Under the pieces are notes generated by a model. That model was not told where the DNA came from and did no database searches. It was given only the letters and a program-made list of their open reading frames with translations. This document shows positions 1 through 64,000 of a stretch of DNA of 64,000 nt, piece after piece. The translations under genes and the position numbers were made by a program. The stretch's first letter is position 1. Every line of letters starts with the position of its first letter. Where the stretch lies: sequence record PQ604604, one strand, 5' to 3'. The DNA is from Escherichia phage ECP_WGS_SA1.

Positions 1-328
1 NNNNNNNNNNNNNNNNNNNNNNNNTGATCCTGTGCCNCCCATGGAAGTTGGGACGATGCTTTGATCAGCNNNNNNNNNNNNNNNNNNNNNNNNNNNNNNN
101 NNNNNNNNNNNNNNNNNNNNNNNNNNNNNNNNNNNNNNNNNNNNNNNNNNNNNNNNNNNNNNNNNNNNNNNNNNNNNNNNNNNNNNNNNNNNNNNNNNNN
201 NNNNNNNNNNNNNNNNNNNNNNNNNNNNNNNNNNNNNNNNNNNNNNNNNNNNNNNNNNNNNNNNNNNNNNNNNNNNNNNNNNNNNNNNNNNNNNNNNNNN
301 NNNNNNNNNNNNNNNNNNNNNNNNNNNN

Positions 329-725
329 GATGCACCAGCATTTGCTGATTGATGATATTGACCAAACCATGAACCAGTCAAGGCATTGAGATTTATTCCG
401 TTAGGAATCTCTCCAAAGTTTCGGACAGTACCCGTCAAAGTTGCGGCAGTGGTTCGAATAGAAAGCATGTCGCCAGCCGCCCATGCACGCGCTGCAGTTC
501 CTTCCTGTGCACGCTGCACGGTCAGGACGTTTCCAACAACGGCTGTTACTGTGACGATTTCGAATTGGAGGCCTGTTGCGGCGTCAACGATTGTCGCCAC
601 TACACGCTCGTTTGCGCCCAAGGTCGGAAAGCCCGACCCTGAGCGAATTGTGATTGTGGTGTCTGAAGTCGTCGTTGGCTGAGCGAGCGCGACCTCAAAG
701 TTGTTTTTGAATATTAGCCTTGGCA
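329..725 (-). CDS. Tail fibre protein, N-terminal part (partial; runs into N-gap)
   Basis: Minus-strand ATG at 725 with GAGGA RBS; translation MPRLIFKNNFEVALAQ...TVQRAQEGTAARAWAAGD resembles the conserved N-terminal domain of phage tail fibres; not in ORF track because it enters N-run. Confidence 0.5.
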
Positions 726-764
726 TTTTACGGTCCTCGTTTTGTCGACAACCGTATTATAACC

Positions 765-1106
765 TTAATTTCTTTTGAGAGGAATATGACGGTTGCTGTC
801 ATTATTTGGTTTAATAATGAGCATAAAAACGATTAGAAAGATGATGGCTGATATACTTAATTCAATCAGAGCGGCTTGAGATATGGATTGGTCTTCGTGA
901 TACTGCTTTTGCATTTCCGCTTTCTTCTGAGCGCAAACTTCAGGTGATATATAATCGCCTTTTGAGTTGCCATAATAAATCTCGCCATTCTCAGAAATAA
1001 GTCTGCCGCAAATATCAGTTTCAGCCTTTGCGCTTGACATCATAATGACGGTGCCGATGATAGCGGCAATTGTCCAGATTAGCAGTTGTGATAAAGTGTT
1101 GTTCAT
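765..1106 (-). CDS. Small membrane protein (N- and C-terminal hydrophobic segments)
   Basis: Internal start MNNTLSQLLIWTIAAIIGTVIMMSSAKA with AGAGG RBS; C-terminal hydrophobic stretch. Confidence 0.45.
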   Translation of the reverse strand: MNNTLSQLLIWTIAAIIGTVIMMSSAKAETDICGRLISENGEIYYGNSKGDYISPEVCAQKKAEMQKQYHEDQSISQAALIELSISAIIFLIVFMLIIKPNNDSNRHIPLKRN

Positions 1107-1302
1107 GATAACCTCTTTAAATTCCCTTCCCACATCGGGAAGGGTGAATATTATTTTAAACGAAAGAATAGGCGCGTGCCACACAGAGAGTCCCAACGGC
1201 CTTCGCCGTCCCATATCGAACCAACGCCAGCAGTGATTGGGCCAGCAGAATTGGCGGCATTGGCCCAAGCGAGACGTTTCAACTTCCAACTGCACCAACG
1301 AT

Positions 1303-1536
1303 TCACAGTTCACCTCCAGATTGCAAAACAAGTCCCGCATAGAGGATTGCTAAAGCTAAAGGCGCACCACTTCCAGCTTCTCTATTCTCTTTGATTTGAA
1401 GAGTGTCCTTAAGGAATTGCAGCTGAACGTTGAATTCATTTTCAATTCCAAGCACTCCAGCTAATTCTTTTACAGAATCTGCATATGCCTTGTCTAGCAC
1501 TTCTTTTGGTACTGTTAAAGTCAATTCATTTGCCAT
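1303..1536 (-). CDS. Hypothetical protein
   Basis: ORF with GGAG upstream of MANELTLTV start. Confidence 0.4.
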   Translation of the reverse strand: MANELTLTVPKEVLDKAYADSVKELAGVLGIENEFNVQLQFLKDTLQIKENREAGSGAPLALAILYAGLVLQSGGEL

Positions 1537-1747
1537 TTTCTTTCCACTCCACAAATGCACTTCCACTTGTTTCTCTATTTAGCAGGTATCTGCCGCGCAT
1601 TCCATGAAGGCTGAACTCAACCGTCGATGGATTAGATTTTGAAAGCCACATCGCTTGACCGTCGAACGGTCCGCCAACGCATGTGTATTTAGCCTTTGGC
1701 TCACTCCTTTTGGGTCGCTTTGCCCGCTCTTTGATTGATAGTCTCAT
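1526..1747 (-). CDS. Hypothetical basic protein
   Basis: ORF in operon-like array; lysine/arginine-rich N-terminus. Confidence 0.4.
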   Translation of the reverse strand: MRLSIKERAKRPKRSEPKAKYTCVGGPFDGQAMWLSKSNPSTVEFSLHGMRGRYLLNRETSGSAFVEWKENGK

Positions 1748-1962
1748 CAGTCTTCACCTTGAGATTCCAGACAAGTAAGAACAAGCCACGTCATCGGAAG
1801 AATCAAAACCAGAGAAATAAGGGACCAGATGGACCAGCACAAGATGACAGACTTGAATGTGTGAACGTCGCCAAACGCAGCAGTGAAACAAAATCCCATC
1901 ACGAAAGCAAGCACAGTGGAGTGATTATCAATAGCTTTGATGGCACGGTCAATGAGTTTCAT
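1747..1962 (-). CDS. Small membrane protein (holin-like size)
   Basis: GGAGG RBS; two hydrophobic helices in 71 aa. Confidence 0.45.
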   Translation of the reverse strand: MKLIDRAIKAIDNHSTVLAFVMGFCFTAAFGDVHTFKSVILCWSIWSLISLVLILPMTWLVLTCLESQGED

Positions 1963-2036
1963 ATTACCTCCGGTTTTGAGTTAATATGATTATAACGCAG
2001 AGCTTCAGAAAGGCAAACTTTTTGTGAATTTANNNT

Positions 2037-2063
2037 AAAAAAATGGCCAGANNGNNTCTGGCC
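2037..2063 (-). terminator. Hairpin with T-run on minus strand (loop N-masked)
   Basis: GGCCAGA-loop-TCTGGCC preceded by A7 on plus strand. Confidence 0.3.
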
Positions 2064-2139
2064 AAAAGATCACCCTTTATCCACTACTAAGCTGGAATCA
2101 TAATTTTACTTGATATAGCTGTCGCAAGCAAACTATAAT

Positions 2140-3600
2140 ATGAATAAAATATTAACACATAATTGGAAAGTCATGTACCAGTTGAATCCTGCTTTAAGAG
2201 AAGTCTGGAAGACGAAAGCGCGATACAAAGTTATATACGGCGGTCGTGCATCTTCCAAATCGCATGATGCCGCTGGTTTTGCTATTTATTTGGCGGCAAA
2301 TTTTAAATTAAAATTCCTTTGCGTTCGACAATTCCAGAACAAGATTTCTGAATCAGTATATACGCTATTAAAAGACAAAATAGAAATTTCTGATTTCAAA
2401 GATGAGTTCAACTTATTAAAGAACTCCATTGAACACAAAAGAACAAAATCTGAATTCTTATTTTACGGTATCGCACGCAACGTTGACGAAATCAAATCAA
2501 CAGAAGGTGTTGACGTTCTTTGGCTTGAAGAAGCGCACGCGCTGACTGAAGAGCAGTGGGATATTATTGAGCCGACAATTCGTAAGGAAGGGTCCGAAAT
2601 ATGGATCATATTTAACCCTGATGAAGAGGCTGATTTCGTCTACCAGAACTTTGTTATGCGACCGCCTAAAAATGCCATCGTTAAGAAAATTAACTGGCAG
2701 GACAATCCATTCTTGTCGCAAACAATGCTGGACGTTATCGCTGGCATGTATGAGCGCGACCCGAAAAAGGCAGAACACGTTTATGGCGGAGTACCGAAGA
2801 CAGGCGGCGACAAGTCGGTCATCAACCGTGCATTCGTCAAGGCCGCGCTAAACCTCCACAAACACCCTACGTTGGGATGGAGGTTGTCAGGGTCTAACCG
2901 TATAGGCTTTGACGTGGCAGACGACGGCGACGACTTAAACGCCACAGCATTTGTCACGGGCAACGTATTGCGCGGCATCAAGACATGGGAAGGTCTGGAA
3001 GATGAATTGCTTAAGTCCGCAAGCGGAGTTTGGAAAGATGCATTAACATTCGGCGCATCAATTACCTATGACGCCATCGGTGTTGGTGCATTTGCTGGTT
3101 CAAAATTTGATGAGCTTAATGAGTATGCAATCCATGAAAATCCAACATTCCCAAGAATCGAATTTAATGCGTTCAACGCGCAAGGTGCTGTTGATGATCC
3201 TGATGACGTCTTCCTTGAGTTACCACACGTTGAAATACTCAATAAAGACCATTTCGCAAACATAAAAGCGCAAAAATGGACTGAGATTGCCGAACGATTC
3301 AGGAAGACATATGAGTATGCAACAGGGCAGGCCGTATACCCGACTGATGAGCTGATTTCCATCGACACAGACGGCATTCCAGAACTTGGGATTCCTGCTT
3401 GGTCTGCGGAAGAAATTGAGACATTTCTTTTTGAGATGTCAGCGCCGCGCAAAGACACGTCTGTGCTTGGTAAGTTTAAAGTTGAATCGAAAAAGGATAT
3501 GGCAAAGCGTGGAGTCAAATCGCCTAACAAAGCGGACGCAGCAATCATGGCGTTGATGAAACCAATTGTTGCAGCATCCGGCTTCTTCTCTAACCTTTAA
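2140..3600 (+). CDS. terL: Terminase large subunit
   Basis: Walker A-like KVIYGGRASSKSH near N-terminus, acidic nuclease-like C-terminal half; true start may be Met at 2173. Confidence 0.85.
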   Translation: MNKILTHNWKVMYQLNPALREVWKTKARYKVIYGGRASSKSHDAAGFAIYLAANFKLKFLCVRQFQNKISESVYTLLKDKIEISDFKDEFNLLKNSIEHKRTKSEFLFYGIARNVDEIKSTEGVDVLWLEEAHALTEEQWDIIEPTIRKEGSEIWIIFNPDEEADFVYQNFVMRPPKNAIVKKINWQDNPFLSQTMLDVIAGMYERDPKKAEHVYGGVPKTGGDKSVINRAFVKAALNLHKHPTLGWRLSGSNRIGFDVADDGDDLNATAFVTGNVLRGIKTWEGLEDELLKSASGVWKDALTFGASITYDAIGVGAFAGSKFDELNEYAIHENPTFPRIEFNAFNAQGAVDDPDDVFLELPHVEILNKDHFANIKAQKWTEIAERFRKTYEYATGQAVYPTDELISIDTDGIPELGIPAWSAEEIETFLFEMSAPRKDTSVLGKFKVESKKDMAKRGVKSPNKADAAIMALMKPIVAASGFFSNL

Positions 3601-3603
3601 CAA

Positions 3604-3843
3604 TTAAAGCATTCCGTGCTGAAGGTCGAGTTTTCTTGCGGCAAACGACCTGGCACGGAATCGCTTACCCGCCCTTACTGCCTGTCGAATCTTCTTTTGC
3701 AAACACTTACGATCAAAATCGTTGCGGTCGACGGCTTCGAGTAAATCACGACGCAGAGCACCCAGTGTCGACTTTTCAGAGACTTCAACGCCCAGCGCGG
3801 CTGCAACGTCTTTCAAAACATCGAGTTCGGTTAAAGTTCTCAT
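3604..3843 (-). CDS. Hypothetical protein (opposite-strand insert between terL and portal)
   Basis: AAGGGGA RBS; start overlaps stop of upstream gene (ATGA). Confidence 0.45.
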   Translation of the reverse strand: MRTLTELDVLKDVAAALGVEVSEKSTLGALRRDLLEAVDRNDFDRKCLQKKIRQAVRAGKRFRARSFAARKLDLQHGML

Positions 3844-4256
3844 TTGATAATCCCCTTGATGTCTGATTCTGCCATAAAGATTGGAGTTCCGCCGCCAGGA
3901 ACAATCGAGCGCGTGACTTTATCAAACATATCGTTTTCTTCAACTTGAATACGATAGAATTTATTTTTGGATGAAGATGGGCACAATCCCATAAATTTGC
4001 CGATTCCGCGAACGCATTCATCTTCAAAGTATACTGTTTCACCTTGAATTGAGTCGATGTTGTCTACTGGATAGACCTTGCGGCCCAACAACCACTCATC
4101 CAAAGTCGCCTGCAAGACGTTGCGCGCATCTAAAATCCACGGGTCAATAATAGCACCTTCGTATCGCGCAGCAGTGGCCTTTGCCAGTTCTTCATATTCG
4201 CATACGTTAACGACTTCGCCTTTATGCAAGACGACAAATACAATTGTTGTGCTCAT
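3840..4256 (-). CDS. Hypothetical protein (opposite-strand insert)
   Basis: AAGGAG RBS 7 nt upstream of ATG; 138 aa. Confidence 0.55.
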   Translation of the reverse strand: MSTTIVFVVLHKGEVVNVCEYEELAKATAARYEGAIIDPWILDARNVLQATLDEWLLGRKVYPVDNIDSIQGETVYFEDECVRGIGKFMGLCPSSSKNKFYRIQVEENDMFDKVTRSIVPGGGTPIFMAESDIKGIIK

Positions 4257-4351
4257 TTCAATCTCCTTTCGTTTGGTTAACTAAAATATAACTCAAAATG
4301 ATACAAAAGCAAAATATTTTATGAACTATTTATGATCACCATACATATCAT

Positions 4352-4380
4352 TTGCTTACAAACACATGAATATTTATAAT
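4352..4380 (+). promoter_or_regulatory. Sigma70-like promoter upstream of portal
   Basis: TTGCTT - 17 nt - TATAAT. Confidence 0.55.
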
Positions 4381-4418
4381 ATAGATTGATTCCCTTTCAC
4401 TGTCAGGTGGCGTTAACA

Positions 4419-6794
4419 ATGAAAATTCTTGGCATAAAACTCTGGGAGAAGACGCAACCAGAAGCCGAACCAGCGGAGATGCCGCCAGGCGACCCATTGG
4501 CACCGTTTGAACGCCTTGAAAGGCGCGGCAGCGGTCAACGCTGGGAAAAGACTGAAAGCAATCGACCTACCTTTAAAACGGTTGATGACTTCCCTTTGTA
4601 TGAGCCTGATATTAATGGCGACGGTGTTGCTATCATAAAAGGTCGTTCAGTCGATTCCGCAACAGTATCCAAAAAAGTTATGGATAATGCCTTGAAGAAC
4701 ATCAGTTCAGAAGGGCAGGTCAACCCATACACAGTACCTATTCAACTTCAAAACTGGTATTTGTCACAGTCATTCATCGGCTATCAAGCTTGCGCAATCA
4801 TCGCGCAGCACTGGCTGGTGAACAAAGCGTGTTCCATGGTAGGCCGCGATGCAGTCCGTAAAGGCTGGGAAGTCAAATCCAGTTCTGAGTCCGAATTATC
4901 AGTGCAGGCCAGCGAACGCCTAAAGCAAATTGATAAAGAATTTAATATCAAAGAGCACTTAGTTGAAGCCGAACGATTCAAAAATATTTTTGGTATCCGC
5001 GTCATCATATTTGATGTGCGTAGCGATGACCCAGAATACTACAGTAAACCTTTTAACATTGATGGTGTGACAAAGGGGTCTTATAAGGGGATCATTCAGG
5101 TTGACCCTTATTGGATGATGCCATTTCTGACGTCTGAAAACACCGCCGACCCTGCTTCACAGCACTTTTATGATCCAGAATACTGGGTGATCAGCGGACA
5201 ACGTTATCATCGCAGCCACCTCATAATATTGCGCAACGATGAGCCAGCTGATATTCTTAAGCCGACTTACATCTACGGCGGCATTCCTCTAACTCAGCAG
5301 ATTTATGAACGCATCTATGCCGCTGAACGTACCGCTAACGAAGCACCATTGTTGGCGATGTCTAAACGTACAACGACACTACGGACCGACGTTGACAAGG
5401 CGATTGCCAATGAGCGGTCTTTTGCCGAACGCCTGATGATGTGGATTAAGTACCGCGACAACTATGCTGTTAAGGTACTTGGCCAAAAAGAAGAAATGGA
5501 CCAGTTCGACATCAACTTGTCAGACTTCGACAGCATCATCATGAACCAGTACCAGCTGGTGGCCGCAATCGCAAAAGTTCCGTCGACCAAACTGCTTGGT
5601 ACTTCGCCAAAAGGCTTTAACGCCACTGGTGAATTTGAGATGGTCAGCTATCACGAAGAGTTGGAAACGTGCCAGCAGCATGACCTGACAAAAATTCTCG
5701 ACCGCCATTACAAAATCCTTCTCAAATCAGAAGGGGTGGAAGTCGACGTTAAGGTTGCATGGGAACCAGTTGGCTCACTTACTGCTACTCAACTTGCAGA
5801 AATCAACGACAAGCGAGCTAACACTGGCAAAACTCTCATTGATGCTGGCGTCATTTCTCCTGATGAAGAGCGCGACCGCATCAAAGACGACAAAAACAGC
5901 GGTTACAACCGTCTGCCGGAAGATGCAGCAGAAGAAACCCCAGGGATGTCTCCAGAGAATATGGCATTGCTTGGCAAGTCTGCTGGTGAAGTCCTGCAAG
6001 GTAAGGCTGATATTGAACAGGCAAAAGCTGATGTCGTTAAGATGGGCGGCCAGTTCTACAGTGAAACAGGTATTATGCCAGAAGGTGCCGCGCGTGGTGA
6101 GTTGGCGGAAAACCCTGACAGAGCACCTGTCGAAATTAACATGGACGATACCGATGATGAATCAAACCATCAGGTTGATGTCCTAACGCAGTTGAAAGAA
6201 GGTCTGGAGGGTATTGCGGATTACTACCTGAAAGAAGGTCAGGATGTGGATTTTGACCCTCAAAAAGATTCACGGTCGGTGCAGCCGTCTACCCTTCCAA
6301 GCGTCAAAGGTAATGTCGTAAACTTACGACACAACGTTGGCAAGATGGACGCAGCATCATTACCTAAGATGAAGTTGCACGGAATGATTCTTGGGATTGA
6401 GAACCCTCGCAACAGCATCCGTAGAGGAAATAGCCTTGACGGTGAATGGGCAGTCAAGATGCCGCACCATTACGGATTCATCAAAGGCACCAAGGGCGCG
6501 GACGGCGATGAAGTCGACTGCTTTGTTGGCACAAATCTGAAGTCGCCGAAGGTCTTTATCGTGAACCAAAACGATAACTACTCTGGCGAGTTCGATGAAC
6601 ACAAGTGCATGCTTGGATTCGATTCAGCAGAAGAAGCAAAAGAAGCTTATCAGGCATCATTTGGTAACGGTTGGAACGGATTCGACTCAATCCACGAATT
6701 AGATGTGAACTCATTCAAAGAGTGGTTGAAGGGTGATTGCTCTCAAGCATACGGAGCACTCAATAATCCTACTAATTCACCGAAGCAAGGTTGA
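4419..6794 (+). CDS. Portal protein with C-terminal extension
   Basis: Position right after terL region, size, portal-like central region; AGGTGG RBS before MKILGIKLW. Confidence 0.75.
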   Translation: MKILGIKLWEKTQPEAEPAEMPPGDPLAPFERLERRGSGQRWEKTESNRPTFKTVDDFPLYEPDINGDGVAIIKGRSVDSATVSKKVMDNALKNISSEGQVNPYTVPIQLQNWYLSQSFIGYQACAIIAQHWLVNKACSMVGRDAVRKGWEVKSSSESELSVQASERLKQIDKEFNIKEHLVEAERFKNIFGIRVIIFDVRSDDPEYYSKPFNIDGVTKGSYKGIIQVDPYWMMPFLTSENTADPASQHFYDPEYWVISGQRYHRSHLIILRNDEPADILKPTYIYGGIPLTQQIYERIYAAERTANEAPLLAMSKRTTTLRTDVDKAIANERSFAERLMMWIKYRDNYAVKVLGQKEEMDQFDINLSDFDSIIMNQYQLVAAIAKVPSTKLLGTSPKGFNATGEFEMVSYHEELETCQQHDLTKILDRHYKILLKSEGVEVDVKVAWEPVGSLTATQLAEINDKRANTGKTLIDAGVISPDEERDRIKDDKNSGYNRLPEDAAEETPGMSPENMALLGKSAGEVLQGKADIEQAKADVVKMGGQFYSETGIMPEGAARGELAENPDRAPVEINMDDTDDESNHQVDVLTQLKEGLEGIADYYLKEGQDVDFDPQKDSRSVQPSTLPSVKGNVVNLRHNVGKMDAASLPKMKLHGMILGIENPRNSIRRGNSLDGEWAVKMPHHYGFIKGTKGADGDEVDCFVGTNLKSPKVFIVNQNDNYSGEFDEHKCMLGFDSAEEAKEAYQASFGNGWNGFDSIHELDVNSFKEWLKGDCSQAYGALNNPTNSPKQG

Positions 6795-6795
6795 T

Positions 6796-7647
6796 ATGGC
6801 TTTTAAGGCTTCGAAAAAACGTGAACGCCGCTCACCCGATAGAATCGGGCGCGGAAGTCCGATAATCCCATCAAACGCTATTGCGATGGCCTACCGTCGT
6901 GAGATGAAAGGTCTTTGCTATGCGATGATTGATGACTATCAGGCAGGCATTTCAGAATGGCTTGACAAGAAGCAGGTGCAGAAGTTTTTTGCGCAAGACT
7001 CTGCTGATTCGACATTCCAGACCCTTATGAAACGGCTGCAACTGAAATGGGCAAAGGCGTTTGCACGTGTTGGGTCGAAGATTGCCGCTGATTTTATCAA
7101 ATCGGTCGAAAAGGGTGCCACTTCTGCTACATTCGCAAGCCTTAAGTCCGCAGGCATAGAAGCGCCAAAGGCCACATATAACAAATTCGTTGAGAACACT
7201 CTTAGAACAAGCGAGAAGTTTAACACGACTCTAGTGACTAAGGTCGGCGAGGATATTCACAACAGAGTGTACGAAGCAGTCATGCTTTCGCTGACTTCTC
7301 CCGACCCAGCCCAGCAAGGCACGTCAGGCATTCAGGCGGCATTGCGAAACGTAAAACACTTCTCTGCAAAGAGAGTCGACTTGATCGCTAAAGACCAGAC
7401 AAGCAAATTGTATTGCGTTCTAAGCGATGAAAGGATGCGCCAGAATGGAGTCGAAGAATTTGAGTGGGCGCACTCAGGAGCAGGAAAGGAGCCGCGAATA
7501 TCTCATGAACATGTCGACGGAATGAGATTCAAACTTGATGACAAGCGACTATGGGAAGTGGGCGGAGAATTGAAGTTCAAAAAGGGTGACATCGGTCCTC
7601 CTGGATGGGCGATACACTGCAAGTGCAGAAAAATACCAATCATTTGA
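6796..7647 (+). CDS. Head morphogenesis protein (Mu F-like minor head protein)
   Basis: C-terminal motif EFEWAHSGAGKEPRISHEHVDG typical of Mu gpF/SPP1 gp7 family; start overlaps portal stop. Confidence 0.75.
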   Translation: MAFKASKKRERRSPDRIGRGSPIIPSNAIAMAYRREMKGLCYAMIDDYQAGISEWLDKKQVQKFFAQDSADSTFQTLMKRLQLKWAKAFARVGSKIAADFIKSVEKGATSATFASLKSAGIEAPKATYNKFVENTLRTSEKFNTTLVTKVGEDIHNRVYEAVMLSLTSPDPAQQGTSGIQAALRNVKHFSAKRVDLIAKDQTSKLYCVLSDERMRQNGVEEFEWAHSGAGKEPRISHEHVDGMRFKLDDKRLWEVGGELKFKKGDIGPPGWAIHCKCRKIPII

Positions 7648-7654
7648 GGTCATT

Positions 7655-8575
7655 ATGACGATACCAATCAGCACGTTTCCTCTATCTGGACAAACGCCAG
7701 TATTGCCTGCTGTATATGCTAACGGCTTGGCGATTGTTTCAGAATTCACATCCGATAAAAACCTGATTGTTCCATTGAGTCCGCCATTGGCGTCTGGATA
7801 CAATTCAGTTGGCCAATTCTTTATGATCGGTAATGATGGCGATTCTACCAGCAAACCGAATCTGACACTTTCAGTTCCAAAAATGAACATAACAGACGTG
7901 CAGACTGGTTTAACTGCATCTACAATCACCATCGCTTTTGGAGAAGCAGTGATTATAGGCATGGAGTCTGGAGGGTCCAAGAATGCTGTCGCCGTTAAGG
8001 TAGTCAAATCCAGCGGCAACCAATACACGCTACCAGCGGCAACGGCTTCTGTTCTCGGCGGCGTAAAAATAGGAAGTGGCATAAGCGTTGCAGGTGACGG
8101 TACAATTAGCGTTACTCAATACTCGTTACCGATTGCATCAGCATCAGTATTGGGAGGCGTAAAGGTAGGCACGACACTATCAATTGATGGTTCTGGAGTC
8201 CTTAATGCTGCAGCAAGCACTGTCCAAAACGCAAGCAATAGCGTAAGCAATCCTCCGACAACTTTGGTGAATCTGGCGACCTTAAACCTGCCTGCAGGGA
8301 AATGGCTTGTGACAGCAAGTCAGTTGACTGTCGCGACAGCAGGAGTTCAAGCGAATACCGGAATTACAGTCAAACTGTCAACAAGCAATTCAGATATTAC
8401 GGATGATGCATTTACGATGTCAGCTGGCATTCGTGCTGCAGGTCGTTTCGGCGGCAATATTCCAACAAAGATAATTACTCTTGCCGCGCCTGGCAACGTG
8501 TATCTAAACTATCAATGCACAGACGCATTGACATCTACCGTTTACGGACAGATCACCGCAATTAAGTTGAACTAA
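7655..8575 (+). CDS. Fibre-repeat protein (head fibre or decoration candidate)
   Basis: Internal repeats ASVLGGVKIG / ASVLGGVKVG resembling phage tail-fibre repeats; GAGGT RBS. Confidence 0.55.
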   Translation: MTIPISTFPLSGQTPVLPAVYANGLAIVSEFTSDKNLIVPLSPPLASGYNSVGQFFMIGNDGDSTSKPNLTLSVPKMNITDVQTGLTASTITIAFGEAVIIGMESGGSKNAVAVKVVKSSGNQYTLPAATASVLGGVKIGSGISVAGDGTISVTQYSLPIASASVLGGVKVGTTLSIDGSGVLNAAASTVQNASNSVSNPPTTLVNLATLNLPAGKWLVTASQLTVATAGVQANTGITVKLSTSNSDITDDAFTMSAGIRAAGRFGGNIPTKIITLAAPGNVYLNYQCTDALTSTVYGQITAIKLN

Positions 8576-8586
8576 AGAGGAAGTTA

Positions 8587-8724
8587 TGCAAAAGATTATT
8601 CAGTCACGTTACGTTAAAGTGCGAAATATTAATTGCAACTCTTTGCTTTCTTGGAAATGGGCTGTTTACGACTCGATGATGATTGGCGTTTTAGTTGCTG
8701 GAGTGCTTTTTAATATTCACTGAA
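8587..8724 (+). CDS. Small hydrophobic peptide (45 aa)
   Basis: AGAGGA RBS; single predicted TM helix (WAVYDSMMIGVLVAGVLFNI); below ORF-track size cutoff. Confidence 0.4.
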
Positions 8725-8759
8725 TCGCCTGGCAATGGATTGCCGCAGGATTTTACGCG

Positions 8760-9035
8760 TATAATGACGTATCATCCGTATCAAGTAAGTAGTTGTTTTC
8801 AAAAGAATCTTACGGATGATACGGATGATACGCGTTGCCGCGATACTTTATAGGAATTCAAAAAAAATAAAATAAAATTATATATCTAATTTAATTTTAT
8901 TTTTTTATAAACTCTTATATATGAAAAGTATCCGTATCATCCGTATCATCCGTAGCACACCAGTGATAGCGCGGCTTATACACCGATACGGATAAAAATA
9001 CGCCTCATTTTATCCGTATCATCCGTATCACACTA
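8760..9035. repeat. Iteron-like repeat island (GATGATACG units in both orientations around AT-rich palindrome)
   Basis: CTTACGGATGATACGGATGATACGCG at 8809, inverted copies at 8768, 8929, 9011; AT-rich palindrome 8861-8905. Confidence 0.6.
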
Positions 9036-9087
9036 ATTAAGGCGCGGCTATATCGGTTGTTATACATATTCAAACCATAATTATTGT

Positions 9088-9116
9088 TTGCCTAAGTTTT
9101 TTTCATTAGATATAAT
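9088..9116 (+). promoter_or_regulatory. Sigma70-like promoter upstream of protease/scaffold-capsid genes
   Basis: TTGCCT - 17 nt - TATAAT, about 25 nt before RBS. Confidence 0.55.
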
Positions 9117-9145
9117 ACACAATACTTATTTGAGGGTGGATGCGA

Positions 9146-10558
9146 ATGCAAACGGCACGCGAAATTGACAAAAATGGATTCTTGACGATTGTGGGTTGTC
9201 CCATTTCGTCATTTGGCATTTTTGATTATTCTGCAGGTCAGGTTGGACTTGATGGTGATCCGAATCGCATCGTAAAAGTTTATCGCCCAGAGTCAGCGGT
9301 GAAAGACCCCGAAGCGATAGATTCATTCAAAAATATCCCTTTCATCGACAATCACGAAATGCTTTCTGGATTCGAAGGTGATGAGGATAACACAGCACCC
9401 GAAGAGTATGGCGTTGATGGCGTTCTAACTGGCAATGTTTATTATGACAAGCCATGGATGCGCGGCGACCTTAAAGTTTTTAGCCGTCGTCTGAAGAAGG
9501 CCATCGATTCTGGAAAGGTTGACTTGTCTTTGGGCTATGACTGTGAATTCATCATACAGTCTGGAGAGTTTGACGGGCAGCCGTATGAAGTGGTACAGAC
9601 AACTCTTCGCGGCAACCACATTGCTCTCGTGGACGTTGGTCGAGTACCAGGTGCACGGGTGCTGGATGGTCGTTGCTTTGACCATCTTTGTTTGACGACT
9701 GTAACACCATCCAACGAGGATTTAGACATGCCAAAACCGTTAAAAGGTAAAGCGCGTGATAATGCTGTTGAACAGCTGAAATCACTGATCCCTGCGCTCG
9801 AACAATTTCTGAATGAAGAGAGCACCGAAGCTGCTCATCAGGACGAAGTTGAAGTGAAAGCAGAAGAGAAGGATTCAACCGAAGAACGTGAAGAAGTGAT
9901 GGTTGATCCAGAAGTTAAAGCAGAAGCGGAAGAAACTCCAGAAGGTGAAGAGAAGTTTGAAGTTGAAACTGAATCTCACGCTGGCGGCGAGCTTCCGCAA
10001 CTGATCAGCCAAATCGAAGCACTTATTGCAAAACTGAAAGGTGGCGCGGTAGGTGATGAAGAAGAAGTTGAAGCCGAAGTCAAAGACGAAGAAGTTGAAG
10101 TCAAGGCTGAAGACGTATCACCTTGCGACAAAGCTGAAGATGTGGTTAGCGGCCTGCAAAACAGCAACGTAAAGGGGGCTTCGGTCGAAAAAGATGACAA
10201 ACCGACAAAAGCGGCGAAAGCGTCGCCAGGTCCAGCAAAAGGGGAACACTCAATGGCATCTGATTCAGCAGTTGCTGCTTTCTACGCTGATTCTGCTCGT
10301 AAGAATAGCCTCTACCAGCGCCTGTCTAAAGTTGTTGGTGCCTTTGATCATGCAACTATGGACTCCAAGTCCGTAGCGAAATATGGCGCTAAAAAGTTAG
10401 GCTTGAAGTGCGTTGATGGTGCTGAGTTTGACGTTGTGGATAACTATCTGCGCGGCGTTGAACACGGTCAAAAACAGCGTGTAGTCGCAAAACAAAAGGC
10501 CGCTGCGGATTCTGCAGCAACTGACGAAGCATTTGAAGCTTGGTTGAAAGGGGAATAA
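9146..10558 (+). CDS. Prohead protease / scaffolding-like protein
   Basis: Position between portal/head genes and capsid; glutamate-rich acidic middle region typical of scaffolds; GAGGG RBS. Confidence 0.55.
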   Translation: MQTAREIDKNGFLTIVGCPISSFGIFDYSAGQVGLDGDPNRIVKVYRPESAVKDPEAIDSFKNIPFIDNHEMLSGFEGDEDNTAPEEYGVDGVLTGNVYYDKPWMRGDLKVFSRRLKKAIDSGKVDLSLGYDCEFIIQSGEFDGQPYEVVQTTLRGNHIALVDVGRVPGARVLDGRCFDHLCLTTVTPSNEDLDMPKPLKGKARDNAVEQLKSLIPALEQFLNEESTEAAHQDEVEVKAEEKDSTEEREEVMVDPEVKAEAEETPEGEEKFEVETESHAGGELPQLISQIEALIAKLKGGAVGDEEEVEAEVKDEEVEVKAEDVSPCDKAEDVVSGLQNSNVKGASVEKDDKPTKAAKASPGPAKGEHSMASDSAVAAFYADSARKNSLYQRLSKVVGAFDHATMDSKSVAKYGAKKLGLKCVDGAEFDVVDNYLRGVEHGQKQRVVAKQKAAADSAATDEAFEAWLKGE

Positions 10559-10560
10559 AC

Positions 10561-11178
10561 ATGACTTTCCAAACTAGTGTAGGCCGTCAATATACAACTG
10601 GCTTTCCTGGCGACATCGTTCGCGACGGCCCACAGCGTGGGAAGCCAGGCCGAATTGCCAACGCTAACGAAGGCGCAAACGTAAACGCCATCAGCCGTGT
10701 GTTCGGTTTTAAGACTGACGTATCCTTAATGGGTACTGGTCAAACCAAAACTTTGGGCGCGCAGGACTTTGAAGTTGAGCTGGGCGGCACTAACTACTAC
10801 GGCATCCTCGGCAATAGCAAGCGTTACGCGCTGTATGGCAACTCTACTGGTCCTTTGGGTGCCAGCATGGTTCTGCCTCAATATAGCGAAGGCGAGTTCT
10901 ATGATATGTGCACGGGCCTCGTAGTTGAAGTATTCAACCCAAGCACCAGTCCGCAGACGCTTAACTATGGCGACCTGCTTGCTTATGTACCTAAAGGCAT
11001 TTCCAGCGGTAACAACCCGAACAACTTGCCTATTGGTGCAATTATCGCCTATACTGGCTCATTGCCAACTGGCATGGTTGCCATCCCAGGCGGTATTGTG
11101 ATTGACCCGACGACTATTGCCCTTTCCGGCCCAAGCGTCCAGTCTTCCACTTATACCATTGTACAATTGACTCGTTAA
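10561..11178 (+). CDS. Head structural protein (decoration or minor capsid)
   Basis: Optimised codon usage, position before capsid gene. Confidence 0.5.
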   Translation: MTFQTSVGRQYTTGFPGDIVRDGPQRGKPGRIANANEGANVNAISRVFGFKTDVSLMGTGQTKTLGAQDFEVELGGTNYYGILGNSKRYALYGNSTGPLGASMVLPQYSEGEFYDMCTGLVVEVFNPSTSPQTLNYGDLLAYVPKGISSGNNPNNLPIGAIIAYTGSLPTGMVAIPGGIVIDPTTIALSGPSVQSSTYTIVQLTR

Positions 11179-11192
11179 TAGGCAGGTGAATA

Positions 11193-12332
11193 ATGACTCG
11201 CATTAGCCAAACACACTCTCGCCTCCCAGCGAGCAAGGTGCGCCCTTTTGATATGCAATCCGTGACCGACGCGGCTGTTTCCCAGCTTGCGCGTATCGGT
11301 ATTGTGTTTGATTCCGCGATTGTGCGTGATCAGATTGAGCACTTAAACCGTGCAGGCGCTTTCCGCGTAGGTGACGCCGCATTTACTGCGCCGCAAACCA
11401 CGCCATCAATCCCGACCCCGCTGCAGTTCCTGCAACAGTGGCTGCCTGGCTTCGTCAAAATCATGACCGCTGCCCGTAAAATTGACGAGCTGGTTGGTAT
11501 TGACACCGTTGGTCAGTGGGAAGATGCAGAAATCGTTCAGGGCATCGTTGAACCAGCTGGCACCGCAGTTGAATATGGTGATTTCACCTCTATTCCTCTG
11601 GCAAGCTGGAACGTGAACTTTGAACGCCGTTCCATCGTTCGCGGTGAAATGGGCATGGCAGTCGGCATGCTGGAAGAAGGCCGCGCGTCTGCGATGCGTC
11701 TGAACTCTGCAGAGACCAAGCGCCAGCAGGCTGCTGTATCTCTGGAAATCATGCGTAACGCAATCGGCTTCTATGGTTGGTATAACGGGAACAACCGCAC
11801 GTTCGGCTTCCTGAATGATCCAAACCTGCCAGCGGCAATGACTTCAAACACCACTTCCGGCTGGGCTACTGCGACCTTCCAACAGGTGACTGCAGACATC
11901 CGTTTGATGGTTCGTCAAATCCGTGTCAACTCTCAGGACCAGATTGATCCAGAGAAGGTTGATATGACTCTGGCGCTGCCGACCAACTCTATTGATTGGC
12001 TGTCAAACACCACCGACTTCGGTATTTCTGTACGTGACTGGATCACCCAGACTTATCCGAAGATGAAGATCAAATCTGCACCGGAACTCAACGGCGCACT
12101 TGGCAGTGACCCGACTTTCCTGAACGTGGCATATCTGTACGCTGATCACATCGATTCCTCAATTGATGGCTCAAGCGATGATGGTTCCGTATTCAGTCAG
12201 CTGGTCCAGACTAAGTTTATGACTCTGGGCGTTGAGAAACGCGCTAAGAGCTACGTTGAAGACTACGCAAACGCAACAGCAGGCGTTCTGCTCAAGCGTC
12301 CTTTCGCAGTCGTCCGTATGACTGGTATCTAA
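11193..12332 (+). CDS. Major capsid protein
   Basis: 379 aa, strongly optimised codons, position after scaffold; followed by stable stem-loop. Confidence 0.65.
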
Positions 12333-12357
12333 TTGCTGTGATTACACAGTAAAACAC

Positions 12358-12386
12358 ATGGGGCGTGGTCGAAAGGCTTCGCCCCA
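12358..12386 (+). other. Stable stem-loop after capsid gene
   Basis: TGGGGCG...CGCCCCA with 14-nt loop; no clear T-run. Confidence 0.35.
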
Positions 12387-12447
12387 TATCAATAGACCTC
12401 AAGGGCTGTAGGGGCTTATCTGAGGCTTATATAAATAGGACTACAAA

Positions 12448-12912
12448 ATGCCAAAATACATCGTTTCAACTATGTCTATGTCAGTCAACTACACTTTCTA
12501 TACGGAAGTGAAAGAAAACCCGAATGCAAAAGCTGGTTCAGGCGCTCTTCCAAATATTCGCAAACAGATTCTGATCAAGGGCGGTGCTGGTCTTACTTCG
12601 GCAACTTCCGGCTTTGGTGAAATGGCAAAAGGCGCTGATGGTGCACCTTTGTGGACTCCTGAAGGAATCGTCACCGTTGTAAGCGATGCTGATTTTGAAC
12701 ATTTAAAAGATCATCACGTATTCAAGCAGCACCTTGAAAAAGGTCTGGTTAAAGTGGTTAACCACGACATCGTTGGCAATCATAAAGCTGTCGCTAAAGA
12801 AGTGCGCGGCATGTCAGATGACCCGTTCGCACCTATGACGCGTGAGACGGCTGACAAGCGCATCAAGGTTAAATTGAGCGGCGAACAAGAAGATGATTTG
12901 TTCCGCGTTTAA
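12448..12912 (+). CDS. Virion structural protein
   Basis: ORF in head-tail joining region. Confidence 0.45.
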   Translation: MPKYIVSTMSMSVNYTFYTEVKENPNAKAGSGALPNIRKQILIKGGAGLTSATSGFGEMAKGADGAPLWTPEGIVTVVSDADFEHLKDHHVFKQHLEKGLVKVVNHDIVGNHKAVAKEVRGMSDDPFAPMTRETADKRIKVKLSGEQEDDLFRV

Positions 12913-12917
12913 ATAAG

Positions 12918-13382
12918 GTGAATGCCATGTCATTAGATTACGAAAAGTTCAGAATAAAATTTCCACAGTTTGCTGATCAGGTAAAATTCCCTGACACAAC
13001 GCTTCAAGTATTCTATGACATGGCATGTGAATTTATTGAATCACAAGACAGTCCTTGTCGTGTTTTAAATGGCAGTAAATTGGAGCTGGCATTGGAATAT
13101 ATGACGGCTCATCTTTTATGCATAGCCACAGACCAACAGGTGTCTGTGTCTTCTGGTGACGGAGTTGAACAAGGCGGCTTCGTGACTGGTGCAACAATCG
13201 GTGACATCACCGTGAATAAGGTAGCGCCGCCTGCAAGTGATGGTTGGGAATACTGGCTTTCAAGCACTCCTTATGGCATGGCGCTTTGGGCGCTTCTGCA
13301 AGCACTGGCTGTCGGCGGCTTGTCGTTTGGCGGTCTTCCAGAGCGCGAAGGATTTCGTAAAATTGGTGGGGTATTCTGGTGA
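12918..13382 (+). CDS. Head-tail adaptor candidate
   Basis: Position and size. Confidence 0.4.
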   Translation: MNAMSLDYEKFRIKFPQFADQVKFPDTTLQVFYDMACEFIESQDSPCRVLNGSKLELALEYMTAHLLCIATDQQVSVSSGDGVEQGGFVTGATIGDITVNKVAPPASDGWEYWLSSTPYGMALWALLQALAVGGLSFGGLPEREGFRKIGGVFW

Positions 13383-13738
13383 GGATTCCTGGCGTAAACT
13401 TATATCGAGTTGCGACAAAGGTCATCGGTCGCCAACCGATTCAATATTACATGTACAAGGGGCGCACTCTTGATAAAATGCGCAACTACGTTACCACTTA
13501 TGAAGAACCAATCACGCTACTTGCTTCGGTGCAGGCTGTTCTTCGAAATCAATACGTCGAGCTTGGATTGGAGCTTCAAAAGAACTATGTCAAAATCTGG
13601 GTAGACAAAGACATTGTTGACCTTGACCGCGACGCTTCCGGCGACTATTTGTGTTTGGTGGGAAAACGTATAAAATGGAAGATGAAACGACATGGTTTGA
13701 CCAAGATGGTTGGACGACTTGCCTTGCCGTGGAAATAA
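13379..13738 (+). CDS. Head-tail joining candidate
   Basis: Overlapping start/stop with upstream gene. Confidence 0.4.
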   Translation: MRIPGVNLYRVATKVIGRQPIQYYMYKGRTLDKMRNYVTTYEEPITLLASVQAVLRNQYVELGLELQKNYVKIWVDKDIVDLDRDASGDYLCLVGKRIKWKMKRHGLTKMVGRLALPWK

Positions 13739-13956
13739 AACAAAGCTTTCCAGTGTCTACTTGAGGTGTATATGACAGATGTCGACCTGATTGNACATGC
13801 TGGCAACGCGAATTGAAGAAGGTCTGGCGGCGTATAGTCGTGCAGACCTTTCTGCTGTTCCGGTCCAGAAAAAGTATCAACCGACTCAACAGGGTATTCC
13901 GACTGGTGACCAAATTTGGTTTAACCTTTTATTCTCAGTTCCGTTTTGGATGGTCC

Positions 13957-14349
13957 ATGAGGAAAAGTGAATTTGTCAATGATGAGTCTCAATTTGTAAA
14001 CGGAAAATTCAAAGATATTGAAGATCAAATATACGCTACACGTTTTCAAATCAGCGGCTTATTTCCAGAAGTTCCTGGCAATCCAGAAAAGCCTACTGCT
14101 AATGACGTATTGACTTATTTGGCAAGATTCATAACTCATAAAGCGAATTTGAGGGATTGGTTCAAAAAGCATCAGGCATCAGTATATCGAATCGACATGA
14201 ATAATAATGAAAAGTTTTATGATGACATGTCGCAATTTGAATCATTCCCTTCTTTTGATTTGGTAATACTTCACAGAAACGCAATTTCAATTGATACTCC
14301 TGCTGTTGCAAGAGCTGTTAATAATGATTTGGGTGATATTCCGGTGTAA
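13957..14349 (+). CDS. Hypothetical structural protein
   Basis: ORF; upstream region has an N ambiguity at 13794 so true start uncertain. Confidence 0.35.
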   Translation: MRKSEFVNDESQFVNGKFKDIEDQIYATRFQISGLFPEVPGNPEKPTANDVLTYLARFITHKANLRDWFKKHQASVYRIDMNNNEKFYDDMSQFESFPSFDLVILHRNAISIDTPAVARAVNNDLGDIPV

Positions 14350-14556
14350 TATGACAAAATCAAAAATGATAGAAAAACAGATTAAGGCGCTTCAGTCTAT
14401 GAAGGGTCTTACTGTTGAGGCAGGATGGTTTGATTCTACCAGATACCCTTCAGAAACTGGTGGAGAAGGAAATACTGGTGTCAGAAGTCGCGCGGCTTAA
14501 CGAGTTTGGTCACATAGCCGTTTTGAANCTTTGGACAAGGACCAGTCAGGGTAGAA

Positions 14557-14799
14557 GTGCCACCCAGACCATTCATGAGATATGCCTATGAATTATTCGT
14601 TAGTGAGCGCAGTGAAATAGAGAATAAAATTGCTAAAAAGATTTTTTCCGGTAAAATAGACGCTAGACAGGCATTGGGTCAAATTGGGCTTGCGATGGAA
14701 GCAAAGATTGTCGAATCAATTAAAAACGGACCGTGGCAACCAAATGCCAGATATACTGTACGTGTGAAGGGGATTCGACAAGCCTTTGATTCACACTAG
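14557..14799 (+). CDS. Hypothetical protein
   Basis: ORF before the sheath-sized gene. Confidence 0.35.
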   Translation: MPPRPFMRYAYELFVSERSEIENKIAKKIFSGKIDARQALGQIGLAMEAKIVESIKNGPWQPNARYTVRVKGIRQAFDSH

Positions 14800-14851
14800 C
14801 CTCATGTGGCAATCTGTCAGCAGCCAAGTCATTAAATAAGAGGACACCGAC

Positions 14852-16390
14852 GTGATCAGTCAATCTCGTTATATTAAAATTGTATCAGGGGTCGGAGCAG
14901 GCGCGGCTGTTGCAGTTCGCAAACTGTCGCTTCGCGTCATGACTTCTAATACAGTTCTGCCGCCGGGCATTGTAGCAGAATTTTCAACGGCTGATGCTGT
15001 TGGATCATATTTCGGTTATTCTTCCGAAGAATATAAGCGCGCAGCATTATATTTTGGATTCATCAGCAAGCAAATTAACTCGCCTGATTCAATCAGCTTC
15101 TCGCGTATTGTTTCAACTGCGATTCCAGCAATGGTCATCGGTGATGCTGAGCCTAAAGTGCTTGCTACGTTTCAAGCATTCACTGGCGCTATTTTAAGCA
15201 TCACTTATGATGGCACAGACTACCTGACTGACGCAATTAACCTTTCAGCGGCAACAAGTCTGGCGAATGTGGCTGAACTTCTGGAAACGGCAATCAATAC
15301 TAAATTTGCAGCAGAAGGGGGCACGTCGGTGCCTGCACTTGCTGATGCAGAAGTGTATTGGAACGCTAATACTCAGCAGTTCACGCTGGAAGCAGCGCCG
15401 TCGACCGCTGGCGCAGGCAATCTGTCTATCAACGTCACAGGCCAACCGACCGACCCGTCTCAAGCATTAGGTTGGACCACCACTGGCACCGTAACCGTTG
15501 CAGGCCAGGGCGTTTCAAGTCCGGTAGAAGCCATCGCGGCATCTGTGGAAATCTCCAACAACTTTGGCTCATTCCTTTTTGCTGGGGCTGACCGAACTCT
15601 GGAAGAAATTACCGCTGTGGCAGCGTGGACTCATTCGCAGAATAATATGTACATGTATTTATTCTCGACTTCGTTCGCTAATATCGGGTCATACTACACC
15701 TCTCTGAAAGGGTACTCAGGCGTTGGCATGATGATTCGCGCAACTAACCTTGCAAACGATTACATCGACCAAGCACCTGCTGAAATCCTCGCGGCGACAA
15801 ACTATAATACTGTGAATGCGACTCAAAACTACATGTATTATCAGTTTGATACTCGCAACGTGACTGTTTCAACTGACTCTCGTGCAGACACTGCTGATCA
15901 AAACCGTGCTAACTACATCGGTGCAACTCAGCAGGCCGGACAAACCTTGGCATTCTTCCAGCGCGGCGTATTGATGGGCGGGTCTACCGCAGCAGTTGAC
16001 ATGAATACTTATGCCAACGAGATGTGGCTTAAATCTGCTATCACTTCTCAGCTGTTCAGCATGTTCTTGAATCTTGGTCGCGTGCCTGCAAACGAAGAAG
16101 GTAAAGCGACTGTACAAGCCATGATTCAAGTTGCTGTTGACAATGCGAAGGTTAACGGCACCATCTCTGTTGGCAAGGCGCTGACTGAGATTCAGAAACA
16201 ATACATCACGCAAACTTCCGGTGACAACACTGCTTGGCGGCAGGTTGAAACTATCGGTTACTGGCTGACTGTAGATTTTGATACTGAAACCACTTCCGAT
16301 GGGCGCACCGAATACTATGCAACATACACGCTAATCTACTCTAAAGATGATGCTGTGCGTCGCGTTGAAGGTCGTGACGTCCTTATCTAA
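14852..16390 (+). CDS. Major tail protein (sheath-sized, 512 aa)
   Basis: Size and position upstream of tube-like proteins and tape measure. Confidence 0.55.
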   Translation: MISQSRYIKIVSGVGAGAAVAVRKLSLRVMTSNTVLPPGIVAEFSTADAVGSYFGYSSEEYKRAALYFGFISKQINSPDSISFSRIVSTAIPAMVIGDAEPKVLATFQAFTGAILSITYDGTDYLTDAINLSAATSLANVAELLETAINTKFAAEGGTSVPALADAEVYWNANTQQFTLEAAPSTAGAGNLSINVTGQPTDPSQALGWTTTGTVTVAGQGVSSPVEAIAASVEISNNFGSFLFAGADRTLEEITAVAAWTHSQNNMYMYLFSTSFANIGSYYTSLKGYSGVGMMIRATNLANDYIDQAPAEILAATNYNTVNATQNYMYYQFDTRNVTVSTDSRADTADQNRANYIGATQQAGQTLAFFQRGVLMGGSTAAVDMNTYANEMWLKSAITSQLFSMFLNLGRVPANEEGKATVQAMIQVAVDNAKVNGTISVGKALTEIQKQYITQTSGDNTAWRQVETIGYWLTVDFDTETTSDGRTEYYATYTLIYSKDDAVRRVEGRDVLI

Positions 16391-16437
16391 ATAATTGCCG
16401 CCGTAACTGGCGGCCATCTCTCTGAGAGGAATCTGTA

Positions 16438-16905
16438 ATGATTAACGTTTCCGGTTTTGGCGCTTCGATTCGTTTAGTGGCATCAAACACTTTTCCAAAT
16501 GGTGTAACTCTTTCTGATTTCGCAGATGATGCTGATCCGATTGACGCGCCTGATCTTCAAATCTCTGAAGCGGCAATGGGATTGAACGGTGACTTGGTAG
16601 TCTGGAACCGTGCCAACCCTCTTGAAGTAGGCGTCAACATCATCCCTACTTCTGAAAGCGATGTAAACTTAGATGTTCTGGCAGCGGCTAACCGTGTAGG
16701 CAAGCGCAAGAACTCTGCGAAAGACGTGATCACCCTTATTCTGACCTACCCTTCTGGCATGGTCATCACACTGAACAAGGGAACTTTGACGACTGGTTCA
16801 GTGATTCCTGGCATCCAGTCTCAGGGTCGTGTAAAAACACGTCAATATCGCTTTAAGTTTGAGAACGTAGTCAAAACTGGCGTGAGCAACCAAGAGATTT
16901 TATAA
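16438..16905 (+). CDS. Tail tube-like protein (paralog 1)
   Basis: 155 aa; N-terminus MINVSGFGASIRLVA paralogous to 17856..18353. Confidence 0.5.
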   Translation: MINVSGFGASIRLVASNTFPNGVTLSDFADDADPIDAPDLQISEAAMGLNGDLVVWNRANPLEVGVNIIPTSESDVNLDVLAAANRVGKRKNSAKDVITLILTYPSGMVITLNKGTLTTGSVIPGIQSQGRVKTRQYRFKFENVVKTGVSNQEIL

Positions 16906-17234
16906 TGTATCAAATACCACTTGACAGCGTACCTAACCAGAATATCAGCTTTAACGTTGACGGTGCTTATTGGCAGCTGCACATATTCGCCGCAATTGAG
17001 CACATGTGCGCAGATGTTTACCGCAATGGCGAATTGTTGATTCAGGGGGTACGTTGTTTTGGTGGTATACCAATGGTGCCTTATAAATATCTCATGATTG
17101 GGTACGGCAACTTTATTTTTGACAGCGTACCCGATTATGAGCATTTTAACTCTGGCGGCTGTAATTTATATTACATGTCAGAATCTGAGTTGGCTGAATT
17201 CCAGAAAACTGCTGAAGCGGAGTTTGCAATTTGA
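16905..17234 (+). CDS. Hypothetical tail-module protein
   Basis: Coupled ORF. Confidence 0.45.
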   Translation: MYQIPLDSVPNQNISFNVDGAYWQLHIFAAIEHMCADVYRNGELLIQGVRCFGGIPMVPYKYLMIGYGNFIFDSVPDYEHFNSGGCNLYYMSESELAEFQKTAEAEFAI

Positions 17235-17587
17235 CAACTCTAACGATTGAAGTTAATGATAACAATGACCTGTTTCTGCCTGATGGAAGAAATTTGAATA
17301 TTCTGTCAGGAGAAAAGGCCATGGTACAAGTTATCAAGGCGGCGCATCAAATGCGACTTGGTGAAGACTTGTACGATGTTGAAAACGGAGTCGATTATTT
17401 AGGCACTGTTTTCAAATCGCCCGTTGATGAAGACGGTGCGAGAAAGTCGATTGCAGATGCTATTCTGAAGAAAGCAGACGTTGCCGGAATCGACTCATTG
17501 ACTGTCACCATCCAAAACGGTATTCTTGGATTCACCGCTGAAGTGGTGACTATTTATGGCGAACGTATAAAGGTGAGTAATCAATAA
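17231..17587 (+). CDS. Hypothetical tail-module protein
   Basis: Coupled ORF. Confidence 0.45.
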   Translation: MTTLTIEVNDNNDLFLPDGRNLNILSGEKAMVQVIKAAHQMRLGEDLYDVENGVDYLGTVFKSPVDEDGARKSIADAILKKADVAGIDSLTVTIQNGILGFTAEVVTIYGERIKVSNQ

Positions 17588-17853
17588 TGGCACAAGTAAT
17601 TCATTTTGCTAATGGCGTCATGAAATTTGGCGAAAAATTTGAAGACGCATCGGAATTATTCAAAAAGACTTCAAACCCTGTTGCGGAGAAGAAAGAACAG
17701 GTTGAAGAGAAGGCAGTAGAATCGAAAGTTGATTTTGATTCAATGAGCGTCTCTGAATTGAAGGCTTATGCAAAGGAACATGAGATTGACATCAAAGGTC
17801 TTTCTTATAAGGATGAGATTCTTGCGGCAGTTAAATCTGCATCTGCGGAGTAA
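17587..17853 (+). CDS. Small acidic tail-module protein
   Basis: Coupled ORF, 88 aa. Confidence 0.45.
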   Translation: MAQVIHFANGVMKFGEKFEDASELFKKTSNPVAEKKEQVEEKAVESKVDFDSMSVSELKAYAKEHEIDIKGLSYKDEILAAVKSASAE

Positions 17854-17855
17854 AC

Positions 17856-18353
17856 ATGGTCAATATTAGTGGATTTGGCACAAGCATTAGAATTGTCGCT
17901 CTCCAATCTTTCCCTGTTGGGCTGAATATCAGTTCTTTGTCTGATGACCAGGATTCGCTAATTATTGAGGAAGTTGAATCAGTAGGCTATCAACTTACTT
18001 ATGACGGCGGCATTTGTATTTATGATAAGGCCGCCGTCGTTCGCGTATCCATTGCAGTGATCCCAAACACTGAAGACGACATAAACCTAAAGCTTTTGCT
18101 TTCCGCTCGTAAAGGCGGATTCAAGTGGCTTCCTATACAGGATGTCACGTCAATGCTTATTACATATCCTGATGGCGGCAGAGTAGCATTTTCGAACGGG
18201 ACCATAATCAGCGGTCCGCTTGGCGACTCCATTGAGCAATCCGGTCGCCGTAAGACAAACAGATACACATTCGTGTTTGCCAGCTACGGCGGCGCACAGA
18301 GCACATCGCAAATTGCAAAAGGCGTGGTGCAGAGCATATTGGGGTCAATTTGA
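17856..18353 (+). CDS. Tail tube-like protein (paralog 2)
   Basis: MVNISGFGTSIRIVA N-terminus; paralog of 16438..16905. Confidence 0.5.
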   Translation: MVNISGFGTSIRIVALQSFPVGLNISSLSDDQDSLIIEEVESVGYQLTYDGGICIYDKAAVVRVSIAVIPNTEDDINLKLLLSARKGGFKWLPIQDVTSMLITYPDGGRVAFSNGTIISGPLGDSIEQSGRRKTNRYTFVFASYGGAQSTSQIAKGVVQSILGSI

Positions 18354-18886
18354 TGGCTATCGATTTATTGTCATATAGTCTTTCCAACAGAAGCTTCACA
18401 ATAAGAAGCTTTAACCTTGGGGAAGTGTCAACGCTTGGTTGGGCGATTGTTAACGTTAAAATAAGACTCCAAGCAAAGATATTCAAGAACCAAAGGGAAG
18501 ATGGAAGCTATATTGTCGATGGCAGAGTCAAAATGCCTAGAATATTGACTGTGACTGTAATAGCGCAGACAAAAAGCGCGTCCGACGCAATCGCAAAGAT
18601 GTTGCAGAACAGGTCCACGATATACACAATAAATTCTCGTGGGCTAATATTTGAACGTATGGTGCTGCAAAATAACAATTTCAGCCAAGATGCTGACAAT
18701 ATAACTTCACAACCCATACAACTGGTCTTCCATGAGATATTAACACAGCAGGATGTGTCTATTCAAACAGCGCAAGCAGCCGACTCCACTGTCATTGAGC
18801 GCGGCATCGCTTATATAAAAGAGACTACTGCCAGCGTCACTGGCGTTGCAACAAAGGTGATGAATGGCATCAAGGGGATGTTCTGA
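18350..18886 (+). CDS. Hypothetical tail protein
   Basis: Coupled ORF. Confidence 0.45.
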   Translation: MMAIDLLSYSLSNRSFTIRSFNLGEVSTLGWAIVNVKIRLQAKIFKNQREDGSYIVDGRVKMPRILTVTVIAQTKSASDAIAKMLQNRSTIYTINSRGLIFERMVLQNNNFSQDADNITSQPIQLVFHEILTQQDVSIQTAQAADSTVIERGIAYIKETTASVTGVATKVMNGIKGMF

Positions 18887-19446
18887 TGGACTTTGTTTCG
18901 ATTCTGCTTTCTGGTCAATCTCTGACCATAACGAATGAGTCGACAGGGCTTCCTGTCTGGACAAGGCTTTCTCCAGTGTCTGCAGAAATAACATCACCAG
19001 CAGAAACTACTCAATTTCCCCTTGCTGGAACGGCGATGCAGGTGGTGGAAGTATCAAGCACATCCTCAGTAAGCAATTTACAGGCGGCAAAAGTAATAAT
19101 GCCAGCGCACATGGCGCTAAACGTAATTTGCAACGACCAATCGACTATTGAAAACATAATTAATACATTCGACAATGATGAAGTCACATTTTCGATAACT
19201 TCTCGAAGCATAATTGCAAGCAAAATGTCGATGTCTGATGTCGAAATAACTCAGTCAGAAGAAAACCTGAATGGAGTCTCAATTGTAATAACATTTGAAC
19301 AGACGTCATTTAGTATTCAAGGAAGCTTTGACCCTAAACAGTCCGCAGATGAATCGTCAAATGGCGTGGCTATTAAAGAGCCAGTCAGTTTGACTACAAC
19401 TGTGAGTTCGTTATATAATAAAATAAAATCAACAGTAGGAATATAA
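18886..19446 (+). CDS. Hypothetical tail protein
   Basis: Coupled ORF. Confidence 0.45.
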   Translation: MDFVSILLSGQSLTITNESTGLPVWTRLSPVSAEITSPAETTQFPLAGTAMQVVEVSSTSSVSNLQAAKVIMPAHMALNVICNDQSTIENIINTFDNDEVTFSITSRSIIASKMSMSDVEITQSEENLNGVSIVITFEQTSFSIQGSFDPKQSADESSNGVAIKEPVSLTTTVSSLYNKIKSTVGI

Positions 19447-19447
19447 A

Positions 19448-19864
19448 ATGAAGATCACCAATAAACAAACTGGTCGCAAAGTAGAAATTAAAATCAGCAA
19501 AATGACTGCGATGGAAGGTTGGAACATACAGCGCCGATTCATCGAATTTGCGATGTCAAAAGACCCTGCCTTTCGTTCAGAATACACAATGGAAGTATTA
19601 AGCTTTGCGAAGGTTGAACTTGATGTCGGGCAAGAAATTCCTCTGAGCACTGGCGCACTTATTGACAACCATCTTGGCGACTGGGAAAACTTGAAATTGG
19701 TTTTCGAAGCAGTATTGATGGAAAACGGAATCAACCCAGAGACTCACGCTGAACGTGAAGGATACTGGGAGCAAGCTGGCGGCGAAATGGCTGCAGCATT
19801 TATTGGCGAATCGATGCGATTAATCGCGCCATTCCTCAGCGGCGAGACTCCAAACAAGGGGTAA
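19448..19864 (+). CDS. Tail assembly chaperone-like protein
   Basis: Position immediately upstream of tape measure. Confidence 0.45.
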   Translation: MKITNKQTGRKVEIKISKMTAMEGWNIQRRFIEFAMSKDPAFRSEYTMEVLSFAKVELDVGQEIPLSTGALIDNHLGDWENLKLVFEAVLMENGINPETHAEREGYWEQAGGEMAAAFIGESMRLIAPFLSGETPNKG

Positions 19865-19867
19865 ACT

Positions 19868-22048
19868 GTGTCTGACTCATTAGAAAAATTTGTTCTTCAA
19901 TATACGGTGGACTTGAAAGAGTCCATCAATCGTCTTGAGCAATTGCAAGATAAGGTTGATCAGACAAACAAAAAGGCAAAGTCCGCTGGTAAAGACTTCA
20001 CCGGAGCATTCAAAGATGTGTTTGGTGAGTTGAAGCCTCTCACAGCTGAACTGGGGTCTATTGACGGAATCCTTGCGCGGCTTACTTACCGCTTTGCCGC
20101 GCTCGTTCCTGTTGTCGCAGGATTGGCTGTCGTCGTCAAATCCATTGTTGATGTTCGAAAAGAATACGAAGCGCAAAGGAAGCTGGGATTTGAAGCAGGA
20201 CTTTCACCAATTGGCGTGGAGCAATTACAGCGACAATTGAATGAGAGTTCAGGCGGAGTTCTTGGTGCGCAAGGGTCAAGGGATTTAATCAGCAAGGCTT
20301 CTAATCTCGCATTCAACGCATACACCAACCCCGATGTGATGAACAAGGACAACTTGTTGCTGAACAAGATGGGGACCAGCCCTTTCAACAGTAACGGCGG
20401 CATAAAAGACACGAACCAGCTGCTTGATGAAATTGGCACAAAGCTGAGAAGTGTGAATGAGCAAACCGCTCGTGCTATTGGTGCTCTGGCAGGTTTTACC
20501 GCCGATGAAGTCCGTGCGCTTCGTGAGCGAAATCAATCAGTCAAAGAAAGCACCCGTATAAGCGACGAAGAAACCGCGAAGCTGCAAAGACAGCAGGCTG
20601 CGCTTGAAACGATACGAAACAGCATGGGGCAAATTCAAGAAGACTGGCGACGCATTGAACTGGTAATCGGTGAGAACGTGATGCCAGCATTCTCGACGCT
20701 TGTCAGTAAAACCGCCGATACAGTCGAAGGATTCCAGATGATGTTCCAAAGAATGTCTGATGGATGGTCCGAATTTGTCGACAATTTCATTGCTGACTTG
20801 AAGCACCCGTTTGATAAACAGGCGGCTGTTAACGAGCGCCACGAGCGCGCCGTTGATAGATGGATCACACAGATGGCAGACGGCGATGTGAAACGCCAGA
20901 GGAACCAGGAGCAAAACGCGGCTGAACAACGTTCTGCGCAAGCACTTTTCACTCGCGACATCAACCTGTTTTCAAGTGCCGTTTCAACCTTTGCTGGAGT
21001 CATTGATGAGCGACAAGCATGGGCTGCATGGGCTGGTGAGATAGGACGAAGCGCAGGCCAATCCGCAATGCCTGGCACGCCAGCACTAAGCACTGGTGCG
21101 ACCGTAGGCAACAACTTGGGGTCAGGAAATCCGACTGCATATGACTCAATCTATGAGGAAGCCTCCAAGCGTTATGGAATCCCTGTTGCGATGATGAAGG
21201 CCGTCACAGAAGTCGAATCTGGATTCAACCCTAATGCCGTAAGCGGAGCAGGCGCGACCGGATTGATGCAAATAATGCCTTCCAACTTCAAGGGACTTGG
21301 TATCACAGACGGTAACGACCCAAGACAAAACATTATGGGCGGCGCTCAACTTCTCAAGGAATATTTAACTGCTGCCAATGGCGATTGGAATCTTGCGCTG
21401 ACTATGTATCACGGCGGATATGACCGCAGCGGATGGGGGAAGAACACCCGTGCATACCCTGGCAAGGTAATGGCCGCTCTCGAACGACAGGCAAATGGAG
21501 AATACGCCACGGGAGCGCCGCAAGGTGCACCAGTTACTCCAGTGCTTAGCGGTAGCGGAGTAGAAGCGCCGAAAGGAAGCTATGCACCAGTACAAGGCCA
21601 ATCCCGCCAAACGGTGCAATACAGACAGTTGCAAGAAGCCATTGCAGGATACCTAAACGTGCCAGTTGAGCAGTTGATGCAAGGGCAAGTTAACAAAGGC
21701 GATATTGACTTTGCTCAAACTTACCTTAAACTTGGAACGCAAAGGGATTATATTAAAAACATGCAGCTGGCTTCAACTCCAGGCGTAAGACCGAACATTC
21801 AGGCCGAAGCGATGAAGAATGCTCGTCTTGCCGCATTCCAGCTTGAGGCGTTCCAGAAATACGGCGGCGACCTCTCCGCGAATAGTCGACCTGGTGGGCG
21901 TGATATTACTATGGGTCAGAAAAACGTTGTCATCAACGTCAACGGCGCTCAAGACCCACGAAGCACGGCTATTGAGACTAAGCGCGTGCTTGAACAAGAT
22001 GATATCAACGACATAAACAACCTTACTGCTACACCTTTGAAGTGGTGA
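19868..22048 (+). CDS. Tail tape measure protein with lytic transglycosylase (SLT) domain
   Basis: 726 aa, helical N-terminal half; SLT-like motif region EVESGFNPNAVSGAGATGLMQIMP. Confidence 0.75.
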   Translation: MSDSLEKFVLQYTVDLKESINRLEQLQDKVDQTNKKAKSAGKDFTGAFKDVFGELKPLTAELGSIDGILARLTYRFAALVPVVAGLAVVVKSIVDVRKEYEAQRKLGFEAGLSPIGVEQLQRQLNESSGGVLGAQGSRDLISKASNLAFNAYTNPDVMNKDNLLLNKMGTSPFNSNGGIKDTNQLLDEIGTKLRSVNEQTARAIGALAGFTADEVRALRERNQSVKESTRISDEETAKLQRQQAALETIRNSMGQIQEDWRRIELVIGENVMPAFSTLVSKTADTVEGFQMMFQRMSDGWSEFVDNFIADLKHPFDKQAAVNERHERAVDRWITQMADGDVKRQRNQEQNAAEQRSAQALFTRDINLFSSAVSTFAGVIDERQAWAAWAGEIGRSAGQSAMPGTPALSTGATVGNNLGSGNPTAYDSIYEEASKRYGIPVAMMKAVTEVESGFNPNAVSGAGATGLMQIMPSNFKGLGITDGNDPRQNIMGGAQLLKEYLTAANGDWNLALTMYHGGYDRSGWGKNTRAYPGKVMAALERQANGEYATGAPQGAPVTPVLSGSGVEAPKGSYAPVQGQSRQTVQYRQLQEAIAGYLNVPVEQLMQGQVNKGDIDFAQTYLKLGTQRDYIKNMQLASTPGVRPNIQAEAMKNARLAAFQLEAFQKYGGDLSANSRPGGRDITMGQKNVVINVNGAQDPRSTAIETKRVLEQDDINDINNLTATPLKW

Positions 22049-22052
22049 TCAT

Positions 22053-22925
22053 TTGAAAAAGAGAATACTTAAAGTCACCTTATCCATGCCGGATGGCACA
22101 AGCCAAGTGATTGACGAAGGATTGATGCTTAGATGCCGAATCAAAAAGGCAGCACTTTCCGTTCAGAATAAGGCCACGATTGAAGTTGCAGGATTAACAG
22201 GGTACTTGAGAGAGTACCTGCTTTCCAACTTCACGGCATTCAACAAACGTCTGCGTGATCAAGGCCAGCTGGCGGCGAACTACGTAAACGTGACTATTGA
22301 AGCTGGATACAGAGAAGGGAGTGTAATCAGCAGCAACTTGGTATACAAGGGACAGGTGACGACAGTTGAGATAACAGCGCCGCCGCCGAATATTGTCATC
22401 AGAATCACTTGCTACACCAACCAAATAAACAGAACTAAGTTCATCACTCAAGCTGCGCCATCCAACCCGACTTTCAAAGAGTTTGTGGAATGGTCTGCAA
22501 AACAAATGGACATCGATACTGTTATTTGCGATACGTCGATTAACAATCAGCGACTTGTGAATCCAGGAAGAACGACATATGTTGCTGCTGCGCTGCTGCT
22601 TGAGATCCAGAACTATCAACGCAACTCCATCGCGGCATACATTGATGACGATACGTTAATTGTCAAGGATAAAGACAAAATTCTAAATCCAGACCAGATT
22701 ACGGTCATTGAGGAATTTGTCGGAATACCGATGTGGAACGAGTGGGGTGCAGACTTCACTTGTATGTATAACGCAGATTTGAAGCTTGCACAAGGTGTTA
22801 AATTCAAATCAGTCTTAAACCCAAGCTTGAACGACACCACATTTGTCATCATGCAACTTGAATATGATTTAGCAAGTCGTGATGATATATTTACGGTGAC
22901 GGGCGGCGTTGCACCATCGGCATAA
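22053..22925 (+). CDS. Tail/baseplate protein
   Basis: Position after tape measure. Confidence 0.5.
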   Translation: MKKRILKVTLSMPDGTSQVIDEGLMLRCRIKKAALSVQNKATIEVAGLTGYLREYLLSNFTAFNKRLRDQGQLAANYVNVTIEAGYREGSVISSNLVYKGQVTTVEITAPPPNIVIRITCYTNQINRTKFITQAAPSNPTFKEFVEWSAKQMDIDTVICDTSINNQRLVNPGRTTYVAAALLLEIQNYQRNSIAAYIDDDTLIVKDKDKILNPDQITVIEEFVGIPMWNEWGADFTCMYNADLKLAQGVKFKSVLNPSLNDTTFVIMQLEYDLASRDDIFTVTGGVAPSA

Positions 22926-22927
22926 AT

Positions 22928-23449
22928 ATGAGAAAGAATAAAGTAATTGACTTGTTTGGCGTTACTTATGAAATTCATCAATTCAGCGCAATAGATGCAT
23001 TCGAAATGGTGGACGACATAAGCATATTAACTCCACTTGAATTATTGAGTGAATGTTATGTCATCAAATATGACGGGTCCAAAGTAAGGCTTAATTCTGA
23101 AAAAGTAATTAGTGAGGAAGTGAAAAGCATACCTAATCACTTGCCGCCTAATCTTGTGTTGAAAGTATTAATGGAAGCAGTTAAAAAGCACAACTTTGGA
23201 TTCCTTAGCGATTGGAAAGGCACCAAGATTCCAAATAGATTCTTGGCGGATGCACCGACAGTAGAGCCTAATTATCTTGAGCCAATGGTTGCAAGTCTAA
23301 TAAATAACGGCCTTGCCTCTTTAAAGGAGTTGGAAGAATACTATTCATTGCGTGATGCATTTGCCATGTTTGATGGTTTAATAGCAAAATCACTTAATGA
23401 AGCCTACTCAAACGAAGCTGCCATTAAAGAATCAAAGTCAAATCGCTAA
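22928..23449 (+). CDS. Hypothetical baseplate-module protein
   Basis: ORF. Confidence 0.45.
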   Translation: MRKNKVIDLFGVTYEIHQFSAIDAFEMVDDISILTPLELLSECYVIKYDGSKVRLNSEKVISEEVKSIPNHLPPNLVLKVLMEAVKKHNFGFLSDWKGTKIPNRFLADAPTVEPNYLEPMVASLINNGLASLKELEEYYSLRDAFAMFDGLIAKSLNEAYSNEAAIKESKSNR

Positions 23450-23509
23450 AATATTGCTTATAGACTCCTTATAGATTATAATTTGTTGATCATATATAAG
23501 GAGTCTATG

Positions 23510-24235
23510 ATGGCAGAAAAGTTAACCCAACTTACAAGCCCCAACCAAACTGACAAATCAAGTATGTTTGCCGCTCTGCAGGGAATGCTGGACCGTGGCA
23601 AGTATACCACTGATGGCATGATTCCTGCGCAAGTAATATCTTATGACCGCAAGAAAAATTTAGCAGTCATAAAACCTGTTATTCATTTCGTAAGTCTTGA
23701 TGATAAGCCAGTGGAGCGTCAACCTTTGGTGTCAATTCCGGTACTGGCAATCGGCGGCGGCGGCTTCGTGATCAACTTCCCTTTGAAGGAAGGGGACTTG
23801 GGCTGGATATTCGCTGGCGACCGCGAGTTGTCGACATTCCTTGAAGAATTGAAGCCGACTGCGCCTACCAATGGCCGTGTAAAAACTTTCGCTGATGGAC
23901 TGTTCATACCGGATGTATTCCGAAAATACACCATAAGCGGAGAGGATGCAGGGTCAATGGTAATTCAATCCCTCAGCGGCGCTGTGAGAATTGCACTAAG
24001 CGATGACTCAATAAACATAAATGCGTCTGCTGGAGTAAACGTCAAGACCCCGATAACCACTATCGATCAACAATTGATAGTAAATGGAAAGGCAACATTC
24101 AATGGTGGGATAGAAGGCAAAGAAGGAACGACGGCAACGCTTCCGACTGGCACAACGGTCGGCGGCATTGATGTATCCACTCACGGGCATATCGGTAACG
24201 GGCCTGGAAACAGAACTGGGAATATGATAGAATGA
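23510..24235 (+). CDS. Baseplate spike / gpV-like protein
   Basis: AAGGAG RBS; OB-fold-like N-terminus and Gly-rich segment; position before J-like gene. Confidence 0.5.
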   Translation: MAEKLTQLTSPNQTDKSSMFAALQGMLDRGKYTTDGMIPAQVISYDRKKNLAVIKPVIHFVSLDDKPVERQPLVSIPVLAIGGGGFVINFPLKEGDLGWIFAGDRELSTFLEELKPTAPTNGRVKTFADGLFIPDVFRKYTISGEDAGSMVIQSLSGAVRIALSDDSININASAGVNVKTPITTIDQQLIVNGKATFNGGIEGKEGTTATLPTGTTVGGIDVSTHGHIGNGPGNRTGNMIE

Positions 24236-25503
24236 GTGCACAATATTCTTACATAGTAAGCACTGGTGTGATCACCATTGACACGGCAGATTTATTGGCT
24301 GATGTTCAAGGTGAATGGATTGAGTCTTTAGGGGTCGGGCTTGATGTTGATGCTTCGACGCCGCAAGGCACGCTAATCGCAACAGAGACGTTGGCAAGAA
24401 CTTCAGTGATGAAGAACAATGCCGAATTGGGAAGCCTCATCAACCCTAACTACTCATATGGAGTATACCTTGATGCAATCGCGGCGCTTCTTGGCATCGA
24501 GCGCACAAAGAATGTAAGCACAATGCTGAAAGGTGTGACTGCAGAGGGCACGCCTCTGCTGGAAATTCCTGCTGGAAGTCTTCTTACTGATTCAAATGGT
24601 ACATACTGGTATGTGCTGGAAGACGTTCAAATCACTTCGACTGGCAAGACAAGTAATATGACTCTTGCATCAAAAGATTATGGATCATTCACTGTTGCTC
24701 CTGATGAAGAGTTTACAGTGGTGCAAGGTTATGACGTCATCGGATGGTCAAGAACTTATTCAACGTCGGCAACAACGACCGTGCCAGGAACACAATACAT
24801 GAGCGACGGAGCATTAAAGGCCGCTCGCGTTAAGCGTCTTTACCAGCAGGGCATTGCATCGCTTGGTGCCATTCGCGCTCGCGCCATGTCGGTCGACGGT
24901 GTAGAATCTGTGATGGTCGTGGAGAACGACACAGGAGCGCCTGGAACGGTGCGCGGCATCACCTTCTCAACGCCTAACGGTGTTTGGGTGTGCGCAAGCG
25001 GAACATTTGACAAGCAAGTGTTTGCGGAGACGATATTCAAGGCGAAGATGGGCGGTCAACCTTGGGACTTTGGCGCTGCTAATCAAGGTGATCCGGTAAA
25101 CTCGCCTGATGGAATCGAAGTGGTCGATGCAGAATCACAGCTGTCTTATTTCGTAAAATTCAACACTGCAGTGATATATGATTTGTATGTTGATATAACC
25201 GTTTCAAGAGGAACGGCTACCGCTGATGCTGAGTCTATCATTGCCGCTGTGCTGAATTACGGCAATGGCAATTTTAACGGTGAGCAGGGGTATACAGTAG
25301 GGCAATCTCAATCTTCTTTTGAAATTGCTTCAGCAGTATCCTGCGAATACCCAGGACTTTATATCAAAGATTGCAAAATTGCAGCAGTTAAAAGCGGACA
25401 GGCAGCGCCAACTTATCCTTCCGATTATGGCAGCGAGTGGATTGCCAATCCCTGGGATAAGGCCAATACTATGCGCGGCTTCATCAACGTTAAATTTGTG
25501 TGA
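24232..25503 (+). CDS. Baseplate J-like protein
   Basis: Size and position; general similarity to baseplate J family. Confidence 0.5.
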   Translation: MSAQYSYIVSTGVITIDTADLLADVQGEWIESLGVGLDVDASTPQGTLIATETLARTSVMKNNAELGSLINPNYSYGVYLDAIAALLGIERTKNVSTMLKGVTAEGTPLLEIPAGSLLTDSNGTYWYVLEDVQITSTGKTSNMTLASKDYGSFTVAPDEEFTVVQGYDVIGWSRTYSTSATTTVPGTQYMSDGALKAARVKRLYQQGIASLGAIRARAMSVDGVESVMVVENDTGAPGTVRGITFSTPNGVWVCASGTFDKQVFAETIFKAKMGGQPWDFGAANQGDPVNSPDGIEVVDAESQLSYFVKFNTAVIYDLYVDITVSRGTATADAESIIAAVLNYGNGNFNGEQGYTVGQSQSSFEIASAVSCEYPGLYIKDCKIAAVKSGQAAPTYPSDYGSEWIANPWDKANTMRGFINVKFV

Positions 25504-25509
25504 GGAACT

Positions 25510-28248
25510 ATGCAAAAGTTTGACACAAACCTGTTGCAAAACCTTAAGTGGATGCAGAATAACGCGCCAAACATCACATCTTTGGTTCAGAAGAAGAGTG
25601 ACTGGTACGAGCGATATCAAGATCAGTTTTGGATTGACTGGTACAAGAACATATTCAACATTGATACTTGTGATGCAATGGGCATCTATATTTGGTGTGA
25701 CATCCTATGCATACCAAGGGATTTTGTTGACTTAAGCAACTATGAGCACAACTGGGCGTTTGGACCCACACGCGACAACTTCGAAGGGCCGGACAATATC
25801 GGCGGCAACTTCTTTGGTGCTGGCGGAAAGGTTGTGAAAAACATTGAAGAAGCCCGCATCCTTCTGAAGCTTCGTTATCTGACGCTTACAAGTGATGGCC
25901 GCATAGAAAGCATCAACCGTATGCTTAAGTGGATTTTCAACCGTGGAGAAGATTGGGATTACTCTTCATCGCGCTACGCATATGTGACAGATAATACTCA
26001 AGGCGCGGTGTCTTCTTCTGAATCAACAAACGGTTCATTCCTTCTGTACGACTGGCAGGGGTCAACTGAGATTCAGCACGATTATAAACAAATTCTTTTG
26101 AGTCACGGCAACAACGCAGGACTTACCATAAGTGGGGTGACAGGGACCGTTTCGCGAATGGCACACCCAGACTGGTATTCATGGGGTAATGGGTCCGGCG
26201 CTGGTATTGTCGGCGGTGATACACGCCAATATGGCGGCCCTGACTATTACGGCCAACTGTGCGGTGATTACCCAGGAGAGGCCATAGAGAATTTCGCCAA
26301 CGCAGTACGGGTCATCAAGACTGCTTCCAGCGGCGAGCCTGTGTATTCTTTGGCCAGTAATCCAAGTGCCCAATCTATTGCGCTTCCTTCTCAGGCTGGT
26401 GTCAACGTTTGCTATAGCTTCTACATAAAAGTGCTTTCTGAAAACGTGGCTTCTGTTTCCGTAACAGAGAACAGTGATGCATCGAGTAATGGAAAACTTT
26501 TCGACCCAGTGACTGGGCAGTTCAACCTTGACTCTTCTTTGAGTTATTTCATCACAGGCAAGTTCGACGGTGTGAGAAGGGAATCAAACCGTGGTGGCAT
26601 CAAGGCAATCGGCGGCGATTGGTACAGAATCTGGATTGTAGAGCAAACTGCAAACGCGACGGCTGGGGTGAAAACAAGCTTTTCAATTGAGTTGAAAGCA
26701 ACTGCCGCTGGATCAACCCAGACTCGTGAATTGCCTGAAGGGTCTGATGCGCTTCTTTTTGGATACTCCATTTGTGTTTGCGACCCTGTTCAAAATCCTA
26801 ATGGGCCTGAGCCTTATTTCTATGGGACTCAAAATCCTCCTGCAGATGGAACGGCAATTCTGTCTGTTACGGCAGGAACGCTCAACAACATATCTTGCGC
26901 AAACGGTCCGTTGACCACAAGGAATGGCGTGGTAGGTGAATCATTCATGCAGCCTGGTTCATCGCTTGCATACTCTGGTTCAATCGGCGGCTACCCGTAC
27001 CCAGGAAACGCAACATTGATTGCAGAGACAGATGGAATCAGACGCTCATGGAACGTTAGCCGATTGGACGGAGTACCGCCGCCGCCGACCGCTGACTATT
27101 ACATGGAATATGTCATCGGACCTTATTTCGCCAACAACTTGTCTGATAACTTTAAGACGCTAGTTGGCGACAGGAATGAAGGATTCTTGCCAGCAAATGC
27201 CGGAATACGTTGGCAGCTTTACCAAGAAGTCGCAGACTTATCTGATATTGATTTGACTGTCAGCAACATAACAGACACGCGAGTTGGATTCGAAACGGAA
27301 GGTGTCGCATGGATTAACACTGACGGGATCATCAGAGTTGGCGGCATAAACGAGTGGCCGCTGAATGACTTTAAAGGCGTAATACGACAGCTTGAGTCTT
27401 TGAAAGGTGTTAACCAAGTTATCGATGGCGCGCTTGTCAACGACTATTCAATCTCAAAAGCATCAAGAGATGACTTTGGTCGTGAAATCCCACGTGCCGC
27501 GATCACAAACTACTGGCGATACACACAGCCCAATGACGGCACATCTTTTGGCAATATCGTCAAGGACGGAGATAACACGGTAACGGCGACGCCAATCAGC
27601 GGTGTGCCCAACCAGTTCCCATCATTCAAGCTTTCCGCTACAATAGGGACTGTGCCAGCGTCCGGCTATGCACGTGCTGTACTTGCTACTAAATACACTG
27701 GCAACCTGACTGGTCCTTTGTCATTTATCGCAATAGTTAAAAACAACACGGTAAACGGTCAAAAACTTTTCGTAACCGTACCGGATGGTATGGGCGGCTA
27801 TATCCCTAAATTCTACAGCATAGGCGCAGGTGATTTGCAACGCATCGAAATTGACCTTGCCGCTGAGATTGTTGCAGGAACGACTTGGGATGGTTCGACA
27901 GGTGGAATCAGCATTGGTTTGATATCAGGGAAAGACTTGCCGACCGAAGTCGGTACGACTCTTGAACTTGATATTTTAAGCTTGATGCTTGTTTCTGGTA
28001 ATACGATGAATGCGCTTGCGATTTCAACAAGCGAAGACTTTGCAAAGAAAACTGCAACTTCTATATACATCAAAAACCCAGGGTCATTGGCGACTGGAGT
28101 TCAATTGATAGCTTCGAATGGGGATGTTGTAGCGACAGTAAACTTTCCAAGAAGTGCTGCTGGCGGTTATGTTTCAAGCATGAATATAACTGACTTAACT
28201 GGTGATTGGGCATCAACCCTTTTATCAAAAATTAAATACATCGTGTAG
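25510..28248 (+). CDS. Large tail/baseplate protein (912 aa)
   Basis: Position between baseplate and fibre genes. Confidence 0.55.
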   Translation: MQKFDTNLLQNLKWMQNNAPNITSLVQKKSDWYERYQDQFWIDWYKNIFNIDTCDAMGIYIWCDILCIPRDFVDLSNYEHNWAFGPTRDNFEGPDNIGGNFFGAGGKVVKNIEEARILLKLRYLTLTSDGRIESINRMLKWIFNRGEDWDYSSSRYAYVTDNTQGAVSSSESTNGSFLLYDWQGSTEIQHDYKQILLSHGNNAGLTISGVTGTVSRMAHPDWYSWGNGSGAGIVGGDTRQYGGPDYYGQLCGDYPGEAIENFANAVRVIKTASSGEPVYSLASNPSAQSIALPSQAGVNVCYSFYIKVLSENVASVSVTENSDASSNGKLFDPVTGQFNLDSSLSYFITGKFDGVRRESNRGGIKAIGGDWYRIWIVEQTANATAGVKTSFSIELKATAAGSTQTRELPEGSDALLFGYSICVCDPVQNPNGPEPYFYGTQNPPADGTAILSVTAGTLNNISCANGPLTTRNGVVGESFMQPGSSLAYSGSIGGYPYPGNATLIAETDGIRRSWNVSRLDGVPPPPTADYYMEYVIGPYFANNLSDNFKTLVGDRNEGFLPANAGIRWQLYQEVADLSDIDLTVSNITDTRVGFETEGVAWINTDGIIRVGGINEWPLNDFKGVIRQLESLKGVNQVIDGALVNDYSISKASRDDFGREIPRAAITNYWRYTQPNDGTSFGNIVKDGDNTVTATPISGVPNQFPSFKLSATIGTVPASGYARAVLATKYTGNLTGPLSFIAIVKNNTVNGQKLFVTVPDGMGGYIPKFYSIGAGDLQRIEIDLAAEIVAGTTWDGSTGGISIGLISGKDLPTEVGTTLELDILSLMLVSGNTMNALAISTSEDFAKKTATSIYIKNPGSLATGVQLIASNGDVVATVNFPRSAAGGYVSSMNITDLTGDWASTLLSKIKYIV

Positions 28249-28258
28249 AGGAACGGCA

Positions 28259-30043
28259 ATGCCAACACTTATTAACAGACCTTTCGCGCAAAGCGGTGAT
28301 GTATCCGTGGTGCCGGATGCAAGCCCAAGCGGTTATGTAAACTTCCAGCGCGGCTACACCCCTGACTATGCGCTTGCTCTGGAGGCTGGAAACGTCGCCG
28401 CGAAAGCTGTTGAGCGCGAATCGATGAACTGGTTGCTGAATTTGATCACAGACAACCTTATGTTTATTCAAGATCATGGCGCTCAACAATATTTCTCTTC
28501 TGACTTGAAGCCGGATGGATACCCGAAAAATGCCATCGTTGTCAGCAACTCTGGAACGCCTTCAGCACCTGAGTGGCGCATCTTTCAGAGCGTGGTCGAC
28601 GGCAACACAAGCGCCGTACCAGCTAACGGAGAAACGGAATCTTGGCAGGAATTAACACTGCCCAGCGAAGCGCGAAAATACATTCCGATGCCTGCTGGCG
28701 GCGATGCGCAAAACCCGTACTTTGTTCGCGGATTGATTTCAAGTTTTGTGGACTTCGATAACATCACGACATCCACAACTATCGTCATTCAATCCGATGC
28801 CGTCGCCGCTCTGTGCTCTAACATCCCGAATGCGGTTGGCGCAACGAAGGTTGCAGGTCGACTGCAGGTCTGCGCTTGGCAGGTCGATGCGCAAACCTTT
28901 GCCTTGCAGCAATATACATCAATGAATGGCTATTTGTTTACTCGCTCTTATACTTCTGGTGCTTGGAGTGCTTGGATTCAAAATGCCACTGTTCAAGATG
29001 TGCAAATTGGAACGCCGAATCTTGCATCAGGTAAAGGCGCGCAAGATATAATTCTCACCGTTCCAGCAGGGTATTCATGGCCTCCGTCAGCAGGTAGTCG
29101 CCTGACAATCGTCAATGATGTAACGACTACCGGACCTGTCACCGTGACCATTGGTGTAAACAAAGTTGCCGTTCTTGGATTCGACGGCGGCGAGTTGCCA
29201 GCTGGCGCTATCGTAGGATTGCTGCCATTCACCATCATTTATGACGGAACTGTTTGGCGTCTCCTTCAGGCGTTTGGCGCGGCGCAAATCGGTGTTGATG
29301 CTACTGAGCCGCAACAGTTTGTTACNNNNNNNNNNNNNNNNNNNNNNGCTGCGAAGTTGATCACTATGGGTGATGTGTTCGAAGTCGGTGAGACTCGATT
29401 CCTGACAAACGGGACCAACCCAAATACCAAACTGGGTGCTTACGGTCAGGTATGGACGAGACTGCCTGATAACATGGTGATTCGCACGTCCGGCACGGCA
29501 CGAAACGGTCTTGCCACTGGCGGCGCGGACTCTGTTACTCTTACCGCCGCCATGCTTCCTCTCCACAATCACAGCGTGAACATTACCACGCGCCAGAGCG
29601 GACCATGGTCCAATACCACTGGAGATGCAGGCAATCACAACCACACAGGCGATACAAGCCAAAACGGCGCTCACGTACACGGTATGGATGCNNNNNNNNN
29701 NNNNNNNNNNNNNNNNNNNNNNNNNNNNNNNNNNNNNNNNNNNNNNNNNNNNNNNNNNNNNNNNNNNNNNNNNNNNNNNNNNNNNNNNNNNNNNNNNNNN
29801 NNNGATAACTACAAATACAACACTTCAACTAATGGCAACCACGTCCATAATATTCAATCTTCTGGATCACACACCCATGGTTTGAATATAAANNNNNCTG
29901 GCAATCACAGCCATGGCTATACCCTTCCCGCTCACACTCACGATGTGGTCGGGAATACTGGCGATGCAGGACAGTCGGTGCCAACGGCTGTTGCGACTTT
30001 GCCGCGATACGTTGTTTTGAATGGCTGGTACAGAAGCGCATAA
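28259..30043 (+). CDS. Tail fibre protein with His-x-His repeats
   Basis: AGAGGA RBS; C-terminal repeats GNHNHTGD, NGNHVHNIQSSGSHTHG, GNHSHGYTLPAHTHD like metal-binding fibre tips; three N-masked stretches inside. Confidence 0.65.
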   Translation: MPTLINRPFAQSGDVSVVPDASPSGYVNFQRGYTPDYALALEAGNVAAKAVERESMNWLLNLITDNLMFIQDHGAQQYFSSDLKPDGYPKNAIVVSNSGTPSAPEWRIFQSVVDGNTSAVPANGETESWQELTLPSEARKYIPMPAGGDAQNPYFVRGLISSFVDFDNITTSTTIVIQSDAVAALCSNIPNAVGATKVAGRLQVCAWQVDAQTFALQQYTSMNGYLFTRSYTSGAWSAWIQNATVQDVQIGTPNLASGKGAQDIILTVPAGYSWPPSAGSRLTIVNDVTTTGPVTVTIGVNKVAVLGFDGGELPAGAIVGLLPFTIIYDGTVWRLLQAFGAAQIGVDATEPQQFVXXXXXXXXAAKLITMGDVFEVGETRFLTNGTNPNTKLGAYGQVWTRLPDNMVIRTSGTARNGLATGGADSVTLTAAMLPLHNHSVNITTRQSGPWSNTTGDAGNHNHTGDTSQNGAHVHGMDXXXXXXXXXXXXXXXXXXXXXXXXXXXXXXXXXXXXXXDNYKYNTSTNGNHVHNIQSSGSHTHGLNIXXXGNHSHGYTLPAHTHDVVGNTGDAGQSVPTAVATLPRYVVLNGWYRSA

Positions 30044-30051
30044 GGTGATTT

Positions 30052-30696
30052 ATGATTAATGCAAACGTAATATCTAAAGGGACCGGATGCAGCATGGATG
30101 TTGCAGAGAAATGGGTGGACCCTTTCAAGCAGGCTTGTGAGCACTACGGAATCAAAAGCAAGAATGCCATCGCGGCATTACTTGCAAACGTAGGAGTAGA
30201 GACGGGCAGCTTGAAAACATTTGTGGAAAATCTCAATTACTCCGCTCAAGGTCTTGCCAATACATGGCCTAGTCGTTACAGCGTCAACGGTCGCTCTGGA
30301 AGCGCCCCGAACTCATTGGCCCTGTCTATTGCCCGTAAACCTGTGGAAATCGCCAATAATACATATGCAAACCGCATGGGCAACGGTTCAGTAGCATCTG
30401 GCGACGGTTGGAAGTACCGTGGCCGTGGTGCCATTCAGCTGACTGGTAAGGCGAACTATGCGGAATATACGCGCCAATCAGGTTATGATGCATTGAACAA
30501 TCCTGATATTCTGACTGAACCAAAATACATCGCTGACAGCGCGGCATGGTTCTTTAAGAATAGCGGCTGTATTCCTCTTGCGGATGCAGGAAATTTTGAT
30601 TCAACCGTTAAGCGGATTAACGGGGCCGCGCCGAACGCAGCAAACCACGGTGAGTTGCGAAGAAAGCGTTACAAAGATGCACTAGCAGTTATGTAA
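30052..30696 (+). CDS. Endolysin, glycoside hydrolase family 19-like
   Basis: Motif YRGRGAIQLTGKANY and overall GH19 chitinase-like pattern; AAGGTGA RBS. Confidence 0.75.
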   Translation: MINANVISKGTGCSMDVAEKWVDPFKQACEHYGIKSKNAIAALLANVGVETGSLKTFVENLNYSAQGLANTWPSRYSVNGRSGSAPNSLALSIARKPVEIANNTYANRMGNGSVASGDGWKYRGRGAIQLTGKANYAEYTRQSGYDALNNPDILTEPKYIADSAAWFFKNSGCIPLADAGNFDSTVKRINGAAPNAANHGELRRKRYKDALAVM

Positions 30697-30727
30697 GAAA
30701 AAGGCCCATATGGGCCTTTGTTTATTT
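30697..30727. terminator. Bidirectional intrinsic terminator between endolysin and convergent minus genes
   Basis: AAAGGCCCATATGGGCCTTT flanked by A-run and T-run. Confidence 0.7.
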
Positions 30728-30952
30728 TACGGCTTCAACTTGGACGGGCGGAGCGGAACTTGTATCAATGTCTGGTAAGTCGAAATAATAACCCGCCATA
30801 CCAATTGCACCCACAATCGCGGCCCGTGCCACCTTGTTGCTAATTGACTCCCCAATAAGCTTTACCAACAGGGATAAGATTTGAGACGTCAAAGCCTTTT
30901 TCAGCCTTTTGTTTTCTTCCAAATCTTTCTGCATAACTACCACCCATGTCAA
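30722..30952 (-). CDS. Small membrane protein
   Basis: Hydrophobic segment AAIVGAIGMAGYYF; convergent with endolysin. Confidence 0.4.
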   Translation of the reverse strand: MTWVVVMQKDLEENKRLKKALTSQILSLLVKLIGESISNKVARAAIVGAIGMAGYYFDLPDIDTSSAPPVQVEAVK

Positions 30953-31491
30953 CGCACTTCCTGTGTCTTAACATTACCTGAAGCATCTCTCAAGGGCAGT
31001 GGATAGTAGGCCATTTGGTAGTCTGATACGCCTTCAATGTGATAAAACACGATTACGTCTTTGCTGTTGATGAGCATGTTAACGACATCTGATTTATCTT
31101 CTGGAGTGAGTATTAGTGCGCCGCCTGTCCTGCTGTCTACTGCAACAGGGTATGTCTTGTCGACAAGGCCGCTGTCCAATGTATTATACCTGACAACGAT
31201 TTCAGGGGCATCAACTTTTGCCATCGACATTCCGAACACAAACGACACGACCTGCCGACCGCGATCATTCATTACGCACATCTTTTCTTTGTCAAATCTT
31301 TCTTTTATTACGTCGTATTTATTCCAGCAAAACTCAAATGACTGCCCATTGTTAAAATATCTTGTCAACACTTTTGCACTTCCATTCGGCGGCGTAAACA
31401 TATTTTCAGCCGATGCAGTCTTGGTGAAGAATATAACTGTCAGCATAGCCATGATGATGATCAAAACAATCTTTAATTTGTTCGCTTTCAT
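30949..31491 (-). CDS. Secreted/periplasmic protein
   Basis: N-terminal signal-like sequence MKANKLKIVLIIIMAMLTVIFFTKTASA. Confidence 0.5.
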   Translation of the reverse strand: MKANKLKIVLIIIMAMLTVIFFTKTASAENMFTPPNGSAKVLTRYFNNGQSFEFCWNKYDVIKERFDKEKMCVMNDRGRQVVSFVFGMSMAKVDAPEIVVRYNTLDSGLVDKTYPVAVDSRTGGALILTPEDKSDVVNMLINSKDVIVFYHIEGVSDYQMAYYPLPLRDASGNVKTQEVR

Positions 31492-31666
31492 TATAATTCA
31501 CCTTTTGATTATGAATATTAATAGTATAGGCTTAAGGTTTTGAAAGTAAATACGCCGAAAGTAAATAAAAGAAAAGCCGGAAATTTCCGGCTTTGTGTAT
31601 ACACTGTATATTAAATTCTATAAAACGTTGCGATAGATTATACGCACCAATTATTTATCCAGTGTG

Positions 31667-32644
31667 TTAAAAATACTCCATATCGGTAATATCACGGAAG
31701 CACTTATACAAGGCAGAGCGCGGCACGTCAACGATGCCAAAGTTAAAGAATTTATATGTCAGATACTTGTTGCGATAATTCTCGCGATTCTCCCAAAGCA
31801 TTTTTCTCTCTGCCATAGGCATTGAACCAGCGGAGACGCGGAAAGGAATCATTTCACCTTTCTCATCAACATATTTTGGATTGACAACCACAAATGATCC
31901 AAGGTATCCTTTTGCAACCAAGCCTTCAGCCTCTTTCGAACGCTTAGTGCGACCCAACTCATCAATGAATGCTTCGTTGTTGTTCTCCATCATCTCAACG
32001 AAGTCTATGATCAGCCCTTCTTCATCGGTCCACGGCTTGTCCTTCCACACATCACGTGACTTTGGCGTCGCGCGGCCATGCTTGTATTTGCCCGTCCAAG
32101 ACTTGCCATACAAGCCTTCATAGCCAAGCTGGTCTGCTTCGATTTGCATCGCCGCGTACTGTTCCATATTTTCGATGTTTCGATATTCGAGAGCGCGAAG
32201 GAATGGGCGTCGACCATGGTTGATGAGGTGCTGATTGACTTCAGCAACTCTAGCGCGATATTTTGCATAACGCTTTTCAAAAGGCAAATCAGGGTCGCTG
32301 AAGTCATCAAACACCCACCATGTAAAGTTAGTGATTGCATCAGTGTTCATGCATGCAGTATAGGCCTGTTGCATGACGTTCTTGTCGTTCGGATTACCGT
32401 CAATTAGCTCTCCATCAAGTCCGTGAATCAATTCACCCAAGAATAGGAACTCTTTTTTGATTTGAATATTGCGCAGCGCCATGCCGGACGTGCCCATTGG
32501 CAAGTTGTCATACGCCATCGCGCGTATGCCATCGACCTTGAAGGATAATCCGCAAGGCAGCGGCACATCTTCGCCGCGCTCGATGATTTGTTTACGCTGG
32601 CAGCCTTTCATTGGTTTTAATGCTTTGATTTCTCCTGCCATCAC
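31667..32644 (-). CDS. ATP-dependent DNA ligase
   Basis: Adenylation motif FKVDGIR (KxDG) and nucleotidyltransferase pattern. Confidence 0.75.
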   Translation of the reverse strand: MMAGEIKALKPMKGCQRKQIIERGEDVPLPCGLSFKVDGIRAMAYDNLPMGTSGMALRNIQIKKEFLFLGELIHGLDGELIDGNPNDKNVMQQAYTACMNTDAITNFTWWVFDDFSDPDLPFEKRYAKYRARVAEVNQHLINHGRRPFLRALEYRNIENMEQYAAMQIEADQLGYEGLYGKSWTGKYKHGRATPKSRDVWKDKPWTDEEGLIIDFVEMMENNNEAFIDELGRTKRSKEAEGLVAKGYLGSFVVVNPKYVDEKGEMIPFRVSAGSMPMAERKMLWENRENYRNKYLTYKFFNFGIVDVPRSALYKCFRDITDMEYF

Positions 32645-33234
32645 TCAAACTCCTTATTCATCACTTGTTCCAGCGCATAGGCGTAAGACTGATCAGTCGA
32701 TTTGATGAACGTTCCGTTGTACATCACACCTTTACGGTCCTTGATGTCTTCATAGGCGGCTTGAGCGCAATCAGACAGTCGAAGTCCATAATCATGCGCT
32801 ACGCCGGAAAGATAATCGACTGCGGCCATTATGGTGACATCAATATCCATACTCTGATTTTTAGCAATGGCGTCACCAAGCCGTCCGAGAGTCTTTGCCA
32901 AGCGAAGGATAAACGAGTGAGGGTGGGCACCTTTGTCAGCGCAACCGCCGCCGTTGATGTCTTCGATTTTTGCACCATTTTGCGCGGCAAGAATAGTTAA
33001 CACAACAAGGCAATCGCCGATGTCATCCTTGATTGCAGCTTGTAAATCACAGATGGCCTGCTCTGTATATCCGATTTCAGTGTCAAAGAACACAAGGTCA
33101 TGTAATTGATCAACGTGGTCGGTCAACTCCCCAAACTCGCTAATAAGCTTCGGGTATTGGTCCTTAAGGTCGCAGCCTTGGATGATGTTACGGTCAGAAG
33201 CCCACTGGCGAATGTTTGCATAAATCTGGTTCAT
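32641..33234 (-). CDS. MazG-like nucleoside triphosphate pyrophosphohydrolase
   Basis: All-alpha NTP-PPase pattern with paired acidic motifs. Confidence 0.6.
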   Translation of the reverse strand: MNQIYANIRQWASDRNIIQGCDLKDQYPKLISEFGELTDHVDQLHDLVFFDTEIGYTEQAICDLQAAIKDDIGDCLVVLTILAAQNGAKIEDINGGGCADKGAHPHSFILRLAKTLGRLGDAIAKNQSMDIDVTIMAAVDYLSGVAHDYGLRLSDCAQAAYEDIKDRKGVMYNGTFIKSTDQSYAYALEQVMNKEFE

Positions 33235-33749
33235 TTATTTTCCTTTGATGCATTGAATTGATCGATTTTAATTTTAGCCTGATTATAAGTATCAATCAAG
33301 CTATTAACCTTCTCTTTTAATCGGTTTGTTTCTGCGGCGAACTGAACAAGAAAACTGACATCTTCTTCTGATAGTCCACAGTTTCCTTCTGGGATAGAGA
33401 GGCGTCCAGTGGTCGCAGAGTCGGGCATACTCCTGAGTAATTCACGGGAGCAGCTGAGTTGCTCGCGCAGCTTGATATTCCCAGACTTGTAACGAGCAAT
33501 AGTGTCATCAGCAACCAGTTGCGCTTCCTGGCGACCCTTCTCATATGCCGATGCCGATTCAACCTGTAAAGATGCAATTTGCTCTTCGAGTGCATTTATC
33601 TTGTCCTTACGCTCATTAAGCGATGTCAGATATTGATTATCCTTGGCCAGTGATGCGTTGGTTTGCTGAAGGTCTTCAACGTATGATCCAGCGGCGAACG
33701 CGCCAACAAGGGCCAGAATCTTCAGAAGCGGTACAATTCTTTCTATCAT
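33231..33749 (-). CDS. i-spanin-like protein (Rz-like)
   Basis: N-terminal TM anchor MIERIVPLLKILALVGAFAAGSYV followed by long coiled-coil region. Confidence 0.45.
   Translation of the reverse strand: MIERIVPLLKILALVGAFAAGSYVEDLQQTNASLAKDNQYLTSLNERKDKINALEEQIASLQVESASAYEKGRQEAQLVADDTIARYKSGNIKLREQLSCSRELLRSMPDSATTGRLSIPEGNCGLSEEDVSFLVQFAAETNRLKEKVNSLIDTYNQAKIKIDQFNASKENK
33317..33544 (-). CDS. o-spanin-like lipoprotein candidate embedded in +1 frame
   Basis: Embedded ORF with basic n-region, hydrophobic core and lipobox-like ISSC; short mature part with prolines and a second Cys. Confidence 0.3.
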   Translation of the reverse strand: MRRVARKRNWLLMTLLLVTSLGISSCASNSAAPVNYSGVCPTLRPLDASLSQKETVDYQKKMSVFLFSSPQKQTD

Positions 33750-33761
33750 GATGCACCAGAT

Positions 33762-33790
33762 AAATAAAAGGCCGCCAATCGGCAGCCTTG
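33762..33790 (-). terminator. Intrinsic terminator (minus strand)
   Basis: GGCTGCCGATTGGCGGCC hairpin followed by T-run on minus strand. Confidence 0.5.
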
Positions 33791-33806
33791 TTGATTTGAT
33801 TGTCGA

Positions 33807-34667
33807 TTAAAACTCTTCTGCGTCGGTCGGAGTTTCGTTGACAGGACCAGCGGCACCGCTTGCTTCTTCCTGCTTGCTGCGGTCGATGTTAACGTTGCCG
33901 CCAACTACGTCGTTGTGGAACGCTTTGGCGACTTCGTACAGGCCTTTATCCTGCACCAGACCTTCCAGCTCAAACTTCAGAACTGACCAGGTGTTGCCAT
34001 CTTTGGACTGAGACGCAGTACCCATGCGAACGATGTTCATAAAGGTCGGCGGAGTTTTCAGACCCTGCGGAGTCTGAACTTTCTTCTGCTGCAGAGCGGT
34101 CATCAGCATGCGAGACGGCTTGATCATGGAAGAAGTAAGAGACAGCATTGCGCTACCAAATTCGCCAGTTTCTTCGTTCAACAGGATCACGAAGTGGTTA
34201 CGTGTGTCTGCGTAGTAAGGTGATTTCTTCTCGTGCACTTTGCCGTTTTCATCCGGCACAAATACCTTACCGTTGATTTCAACAGCGCGGCCTGCCGCGA
34301 CTTCTGCATCAACGTGCTCTTTGGTGAATTCACCTTTAAAGCCTTTATCGTCGGACTCGCGACCGCCCCAAAGGATGAAGGTGCGTTTGAATGCGCAAGG
34401 GATGATCTGCACACCTTTCTTGCCGTCATACAATTCACCAGTAACGGTGTTGTACAGCATGCCAGCTTTTGCGCCAGGCACGTGTTTTGGATCATCTTCG
34501 TCGACCATCGGAGACATCTTTTGCAGTACGACGATAAAAGGAATGGCATAAGCGTCGGCATCGGCACCTTCAAAGCCAGCGCCAAAATCGGTCATATCGA
34601 CAAAATCAGCCATAGCGGACATCTGGGTGTTTTTCACTGCAACTTCGGTAGTTTCTTTCTTAGACAT
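33807..34667 (-). CDS. ssDNA-binding/annealing protein candidate
   Basis: Acidic C-terminal tail ending DAEEF, reminiscent of phage SSB tails; position in replication module. Confidence 0.4.
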   Translation of the reverse strand: MSKKETTEVAVKNTQMSAMADFVDMTDFGAGFEGADADAYAIPFIVVLQKMSPMVDEDDPKHVPGAKAGMLYNTVTGELYDGKKGVQIIPCAFKRTFILWGGRESDDKGFKGEFTKEHVDAEVAAGRAVEINGKVFVPDENGKVHEKKSPYYADTRNHFVILLNEETGEFGSAMLSLTSSMIKPSRMLMTALQQKKVQTPQGLKTPPTFMNIVRMGTASQSKDGNTWSVLKFELEGLVQDKGLYEVAKAFHNDVVGGNVNIDRSKQEEASGAAGPVNETPTDAEEF

Positions 34668-34726
34668 TTGATGTTTTCCTATAGTATCAAGTTTCGTGGC
34701 AACCTGATTTCAAGATAAAGGTTAAA

Positions 34727-35284
34727 TTACTTTTTGCTTTTAGGCAAGGTTATTTTAGCTTCTTTATACTCAAAAACGCTAATATCTTCACTAACTGGAT
34801 TACCCGCTTCCAGCTGTTCTTTAACAAATGACTTCAGTGTAGCAGAATGAACGCCTTGTTTCAACGTGGCTTCAACACCGTCTTCACGCAGCGCAGCAAC
34901 AATCTCTTGCGCTTGCTCGATTTCTTCGCGACCGAACTCAGCCGTGACGCTGGACTTGATCAAGCCGCCGTAACCGTTGTTGACAAGCCAATCGAATACC
35001 TTCAATTCATTTTCTTTCTTGATTGAAGCATTTACTTTTGACTCGACCTTGATTTTGGTCTTGTCTTCAAGCTTGATTTCGGACACGCCAAGCTCATCCA
35101 TGACGCCAGGAAGCAGAACAGTTTTGATTTCACTGATGCGCTGCTTTTGCATATCAGCTTCATCTTCAAGCTCTGTCAAAGCTTCTTGGCGTTCTGCCAA
35201 TTCCGATACTAAGCGCGCAAGGCGCTCTTGAATGCTCTCAGGAGCGACCTGCGGCAAATCATCTTCCCAATTAATGTTGCTCAT
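34727..35284 (-). CDS. Hypothetical protein
   Basis: ORF in replication module. Confidence 0.45.
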   Translation of the reverse strand: MSNINWEDDLPQVAPESIQERLARLVSELAERQEALTELEDEADMQKQRISEIKTVLLPGVMDELGVSEIKLEDKTKIKVESKVNASIKKENELKVFDWLVNNGYGGLIKSSVTAEFGREEIEQAQEIVAALREDGVEATLKQGVHSATLKSFVKEQLEAGNPVSEDISVFEYKEAKITLPKSKK

Positions 35285-35544
35285 ATTTTACCTTCTTGCA
35301 TTAGCCCTTCAACACGGGTCATTTGATAACGTTCAGGTTTCCAAGCCGCCAAAGCCTTCTCAGCGCCTTTTAAAGTCTTATATGCCTTGATGCCAGGCAT
35401 AATTACGGTATTCACCCCAGCACCGTTGCCATAATCAAACTCTTTTACAACGCGGAACATGCCGTCAATTTCTTTGACCAAAAGACGTTTGAACGCGATT
35501 GCGCCAGTAGCTTCATTTTTGTAACGTTCAAGGATGCGTACCAT
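35281..35544 (-). CDS. Hypothetical protein
   Basis: Coupled ORF. Confidence 0.45.
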   Translation of the reverse strand: MVRILERYKNEATGAIAFKRLLVKEIDGMFRVVKEFDYGNGAGVNTVIMPGIKAYKTLKGAEKALAAWKPERYQMTRVEGLMQEGKI

Positions 35545-35618
35545 TTTGTATTCCTCTATTTCGTTTCGATGAAGTAATTATGACTCATCTTCCGTGACAA
35601 GTCAAATTATTTTTGATA

Positions 35619-37142
35619 TTAATTCATCTTTTTGCCGTCGAGGATGTGATCAGCAAGCATCGACTTCATACTGAGTGAACGCTGAATTTCTTCGTCGATG
35701 GTATCAACACCAATAAAATCAACATACAACACGCTTGATTTGGTGCCGATGCGGTGATTTCGGTCTTCGGATTGCTTGCGCAACTCGTTGTCGTAGTTGC
35801 AAGAATAATAAATTGCCAAATCAGCGGCGGTAAGCGTGATGCCGATGCCTGCCGCTGCAGCGTGGCAAACCAATACCTGTGTTCCACCATTCGCGACTGT
35901 ATTCTTCTGGAAGTCATCAATTAAGAACTCGCGCTGCTCTTTGGATGTTTCACCATTGTATACACCAGTGACCACGCCTTCAGACTCAAGCCAGTCCTTA
36001 ATCTGGTTCATCTCTTCCTTAAATATGGCCCAAACGATGAATTTGCGCTCTGGGTCGTCTTCCAGCACACCTTCCACATAATCTTTAAAGGCCGTGAATC
36101 GTGGGTTGTCTTCCATGTAGACCATCTCATCATACACCTTAACAAAGCCGGATGTCACCTGCTTCATCTTGGTGCGCGACGCGATCATCTCAAACTTGAC
36201 GTTTTCTTCCTCGCCCTTGTATTCCATCAAATAGTTGTACTCATTCTTGAGTTCATCGTAAACATCGCGTTGTTTAGGCGACAACTCGAAGTCAATAAAC
36301 TTGTACACCTTCTCTGGAAGGTCAGGCAAGTATTCCGCTTTTGTCGCACGAAAATAGTGCGGTTCCATCAGCCGGATAAGCTTGTCAAGGTTTTTGTACA
36401 TCGGTCGGCCGAACTGGTCTTTGCGCGGCACTTGCGGAATACCATGGCCATTGCCGCCGATTTTCTTGAGGATGGCTTGCATCTCTGGGTCGTGCGCTTC
36501 AAGTAGCACCGTGAATTCAGAGTTGAAGGCGCGGAAAGATTTGGTGCCGAGCAAGCCTGCTTCAAGGAAGTGATATTGCATGTAAATATCCGCAGGCGAG
36601 CGCGGCAACGGCGTGCCAGAAAGGATTCGACGGGCCTTTGCCAGCCGTCCCAATTCCACAACCTTGATGGAGCGTTTCGCTGTGTTATTCTTGATGCGCG
36701 TTGATTCGTCAATAATCATCAGGCAGCGGTATTTCTTCAAGACCGACTCGATATGTTGATAACCTACTGGTGTGTTGACGGTATCGATGTTGAATGAGAA
36801 GATGCGCGCAGGCACTTCGCCTTCAGGGTAGTGATCAGCAAACATCTTCTCCCAAAGCGCCTTGCCCTTTTTAGTCTTCATCTTGTCGTTGCCGCGCCAG
36901 TAGTGCCCAATCCACTTGATGGAAAGGTGTTCTGGTGCTTCACGACGAATCCAGTTGGAGTGGACACCGTTTGGAGCGATGACGACCATGGCATCGAACG
37001 CGCCAGCGGTGAAGTGCTTTTCAAACTCTGCCAAAGCGGTCCAAGTTTTACCAAGACCCTGTTCCATGAAATAGGCAAAGTATTTTCTGCGGCCTGCTTT
37101 ATCAAGCGCCAGAAGCTGGTGGCGCATCCCTTGTGTTTTCAT
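35619..37142 (-). CDS. SNF2-family DNA helicase
   Basis: Motifs GLGKT (Walker A), IIDESTRIKN (DExx), SGTP. Confidence 0.75.
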   Translation of the reverse strand: MKTQGMRHQLLALDKAGRRKYFAYFMEQGLGKTWTALAEFEKHFTAGAFDAMVVIAPNGVHSNWIRREAPEHLSIKWIGHYWRGNDKMKTKKGKALWEKMFADHYPEGEVPARIFSFNIDTVNTPVGYQHIESVLKKYRCLMIIDESTRIKNNTAKRSIKVVELGRLAKARRILSGTPLPRSPADIYMQYHFLEAGLLGTKSFRAFNSEFTVLLEAHDPEMQAILKKIGGNGHGIPQVPRKDQFGRPMYKNLDKLIRLMEPHYFRATKAEYLPDLPEKVYKFIDFELSPKQRDVYDELKNEYNYLMEYKGEEENVKFEMIASRTKMKQVTSGFVKVYDEMVYMEDNPRFTAFKDYVEGVLEDDPERKFIVWAIFKEEMNQIKDWLESEGVVTGVYNGETSKEQREFLIDDFQKNTVANGGTQVLVCHAAAAGIGITLTAADLAIYYSCNYDNELRKQSEDRNHRIGTKSSVLYVDFIGVDTIDEEIQRSLSMKSMLADHILDGKKMN

Positions 37143-37561
37143 GACAATTCCTCTAAATACTTGATGATGTGATGNNNNNNNNNNNNNNNNNNNNNNNNNN
37201 NNNNNNNNNNNNNNNNNNNNNNNNNNNNNNNNNNNNNNNNNNNNNNNNNNNNNNNNNNNNNNNNNNNNNNNNNNNNNNNNNNNNNNNNNNNNNNNNNNNN
37301 NNNNNNNNNNNNNNNNNNNNNNNNNNNNNNNNNNTGACCTTTCTCAAATGCGCTCTTGAAAGGAAGAGTGGTGGCCCTTGCAGGCCACGATTCAAAGAAC
37401 TTCATTTCAAGCCAAAAGCCGCGCCCTTTCCGGTTGGTGCCGATTACGTCCGGCACACCATCACCCGTCATTGATTCGATTCTTTGAAGCTTCAAGATTG
37501 ATTCTGAATGCTTCTTCAAAGGCACGAATATGTATTTCTGTTCACGGTTATTTGTTGCCAT
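37139..37561 (-). CDS. VRR-NUC-like nuclease (partly N-masked)
   Basis: C-terminal GTNRKGRGFWLEMKF pattern; middle of gene masked. Confidence 0.4.
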   Translation of the reverse strand: MATNNREQKYIFVPLKKHSESILKLQRIESMTGDGVPDVIGTNRKGRGFWLEMKFFESWPARATTLPFKSAFEKGXXXXXXXXXXXXXXXXXXXXXXXXXXXXXXXXXXXXXXXXXXXXXXXXXXXXXXHHIIKYLEELS

Positions 37562-40445
37562 CTGGATACACCTGTTTGATAACGTCGACGATGAACATGT
37601 CAATGCCTTCAAGTTTGCGGCCTTTCATCAGGAAGAATGCGCCGTTCCCGACGTTCTCTGCAATGTATTTCCCGTATTTCTGGAACTTCTCTGGACGAAT
37701 CCTGAAGCGCATTGGCGAGTCGGTCGAATCGTCCTTGCACATAAGGTCAATGAACTGAGTCTCAAGCTTGTTTCCATACTGGTCAAACTCTGCGTAGCGG
37801 CCATCAGCTTGAAGACCCTTTTTAAGTTTGCCGTGCTTTGTATAAATGCCGCGCTCAAGACGTTTACGGATGCGTGTCGCTTCGTTCTCGTCAGCCAGCA
37901 CTTTCTTGGTCAACTTGCCGATCACTATTGCACGCTCGTCATCGCCGACTTCCTTCATCTGGCGTATTGAAGCACCGGAAGTAACGCCAATCAGATATGG
38001 GTCATTATATGCCCAGCCGAACTTTGTGTGCATTTCGGTAAGGTCGCCGTATTTAACTTCAGCATTGGCCAATGCGTCCTTTTGTTTTTGCGTTAAGGTT
38101 CCGGCTTCACGCGCTTCGATGTACTTCATCGCCTTCACCATGCCATATCCTTTTGCGTTCATGATGCCGCCGATTAGCTTTCCGTTAGCGATGGTCCAGT
38201 TCATTGAAGAGTGATCAGGGTCGATTGGCACATAATCCACGCCTTCCTTCGCAAGTTCACGTAATATCGCAATCGTCTGGTCTTCGTCCTTAGCAGCGCG
38301 TAAGCAGGCAGCGGCAAATTCCAACGGGTAGTGTCGCTTAAGCCACAATGTCCAGTAGGTCACGACCGCATAAGACACGGAGTGTGACTTGTTAAAGCCC
38401 CATGACCCGAACGTGGCCATCGCTTGCCAAAGCTTTCTTGCATCCGCTTCCGGTACACCGTTATTTATTGCGCCTGCAACGAAGTCTTCGCCAAGCTTGT
38501 TAAAGTATTCCTCACCCTTACGGCCTGACATTGCCTTACGTACAGCGGATGTTTTCGCCCAGTCAAATGAACCAATCTCTTTAACCACGGCCATGATTTG
38601 CTCTTGGTAAAGGAACACGCCGTAAGTCTCTTTTAAGTACGGCTCAAGCTGCGGCACGTCATACTCAATCGGCGCACGTCCTGCCGCGCGTTCGATGTAT
38701 TTCTGGGCCATACCGGATGACAACGGGCCAGGTCGACCAAGTGCTGTCAGGTTATCGATTTTGTTGAAGTTGTCAACGTGCACAAAGTTGGTTACTGAGC
38801 GTACAGCATCACCTTCAAACTGAAAGATTCCTGACATCTTGTTTTCGTTAAGGATATCAAGGACGCTTTGGTCATCAAGCTTAATTCCGTACAGCGTTTC
38901 AGCATCTATCACGCCAGTATCAGAAATGATGCCGAGGGTGCGAAGTCCCAATGCATCAAGCTTCAAAAGGTTAAGGTATTCACTGTCAGGCTTGTCAATT
39001 TGCGCAATCCCTTCCGCCGTTACCGTACAGTAATCAGAGATTGGGTCATTACACACGATGATTCCCGCTGCGTGAACGCCAGTGTGGGAAGGGTGAATCT
39101 CAAGGTCACCCATGCATCGCGCGGCATCGGGATATTTAGCCACAAACTCTTGGCCCGTGGTCGTTGTTGCAAAGGTATCCTCCAGGCCGTGACCATAACG
39201 GGCGTCACCAGATGAGTATTCAAGCAATGCGTTTTTAATGTTGGCCGTTTCGTGATATCCAATGTTGAACTTCTTACCAACCTGAGCCATTACTGAGTTG
39301 GCCTTAAGCGTGTTTATGTTGCCAAGTTTTGCAACGTTCATTTCGCCGTATTTTTCTTTAAGGTAATCAAACACCATATAGCGTTTGGTATCCTCAAAGT
39401 CAATATCAATATCAGGGAGGTCGGCACGGCTTACGTCGATGAATCGGGCAAATAGCAGCTTATACGGGATTGGGTCAACTTCCGTGATGCCGAGGCAATA
39501 ACAAACCAGTGAACCAGCCGATGAGCCGCGAGCGGGTCCGACGAGCATTTTTGTTTTTGCAAATCGTACAAGGTCCGCTACCACCAGAAAGTATGAGTCG
39601 AAATCTTTCAGCTGAATCTGGTGAATCTCTTCGTTGAATCGGTCCTCATATTCCTGAGTCCATTCTTTGATGTGACCTGCCTTAAGGCGGTACTCCATCC
39701 CCTCACGAGCAAGTTTTACCATGTCACCAGCAAGGTGGATAATCGGCGCCTTGCGCAGCTTCAGGTCAAGTCCCACGATTCCGTTTGCAATGTCAACTGC
39801 ATTGGCCGTTGCTTGATTCAACTCATTTTCGGTCAATATTCCTTTAAGCTGTTTGTGCAAGTCTTCCGCGTCAACGATGCAGTGCGGCTTGACCGTGTCG
39901 CGAACTTCCCAAGCATAAGCAAAGTCAACGTGCTCAGGTGAAGGCATGTGGTTGTATCCAGTTAAAACCAGCGGCCTTCCGTTGCTGCGGTGAGCCAATA
40001 CCTGGCGCTTGGCCAAAAGGAACGATGACGGGTTGACGTCTATATAATCGTAGTCCTCTGGCCGCAGCAACTCCACGGCCCCGCCACAGAATTTAACGAC
40101 GCCATCGAGCGCCCCGAACTCTGCACGGGTCAGTCCGCCGCGCTGTGTTGCAAGCGTGGTCGCGTTGTAAAAGGATTTCAGGTCAAGCGCCAATATCCAA
40201 GCCTTCGGTTTGAATCCCTTTTTCGGGTCCGCATCAGGGTCAATGATTGGAATCTCCATGCCAAACATAGGTTTGATATCATTCTTCTGACATTCCTTTT
40301 CCCAGCGAACGTGACCCCATGTATTGTTATCAACTAATGCCGCGACTTCGCAGCCCAACTCTTTGAGCCGTGCTATAATTTCAGGATGCCGTCCATATAC
40401 TTCTTTGAACGTGTAACCGCTGCGAACTCTCAATTGTGGAAACAT
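37548..40445 (-). CDS. dnaE: DNA polymerase III alpha-subunit-like replicative polymerase (DnaE family)
   Basis: 965 aa with PHP and pol-III core motifs (GSSAGSLVCYCLGITEVDPIPYKLLFARFI, PDIDIDF). Confidence 0.85.
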   Translation of the reverse strand: MFPQLRVRSGYTFKEVYGRHPEIIARLKELGCEVAALVDNNTWGHVRWEKECQKNDIKPMFGMEIPIIDPDADPKKGFKPKAWILALDLKSFYNATTLATQRGGLTRAEFGALDGVVKFCGGAVELLRPEDYDYIDVNPSSFLLAKRQVLAHRSNGRPLVLTGYNHMPSPEHVDFAYAWEVRDTVKPHCIVDAEDLHKQLKGILTENELNQATANAVDIANGIVGLDLKLRKAPIIHLAGDMVKLAREGMEYRLKAGHIKEWTQEYEDRFNEEIHQIQLKDFDSYFLVVADLVRFAKTKMLVGPARGSSAGSLVCYCLGITEVDPIPYKLLFARFIDVSRADLPDIDIDFEDTKRYMVFDYLKEKYGEMNVAKLGNINTLKANSVMAQVGKKFNIGYHETANIKNALLEYSSGDARYGHGLEDTFATTTTGQEFVAKYPDAARCMGDLEIHPSHTGVHAAGIIVCNDPISDYCTVTAEGIAQIDKPDSEYLNLLKLDALGLRTLGIISDTGVIDAETLYGIKLDDQSVLDILNENKMSGIFQFEGDAVRSVTNFVHVDNFNKIDNLTALGRPGPLSSGMAQKYIERAAGRAPIEYDVPQLEPYLKETYGVFLYQEQIMAVVKEIGSFDWAKTSAVRKAMSGRKGEEYFNKLGEDFVAGAINNGVPEADARKLWQAMATFGSWGFNKSHSVSYAVVTYWTLWLKRHYPLEFAAACLRAAKDEDQTIAILRELAKEGVDYVPIDPDHSSMNWTIANGKLIGGIMNAKGYGMVKAMKYIEAREAGTLTQKQKDALANAEVKYGDLTEMHTKFGWAYNDPYLIGVTSGASIRQMKEVGDDERAIVIGKLTKKVLADENEATRIRKRLERGIYTKHGKLKKGLQADGRYAEFDQYGNKLETQFIDLMCKDDSTDSPMRFRIRPEKFQKYGKYIAENVGNGAFFLMKGRKLEGIDMFIVDVIKQVYPDGNK

Positions 40446-40987
40446 TATTTACTCCAGATGTCATATACGCCAATTTGCTGGCAGACTTTGTGCAGTAATA
40501 TTACGTCGTCTAATGCACGGTGCTTCTGTTCATATTTTCCGAAATATAATTCATACAGCTCTTGAAGCTTAACTCTTCGGCCAAAAATAGGCAAGGTTTG
40601 CTCGACCGTACAAATGTTTATTTCTGGGAAATTAACATCATCAAGTGTAAGTCCTTCGCGCTGTAGTGCATAATCAAGAATGTTCTTATCGAACGCATGG
40701 TTGTGCGCGATAGTGGCACCAGTCTTCTTGAAGATTTCTTTTAGCTGCGGAACAAAATTGATGAATGGCGGATTGCACTCAAGGTCTTCATTTGTTAATC
40801 CGGTAATCTTTGTGATGATTTCTTCAATCACGATTTCAGGATTAATTATGAACTCGAACGTTTCAAGAATCTCTTTGCCGTCCGTCAACAGTCCTGCAAA
40901 TTCAATAGGGCGCGGCTGCATTCCAAGCGGCGCTTTCGGGTGCACGGTTAATCCGGTTGTTTCGAAGTCATAAGGGAGAAATAACAC
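40445..40987 (-). CDS. DnaQ-like 3'-5' exonuclease
   Basis: Exo I motif YDFETTGL near N-terminus; GTG start with GGAGG RBS; start overlaps polymerase stop region. Confidence 0.7.
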   Translation of the reverse strand: MLFLPYDFETTGLTVHPKAPLGMQPRPIEFAGLLTDGKEILETFEFIINPEIVIEEIITKITGLTNEDLECNPPFINFVPQLKEIFKKTGATIAHNHAFDKNILDYALQREGLTLDDVNFPEINICTVEQTLPIFGRRVKLQELYELYFGKYEQKHRALDDVILLHKVCQQIGVYDIWSK

Positions 40988-40999
40988 ATTGGCCTCCTA

Positions 41000-41026
41000 C
41001 AAAAAGGCCGCCCATTAGGACGGCCA
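41000..41026 (-). terminator. Intrinsic terminator (minus strand) after VOC-like gene
   Basis: GGCCGTCCTAATGGGCGGCC then TTTTT on minus strand. Confidence 0.5.
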
Positions 41027-41041
41027 CAGATTTAAGATTCG

Positions 41042-41593
41042 TTATACAGTGTACGGAGTACCGTCTTGATTCAACCGCACAATGAACTTAAGGTCGACAC
41101 CGATGATCTCACGCGTATCAAAGATAACATAGTTGTAACGACGCTGACCAGCAATATTTGGGTTGGTGTGAGAGTCGGTTACGACTTCCTGCGCAACCTG
41201 AATGCCTTCTTCTTTAAAGAACTTGCGCCATTCAGCAAGTTCAGCGGCAGTCACGTGCATGCCAAGATGGCTAACCTGATTGTCATGCGCATCGATGTAT
41301 TCGATGTTTTCGTGAATCCAGTTGCAACCTTTTGTATAGTCAAGAATTTCAAGCTCAAGAGGCTTACCAGCGCCGCCATCGGTGCCGTTGCCAGCCTGAT
41401 AGTTGAAGCGCAAGTCAGCTTCGTTGGTGCAATCGCCGCGCTGACCCTTAAAGACATCAGCTTCAAATACGCGACCAGTAGCAACAACGTGATCATGGAA
41501 CCATTCTGTCAGGCCGATTTTAGCCAGGAAATTCTGTGCGCGCTGAGCACCTGGAATTGACAGGGCGATTTGTTCAATTTTAAAATGTGGCAT
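41042..41593 (-). CDS. VOC/glyoxalase-like protein
   Basis: Beta-alpha-beta pattern HFKIEQIAL and SHLGMHVTAAELAEWRKFFKEEGIQV resembling VOC modules. Confidence 0.4.
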   Translation of the reverse strand: MPHFKIEQIALSIPGAQRAQNFLAKIGLTEWFHDHVVATGRVFEADVFKGQRGDCTNEADLRFNYQAGNGTDGGAGKPLELEILDYTKGCNWIHENIEYIDAHDNQVSHLGMHVTAAELAEWRKFFKEEGIQVAQEVVTDSHTNPNIAGQRRYNYVIFDTREIIGVDLKFIVRLNQDGTPYTV

Positions 41594-41683
41594 TTTGTTT
41601 CCTTAATTAAATATTATTGATTAATTACTGTGTTGCCTTCGNNNNNNNNNNNNNNNNNNNNNNNNNNNNNNNNNNNNNNTGAT

Positions 41684-42367
41684 TTATTTCCCAAATGGAA
41701 TATCAGTACCAGACATAAAGCGCCATGCGCCCGTAATTAAGATATGGCGAATGAAGTCAGCAATTACTTGCGGCTCAGTCTCCAATCCATTCATCAGCGC
41801 CTTTTTCTGGTATTCAGCAGCATACTCAGGAGTCCAGCCGCGAGTCGCGCAAACAGCATCTTCAATCTGTTTGGACATGCCAGTACCACGTAGCTTATTA
41901 GGACTAATAGAAAATACCGTGATCCCGTATTTAGGCGTAAGCTCGTGAGCCATCTGCTTGCTAATCATGAGCGCAGCAGCCTTGGAAGCATTATAACACA
42001 AGCTGGACGTCATAGGAATATGCGCAGCGTTGGAAACGATATTGATCACAAAACCTTTGTTGTCGATAAGACTTTTCAGCGCGGCTTGAGTCGTGTTGAC
42101 GAAAGAGAAGGCGTTGGTGTGCATAACGCGATTGAACTCTTCGTAGTTAACATCTTCAAACCAGTTGTTGGAGTTGACGCCAGCACAGTTGATCAAGCCT
42201 TCTACATCATATNNNNNNNNNNNNNNNNNNNNNNNNNNNNNNNNNNNNNNNNNNNNNNNNNNNNNNNNNNNNNNNNNNNNNNNNNNATGACCGTAAGCGC
42301 CAAGGGTGTCAAAAATAGATTTACCAAGACCGGAATTGGAACCTGTTACAACAATTACTTTTTTCAT
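41684..42367 (-). CDS. Short-chain dehydrogenase/reductase (SDR)
   Basis: TGSNSGLGK cofactor motif, NCAG, catalytic S...YNASK; one N-masked stretch. Confidence 0.7.
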   Translation of the reverse strand: MKKVIVVTGSNSGLGKSIFDTLGAYGHXXXXXXXXXXXXXXXXXXXXXXXXXYDVEGLINCAGVNSNNWFEDVNYEEFNRVMHTNAFSFVNTTQAALKSLIDNKGFVINIVSNAAHIPMTSSLCYNASKAAALMISKQMAHELTPKYGITVFSISPNKLRGTGMSKQIEDAVCATRGWTPEYAAEYQKKALMNGLETEPQVIADFIRHILITGAWRFMSGTDIPFGK

Positions 42368-42432
42368 TTATTTATCCTTTTTGGACTTCGTTTCGATGAG
42401 ATAAATATAACTCATCGAAACGCACAAGTAAA

Positions 42433-43305
42433 CTATTTATTGAAATTAATATTGTGGGTGTTGACGAGACGTTCACACATGGCGCTGTAAACACCATCGT
42501 CGTGTATAGAGTCTTCGTGCTTCAGGCCGCTGATTGCAAAGCGTGTAAGCTTGACAATCTTAAGCTCGAACAGATGCCACATGTGGTAGTCTTCCGGCGT
42601 TTTCAACGTTACGCCATTAGGGAAAAGCACCTGCATAACCTGGCCAACCATCACGGCATTATCGCCATAGACAGCGTTGCGCTCACGGAAGGTTGCTGCC
42701 ATTGCATCAAGAATATCGGCGGCAGTTGCCGGAGATTGTTCAACTTCCACAGCCTTAGTCTCTTCTTGCCCCGTTGCGCTTGGATCAATTGCTAATTGTT
42801 GCACCACTTCACCTGCCTTGCAAAGATTAAACGTAAAAGCGATTTTATTTTGCGCAACGGAATTATAATACAAGGCTTCATCTTGCATCCGCGCGAGTAC
42901 GTCTTGTCGGTCGTCGAATACATTGATGATTCTATAATCGCCGTGCCGCAATGCGTGCGATAGCCATGCAGATTTCATAATAGTTGATGGACGTTTGTCG
43001 CCATAGTCTCTCATCTTGATTGTAAATTCATCAAAAGGAAAAACATTGTCCAGACGTTCAAAAGTCACTTGTCTGTATTTTTCTGGCCTTGCAGTCCAAT
43101 ATTCAACCGCCTCACCGCGAAGAGATGCCGACTCTACTGCTGATGCAATGTGAGGATAGAACTGATCATAACCAATACCGCTGTGATAGTCATCATAGTC
43201 TGACAACGGACCTGCCACCTTGATGCGGTCTAAACGCCAACGGTCATCAAACAGCGTTCCGTCAAGGTCGAATACGTTTAAGATTTCGCTGTTTTTAATG
43301 CTCAT
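42433..43305 (-). CDS. HAD-family 5'-deoxynucleotidase-like domain fused to unknown C-terminal domain
   Basis: HAD motif I FDLDGTL and downstream FDDRQ; C-terminal 130 aa unassigned. Confidence 0.55.
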   Translation of the reverse strand: MSIKNSEILNVFDLDGTLFDDRWRLDRIKVAGPLSDYDDYHSGIGYDQFYPHIASAVESASLRGEAVEYWTARPEKYRQVTFERLDNVFPFDEFTIKMRDYGDKRPSTIMKSAWLSHALRHGDYRIINVFDDRQDVLARMQDEALYYNSVAQNKIAFTFNLCKAGEVVQQLAIDPSATGQEETKAVEVEQSPATAADILDAMAATFRERNAVYGDNAVMVGQVMQVLFPNGVTLKTPEDYHMWHLFELKIVKLTRFAISGLKHEDSIHDDGVYSAMCERLVNTHNINFNK

Positions 43306-44105
43306 CCTTTTGATACTCCATCTTTAGCAACTGGATTGTTGGTGATTGGCATCGCATTCCAAAACTGGATGCGCAACTCTTCTTGCTGTGCCGTGGTATC
43401 CATCCAATCACGATACCACGGGCAATGGGCTTTACCGTGACGAGGAAACGCGCACTTACCCATACCGATGCATTGCGGCTGCAGTAATGGATTCGCCCAC
43501 GGGTGCACCTTGAGGACTTCCGCAACCATTGCGCGGAACACTTCTTGATACTCTCCTTGTGTGCGCGTGCACAAGCGGTTGGAAGCCATCTGTTGCAGCG
43601 TGCGCAAGTTGAACTTTGCCATGATATGCGTTTGCATATTAGAAGGCAACACGGCACGTGCATCTTGAATCTCTGCGCCAGCCGCGCGAAGCTCTTGATA
43701 CAAAGCATCGATAGTCGCCATCGCATCGTCCCANNNNNNNNNNNNNNNNNNNNNNNNNNNNNNNNNNNNNNNNNNNNNNNNNNNNNNNNNNNNNNNNNNN
43801 NNNNNNNNNNNNGGACGAATCGCATCAAACGCAGATGATTCCTGAGCGCGGCTTGTGCGTTCTTGATATGCGCCTGTGCGTGTGCGTACCATCTGATGCG
43901 TCATGTTCTTTGATACATCTGTGATGTCAAATATATAGTCCACAAAGTCAAAAGGCGACTTGATTGTATCAAGCATGTAGCGCCAATGCTCTTGCTTCTC
44001 TGATTCCGTCATCTCAGAGACAGGCTTACCAGTCATGCGCGTGTTCTTTGTTTCCAGCAAAAGGTCAAGTGCATCTTGGGTGTATCGAATTAATTCAACT
44101 TTCAT
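43302..44105 (-). CDS. thyX: Flavin-dependent thymidylate synthase (ThyX) family protein, divergent signature
   Basis: Aligns by eye to ThyX core but the RHR-x7-S-x-RY signature reads RTR...TSRA; Cys-rich C-terminal extension; one N-masked stretch. Confidence 0.6.
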   Translation of the reverse strand: MKVELIRYTQDALDLLLETKNTRMTGKPVSEMTESEKQEHWRYMLDTIKSPFDFVDYIFDITDVSKNMTHQMVRTRTGAYQERTSRAQESSAFDAIRXXXXXXXXXXXXXXXXXXXXXXXXXXXWDDAMATIDALYQELRAAGAEIQDARAVLPSNMQTHIMAKFNLRTLQQMASNRLCTRTQGEYQEVFRAMVAEVLKVHPWANPLLQPQCIGMGKCAFPRHGKAHCPWYRDWMDTTAQQEELRIQFWNAMPITNNPVAKDGVSKG

Positions 44106-44118
44106 TTTAATTATCCTA

Positions 44119-44565
44119 TTAACGGTAATTCACTAGTTGCTGATCACCAGAGAAGGTGCAATGATAAACGAATTGTGCGTTATAAAGCAACTGAAAACTT
44201 TTCTTTGGTTCATTATTAGAACTCATTGATGTAAAGATTTCTGCACCAGAACGGTTTTCACCAATCAGATTGATAAAGCCGCCAGTTGAACGAGGCTGGA
44301 CGAAAGTGAAACGTTGCACCCACGGAGTACGGTTGGCACCTTTCCCTGTGAATCCCTGAATCTGAATATTCAGACCTTCTTGCTCGTTAACACCGATGTA
44401 AGTGGTAATCTTTGCACCAGTCGTTGCTGCGGTCTTACCGTCCATCGCTTCGCAATCGTAAACAGCGATTGAATCGGAAGTACGGATGGCAGCTTCAGTC
44501 GCTTCCATATACATGGTGCCGAGAATAGCAGTCGCGGCAAGAGCGATTCCAGTGATTCGTTTCAT
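44119..44565 (-). CDS. Secreted protein of unknown function
   Basis: Signal-peptide-like N-terminus MKRITGIALAATAILGTMYMEA. Confidence 0.45.
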   Translation of the reverse strand: MKRITGIALAATAILGTMYMEATEAAIRTSDSIAVYDCEAMDGKTAATTGAKITTYIGVNEQEGLNIQIQGFTGKGANRTPWVQRFTFVQPRSTGGFINLIGENRSGAEIFTSMSSNNEPKKSFQLLYNAQFVYHCTFSGDQQLVNYR

Positions 44566-44630
44566 TTTCGTTTCCTCTATGAGTTCTGCTTCAATGATTA
44601 AAGTATACGCCCATTGAAGAAGAAAGCAAA

Positions 44631-45626
44631 TTATTTATTAGCAATATAAGCAAATTTTTGATAGTTATTTGCTTTGATGAGTTTTTCAACTTCAACAAGG
44701 TCATGAGCGACGTCATCAAGCAAAATGTTGCGCCAGGTAGCAAATCGACCGACACTGAACACGTTCAAATCCATAGTCAGCTGCAGGAGTAGGGCGTGTC
44801 GCAAGTCTTTCGGAATGTCGACAATCTTGCCATATTTCTGGTCGACCTTTTCAACTTCTTCAAGAGCGATGTCACTCCATGAAAGGCCAAATGCAGTCAA
44901 CACTTCGTCGACTTCTGCGCGAAGCTTCATGTCACGGTAACGAGTGATGCCGCCGGCAGCTTCAACTGCAGCTTCACTTACGCTGACTAAAGGAATTGTT
45001 TCAATGATAAGCGTGTCACCAGTAATTGATGCGCGGTAAGTTCTGACGGAGTAGTCAGGGAAGTAAATTGTCTGATACAAATCACACTTACGTTTAATCT
45101 TAAAGCGGTAAACGCGAATGTTTGCTTTATCAAATGAGAAATCAAGCTTTTGATCAATCCCAGCCAGCTTCATCATGACTGGCAGCGGCGACGTATTGAT
45201 GATTGGTGTCTCGCTATAGCCACAAAGAGTATCAACCGGAGTATTAAAGAATATGCGGTCACCCAGTTTGTCGACAAGCTGATCATAAAAGTCATCAGGC
45301 GCAATATAACGCGTTGCAGCCTTAAGCTTCATGATTGAACGGCTACCAAACTGATTGGTGACCTTCATGGAATACATATTGGCAAGGTTAATTGGGCAAT
45401 GGTCGTGGTAGTAGTTGCCGCGAAAATACACAGCCTTGTCAACTGTCACGGCCTTAAAGGGGATTCCGGTAATACGGCTTACTTCTTCGCCACGGAAGCG
45501 TAGCAACGCCTTGTGCTGTTGCACCCGTTCCCCTGCTTCGTACACAATAGAGTTCGGGAAGTGACACGCTGTGATAAGTCCTGCTAATCCGCCGCCGATA
45601 ATCATTACAGGTTGTTTCATGTTCAT
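44631..45626 (-). CDS. FAD/NAD(P)-binding oxidoreductase
   Basis: N-terminal dinucleotide-binding motif VMIIGGGLAGL; C-terminal FxxGRxAxW motif like amine-oxidase/UGM-type flavoenzymes. Confidence 0.6.
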   Translation of the reverse strand: MNMKQPVMIIGGGLAGLITACHFPNSIVYEAGERVQQHKALLRFRGEEVSRITGIPFKAVTVDKAVYFRGNYYHDHCPINLANMYSMKVTNQFGSRSIMKLKAATRYIAPDDFYDQLVDKLGDRIFFNTPVDTLCGYSETPIINTSPLPVMMKLAGIDQKLDFSFDKANIRVYRFKIKRKCDLYQTIYFPDYSVRTYRASITGDTLIIETIPLVSVSEAAVEAAGGITRYRDMKLRAEVDEVLTAFGLSWSDIALEEVEKVDQKYGKIVDIPKDLRHALLLQLTMDLNVFSVGRFATWRNILLDDVAHDLVEVEKLIKANNYQKFAYIANK

Positions 45627-45703
45627 TTGTCCTTTGTGGGTGATATGAGAAGTATAATAGCTAAATTATTTTACAGCAACAAGTCATTTTATTTAGTACA
45701 GAT

Positions 45704-45732
45704 GAAAAAAAGACCCACAACAAGTGTGGGTC
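45704..45732 (-). terminator. Intrinsic terminator (minus strand) after charged-repeat gene
   Basis: GACCCACACTTGTTGTGGGTC then T7 on minus strand. Confidence 0.6.
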
Positions 45733-45759
45733 AATTACCGCTGCATAACCGTCCTAAGG

Positions 45760-46599
45760 TTATTCCGCTTGATCACCGTCTTCGGCATCTTCGTTGGATT
45801 CAACATCGACAAACTCGATGTGACCCATCTCTTCCAGCTTGCTCAGGTAGGAGCGAACGGAAGCGCCAAACAGTTGATCTTTAACTTTTTCGCCCAGCTC
45901 ATCGATAGACTGCGCCACGCCAACTTCGCCTTCTTTGATCGCCGCCAGAACGCGTCCACGGGTGGAATGCTCTTGCGGCTGGCTCAGGCCATTGCCAGTG
46001 TAGATGAAGTGGGTTGCTTTTGCACGACGCTGACCGTTCGCCTTTTTAGCAGCCTTACGTTCTGCGATGGCTTTGCGACGTTCTTCAGCTTCTTTCTTAC
46101 GCTGTTCTTTCTGCTTTTCTGCAGCTTCTTTAGCCGCAATCTTAGCAGCTTCACGCTCTGCCTTGCGTTTCGCTTTAGCTTCTTCTTTAGCCTTCTCTTT
46201 TTCGGCCTTCGCTGCAGCACGGGCCTGATCACGCTCTGCTTTCTTAGCAGCAGCTTGTTCAGCTTTCAGGCGCTTGGCTTCTTCTTTAGCCTTTGCCTTT
46301 TCGATTTCTTTTGCTGCTTTAGCGGCTTCACGCTCTGCTTTCTTAGCAGCGGCCTTTTCTGCACGCTCTTTAGCTTTCTTAGCTGCTTCTTCAGCACGCT
46401 TCTGAGCCTTCTCATCAGCAGCCTGCTTGCGTTTCAGCGCAGCTTCTTCACGCTTGGCTTGTTTTTCCTGCTCACGCTTCTGGCGTTTTTCTTCGGCTTC
46501 TTTCTTTTTAGCCAGACGTTTTTCTTCAGCCACGCGACGACGTTCTGCTGCAGCTGCTTGTTTTTCTTCTTTAGATAATACTTTGATTGCTTCGGCCAT
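45760..46599 (-). CDS. Highly charged K/E/A/R-rich repeat protein with C-terminal globular domain
   Basis: About 190 aa of E/K/R/A low-complexity helix-like sequence then an 85-aa non-repetitive tail; AAGGA RBS. Confidence 0.55.
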   Translation of the reverse strand: MAEAIKVLSKEEKQAAAAERRRVAEEKRLAKKKEAEEKRQKREQEKQAKREEAALKRKQAADEKAQKRAEEAAKKAKERAEKAAAKKAEREAAKAAKEIEKAKAKEEAKRLKAEQAAAKKAERDQARAAAKAEKEKAKEEAKAKRKAEREAAKIAAKEAAEKQKEQRKKEAEERRKAIAERKAAKKANGQRRAKATHFIYTGNGLSQPQEHSTRGRVLAAIKEGEVGVAQSIDELGEKVKDQLFGASVRSYLSKLEEMGHIEFVDVESNEDAEDGDQAE

Positions 46600-46758
46600 G
46601 TTCACAGTCCTTAAATAAATTAGTTTATTTTATATTCCCCGTTTGGGATAACTTAATTATGCCTTCAGTCGCCGCCAGTAGCAACTAAAAACTCTGGCGG
46701 CAATGCCACTTTAATTAAACTGATTTTCAGTTTTATTTTTCGTAAATTTACGTCAACA

Positions 46759-47943
46759 TTAACGCGCTTTCAAATCACGGTACACGGTCAGATTCTTCTT
46801 AGCGCGGGTAATAGCGGTGTACATCATCTTGGCATACGGAACGCCGCGTAAGATTTCTTCCAGCACGCACACATTGTCCCACTCGCTGCCTTGCGATTTG
46901 TGCACCGTTATGACATAGCCATAGTCCATGCCTCCAACAGCGCGTTGGGCCTCTTTGCGCACTTCCTGATCAGTAGAGAAGGAAAGAGGATTTATCTTCA
47001 CCTTTATATCTTTGCCATCGGTAAGCGAGCGCAAATTGACATACATTATTTCATTGGATTCATCTTCATCCCTTTCAAAGTCCGGCACGGGCTCATAACT
47101 AATAACAATCCCTTGCTCGCCATTACAGAATCCTGGACCGTGTTGGTTGAATGTGCAAATAACTTTCTCGCCGATTCCTGGCATTGGCGTTATACGTCCG
47201 CTCACTTGCCGCAATAATGAATTCCATTTATCTTTGGTGCTATTATATGAACAAATAATTTGATCATCTTCGCCCATAAATTTCTTCAGTGCGGTAACGC
47301 GCGGCGATTCAGCCAGAACCTTTACGTCATCGTATTCACGCGGAGGAAGTCGGTTTCCCTGTCGAACGAAGAAGGAAGCGCGGATTATGTTGGACTCTTT
47401 CCCCTGCCGCATGATTTCGGTTAACAGCACGTCAACGGCATCTTCAGTAAAGTAGGCGGCGGCCTTTACCGGAGGAACTTGTCCAATGTCGCCTAATGCC
47501 AGCACAGGGATGCGGTGATCAAGAAGGCGCTCTGTGTCCCACTCGCCGACCATTGAAGCTTCATCAAGAACTACAAGATGCGGTTTTTCGTCCAGCTTTG
47601 ACTTTCTCGAAAATATTGGCTCATTGTCGTCATTTACGCCGCGCACATTATAGATGAACTGGTGAAGGGTCTTAGCGCCACGACATCCTTTTTGCTTCAA
47701 TCGGCTGGCGGCCTTTCCGGTCGGCGCAATATAAATGGCGCCGTACTCACCGACACAACGGCGCACAATCTCACGCGCAATAGAGGTTTTACCTGTTCCT
47801 GCATAGCCAGCGATGAAAAACACGCGCTTCGTCGTTTTACCGTCCTGCAATCGCTTGTACCATGCAACGGCCTTTTCGATGGCGTCAATCTGTTGCGCGT
47901 TGAACTGAATCGCTGGCTCATTATTAAATTCTGGAATGTTCAT
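46759..47943 (-). CDS. Dda/RecD-like SF1 DNA helicase
   Basis: Walker A GYAGTGKT and SF1 helicase motif order. Confidence 0.75.
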   Translation of the reverse strand: MNIPEFNNEPAIQFNAQQIDAIEKAVAWYKRLQDGKTTKRVFFIAGYAGTGKTSIAREIVRRCVGEYGAIYIAPTGKAASRLKQKGCRGAKTLHQFIYNVRGVNDDNEPIFSRKSKLDEKPHLVVLDEASMVGEWDTERLLDHRIPVLALGDIGQVPPVKAAAYFTEDAVDVLLTEIMRQGKESNIIRASFFVRQGNRLPPREYDDVKVLAESPRVTALKKFMGEDDQIICSYNSTKDKWNSLLRQVSGRITPMPGIGEKVICTFNQHGPGFCNGEQGIVISYEPVPDFERDEDESNEIMYVNLRSLTDGKDIKVKINPLSFSTDQEVRKEAQRAVGGMDYGYVITVHKSQGSEWDNVCVLEEILRGVPYAKMMYTAITRAKKNLTVYRDLKAR

Positions 47944-48269
47944 TATAACTCCACTACGCTTTCAAGGTCCAGATATACTGGAATAAAATGGCAATCTTCT
48001 TTTCGTTCAAACATCTCACCGTCAACTTGGCTGAAGAAAACAGTCGTGTTTGGTATCTTCCACCCTTGCTCGTCGCGCACCAGGTACGCCATGGATTCAA
48101 CAGGGATGTAAAGCGATACCGGATTTGCGGCAAAGATGAATTTGATTCTGTCTGGTTGACCCAGGAATCGCATAATTGTAAGACTTGAATTCAGCCTTGT
48201 ATTAAGGAAGGACTCAACGATGCCGACGTGTGTTGCACGTTCGCGTTGCTTCGTATCTTTTTCGTTCAT
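47943..48269 (-). CDS. Hypothetical protein
   Basis: Stop/start overlap with helicase; first gene of minus-strand operon. Confidence 0.45.
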   Translation of the reverse strand: MNEKDTKQRERATHVGIVESFLNTRLNSSLTIMRFLGQPDRIKFIFAANPVSLYIPVESMAYLVRDEQGWKIPNTTVFFSQVDGEMFERKEDCHFIPVYLDLESVVEL

Positions 48270-48372
48270 TTCAGGCGACCTTTGTTAGTGCGGAAATATT
48301 TTCTGATAGTATAATTGCAGATATAGTATAAAGCAAAGTAAATCGAAATTGTGAACTAAATGGTAAATATTG

Positions 48373-48400
48373 TTGACTTTGTATCACTCAATATTATACT
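48373..48400 (+). promoter_or_regulatory. Sigma70-like promoter upstream of primase operon
   Basis: TTGACT - 16 nt - TATACT in divergent intergenic region. Confidence 0.55.
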
Positions 48401-48429
48401 GCAGGTATTGATCACCGAAGGAAAGAAAG

Positions 48430-49512
48430 ATGGCTAGTTTAAGAGAAGAAGCAAAAATAATCGAAGAGTTTTTGACGGAACTCCAAAGAGGCATTCCAGA
48501 AGATGAACGCGTCATGACCGTGTTTGCGCCTGAAGCAACGGTGCAGACCGACGAGCGCGGCAAAAAGATTAACAGCAGCTTCTGGCCTAAGCCTTGGAAG
48601 CTTGGCAAGCCGCTGATGCAACATCAGAACGGTTACGCCTGCATAAGTTCAATGCGTAAGTCTCCCAACCCAAAGACAGGCGAGATGCGATACTGGCGCA
48701 CGGAATCGGCCTTTGGTCATGGCATGGCGATGATGGTCGACGACATCGGTCACGGTAAAGGGTCTAAAGGCGATTTAGATTTGGAGTTCTTTTTCGAGCG
48801 TCTGAAGCCAACCGTCATCATTGAGACTTCGCCGAACAACCACCAGCTGTGGTATTTCTTTAAAGAACCAATTGACCATCTTATTCAGTTCAAAGCATTC
48901 CTTGGGTCTTTCGTAAACATGGTACTCAAGAAGGGCGGCGACAATACGATTAAAGACGTGACGCGCGTGGGCCGTGTTCCTGGGTGCATCAATAACAAGC
49001 GTGTGACTCACGACGGCCCTTATAAATATGTCGATGAGAACGGCGACCCGTTCCGCTGCCGACTTGTCCATGCAGACTATTCTTTGCGCTACACAATCGA
49101 AGAGATTTGCCAAGCCTTCGGTTTCCACGTCGTTATGCCGCAAAAGCGTGAAATTCAAATCGACGTTGACGAATACAAATATGACGCTGTTTGGTATAAG
49201 ATAGCCCAGCAAATCCTTGCGCGCAATAAGATGGGCGAAGGGTCCGACGGCGATGTTGTTGAAAATATGTCAGGTAAATGCCGCATCATCTGTCCTTGGG
49301 GTGAAGAGCACACCAACGGCGACCCATACGGCGCTTATTTTCGCGGCCCCATCCCTGGCGCTGAACATGAATTCGTTTTCGGTTGCGCTCACGACTGTCA
49401 CCGGAAAGGGGAAGGCAAGAAAGGATGGACCGCTTTTGTTGAAGCAGTAGTCATGCCTTATATTGAGAATCAACTTGATATGATAAATCGTCGCGCAGGT
49501 GGCATAAAATAG
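48430..49512 (+). CDS. DNA primase (primase-polymerase-like with zinc-binding region)
   Basis: VIIETSPNNHQLWYFF resembles prim-pol motif; Cys/His cluster CPWGEEH...CAHDCH; downstream P-loop helicase. Confidence 0.55.
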   Translation: MASLREEAKIIEEFLTELQRGIPEDERVMTVFAPEATVQTDERGKKINSSFWPKPWKLGKPLMQHQNGYACISSMRKSPNPKTGEMRYWRTESAFGHGMAMMVDDIGHGKGSKGDLDLEFFFERLKPTVIIETSPNNHQLWYFFKEPIDHLIQFKAFLGSFVNMVLKKGGDNTIKDVTRVGRVPGCINNKRVTHDGPYKYVDENGDPFRCRLVHADYSLRYTIEEICQAFGFHVVMPQKREIQIDVDEYKYDAVWYKIAQQILARNKMGEGSDGDVVENMSGKCRIICPWGEEHTNGDPYGAYFRGPIPGAEHEFVFGCAHDCHRKGEGKKGWTAFVEAVVMPYIENQLDMINRRAGGIK

Positions 49513-49718
49513 TTTGCTTTTATTTTTCTAGCAACTATAATCATTTTATGAACTGAAGCAGAGGTGATTTATGCAAAGCGAAGAATTGAACATCGAGCTT
49601 GAAGGTTTGTTAAATTCGTTAGAACCTAAGCCCGTAGAGCTTCCCACCCTTGAAGGTGTCATGGCTCACCACCAATCGGCTGCGGCCAAACACTACTCTG
49701 AATTTGTTAAGGGATAAA

Positions 49719-50009
49719 ATGAACGAACCAAAAATGATGACCACTGAAGAAGCACAAAAACTTCGCGTGGAGAACGAGCTTAAGCTTGTCAATGAAATTC
49801 TTCCTCTGTTTAAAGGCTATGCGGTTGAAGAAGTCGTTGGCGCAATCCTTAATGTGTCGACGCACGTAGCGATGAATCTGAATGCAGAGCGTTTCAATAC
49901 TTTGCTGACGATCAACAAATTTACTGTCAGTGCAACATTCACCGTTGAGCCAGTAAATTTTGAAGAAGCTGCAGCCGCAATTCAACAACAGCGAGATCAA
50001 GAGGTGTAG
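49719..50009 (+). CDS. Hypothetical protein
   Basis: AAGGG RBS. Confidence 0.4.
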   Translation: MNEPKMMTTEEAQKLRVENELKLVNEILPLFKGYAVEEVVGAILNVSTHVAMNLNAERFNTLLTINKFTVSATFTVEPVNFEEAAAAIQQQRDQEV

Positions 50010-50010
50010 C

Positions 50011-50274
50011 ATGGGCGCTTTCCGCAACGAGTTTATTTGGAACGTCACAAGCAGTCTTTCGACTTGTCCTAACTGTGCGAGCGATGTGATCAAGGTGCGG
50101 CAACATCGCAATGCAGAGGAAGGTGCCTGGGAGGACGGCGACCTTGTAGAGTGCCAGTGCTGCTCTCACGAAGGCGTGGTGGAGCTTTACGCAGGAGAAG
50201 GTTGTCCACCAGCAGAACGTTCAGCACGCGTTGAATGGGATGCGACAGACTACATCGGTGATCCTCAACAGTAA
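50011..50274 (+). CDS. Zinc-ribbon protein
   Basis: CPNC...CQCC motif pair; AGAGGTG RBS. Confidence 0.4.
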   Translation: MGAFRNEFIWNVTSSLSTCPNCASDVIKVRQHRNAEEGAWEDGDLVECQCCSHEGVVELYAGEGCPPAERSARVEWDATDYIGDPQQ

Positions 50275-50393
50275 ATTTAGGTATAGATACATATGAAAGC
50301 CGTAAAGAAATACACATTAATCATTTCCCTTGTAATCATCCTGGGGCTATTATATGTATTGGATATGACATATTATTTGGCAGGGGTGAGTAA

Positions 50394-50684
50394 ATGAATA
50401 TTGTAATTCTTTATGGTGAGAATATCAGCGATGACGACATCGAAGTTGCCGTTGATGTTTACGGTATCGATGAGGTGAAACGTGTTGAAGAAATTAATGG
50501 CTCAAATCTTAATGAGATTGCCAAAGAAGCTGGTTGCCCTTCGGAAGAGATTCTGGTGGTTACTAACGATGACCTGTCTTCTATGGATTGTTTGCGCCGC
50601 ATCTTCACCGATTGCCAATACCTTCATTCTGTTCAGTCAGTAAACAAATTGAGAAAGGCATACGCTGACCAATTTCCTTGCTGA
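50394..50684 (+). CDS. Hypothetical acidic protein
   Basis: GGGGTGAG RBS. Confidence 0.45.
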   Translation: MNIVILYGENISDDDIEVAVDVYGIDEVKRVEEINGSNLNEIAKEAGCPSEEILVVTNDDLSSMDCLRRIFTDCQYLHSVQSVNKLRKAYADQFPC

Positions 50685-50734
50685 TAGTTCACCAGTTATA
50701 TTGCTTTAAACTGAGTTTTACTATATTAATATAC

Positions 50735-50760
50735 AACGCCAGATTTCTGGCGTTTATTTA
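50735..50760 (+). terminator. Intrinsic terminator
   Basis: AACGCCAGATTTCTGGCGTT then TATTTA. Confidence 0.5.
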
Positions 50761-50820
50761 CCGCACCCTGAAAGGATATATCCATGCAACAATATAACAA
50801 AGCCGTATCAGGAGGATTAA

Positions 50821-52491
50821 ATGTCAATTGAACATGACAATCTTCCAGAGGATACAGGTGATGAATTTGGTGCAATCTTTGACGAAATTCAAGACGCTGG
50901 TGTTTCAGAAGAAATGCAAGCGGCAGAGCAGCAAGGCACCAGAGCTAAAATCAGCCTACAGCACAAGGCTGTTGAGAAAGATGCAGAGCGCATGGAATGC
51001 TACGGTGAAGAAGACTTGGTTGAAAGAGCACGTTTGCTCGCCTCACTTCAGGTAATCAAGTTCCCTCATTATAAACCGACGAAAGATGATTTTGTTCTTC
51101 AGGCGGACCGGACGAGTGACATGAACCGTTATGCGGTTTTCGACGCGTTGTTTGATAAGGGAAGCGGCGTTGTTCCATTCCCTCACAAAGATACTTTTCG
51201 TGGGCGCTTAGTCGACCATCGCGGCGAAACATTCACCGACCGGACGTTGGAAGTCACAGAGATAGTTGCCGCTGTCGACGCAGCAGGACTGTCCAACCCA
51301 AATTCACGTCAGGTCGCTCAATCCTATAAGGAATGGGCCATGCGTTATCAGCGCGATGACCTGATGGACTTCTTCTACAAGAAGCTGCCTGAATGGGACG
51401 GTACTGCGCGCATTGAGAAATACCTTATCGAGCTATTCCGACCGTTCGATACAGAGTTAAACCGACAAATCGGTGTGTATTTTTGGCTATCGCTCTATAA
51501 CCGCCTGACCAACCCTGGCTGTCAAGCGCCAATCTCCATTGCGCTCATCGGCGGCCAGAACGCAGGGAAGAGTTATTTTAGTAAGCTGCTTTGCGAAGCT
51601 ATTATGAACGACCGCCACGCAACACCGATTCCGTTGAACTTGGCCGCGCAGAACTTCAACCCGTTCTTGCGAGCTATTACGGGTCGCTCAATTATCGCGA
51701 ACGTTGGCGAGATGACAGGCTTTAAAAAGGCCGACATCGAAAACATGAAAGCATTCCTGACTAAGACGGAAGATGACCTGGACTTCAAATTTGAAGACAC
51801 GCAGGTTAAACCACGCCAGTGGATTGCGATCATGGACGGCAACGAATACGCAGGCATGCAGCGTGACGATACGGGCAACCGTCGTGTGTATCCTATCTTT
51901 GTTGGCCAACTCGCCGACAAGGACGGGCAACCGAACTGGTCGAAAGACTTCCAAGCTGACCTTTCCACTTTGAAAGAAGATGTTTGGCAGTTGATGGCTG
52001 AGTGCGCTGCGTGGATGGAGAAGCACGGCGAAGCAGGTTACAATGCCTTTGTTGGTGAAACATCTCGTATGCTTACTGAGTTCAGTAAGAACGAAATGGA
52101 ACGCGCTCGCGGCGTTATCCGTGATGAGATGGTCGACAACGACCTTGTTGAAGTCATCATTACCGCGCCTTATGACCGACATCACAGCGGACGCTGGCAC
52201 ATCACCAGTGGTGCAATCGCTATGGGATTCAGAGCTAAGTGCGGCAAGTCGCCTTTCTCACGTACCCTTGCGCCGCACATGTCGAAGCTTGGATTTGAGC
52301 CTGCAACCTATCGCAACCAGCGTGGCTACTTTACGCCGCTGATTAAGAATGAAGCAGGGGAATACATTTCTGACTTGATGACTATCTTAGCGTATCTTAT
52401 CCGCGACGAGTCTGACCCTGAAGATATTGAATTCTTGAAGAAGGTTATTGAACGCAAACGTTCTTTAGGAAGAGATAAGGATGAATTCTGA
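50821..52491 (+). CDS. Primase-associated P-loop helicase (D5/P4/VirE-like)
   Basis: Walker A IGGQNAGKSY, Walker B-like region; CAGGAGGA RBS. Confidence 0.65.
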   Translation: MSIEHDNLPEDTGDEFGAIFDEIQDAGVSEEMQAAEQQGTRAKISLQHKAVEKDAERMECYGEEDLVERARLLASLQVIKFPHYKPTKDDFVLQADRTSDMNRYAVFDALFDKGSGVVPFPHKDTFRGRLVDHRGETFTDRTLEVTEIVAAVDAAGLSNPNSRQVAQSYKEWAMRYQRDDLMDFFYKKLPEWDGTARIEKYLIELFRPFDTELNRQIGVYFWLSLYNRLTNPGCQAPISIALIGGQNAGKSYFSKLLCEAIMNDRHATPIPLNLAAQNFNPFLRAITGRSIIANVGEMTGFKKADIENMKAFLTKTEDDLDFKFEDTQVKPRQWIAIMDGNEYAGMQRDDTGNRRVYPIFVGQLADKDGQPNWSKDFQADLSTLKEDVWQLMAECAAWMEKHGEAGYNAFVGETSRMLTEFSKNEMERARGVIRDEMVDNDLVEVIITAPYDRHHSGRWHITSGAIAMGFRAKCGKSPFSRTLAPHMSKLGFEPATYRNQRGYFTPLIKNEAGEYISDLMTILAYLIRDESDPEDIEFLKKVIERKRSLGRDKDEF

Positions 52492-53138
52492 TGAATAAAG
52501 CAATCAACATCGCTAAATTCTTTCAAAATCTCGGTGAACTGAACAAAGAGAGTGACGTTCACGGAGAAGAAATGAACCGGATGATTTCAACCGTGTTGCG
52601 TGGTTTTGGGTACGATAAGGACTCCATCACCTGTAAACGCACGAAGCTTGTCGATGAGACATACCTTTACTACGTTGAATTGCGCGTAGGCAAAGATTTG
52701 ATGATCATCGACCCTAAATTGGAAGGGGCGCATTGTTTTGGCGCTCACCCTCGTGCAAGTGAATTCAAGGGGCGCGGTCGCAACCGACTCCAGAAGCTTG
52801 ATGATGCAGGCGACCTGAACATCTCAATGTTCCTCAAAGAGTTCCTTGCGCTGCCGAAGGTCGCATCTTCAACGGGTCGTGATGACCTGTGCAAGATTGG
52901 ATTCAGAACTAAAGATTTGCGCAATGCGCTACGCAAGAAGGGATTTGTGCCTTCTTATGATAACGTCGCCGCGCTGATGGCTTCCATGGAGGAAGCTGAA
53001 GCAATGGATAAGGTGCGCGGATATTTCCTGAATACAGGCTACACAATGTATGAGTGGCACAACAAAGGATTGACGGTCGCCGACTTCATCTATTCATTAG
53101 AGCAGAAGTATGTACGCAATATGCAGGCCACAGGATAA
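52491..53138 (+). CDS. Hypothetical protein
   Basis: ORF 215 aa, coupled to helicase. Confidence 0.5.
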   Translation: MNKAINIAKFFQNLGELNKESDVHGEEMNRMISTVLRGFGYDKDSITCKRTKLVDETYLYYVELRVGKDLMIIDPKLEGAHCFGAHPRASEFKGRGRNRLQKLDDAGDLNISMFLKEFLALPKVASSTGRDDLCKIGFRTKDLRNALRKKGFVPSYDNVAALMASMEEAEAMDKVRGYFLNTGYTMYEWHNKGLTVADFIYSLEQKYVRNMQATG

Positions 53139-53177
53139 TTATCATCAAAATATTTGCTTTTCTGACGAGGTGATATT

Positions 53178-53402
53178 ATGATTAATTTAGACAGGATTGA
53201 GTTAGCACTTAGTACCTTAATCAAATATTACCAGTTTGCTTTTAAGGCAAGTTTGTTTGGCTTGTTCAATCCTCATCAAGCAGCAAAGGCGCGAAGCAAT
53301 GCCAACCGCCTGCGCTGCACTGGTATAGTCATCCACGACCGGATATTGACAGAGGGTAGATTCAGCCATGAATACACAAGGGAGAATAACAAAGCAACGT
53401 AG
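53178..53402 (+). CDS. Hypothetical protein
   Basis: GAGGTGA RBS. Confidence 0.4.
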   Translation: MINLDRIELALSTLIKYYQFAFKASLFGLFNPHQAAKARSNANRLRCTGIVIHDRILTEGRFSHEYTRENNKAT

Positions 53403-53573
53403 GGCTTTACAAGTCCTCATCTACTACCTGACACGCCTTTATCCAACGGCGCACGAGCAGAATCCATCAACGGGTCACCTGTTTAAGCGCCGTAACCTTT
53501 CGTTGAAAACATTCGCTTTAATCCAATACGACCGCTACCTGGACGGGCGCTACTGCGGCCCGAAGGACTCACT

Positions 53574-53852
53574 ATGATTACTACATACAAAGTATTCTTT
53601 GTCAAATGCACATCATCAATTGATGACCAGTTTACTGCTGGAAAGAATTATCCCGTGATTTCTGAGTCAAGGTTAGATATAATCTTGAACGATCATGAAA
53701 TCTATGAGCCGATGCCAGCAACTGCGTTTGATGTTATCGGTCACGTTCGGATTAAGACGAATGTTGAAACGATGCATGACCCGTTGTTCAAGAAACAAAT
53801 TAAGAATGCCATGCAAGACTTTTGCGCGGCTATGTTCAAATACTATAAGTGA
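53574..53852 (+). CDS. Hypothetical protein
   Basis: ORF. Confidence 0.4.
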   Translation: MITTYKVFFVKCTSSIDDQFTAGKNYPVISESRLDIILNDHEIYEPMPATAFDVIGHVRIKTNVETMHDPLFKKQIKNAMQDFCAAMFKYYK

Positions 53853-53859
53853 GTTGAAG

Positions 53860-54081
53860 ATGAGCAAGAAAACTCTTAAGGCTGGCGACCGTATCCGTTG
53901 GGTGTCGGGACAAAATATGCGCGCAGGCACCATCCTTGAGCTGGATCAATACCTTACTGATTCGCGCGGTCGCAATCATTACCGTGTTCGAATCGATACG
54001 GTAAAAGAAGATGACAAGTCACTTGTTGGTGAAGTGGTCATCGTTACTCCACGTCAAATTAAGGCGGCTTGTGAAGCATGA
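53860..54081 (+). CDS. Small hypothetical protein
   Basis: Internal start MSKKTLKAGD with GAAG-type RBS. Confidence 0.4.
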   Translation: MSKKTLKAGDRIRWVSGQNMRAGTILELDQYLTDSRGRNHYRVRIDTVKEDDKSLVGEVVIVTPRQIKAACEA

Positions 54082-54229
54082 ATAAATTTCAGTTCAACGA
54101 TAACAAGATAAGTAAAGCAGACGCAATCAAGCAGCTTCGCCGCGTACTTGAAGCCAGCGGCCATACGAAAGAGCGTGCACGCGTCCTAGCCAAAGAACAT
54201 TATAAACGTTTTGTGTCACAAATCAGAGG

Positions 54230-54583
54230 TTGACCATGGCTCATGTTAAAGACGAAGTTTTATACGGCGCAGAGATTAAGAAGCGNNNNNNNNNNNNNNN
54301 NNNNNNNNNNNNNNNNNNNNNNNNNNNNNNNNNNNNNNNNNNNNNNNNTGGCGTATCCGGCACGAAGGAGATGGGCGTGTTGGTGAAAGACATTCGCGTT
54401 GGGGATGTCATGGTCATCGACCGACAAGCGCGAGTCGTTATCCAGGTGCAACCGAACGATGATGAAGGGTGTGTCCTATTGAAGCTGAAGAAGCTTTCAT
54501 CCAGCCCAGCAAAGGCTATCATCAAGAAGGTCTGGCCCGAAGGATTACGCAAACTCATTCGTCGACCCGTGGAGAATGTGTGA
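54230..54583 (+). CDS. Hypothetical protein (partly N-masked)
   Basis: ORF. Confidence 0.35.
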   Translation: MTMAHVKDEVLYGAEIKKXXXXXXXXXXXXXXXXXXXXXXGVSGTKEMGVLVKDIRVGDVMVIDRQARVVIQVQPNDDEGCVLLKLKKLSSSPAKAIIKKVWPEGLRKLIRRPVENV

Positions 54584-54819
54584 TGGAAGATTATATTAAC
54601 GCCATGTATATTGCATTCTATGTCGTTCAACTTCCCAATGGCGCGGTATTTTATGGCGAGTACACCTTTGACGTTCAATATGACGTTTCAGAGCGTACAG
54701 TGTTAACAAGAGAGTTGATTGCGGACCTTAAGGACGACATCAAACGCGTCGCGCGGCAGCAGTTCAATTTGGATGACACAGTCATCGTTCGTATAACCGG
54801 AATAACAGAGGTGCAGTGA
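54583..54819 (+). CDS. Hypothetical protein
   Basis: TGATG overlap with upstream gene. Confidence 0.4.
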   Translation: MEDYINAMYIAFYVVQLPNGAVFYGEYTFDVQYDVSERTVLTRELIADLKDDIKRVARQQFNLDDTVIVRITGITEVQ

Positions 54820-55154
54820 TGACCCGTGATCAGATACTCGCCGCGCATGAACGTGNNNNNNNNNNNNNNNNNNNNNNNNNNNNNNNNNNNNNNNNNNNNN
54901 NNNNNNNNNNNNNNNNNNNNNNNNNNNNNNNNNNNNNNNNNNNNNNNNNNNNNNNNNNNNNNNNNNNNNNNNNNNNNNNNNNNNNNNNNNNNNNNNNNNN
55001 NNNNNNNNNNNNNNNNNNNNNNNNNNNNNNNNNNNNNNNNNNNNNNNNNNNNNNNNNNNTCTATCGATTCTCTCACCGGACGGGTGATACAAAGATAACA
55101 AGGACACGTGACCAGATAGAGATTGACCTACTCCACTATGTAAAATGAATATCA

Positions 55155-55186
55155 AAAAGGTGAGCTAAATGCTTGCCTTTTCTTTT
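55155..55186 (+). terminator. Intrinsic terminator (cassette copy 1)
   Basis: GGTGAGC-TAAAT-GCTTGCC (G-U pairs) then TTTTCTTTT. Confidence 0.5.
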
Positions 55187-55201
55187 ATCAATACTTATAC
55201 T
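55173..55201 (+). promoter_or_regulatory. Promoter overlapping terminator (cassette copy 1)
   Basis: TTGCCT (downstream terminator stem) - 17 nt - TATACT. Confidence 0.45.
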
Positions 55202-55233
55202 CTTTTCATCAATACTAACAAGCGAGGTGAATT

Positions 55234-55551
55234 ATGATTTACTTAGGCATCGACCAGGAACAAGACGAGCGGTTAGGAAGCGTGTTAAACGTAGAATTAA
55301 ACACAGCTGTACACGTCAAGCCTTGGCCAGAGGCTCATCCCGACGTAGTTGTACCCGTTGCGCCTTGGACGCGTTACGTTGCCATTGACGATGAAGGCCT
55401 TGTGCATTGTTACTCAGAAAAACCGACATACTTCGAAAAGTATCGCCAATGGCTTATGACTGGTTGGGCAAAGGTGCGCTGTTGCGGCGAAGTCGGTCTG
55501 GAAGGCTGGAGCTTCAAGGCTAGTGAATCGTGTGTCGAGGTGCAATTATGA
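55234..55551 (+). CDS. Hypothetical protein
   Basis: GAGGTGA RBS; first gene after terminator-promoter cassette. Confidence 0.5.
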   Translation: MIYLGIDQEQDERLGSVLNVELNTAVHVKPWPEAHPDVVVPVAPWTRYVAIDDEGLVHCYSEKPTYFEKYRQWLMTGWAKVRCCGEVGLEGWSFKASESCVEVQL

Positions 55552-55762
55552 ATGCCGCGCTGGGTAAGCTGTCTTTCAACAAGCGCAATGAGTTGCGCAT
55601 GGTGTCTCGTTTTCAANNNNNNNNNNNNNNNNNNNNNNNNNNNNNNNNNNNNNNNNNNNNNNNNNNNNNNNNNNNNNNNNNNNNNNNNNNNNNNNNNNNN
55701 NNNNNNNAACAATTACNANATGCTGCTTATAANCTGCAGCAATATGCTATGGAGTATGCAAA

Positions 55763-56047
55763 ATGAAGATGCAAAGATGTCCACATTGCTTGTCCACGAT
55801 GCGGCTTACTGCTGAAGAATATTTACATCACGTTAACGTTTGTGAGGCTAATCCTGAAAATTCGACGCGTTACTATTATCACTATCACGCAGAAGCGGAA
55901 GATGGATCAGGCGCAACAGGAATCGTTACCACGAAAGAAATGGTGATCACCAAAAAGGCGTATGAAAGTCTGCTTGATACAATAAAGGAAGTATCTGGAA
56001 AAGAAATAATCTGCATCAAATCTTTGTCTTTCTTACACGAGGTGTAA
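55763..56047 (+). CDS. Zinc-ribbon protein (paralog A)
   Basis: N-terminal RCPHC...HHVNVCEANP; paralog of next gene. Confidence 0.45.
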   Translation: MKMQRCPHCLSTMRLTAEEYLHHVNVCEANPENSTRYYYHYHAEAEDGSGATGIVTTKEMVITKKAYESLLDTIKEVSGKEIICIKSLSFLHEV

Positions 56048-56048
56048 A

Positions 56049-56432
56049 ATGAGAATGAAACGTTGTCCGTATTGCCACGATGTAATGCATCTTCCGCATG
56101 AAGAGTTCGTGCAGCACATGACTAATTGTGATAAGAATCCTAAGAGCGAAAGCCAGCTTGAAGAAAGAATGTTTCTGGTGTCATTCAANNNNNNNNNNNN
56201 NNNNNNNNNNNNNNNNNNNNNNNNNNNNNNNNNNNNNNNNNNNNNNNNNNCATTGAGAAGCGACATTGACTCAATGCAGCTTGCGGCCTGGATTAACGTT
56301 AAGGAAGGCATCACTCCGCACTTTATCGCGCGCATCCAGTCCCAGATTCTACAAATCAAGCGCGAATACAACCGTGACATCACTGAAGTGAAGGTTCTTT
56401 CCATAACGCCGATGAATAAGGAGTTACCGTGA
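56049..56432 (+). CDS. Zinc-ribbon protein (paralog B, partly N-masked)
   Basis: N-terminal RCPYC...QHMTNCDKNP. Confidence 0.45.
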   Translation: MRMKRCPYCHDVMHLPHEEFVQHMTNCDKNPKSESQLEERMFLVSFXXXXXXXXXXXXXXXXXXXXXXLRSDIDSMQLAAWINVKEGITPHFIARIQSQILQIKREYNRDITEVKVLSITPMNKELP

Positions 56433-56689
56433 ACAAGGGTCCGATGACTAAACTGGCCGTTGCCGCGCGGAAGCTTCGACAGGCCGTTAATGGGTCGCGG
56501 CCCGTGGTGTTAACACTCGACGACGCAAAGGCGCTGGTAGAGCTACTCGACGAGCACAACCGACGCAAGAATCTGGAGAACACATTACGCTGGCGCGTCA
56601 CTCCAGCCGGACGGGAGAGCGAGAAGAAAGCTTACTTGCGACGCAAACTAAGGTCAGTCGGCCTTCACGAAGAGGCGAAGAAGATTTGA
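56429..56689 (+). CDS. Hypothetical basic protein
   Basis: ORF followed by intrinsic terminator. Confidence 0.45.
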   Translation: MNKGPMTKLAVAARKLRQAVNGSRPVVLTLDDAKALVELLDEHNRRKNLENTLRWRVTPAGRESEKKAYLRRKLRSVGLHEEAKKI

Positions 56690-56693
56690 TTCA

Positions 56694-56725
56694 AAAAGGT
56701 GAGCTAAATGCTTGCCTTTTTATTT
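56694..56725 (+). terminator. Intrinsic terminator (cassette copy 2)
   Basis: Identical GGTGAGCTAAATGCTTGCC then TTTTTATTT. Confidence 0.5.
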
Positions 56726-56739
56726 GCCTGTATTATACT
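56712..56739 (+). promoter_or_regulatory. Promoter overlapping terminator (cassette copy 2)
   Basis: TTGCCT - 16 nt - TATACT; near-duplicate of 55173 cassette. Confidence 0.45.
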
Positions 56740-57550
56740 TGTTTCATCAAGCAAAGGAGAATGATTATGAGNNNNNNNNNNNNNNNNNNNNNNNNNNNNN
56801 NNNNNNNNNNNNNNNNNNNNNNNNNNNNNNNNNNNNNNNNNNNNNNNNNNNNNNNNNNNNNNNNNNNNNNNNNNNNNNNNNNNNNNNNNNNNNNNNNNNN
56901 NNNNNNNNNNNNNNNNNNNNNNNNNNNNNNNNNNNNNNNNNNNNNNNNNNNNNNNNNNNNNNNNNNNNNNNNNNNNNNNNNNNNNNNNNNNNNNNNNNNN
57001 NNNNNNNNNNNNNNNNNNNNNNNNNNNNNNNNNNNNNNNNNNNNNNNNNNNNNNNNNNNNNNNNNNNNNNNNNNNNNNNNNNNNNNNNNNNNNNNNNNNN
57101 NNNNNNNNNNNNNNNNNNNNNNNNNNNNNNNNNNNNNNNNNNNNNNNNNNNNNNNNNNNNNNNNNNNNNNNNNNNNNNNNNNNNNNNNNNNNNNNNNNNN
57201 NNNNNNNNNNNNNNNNNNNNNNNNNNNNNNNNNNNNNNNNNNNNNNNNNNNNNNNNNNNNNNNNNNNNNNNNNNNNNNNNNNNNNNNNNNNNNNNNNNNN
57301 NNNNNNNNNNNNNNNNNNNNNNNNNNNNNNNNNNNNNNNNNNNNNNNNNNNNNNNNNNNNNNNNNTTATGACATCAAATCTTAAAGCCCGTTTATTATTT
57401 ATCAAGCCGCATGTGCCGTATAAGATTAGCAAGCGCACCTGGCTTAACATTTACAACCGCAGCGGTGACCGTTGCTTGTACAAGGCAAAGCGACGCAAGA
57501 AGGTATATTNNNNNNNNNNNNNNNNNNNNNNNNNNNNNNNNNNNNNNNAA

Positions 57551-58054
57551 ATGAAAATCGAACAACTAGAAGCAGTACTGGAAATGGCTGTAAAGGCTGG
57601 CGCAATTAAAAGCTATCGCCGCGAGAAGTCAGACGATGATAAGGTGTTTTGTCGCAACTTCTATATCGTTGGCAACCTTAATGACCACTACACCATCGAG
57701 TGGTATATCAATATCATGACCCTTAAGTCGCGCACCATGGAGCTTTGGTGTGATGACATCTGCTTGTCTAACACCCATCCATCCTACGACGTTGCGTTGG
57801 CATTCTATTACGGAAGCCGTCAGCCTGTCGCCCACATAGGCGAGAAGCATGAGCATCTTAAGGCGCAACCAGAGGAATCAATGGAAGGCTGGATTGAATG
57901 GGCTGGCGGCAAGAATCCGGTGCCTGGTAAGAAGGTCATGCTGATGTGGAGGAATGAAGGGAAGTCGTCGTATTCGTCCAATTCAGAGGGATGGCTATGG
58001 CATCACAACGGAAGCGTTTATGACATCATCGCTTATCGCGTCGTGGAGGAATAA
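57551..58054 (+). CDS. Hypothetical protein with WxGGxNPVPG C-terminal motif
   Basis: Start just after an N-run; motif WAGGKNPVPGKKV shared with 58938..59369. Confidence 0.45.
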   Translation: MKIEQLEAVLEMAVKAGAIKSYRREKSDDDKVFCRNFYIVGNLNDHYTIEWYINIMTLKSRTMELWCDDICLSNTHPSYDVALAFYYGSRQPVAHIGEKHEHLKAQPEESMEGWIEWAGGKNPVPGKKVMLMWRNEGKSSYSSNSEGWLWHHNGSVYDIIAYRVVEE

Positions 58055-58395
58055 TGGAAGAGCAAGAAGGTCGTGAGCTAACGTTCGACGAGCAAATGAA
58101 AGAGCTTCAGCGCACATCGCCGCTGCGCGGTAAGGTTGTTGACATCGAGGCGAGTGAATCCAATCTCACCCAGTGGCGGCTTAAGTGCATCAGCACAAGC
58201 AAGGACATGTTAAGCTTCAAAGTCGGTCAGACTTATTTGCTTTATGAGGCAAAAGGACTTATTATTGATGGAAGGCAAATTGTCTTCACCGTCGTCAACG
58301 GTATGCGTTGGTTCGTGAAGCGTGATGTCGAGGGTCGTGACATGTTTGTCGCAGGCTTTCCAGAAACAAGATTCCAATTGGAGAAGGTCAAATGA
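58054..58395 (+). CDS. Hypothetical protein
   Basis: Coupled ORF. Confidence 0.45.
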   Translation: MEEQEGRELTFDEQMKELQRTSPLRGKVVDIEASESNLTQWRLKCISTSKDMLSFKVGQTYLLYEAKGLIIDGRQIVFTVVNGMRWFVKRDVEGRDMFVAGFPETRFQLEKVK

Positions 58396-58724
58396 AATTG
58401 AAATGGTATGTGGACCCTGAGCCAACAGGCCAATACAGGTCATTCCAACGTCGCGGCTGGCCGACTTGTTACAGCGGCAATCCCGATAAAGAAGACTGCG
58501 AGTTGCTTGCCGCTATCGTAAGCCTCGACCATCACGGCTATGAAGGCCACTACGCGAGAGCAACCAACCTTCGGCTCAAGGTGCGCATCCATTTCAAGGT
58601 CGCAGGCGAGGACCGCACCGGACTCTCCAAGGAAGAGTTCAGCAGCATCGCTGAAGCAAAGGCATGGCTCAAGGCTTTCTATAAGAACAACCCTAAATTC
58701 TATCCAACTAAGGATGCATTATGA
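58392..58724 (+). CDS. Hypothetical protein
   Basis: Coupled ORF. Confidence 0.45.
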   Translation: MKLKWYVDPEPTGQYRSFQRRGWPTCYSGNPDKEDCELLAAIVSLDHHGYEGHYARATNLRLKVRIHFKVAGEDRTGLSKEEFSSIAEAKAWLKAFYKNNPKFYPTKDAL

Positions 58725-58954
58725 CTGATAAACAATACGCAGTCGGGCAACGTGACATCGAGCAACTCGACGAGGGCGGCTATTATACGCGCCACATCTA
58801 TGCCATGACTCATGAAGGACTTTACAGCAAGTCAGACATCGCCGCTGAACTGGCTCACCGTGACTTGCAAATTGACATGTTGCGTCTTGCGCTTGAGAAA
58901 CAAACGCAAATCGCTATTGAAATTTTGGAGAAGTTAAATGATACAACGTTATGA
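58721..58954 (+). CDS. Hypothetical protein
   Basis: Coupled ORF. Confidence 0.4.
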   Translation: MTDKQYAVGQRDIEQLDEGGYYTRHIYAMTHEGLYSKSDIAAELAHRDLQIDMLRLALEKQTQIAIEILEKLNDTTL

Positions 58955-59369
58955 CCTGACATACGATGTGGCGACAGAAGATTTCGACATCACTCCTGTT
59001 CCAGAAAGTCACGAAGGACGTTTTGTTGCATATGAAGACTATGCCGCGCTGGAAGCGAAATATGGTGAAGCGCAACGCGAGTTGGTTGCATTACTCTCAC
59101 AGGTCCGTGATGCGTCGGCGCTCGTGAAGCAGTTGCATGACGTTGTTGCTACTATAGGCGTGGATGTTGATTCGCCGAAGGAGGAAGCGTGGACCGTGTG
59201 GCGTGGTGGCGAGAATCCGGTGCCTGGGGAGATGGTNNNNNNNNNNNNNNNNNNNNNNNNNNNNNNNNNNNNNNNNNNNNNNNNNNNNNNNNNNNNNNNN
59301 NNNNNNNNNNNNNNNNNNNNNNNNNNNNNNNNNNNNNNNNNNNNNNATCGGGTCGTTAAGGAGGGGTGA
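58938..59369 (+). CDS. Hypothetical protein with WxGGxNPVPG motif (partly N-masked)
   Basis: Motif WRGGENPVPGEM and RVV[EK]E C-terminus shared with 57551..58054. Confidence 0.4.
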   Translation: MIQRYDLTYDVATEDFDITPVPESHEGRFVAYEDYAALEAKYGEAQRELVALLSQVRDASALVKQLHDVVATIGVDVDSPKEEAWTVWRGGENPVPGEMXXXXXXXXXXXXXXXXXXXXXXXXXXXXXXXXXXXXXXRVVKEG

Positions 59370-59818
59370 TGGGTAAACGGCTTATCGCTGCTGGTTGGGC
59401 CATACCGAAGTGGGGCCATCGTGCGCATTACTTTGACGAAGGAGAAGTGCAAAGCCTTTGTGGTCGCGCAACGTATTTCGGTGATGAACGCGTCAGCGGC
59501 GATTATATCGATTCGCTTTTAGGCAAAGGTGATTGCAAGAAGTGCCAGAATATATTGAGAGATATTCTTACGCAAAAAGGATTGCTTGAGCTTGATGAAT
59601 CGGAAGAAGTAATTGAGCTTAAGCTGGAAGCCAATCACCTTATTAATATGTTCAAGAATTATTACTTAACTAATATGCGCTCAAAGATGCGTAAGGAAGT
59701 AATAGAAGAGGTACTCACTTACAATCCTTTAAGGATGAATAAAACTAAATTGAAGAAGTTTAATATAATGATAAGGAAGGAATTTAAAAGGCTTGGAGTG
59801 AAGAATTTTATATTTTAA
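59366..59818 (+). CDS. Hypothetical protein with Cys cluster
   Basis: ORF followed by strong intrinsic terminator. Confidence 0.45.
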   Translation: MMGKRLIAAGWAIPKWGHRAHYFDEGEVQSLCGRATYFGDERVSGDYIDSLLGKGDCKKCQNILRDILTQKGLLELDESEEVIELKLEANHLINMFKNYYLTNMRSKMRKEVIEEVLTYNPLRMNKTKLKKFNIMIRKEFKRLGVKNFIF

Positions 59819-59834
59819 TAGTGATTAATGTTAA

Positions 59835-59858
59835 GAGGGCCGATTGGCCCTTTTTGTT
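59835..59858 (+). terminator. Intrinsic terminator ending the plus-strand small-gene block
   Basis: AGGGCCGATTGGCCCT then TTTTTGTTTG. Confidence 0.7.
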
Positions 59859-59859
59859 T

Positions 59860-60080
59860 GNNNTTGTTNTGTGAGTCTTTATTATCGGATAAAGCGATTG
59901 ATTTGTGTAAATCTATTAGAGGATGGTGGGGTGTGAGTATTGTGACGTGATTTTTGTGTCTTGAATATGTGTGCGAATTTGGAAGAATATTGTACTGTGG
60001 TGTTGTGGGATTGGAGAGGGAATCACTAGGAATTGGAGCGTGTACCGTGGTGTGTGGGCCTGTAGGCTGCGCCGCCTCTG
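59860..60080 (+). other. G+T-rich, C-poor tract
   Basis: About 200 nt with very few C on plus strand, no ORF. Confidence 0.4.
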
Positions 60081-60224
60081 GGATTGCCGCTTGAAATTAA
60101 AAAGGAGATATAGTTAGCTGGCTAACCTTACGCATAGAATTTAAACGTATAATGACGTAAGATTTGGACCTATCCGTAGTTCACTCCACACACTTCTATG
60201 GTGCGCCGCGACTGGGTTCAGTGG

Positions 60225-60432
60225 TACATCTTACGGATGATACGGATGATACGCGTCGCCGCTATACTTTATACAACTTTGAAAAAAACAATTAACTCCA
60301 TTTTGAATTAATTTAAATTAATTTTTTTCTACATCCTCATACTTATACTAAACTTGTGTTTATACGTATTATCCGTAAGATATAAGTAAAAACAAAGACT
60401 TGCGGCAATACGGATGATACGTCATGATACGC
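60225..60432. repeat. Second iteron-like repeat island (same unit)
   Basis: About 50 bp near-identical to 8809-8860, plus extra copies at 60364 and 60408 flanking an AT-rich stretch. Confidence 0.6.
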
Positions 60433-60578
60433 TTCAACCAGCCAGCAGCGGCTAAGTCATTGATTTGCATAACAAGCGGCGAAAGGGATTGATTTCTTTT
60501 ATACGTATCAAACAGTACACCACGCATCACGGTCCGCTATTCATTTAGCACTATGATTTATGTACGTTTACAGCCAAT

Positions 60579-60607
60579 TTGAACATCAATCTGCACTTGA
60601 ATATAAT
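60579..60607 (+). promoter_or_regulatory. Sigma70-like promoter upstream of 60660 gene
   Basis: TTGAAC - 17 nt - TATAAT; ATTTGCACTAT motif copies lie in the leader. Confidence 0.5.
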
Positions 60608-60659
60608 GTTCATTCATTGTATAATTCACACTATTAATTTGCACTATGGGATTTGCACT

Positions 60660-61133
60660 ATGAGTCAAGATTATGTAGCAATGCCTGAAGACTTTGAAGA
60701 CCCGCGATTTGCAGAGCATAATCAGGCATTATTCGATGAGTTCATTGACCTTGTTATTCAGGGCCATGACATGCGCGCAGCTTTTGCACTAGTATTTGGC
60801 ATGGAGGTTGCGACCGATAACTACACTGGCCAGCGAATCCTGTGCACTCAGCGCAATCCGTACTACAAGATGCGCTACAAAAAGCGCATGGAAGAGATGC
60901 CATTGAAGGAGTTGTGGAGTGTAAAGAGTTCCATCCACAATTTAGTGAAGCTTGTGCGTGATCCAGAAGTCGCGGCTTCAGCCAAGCTTAATGCCATTCG
61001 TGAACTGAATATCATCTACGGCATCACGATGATTGATGAAAATGGCAATAGTAAAATGGGCCGTTCCATGGACGATTTCTACAAGGATTTTGGAGAGGCA
61101 GCCAAAGAGGGTGAGCAATTCTCCCGCCACTAG
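60660..61133 (+). CDS. DNA-binding protein, terminase small subunit-like candidate
   Basis: Segment MRAAFALVFGMEVATDNYTGQRILCTQRNP resembles the HTH region of small terminase families; consensus promoter upstream. Confidence 0.4.
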   Translation: MSQDYVAMPEDFEDPRFAEHNQALFDEFIDLVIQGHDMRAAFALVFGMEVATDNYTGQRILCTQRNPYYKMRYKKRMEEMPLKELWSVKSSIHNLVKLVRDPEVAASAKLNAIRELNIIYGITMIDENGNSKMGRSMDDFYKDFGEAAKEGEQFSRH

Positions 61134-61561
61134 CCAATTTGCACTATAAAACGGCCCTAGAACACATTTTCTCCACTTCTAGGGCCGTTGGTAATACGAC
61201 GGGGAAGGCTGCAACCATAAACGCGTTATAAAGTGTATTATTATAAGTCATCTTTTAGTCGCTTTACGTAACAATTTACGACCTTCCGCCGTCCAGTCGA
61301 ACGACTCCACCAGCAGATTTGCACTATAACCTAAGACGATGCGCCCCTTCTCGTTATCGACCCGCCAACAAGTCTCGAATAGCATTCGATTTGCACTATT
61401 AACTATCGCCGCAACGCGCGTTGGGTAAGCGCAATTTGCACTATGGTCGTAAAGGGATAAGGTGCGACCACTGCCGATGGACAACGTAGCGATGAGAATA
61501 AGCGTATTCATAAGCCACCAATTTGCACTATGAAAAGCGACCCCGAAGGGCCGCCATTCGA

Positions 61562-62188
61562 TTAGATAATCTGGAAGGTGTAGGACTTGTTGCCGAACTC
61601 GAAGTTCAAGCGCCCGGCTTCCTTAAGCTTCATGCGGAAGCGAATGTGTTTGCTATCCGGTAAGCCCAGCGCGGCGAACGCTACGCGGACCGATTTGAAC
61701 TCGCCTACACCCTCGACCATAACGGCGTTACGGGTGAGACGCTTTTGTGCCACTTCCTTGTTATCCCAACTTTTTGCAATACCTTCGCTATTAGAACGGC
61801 GATGGGAAGGAGTTCCATTTTGCACTACGCAATTTGCACTATCGTTTAGGCCGCTCTTAACGAAGGCTTCATACTCTTCGTCGGTCATCGCGTCGAGTTC
61901 TTCCTGAGTCGGCTCGGCCTTTTTAACGACCGCACGCGCCTTATGCGTTTTTACATCGCTGGACACTTCCTCGCGCGGCTTCGCGTCGGGGATGGGCAAT
62001 TCGTTGGACGGCTCATCGAGCGCGTTTAAGGACTCGATTAACGCGATGACGCGAGTCTCAGCGGTGCGACGGTCCACAAACTTCTTAATCGGTTTTGAGC
62101 CGGAGTTGGCATTATAGAATGCAACGAGGTCGGCGGTCTTAGTTGCGATAACGTCGCCGCTAGTAGAAAAGCGATTTAAGCTAACCAT
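61562..62188 (-). CDS. Hypothetical protein (early island)
   Basis: AGGAG RBS; atypical CpG-rich codon usage. Confidence 0.5.
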   Translation of the reverse strand: MVSLNRFSTSGDVIATKTADLVAFYNANSGSKPIKKFVDRRTAETRVIALIESLNALDEPSNELPIPDAKPREEVSSDVKTHKARAVVKKAEPTQEELDAMTDEEYEAFVKSGLNDSANCVVQNGTPSHRRSNSEGIAKSWDNKEVAQKRLTRNAVMVEGVGEFKSVRVAFAALGLPDSKHIRFRMKLKEAGRLNFEFGNKSYTFQII

Positions 62189-62268
62189 AATAAACTCCTA
62201 TTTGTTAGGGCGCTAGGCGCGAAAGAATTTTATTAAAGCGCCGCGCACGACGCTCTAAAAATCCTCTC

Positions 62269-62583
62269 TTACTCTTCGTCGTCTTCGATTAATTCGAAGG
62301 CGAAGGCATAAGCTTTGCTATCGTAATTAACTAAAACGGCGAGTTCGAACTCGTTAATAAACGCCGTTTTACCGCATAAATTTAATTCCGCATCGACTTC
62401 GAAGAATCCGTTTTCGTCGCGCTCTAAGCGAGAAGCAGCGAGTTGCTCGATTACCGTCGCGTCGTTAATTTCTTCGCCTAAGCGAACGCCGGAGAATTTC
62501 GCGAGAATTTCGCCGTAAGTAAGCGTAACACCCTGGACTTCGGCGGTTGCGTTTTCGAGGGTGAAGCGGGTAACGATAGCCAT
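62269..62583 (-). CDS. Small strongly acidic protein (paralog family, early island)
   Basis: AGGAG RBS; about 104 aa, strong net negative charge, C-terminal DSKAYAFAFELIEDDEE. Confidence 0.5.
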   Translation of the reverse strand: MAIVTRFTLENATAEVQGVTLTYGEILAKFSGVRLGEEINDATVIEQLAASRLERDENGFFEVDAELNLCGKTAFINEFELAVLVNYDSKAYAFAFELIEDDEE

Positions 62584-62651
62584 AATAAGCTCCTAGTTGG
62601 GAGAGGCGTTAACGACCTATTCGTTAACTCATCCCGTCCCGATATGAGTAC

Positions 62652-62679
62652 ATTATAATATAGTGTAGAAAAAAGTAAA
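62652..62679 (-). promoter_or_regulatory. Early promoter copy (minus strand)
   Basis: Minus strand reads AGTGCTTTACT - 16 nt - TATAAT. Confidence 0.55.
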
Positions 62680-62713
62680 GCACTTTTTCGATAAAAATGC
62701 GATAAATTATTTT

Positions 62714-62741
62714 ATCTTTTTTCTTTACTTCTTCGTACACT
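62714..62741 (+). promoter_or_regulatory. Early promoter copy (plus strand)
   Basis: CTTTACTTCTTCGTACAC...TATACT, then GC hairpin and RBS. Confidence 0.5.
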
Positions 62742-62807
62742 CGCGTATACTTGTTTATATCGAGACGGGCGATGGCCCTTTCTTCTACTAGCATCGGGAG
62801 CTTTATT

Positions 62808-63110
62808 ATGACTACTTTAATCTCTTCCATCCTTACTTACGACGAAGACCGCTTAACCGTTCGCTCTCTTATCGCCGCCGTTAACGCGGAACTAGAATCT
62901 AGCGCCATCAAGGTCCGTGCCGTTGCCTTCGTCGGCCTTTCCTTCGACGATATTAAGTATGCAGAGTATAGCGCCATTCGCGTTGTTACTACCGACGATA
63001 ACGCCGTTACCCTTATCGAGACGGTTACGCCGCGCGGCGAAGCGTTAATTATCGTCGAGTATATCGACGTAGAAGGCGATAAAGCTTATAAATATTTTAT
63101 CGCAGAATAA
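62808..63110 (+). CDS. Small acidic protein (paralog family, early island)
   Basis: GGGAG RBS; C-terminal GDKAYKYFIAE similar to 62269..62583. Confidence 0.5.
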   Translation: MTTLISSILTYDEDRLTVRSLIAAVNAELESSAIKVRAVAFVGLSFDDIKYAEYSAIRVVTTDDNAVTLIETVTPRGEALIIVEYIDVEGDKAYKYFIAE

Positions 63111-63120
63111 CGAAAAGTGC

Positions 63121-63149
63121 TTTACTTCTTCGTACACTAAGACTATAAT
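63121..63149 (+). promoter_or_regulatory. Early promoter copy (plus strand)
   Basis: AGTGCTTTACT - 17 nt - TATAAT; near-identical to 62714 copy. Confidence 0.55.
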
Positions 63150-63216
63150 GTTTTATATCGAGAGGGGATGAGGTAGCGAATAGGTCGCTACCCTCCCGAC
63201 TAACTAGGAGAATATT

Positions 63217-63507
63217 ATGATTACTTTATCCGCTATCCGCTCCGCTCGCGTCGAAACTTCCGAAAACTCTAACGTATTTGGCGAAANNNNNNNNNNNNNN
63301 NNNNNNNNNNNNNNNNNNNNNNNNNNNNNNNNNNNNNNNNNNNNNNNNNNNNNNNNNNNNNNNNNNNNNNNNNNNNNNNNNNNNNNNNNNNNNNNNNNNN
63401 NNNNNNNNNNNNNNNNNNNNNNNNNNNNNNNNNNNNNNNNNNNNNNNNNNNNNNNNNNNNNNNNNNNNNNNNNNNNNNNNNNNNNNTTTAAAATCGTCTC
63501 CTTATAA
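63217..63507 (+). CDS. Small protein (mostly N-masked)
   Basis: AGGAG RBS, N-terminus MITLSAIRSARVE resembles 62808 gene; body masked. Confidence 0.35.
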   Translation: MITLSAIRSARVETSENSNVFGEXXXXXXXXXXXXXXXXXXXXXXXXXXXXXXXXXXXXXXXXXXXXXXXXXXXXXXXXXXXXXXXXXXXFKIVSL

Positions 63508-63539
63508 TACCCTTCCGTTACTAATAGGCCGCGCTTAGT

Positions 63540-64000
63540 CGCGGCTTTTCTTCGTCCCTATCTCGATGCGCTTCTCCGCGAAAACTCCTTTATCCTTCCC
63601 TTCGTCGTCGCATAATCTTCGTCGAGATGCGCCTTAGTTCGCATAACAGGTATTACGTTAAATGGAGAACATCGCGTAAGTCCTTGTTTTATATAGACAC
63701 CTATATCGGACCGTTAGGGAGGGTCGCGCAAGTCGTTGTTTTATAAAGGCGCAAAACTTTCCCTTCGTTCCGAACTAAAACGAGAAATATGCCGACCCTT
63801 CGCCCGAAAATAGTACGCATGCGAAATTACATGTATCTAGAATAATCCCCACCGATATTATCCTACACGCAATCATTAGCTTTCGAATCATTATGCTTCA
63901 TACTATTATGCGTCGAATCATTCGCTTTCGAATTGTAACGCTGAAAACTGTAACGGCGATTGATTATTGCGTTCGTGTGGTTTTTATGGCATGGGTCTTT
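63540..64000. repeat. Repeat-dense non-coding region at window edge
   Basis: No ORF of 60 aa or more in any frame; short direct-repeat families (TCGCGYAAGTCSTTGTTTTATA x2, GAATCATTNGCTTTCGAAT x2, CCCTTCG x4, TGTAACG x2). Confidence 0.5.

Follow-up and report, generated by a model that had tools for sequence, protein, structure and literature searches.

What maintains, at the very end of a phage genome, a stretch of DNA that has lost most of its CA and TG dinucleotides, and what could such a stretch be for? This question is raised by the right-hand end of Escherichia phage ECP_WGS_SA1 (sequence record PQ604604), of which we analysed 64,000 nucleotides, here called the window. The window is the right-hand 64 kb of a Wifcevirus, a WFH-like myovirus of E. 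coli, and the physical right end of the genome record falls on its position 64000. Its tail aligns gap-free with the right end of WFH, a genome in which positions 1-3701 equal positions 67583-71283 with 100% identity, and on this alignment we placed the right copy of the direct terminal repeat (DTR), 3,701 bp long, at 60300-64000. A repeat of about 3.7 kb is on record for these phages (Korf 2019), and in the relative Mansfield the DTR is annotated by PhageTerm at 1-3673.

The original prediction had described a compositionally distinct, CpG-rich and CAG/CTG-poor island from about 61.2 kb, and sliding-window statistics show a strong shift there. The island (61200-63940) sets in gradually at about 61200, passes through a transition (61200-62100), peaks in a core (62100-63750) and ends at about 63940; it lies wholly within the DTR and stops about 60 bp short of the physical right end. 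Precisely, the observed/expected (o/e) ratio of CA/TG was 0.2-0.4 in the island (0.39-0.44 in the 1-kb windows of 62001-64000) against 1.19 ± 0.08 elsewhere, that of CAG/CTG was 0.0-0.1 (0.14-0.19 in the same windows) against about 1.2 in the other 60 kb, and that of CpG was about 2.1 (2.06-2.09) against about 1.1, while TpA stood at 1.2. Compared with 254 windows of the complete Mansfield genome, the island had z values of -11.8 for TG/CA, +8.4 for CpG and +6.2 for TpA; the shift is both real and extreme. CTG is avoided among leucine codons, as also predicted: it accounts for 3 of 50 in the island, compared with 162 of 665 in reference genes. All eight trinucleotides containing CA or TG are depleted about equally; the primary signal is that the CA/TG class as a whole is lost, CAG/CTG being just a part of it, and the CpG excess is a by-product of this loss.

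The depletion is strand-symmetric; it affects each of the three codon phases, most of all the junctions between codons, and extends to non-coding DNA (o/e 0.43); CA and TG are equally low on the coding strands of genes in either orientation. Being found on both strands, in all phases and outside genes, it points to a constraint at the level of DNA. In the encoded proteins Trp, Gln, His, Met and Cys are depleted, and the CA/TG that remain are located in functional elements, i.e. ATG codons, promoter core and the ATTTGCACTAT repeats described below. Avoidance of CRISPR PAMs was rejected since AAG/CTT is enriched at 1.44, avoidance of spurious promoters since TA-rich words similar to a -10 element are enriched, and explanations through primase (CTG) or MazF (ACA) since all CA/TG contexts are low on both strands.

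We also considered longer words. GATC is absent from the island (0 observed against 28.4 expected over the islands of three lineages), its genome-wide ratio being 0.43, and 6-bp palindromes free of CA/TG are at 0.55-0.62 of expectation in the island, where the remaining genome has 0.69, while some palindromes, such as TCGA, are enriched. As in other enterobacterial phages that avoid sites and GATC, both GATC and palindromes are low genome-wide, and here they are lower still in the island. Classical avoidance, however, concerns specific words over the whole genome, whereas in this case an entire dinucleotide class is purged within about 2-3 kb of the end, at a cost in five amino acids. In the literature searched, we found no distance-graded dinucleotide purge near a genome end. 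The original prediction had offered foreign origin or different selection, possibly restriction-site avoidance, as causes of the shift; the second is the better option, given the absent GATC, the rarer palindromes and the distribution of restriction sites.

The left part of the DTR is compositionally normal. It contains the gene of the small terminase subunit (terS, 60660-61133, + strand), with a TG/CA o/e of 1.4, which we named after the annotation in Mansfield (HHpred note); it matches phrog_4783, and its match to a terS PHROG is weak. Among the repeat families of the window (D1-D5), ATTTGCACTAT forms a cluster at 60637-61842 of eight exact copies, all on the + strand (starts at 60637, 60651, 61137, 61317, 61389, 61434, 61521 and 61832), plus one degenerate copy; no other match occurs in the 64 kb, and eight copies were reached in 0 of 100 shuffles. 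Five + strand copies are found at the same place in the distant relative L028. These copies are candidate binding sites of the terminase or of a regulator. At the other side, the repeat closes with a non-coding terminal tail (63548-64000) that is CA/TG-poor until about 63940; over its final 60 bp or so composition is normal, and the formation of the end presumably constrains the sequence there. An Rfam scan of the repeat gave no match at E ≤ 1.

An independent scan recovered the three mirrored sigma70-like promoters that had been predicted, with the conserved form GCTTTACT-N16/17-TATAAT. The first, P(g4) (62652-62679, - strand, GTGCTTTACT-16-TATAAT with -35 element TTTACT), reads leftward through g4, g3 and g2. 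On the + strand, P(g5) (62724-62751) has TTTACT-16-TATACT, and P(g6) (63121-63149) has GTGCTTTACT-17-TATAAT, again with TTTACT as -35 element. Two promoters have AAAAGTGCTTTACT in common, and the third shares with the second the 19 identical bases CTTTACTTCTTCGTACACT. The promoters are conserved across genera, and TTTACT is itself free of TG and CA.

A hairpin had been predicted after each promoter; those of g4 and g6 are confirmed, and that of g5 is weak (z = -0.4). The 5′UTR of g4 (62584-62645, - strand) carries an 8-bp hairpin with loop AUAGG and an AGGAG ribosome-binding site; that of g6 (63156-63216, + strand) is an inverted copy of it (inverted repeat I1), in which the loop is unchanged and two stem pairs are compensated. 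Their energies are -17.1 kcal/mol for g4 and -21.3 kcal/mol for g6 (z = -2.6 for the latter). A further RNA hairpin with a long stem lies between g4 and g3 (62189-62268, - strand; -31.6 kcal/mol, z = -3.9) and may be where transcripts are either processed or partly terminated, and an intrinsic terminator follows g6 (63526-63547, + strand).

Five genes occupy the island. On the - strand, g2 (61248-61511) encodes a basic protein of 87 aa (pI 9.7) with a hydrophobic N-terminus and no family match, and g3 (61562-62188) encodes a protein of 208 aa conserved across PB1-like phages (phrog_4730, function unknown), the N-terminal module of which weakly resembles the N-terminal domain of NusA (E = 0.006-0.015). 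The other three products are small and acidic, as predicted: g4 (62269-62583, - strand; 104 aa, pI 4.07, net charge -15.5, with a predicted alpha/beta fold), g5 (62808-63110, + strand; 100 aa, pI 4.39, -8.5), which is found only in Wifcevirus, and g6 (63217-63507, + strand; 96 aa, pI 4.40, -10.4), whose sequence we took from WFH because positions 63287-63486 of the window are masked. Apart from phrog_4730 for g3, scans of g2-g6 against Pfam, PHROG and NCBIfam returned nothing, and they showed no recognisable nuclease or DNA-modification gene in the island.

The three acidic proteins had been proposed to be paralogues, g4 and g5 sharing a C-terminal KAY motif and g6 having a similar N-terminus. 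Paralogy was rejected, with BLASTP E values of at least 0.2 and a profile-profile (hhalign) probability of 0.3-0.5%, i.e. below 1%; the motif is out of register among the proteins and is not conserved in g4 orthologues. A suggested likeness to DNA-mimic proteins did not emerge either. No island protein matched the Ocr or ArdA families in Pfam at E ≤ 1, g4 matched no PDB sequence at E ≤ 10, and its confident model has no solved relative and resembles none of the solved structures of DNA mimics or anti-CRISPRs, Ocr and ArdA included. With a pLDDT of 47, the AlphaFold model of g5 could not be used. A search of g4 against 1.84 billion representative proteins gave one real distant homologue (P0143), two matches to repeat proteins being judged spurious. 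The g4 locus is hypervariable, with two alleles at only 26% identity and deletion of the gene in some isolates, and such allelic replacement and loss are typical of counter-defence genes.

The compositional signature is actively maintained. It persists in diverged Wifceviruses without sign of decay, and among nine of them the changes creating CA/TG in the island are at 0.34-0.56 of opportunity and those destroying it at 2.6-3.2 times opportunity, with flanks near 1. CA/TG-poor islands recur in Kylevirus (Pantoea) and Myosmarvirus (Serratia, Erwinia), each adjoining a physical genome end, so that the signature is conserved over three phage genera and four host genera, with differing gene sets and non-coding DNA included. 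The Serratia phage MyoSmar has an equivalent island, starting some 200 bp in from the physical end, that consists of one inward-reading operon with promoter, g3, two acidic proteins and terminator. The signature is absent in PB1 and in six metagenomic relatives. The composition of g3 orthologues depends on position: their TG/CA o/e is 0.22-0.24 at 0.35-0.85 kb from the end, 0.40-0.66 at 1.5-2.4 kb and 0.85-1.22 in relatives lacking an island.

Published restriction phenotypes can be set beside this anatomy. Of the restriction systems tested, EcoP1_I is the only one that Wifceviruses do not resist; they withstand nearly all restriction and defence systems tested altogether, and no known mechanism of protection was found for them (BASEL). 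We counted in the genome 5 sites for EcoKI, 4 of EcoAI type, 18 for EcoRI, 3 for EcoRV, 93 CACAG and 82 AGACC; the island has none for the first four, 0-1 CACAG and 2-5 inverted AGACC. EcoP1_I is hence the only tested system with inverted sites inside the island, and it is also the only one that restricts. This pattern of site in the island and sensitivity fits 6 of the 6 published systems, of which only CACAG (3.7 expected) and AGACC are statistically informative.

A similar rule is known from T5-like phages, whose resistance to type I, II and III systems holds except where sites lie in the first-step-transfer (FST) region (PMC10644984). Like that region, the island belongs to a long direct terminal repeat with genes of mostly unknown function behind host promoters, predicted to be pre-early in Wifcevirus as they are in T5, and resistance to type I, II and III systems where sites lie outside it would be common to both. 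The CpG ratio of the FST DNA of T5 also differs from that of its own genome (1.31 against 0.79), but this is its only change, since its TG/CA o/e is 0.94 and the CA/TG purge is missing. Wifcevirus is a PB1-like myovirus with a region of 2-2.8 kb against the 10 kb of T5, homologues of A1, A2 and dmp were not found in the island with Pfam, PHROG and NCBIfam, and of the two-step injection of T5 we see in Wifcevirus only adjacency to the end and the gradient with distance. The parallel is imperfect in a further respect: EcoP1I is resisted by T5-like phages even when the FST region contains its sites (PMC10644984), whereas Wifceviruses are sensitive. Another parallel is the leading end of T7 (A1-A3, gene 0.3 Ocr): in both phages strong promoters of the host lie no more than about 1 kb from the end that enters, or would enter, first and drive a very acidic first protein, and inward transcription could assist genome entry. 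However, the T7 leader has normal dinucleotide composition with no CA/TG signature, g4 resembles Ocr neither in sequence nor in fold, and an Ocr would leave the EcoRI resistance unexplained.

We give about an even chance to the reading that the island is a pre-early leader, similar to the FST DNA of T5 or the leading end of T7, under position-dependent selection for DNA poor in targets; it would be hard to recognise and would probably protect the remaining genome from host nucleases. The island would be the first DNA inside the cell, the unmodified sigma70 RNA polymerase of the host would transcribe it from the three GCTTTACT..TATAAT promoters, and g3 with the three small acidic proteins would be made before most of the genome becomes exposed, neutralising host defences or taking over the host. 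Since the leader DNA would itself be unprotected until its own proteins exist, there would be strong position-dependent selection for the fewest recognition words of nucleases and methylases. This selection would have removed GATC, CCWGG, words of CAG type and finally almost the whole CA/TG class, with the CpG and TpA excess as passive outcome of synonymous C<->T exchanges where codons meet. Several observations weigh against this leader model. The equal depletion of all CA/TG trinucleotides and the enrichment of TCGA would be unusual for avoidance of particular recognition sites; we found no reason for the choice of CA/TG, which we did not adopt as the cheapest dinucleotide to remove because, by our reasoning, removal of AG/CT would cost fewer amino acids or none; the T7 leader is without the signature and T5 has only the CpG rise; and g4 is unlike any known anti-restriction protein.

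Depletion at dinucleotide level across four host genera would fit a reader intrinsic to the phage better than the variable restriction repertoires of hosts. Such a reader could be an early phage nuclease or DNA modifier acting at short CA/TG contexts; the leader would have lost these contexts since it has to escape cutting, or to remain free of modification so that the host RNA polymerase can read it. The genome indeed has a nucleotide-metabolism cluster (ThyX, HAD or PNK-like phosphatase, SDR, glyoxalase-like protein, UDP-galactopyranose-mutase-like flavoprotein, MazG), and EcoRI is resisted despite its 18 sites. We nevertheless regard this self-immunity as unlikely: the island has no recognisable gene for either activity, BASEL found no known mechanism, PB1 relatives possess much of the metabolic cluster but no island, and a modification of CA/TG would leave GAATTC and GATATC unprotected. 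A physical requirement, by which packaging termination, storage near the portal or ejection would disfavour the flexible CA/TG step in the last-packaged and first-ejected 2-3 kb, agrees with the tie to the physical end, with the fall in strength with distance and with a total of pyrimidine-purine steps that is unchanged (about 0.24 against 0.25), only their kind being different. It is improbable, as the outermost 60-200 bp are not depleted, GATC avoidance and amino-acid cost are hard to explain mechanically, and neither of the other terminal-repeat phages considered (T5, T7) shows the purge; moreover, we know of no motor or portal that reads sequence in this way.

The substitution spectrum alone cannot separate selection from biased mutation, and the effect is position-dependent; a bias specific to the ends, for example from repeated single-strand exposure or repair at annealing of the terminal repeats, might drive CA/TG to CG and TA with no selection. 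This we hold slightly more improbable still, because it needs CA->CG and CA->TA, which shift GC in opposite ways, at a single dinucleotide, the DTR is normal in its terS portion, the known damage to single strands, cytosine deamination, would create TG/CA, and the CA/TG retained sit in functional elements. An abrupt boundary, orphan proteins and variable gene content would suit an island acquired horizontally with the composition of its donor, the foreign origin of the original prediction. The signature, however, is maintained and not decaying, in spite of an opportunity to create CA/TG that is 5 times that to destroy it, and it follows position and not ancestry: g3 is ancestral to the whole PB1-like group, its composition tracks position and its distant orthologues are compositionally normal, and non-coding DNA and different gene sets carry the signature in three genera. 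To our knowledge, no genome combines CpG near 2 with CA/TG near 0.3, and we consider a foreign donor very improbable. Least credible is selection on RNA or codons, such as escape from the mRNA interferase MazF or translational tuning of early genes. A depletion of ACA to 0.28 and the special codon usage frequent in such genes speak for it, yet strand symmetry effectively refutes it, the depletion being also peaked at codon junctions and present in non-coding DNA.

Wifceviruses are candidate therapeutic and biocontrol phages against E. coli O157, and the leader model gives their resistance phenotype a testable genetic address, namely a terminal leader of 2.8 kb that contains, besides three promoters, four or five small genes. 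The model predicts that restriction sites put in the leader sensitise the phage and that removal of AGACC abolishes restriction by EcoP1_I. In other phages, a distance-graded purge could serve as a marker, readable from sequence only, of the DNA that enters first. It is conceivable, if rather doubtful, that the purge reflects a so far unrecognised activity that reads incoming DNA with very short specificity. This activity might belong to the host, as a sensor or nuclease that acts on whatever DNA enters first, or to the phage itself, as an early nuclease or modifier. The purge may also reveal staged entry of T5 or T7 type in a contractile-tailed phage, in which case the acidic proteins would be the effectors of resistance to restriction of all types. 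The island could thus lead to new anti-defence proteins or to a new DNA-reading activity.

The region shares 99.5% identity with Escherichia phage vB_EcoM_WFH; the 28 records that match it all belong to Wifcevirus myoviruses with E. coli or Shigella as hosts. The WFH record has terminal repeats of 3,701 bp, identical to each other, and the tail of the window aligns without gaps to its right end; it follows that the direct terminal repeat (DTR) has its right-hand copy at window 60300-64000 and that the genome physically ends at position 64000. The Mansfield DTR, mapped by PhageTerm, is 1-3673, and Korf et al. gave a terminal repeat of ~3.7 kb. Positions in the left copy of WFH were converted to window positions by adding 60299. 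Since window 63287-63486 is masked, gene g6 and the fine-scale statistics were taken from WFH.

The compositional shift claimed in the original prediction is real. In window 62001-64000 the observed/expected ratio (o/e) is 2.06-2.09 for CpG (~1.1 elsewhere in the window), 0.39-0.44 for TG/CA (~1.2 in the remainder) and, for CAG/CTG, whose depletion had also been claimed, 0.14-0.19 (~1.2 in the remainder). When 254 windows of 1 kb from a complete relative serve as background, the island (window 61200-63940) has z-scores of -11.8 (TG/CA), +8.4 (CpG) and +6.2 (TpA). Of the ten strand-symmetric dinucleotide classes just three are altered: CA/TG is at 0.34 in the island (1.17 elsewhere), CG at 2.09 (1.10) and TA at 1.23 (0.66). 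CA and TG are equally depleted on the coding strands of genes of both orientations. None of the three codon phases escapes the depletion, which is maximal at the 3-1 junction, with 6 CA observed against 30.5 expected and 11 TG against 38.6. Because CG (81 against 50) and TA (47 against 23.5) rise at this same junction, CA/TG is the class that is being lost, and the surplus of CpG and TpA is the residue of synonymous C<->T swaps. Non-coding DNA of the island is likewise depleted (o/e 0.43), as are all eight CA/TG-containing trinucleotides (0.16-0.37 in MyoSmar). Trp, Gln, His, Met and Cys, whose codons require CA or TG, are 3-5-fold scarcer in island proteins than in other genes, and the predicted avoidance of CTG by leucine is evident (7 of 50 leucine codons in the island are CTG or TTG, as against 313 of 665 in the reference genes).

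The Dam site GATC is absent in three diverged lineages, in which 11.4, 8.5 and 8.5 sites (28.4 in total) were expected from dinucleotide content, and its absence is independent of that content. The GATC-free stretches are window 61200-63940, L028:6800-9200 (a distant relative) and L030:1500-3500 (Pantoea phage Kyle), with flanks only moderately GATC-depleted. Palindromes of 6 bp without CA/TG stand at 0.55-0.62 of expectation in the island, against 0.69 in the remaining genome.

All nine Wifceviruses, ~10% divergent within the island, keep TG/CA at 0.28-0.42. In the island core (62100-63750), transitions that create CA/TG reach 0.56 of their opportunity and transversions 0.34, while those that destroy it reach 3.2 and 2.6 times opportunity, respectively. 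All classes stay close to 1 in the flanks. A continuing force thus holds the signature at equilibrium. The distant relative L028 (~70% nucleotide identity) retains the island despite differing gene content, and it is also retained, with other gene content, in Kyle, Serratia phage MyoSmar and Erwinia phage TropicalSun. Pseudomonas phage PB1 and six metagenomic relatives bearing g3 are without an island. For orthologues of g3 (window 61562-62188, -), TG/CA o/e is 0.22-0.24 in Myosmarvirus, where the gene is 0.35-0.85 kb away from the physical end; at 1.5-2.4 kb, in L028, Kyle and WFH, it is 0.40-0.66, and in relatives without the island 0.85-1.22. Composition tracks distance from the DNA end rather than gene ancestry. 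By these comparisons the island is not a foreign relic, and foreign origin, one of the two options of the original prediction, is not supported.

From its end inward, the window consists of ~60 bp of normal sequence, ~400 bp of purged non-coding DNA, g6 (63217-63507, +) and g5 (62808-63110, +), transcribed outward, the divergent promoters, then g4 (62269-62583, -), g3 and g2 (61248-61511, -), transcribed inward with progressively weaker purging, and finally the small terminase gene terS (60660-61133, +), of normal composition. In MyoSmar the island begins ~200 bp and stops ~2000 bp from the physical end; it is one inward-reading operon with a promoter at 255, then g3, genes for two acidic proteins of pI 4.33 and 4.05, and a terminator. 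The repeat ATTTGCACTAT has eight exact copies, all on the + strand of window 60637-61842 (starts 60637, 60651, 61137, 61317, 61389, 61434, 61521 and 61832), a degenerate copy at 61819 and no other copy in the 64 kb. The cluster begins a short way upstream of terS, whose ATG it overlaps, and continues antisense to g2 and g3; five copies occupy the equivalent place in L028. These repeats, which contain most of the CA/TG surviving in the transition zone (61200-62100), may bind the terminase (as pac-type sites) or a regulator.

The three near-identical promoters of the original prediction were recovered by an independent scan and have long identical stretches in common. Their type, GCTTTACT-N16/17-TATAAT, is also present in Kylevirus and Myosmarvirus, and its -35 element, TTTACT, is itself without TG or CA. 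A fourth promoter, of the same GCCTTTACT..TATACT type (L002:5625-5660, -, in WFH), lies in the unique region just beyond the left repeat, outside both island and window, so the promoter class is not exclusive to purged DNA. The hairpin expected after each promoter is present for g4 and g6, whose 5'UTRs are copies of each other in inverse orientation and share an 8-bp stem, an identical loop and two compensated pairs, but for g5 it is no better than in shuffled sequence. 5'UTR hairpins with GAAUAG or GAAUAA in the loop are found after the conserved promoter in Wifcevirus, Kylevirus and Myosmarvirus (window 62584-62645 and 63156-63216; L028:8332; L030:2468; L032:255); they had no Rfam match and are a possible binding or processing element.

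The small proteins are acidic, as predicted (pI 4.07, 4.39 and 4.40 for g4, g5 and g6), and show no significant mutual similarity, contrary to the paralogy proposed for them. The g4 locus (also L001:1971-2255 and L007) has two alleles, of 104 and 94 aa, with a mutual identity of only 26%; ECML-117 and vB_Eco4M-7 carry a deletion of g4, and g3 is there driven directly by the g4 promoter and UTR. Residues 12-80 of g3, a conserved N-terminal module (KTADLVAFYN..KKFxDRxTAExR), marginally match the RNA-polymerase-binding N-terminal domain of NusA (E = 0.006-0.015, PDB sequence search). In other phages this module is joined to differing C-terminal domains.

Wifceviruses resist the tested restriction systems with the exception of EcoP1_I (PMC11990801). 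The site counts published for Bas98 (PMC11990801) were reproduced (EcoKI 5, EcoCFT_I 4, EcoRI 36 with both orientations counted, EcoRV 6, EcoP1_I 82). For EcoCFT_II, a BASEL type III system whose recognition sequence is absent from the text of the BASEL paper, we infer CACAG, since it is the only 5-mer fitting both published counts (93 in Bas98, L024+L025; 115 in Bas97, L026). The island has no EcoKI, EcoAI-type, EcoRI or EcoRV sites; CACAG (3.7 sites expected) and AGACC, the EcoP1_I site, alone occur often enough that presence or absence is informative. CACAG is missing from the island in eight of nine genomes, with one site in Bas98, and AGACC has 2-5 sites, in both orientations, in all nine. 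This pattern is in line with the logic of T5-like phages: these withstand type I, II and III systems as long as no site falls in the first-step-transfer repeat (PMC10644984). Genes for ThyX, a HAD or PNK-like phosphatase, a short-chain dehydrogenase, a glyoxalase-family protein and a UDP-galactopyranose-mutase-like flavoprotein are clustered at window ~40900-45600 (Mansfield 48355-53083), and a separate MazG gene adjoins the ligase (Mansfield 39954-40547). Together they could be a nucleotide or DNA-modification pathway, which bears on the unexplained EcoRI resistance.

We considered as best supported the reading of the island as a putative pre-early leader at the proposed entering end. What it chiefly fails to explain is that the purge is uniform across sequence contexts. 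In view of this uniformity, a reader intrinsic to the phage, either a nuclease or a modifier, or else some physical constraint acting on terminal DNA may instead lie behind the loss of CA/TG, though both are less probable. Among known leaders, that of T7 has normal composition, unlike the island. In the first-step-transfer repeat of T5 (L027 1-10219) CpG o/e is 1.31, against 0.79 in the next 20 kb (10220-30000), a change that coincides with the repeat boundary and has the same direction as in Wifcevirus but is milder; TG/CA (0.94) is barely changed there, unlike in the island. We found no mention of this T5 CpG shift, and no account of the island composition in the literature searched for Wifcevirus, MyoSmar, Kylevirus and related names. 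If the island is a pre-early leader, it would be transcribed by the host polymerase, its products would protect, or prepare the way for, the remaining genome, and the leader itself would be selected to present the fewest possible recognition targets.
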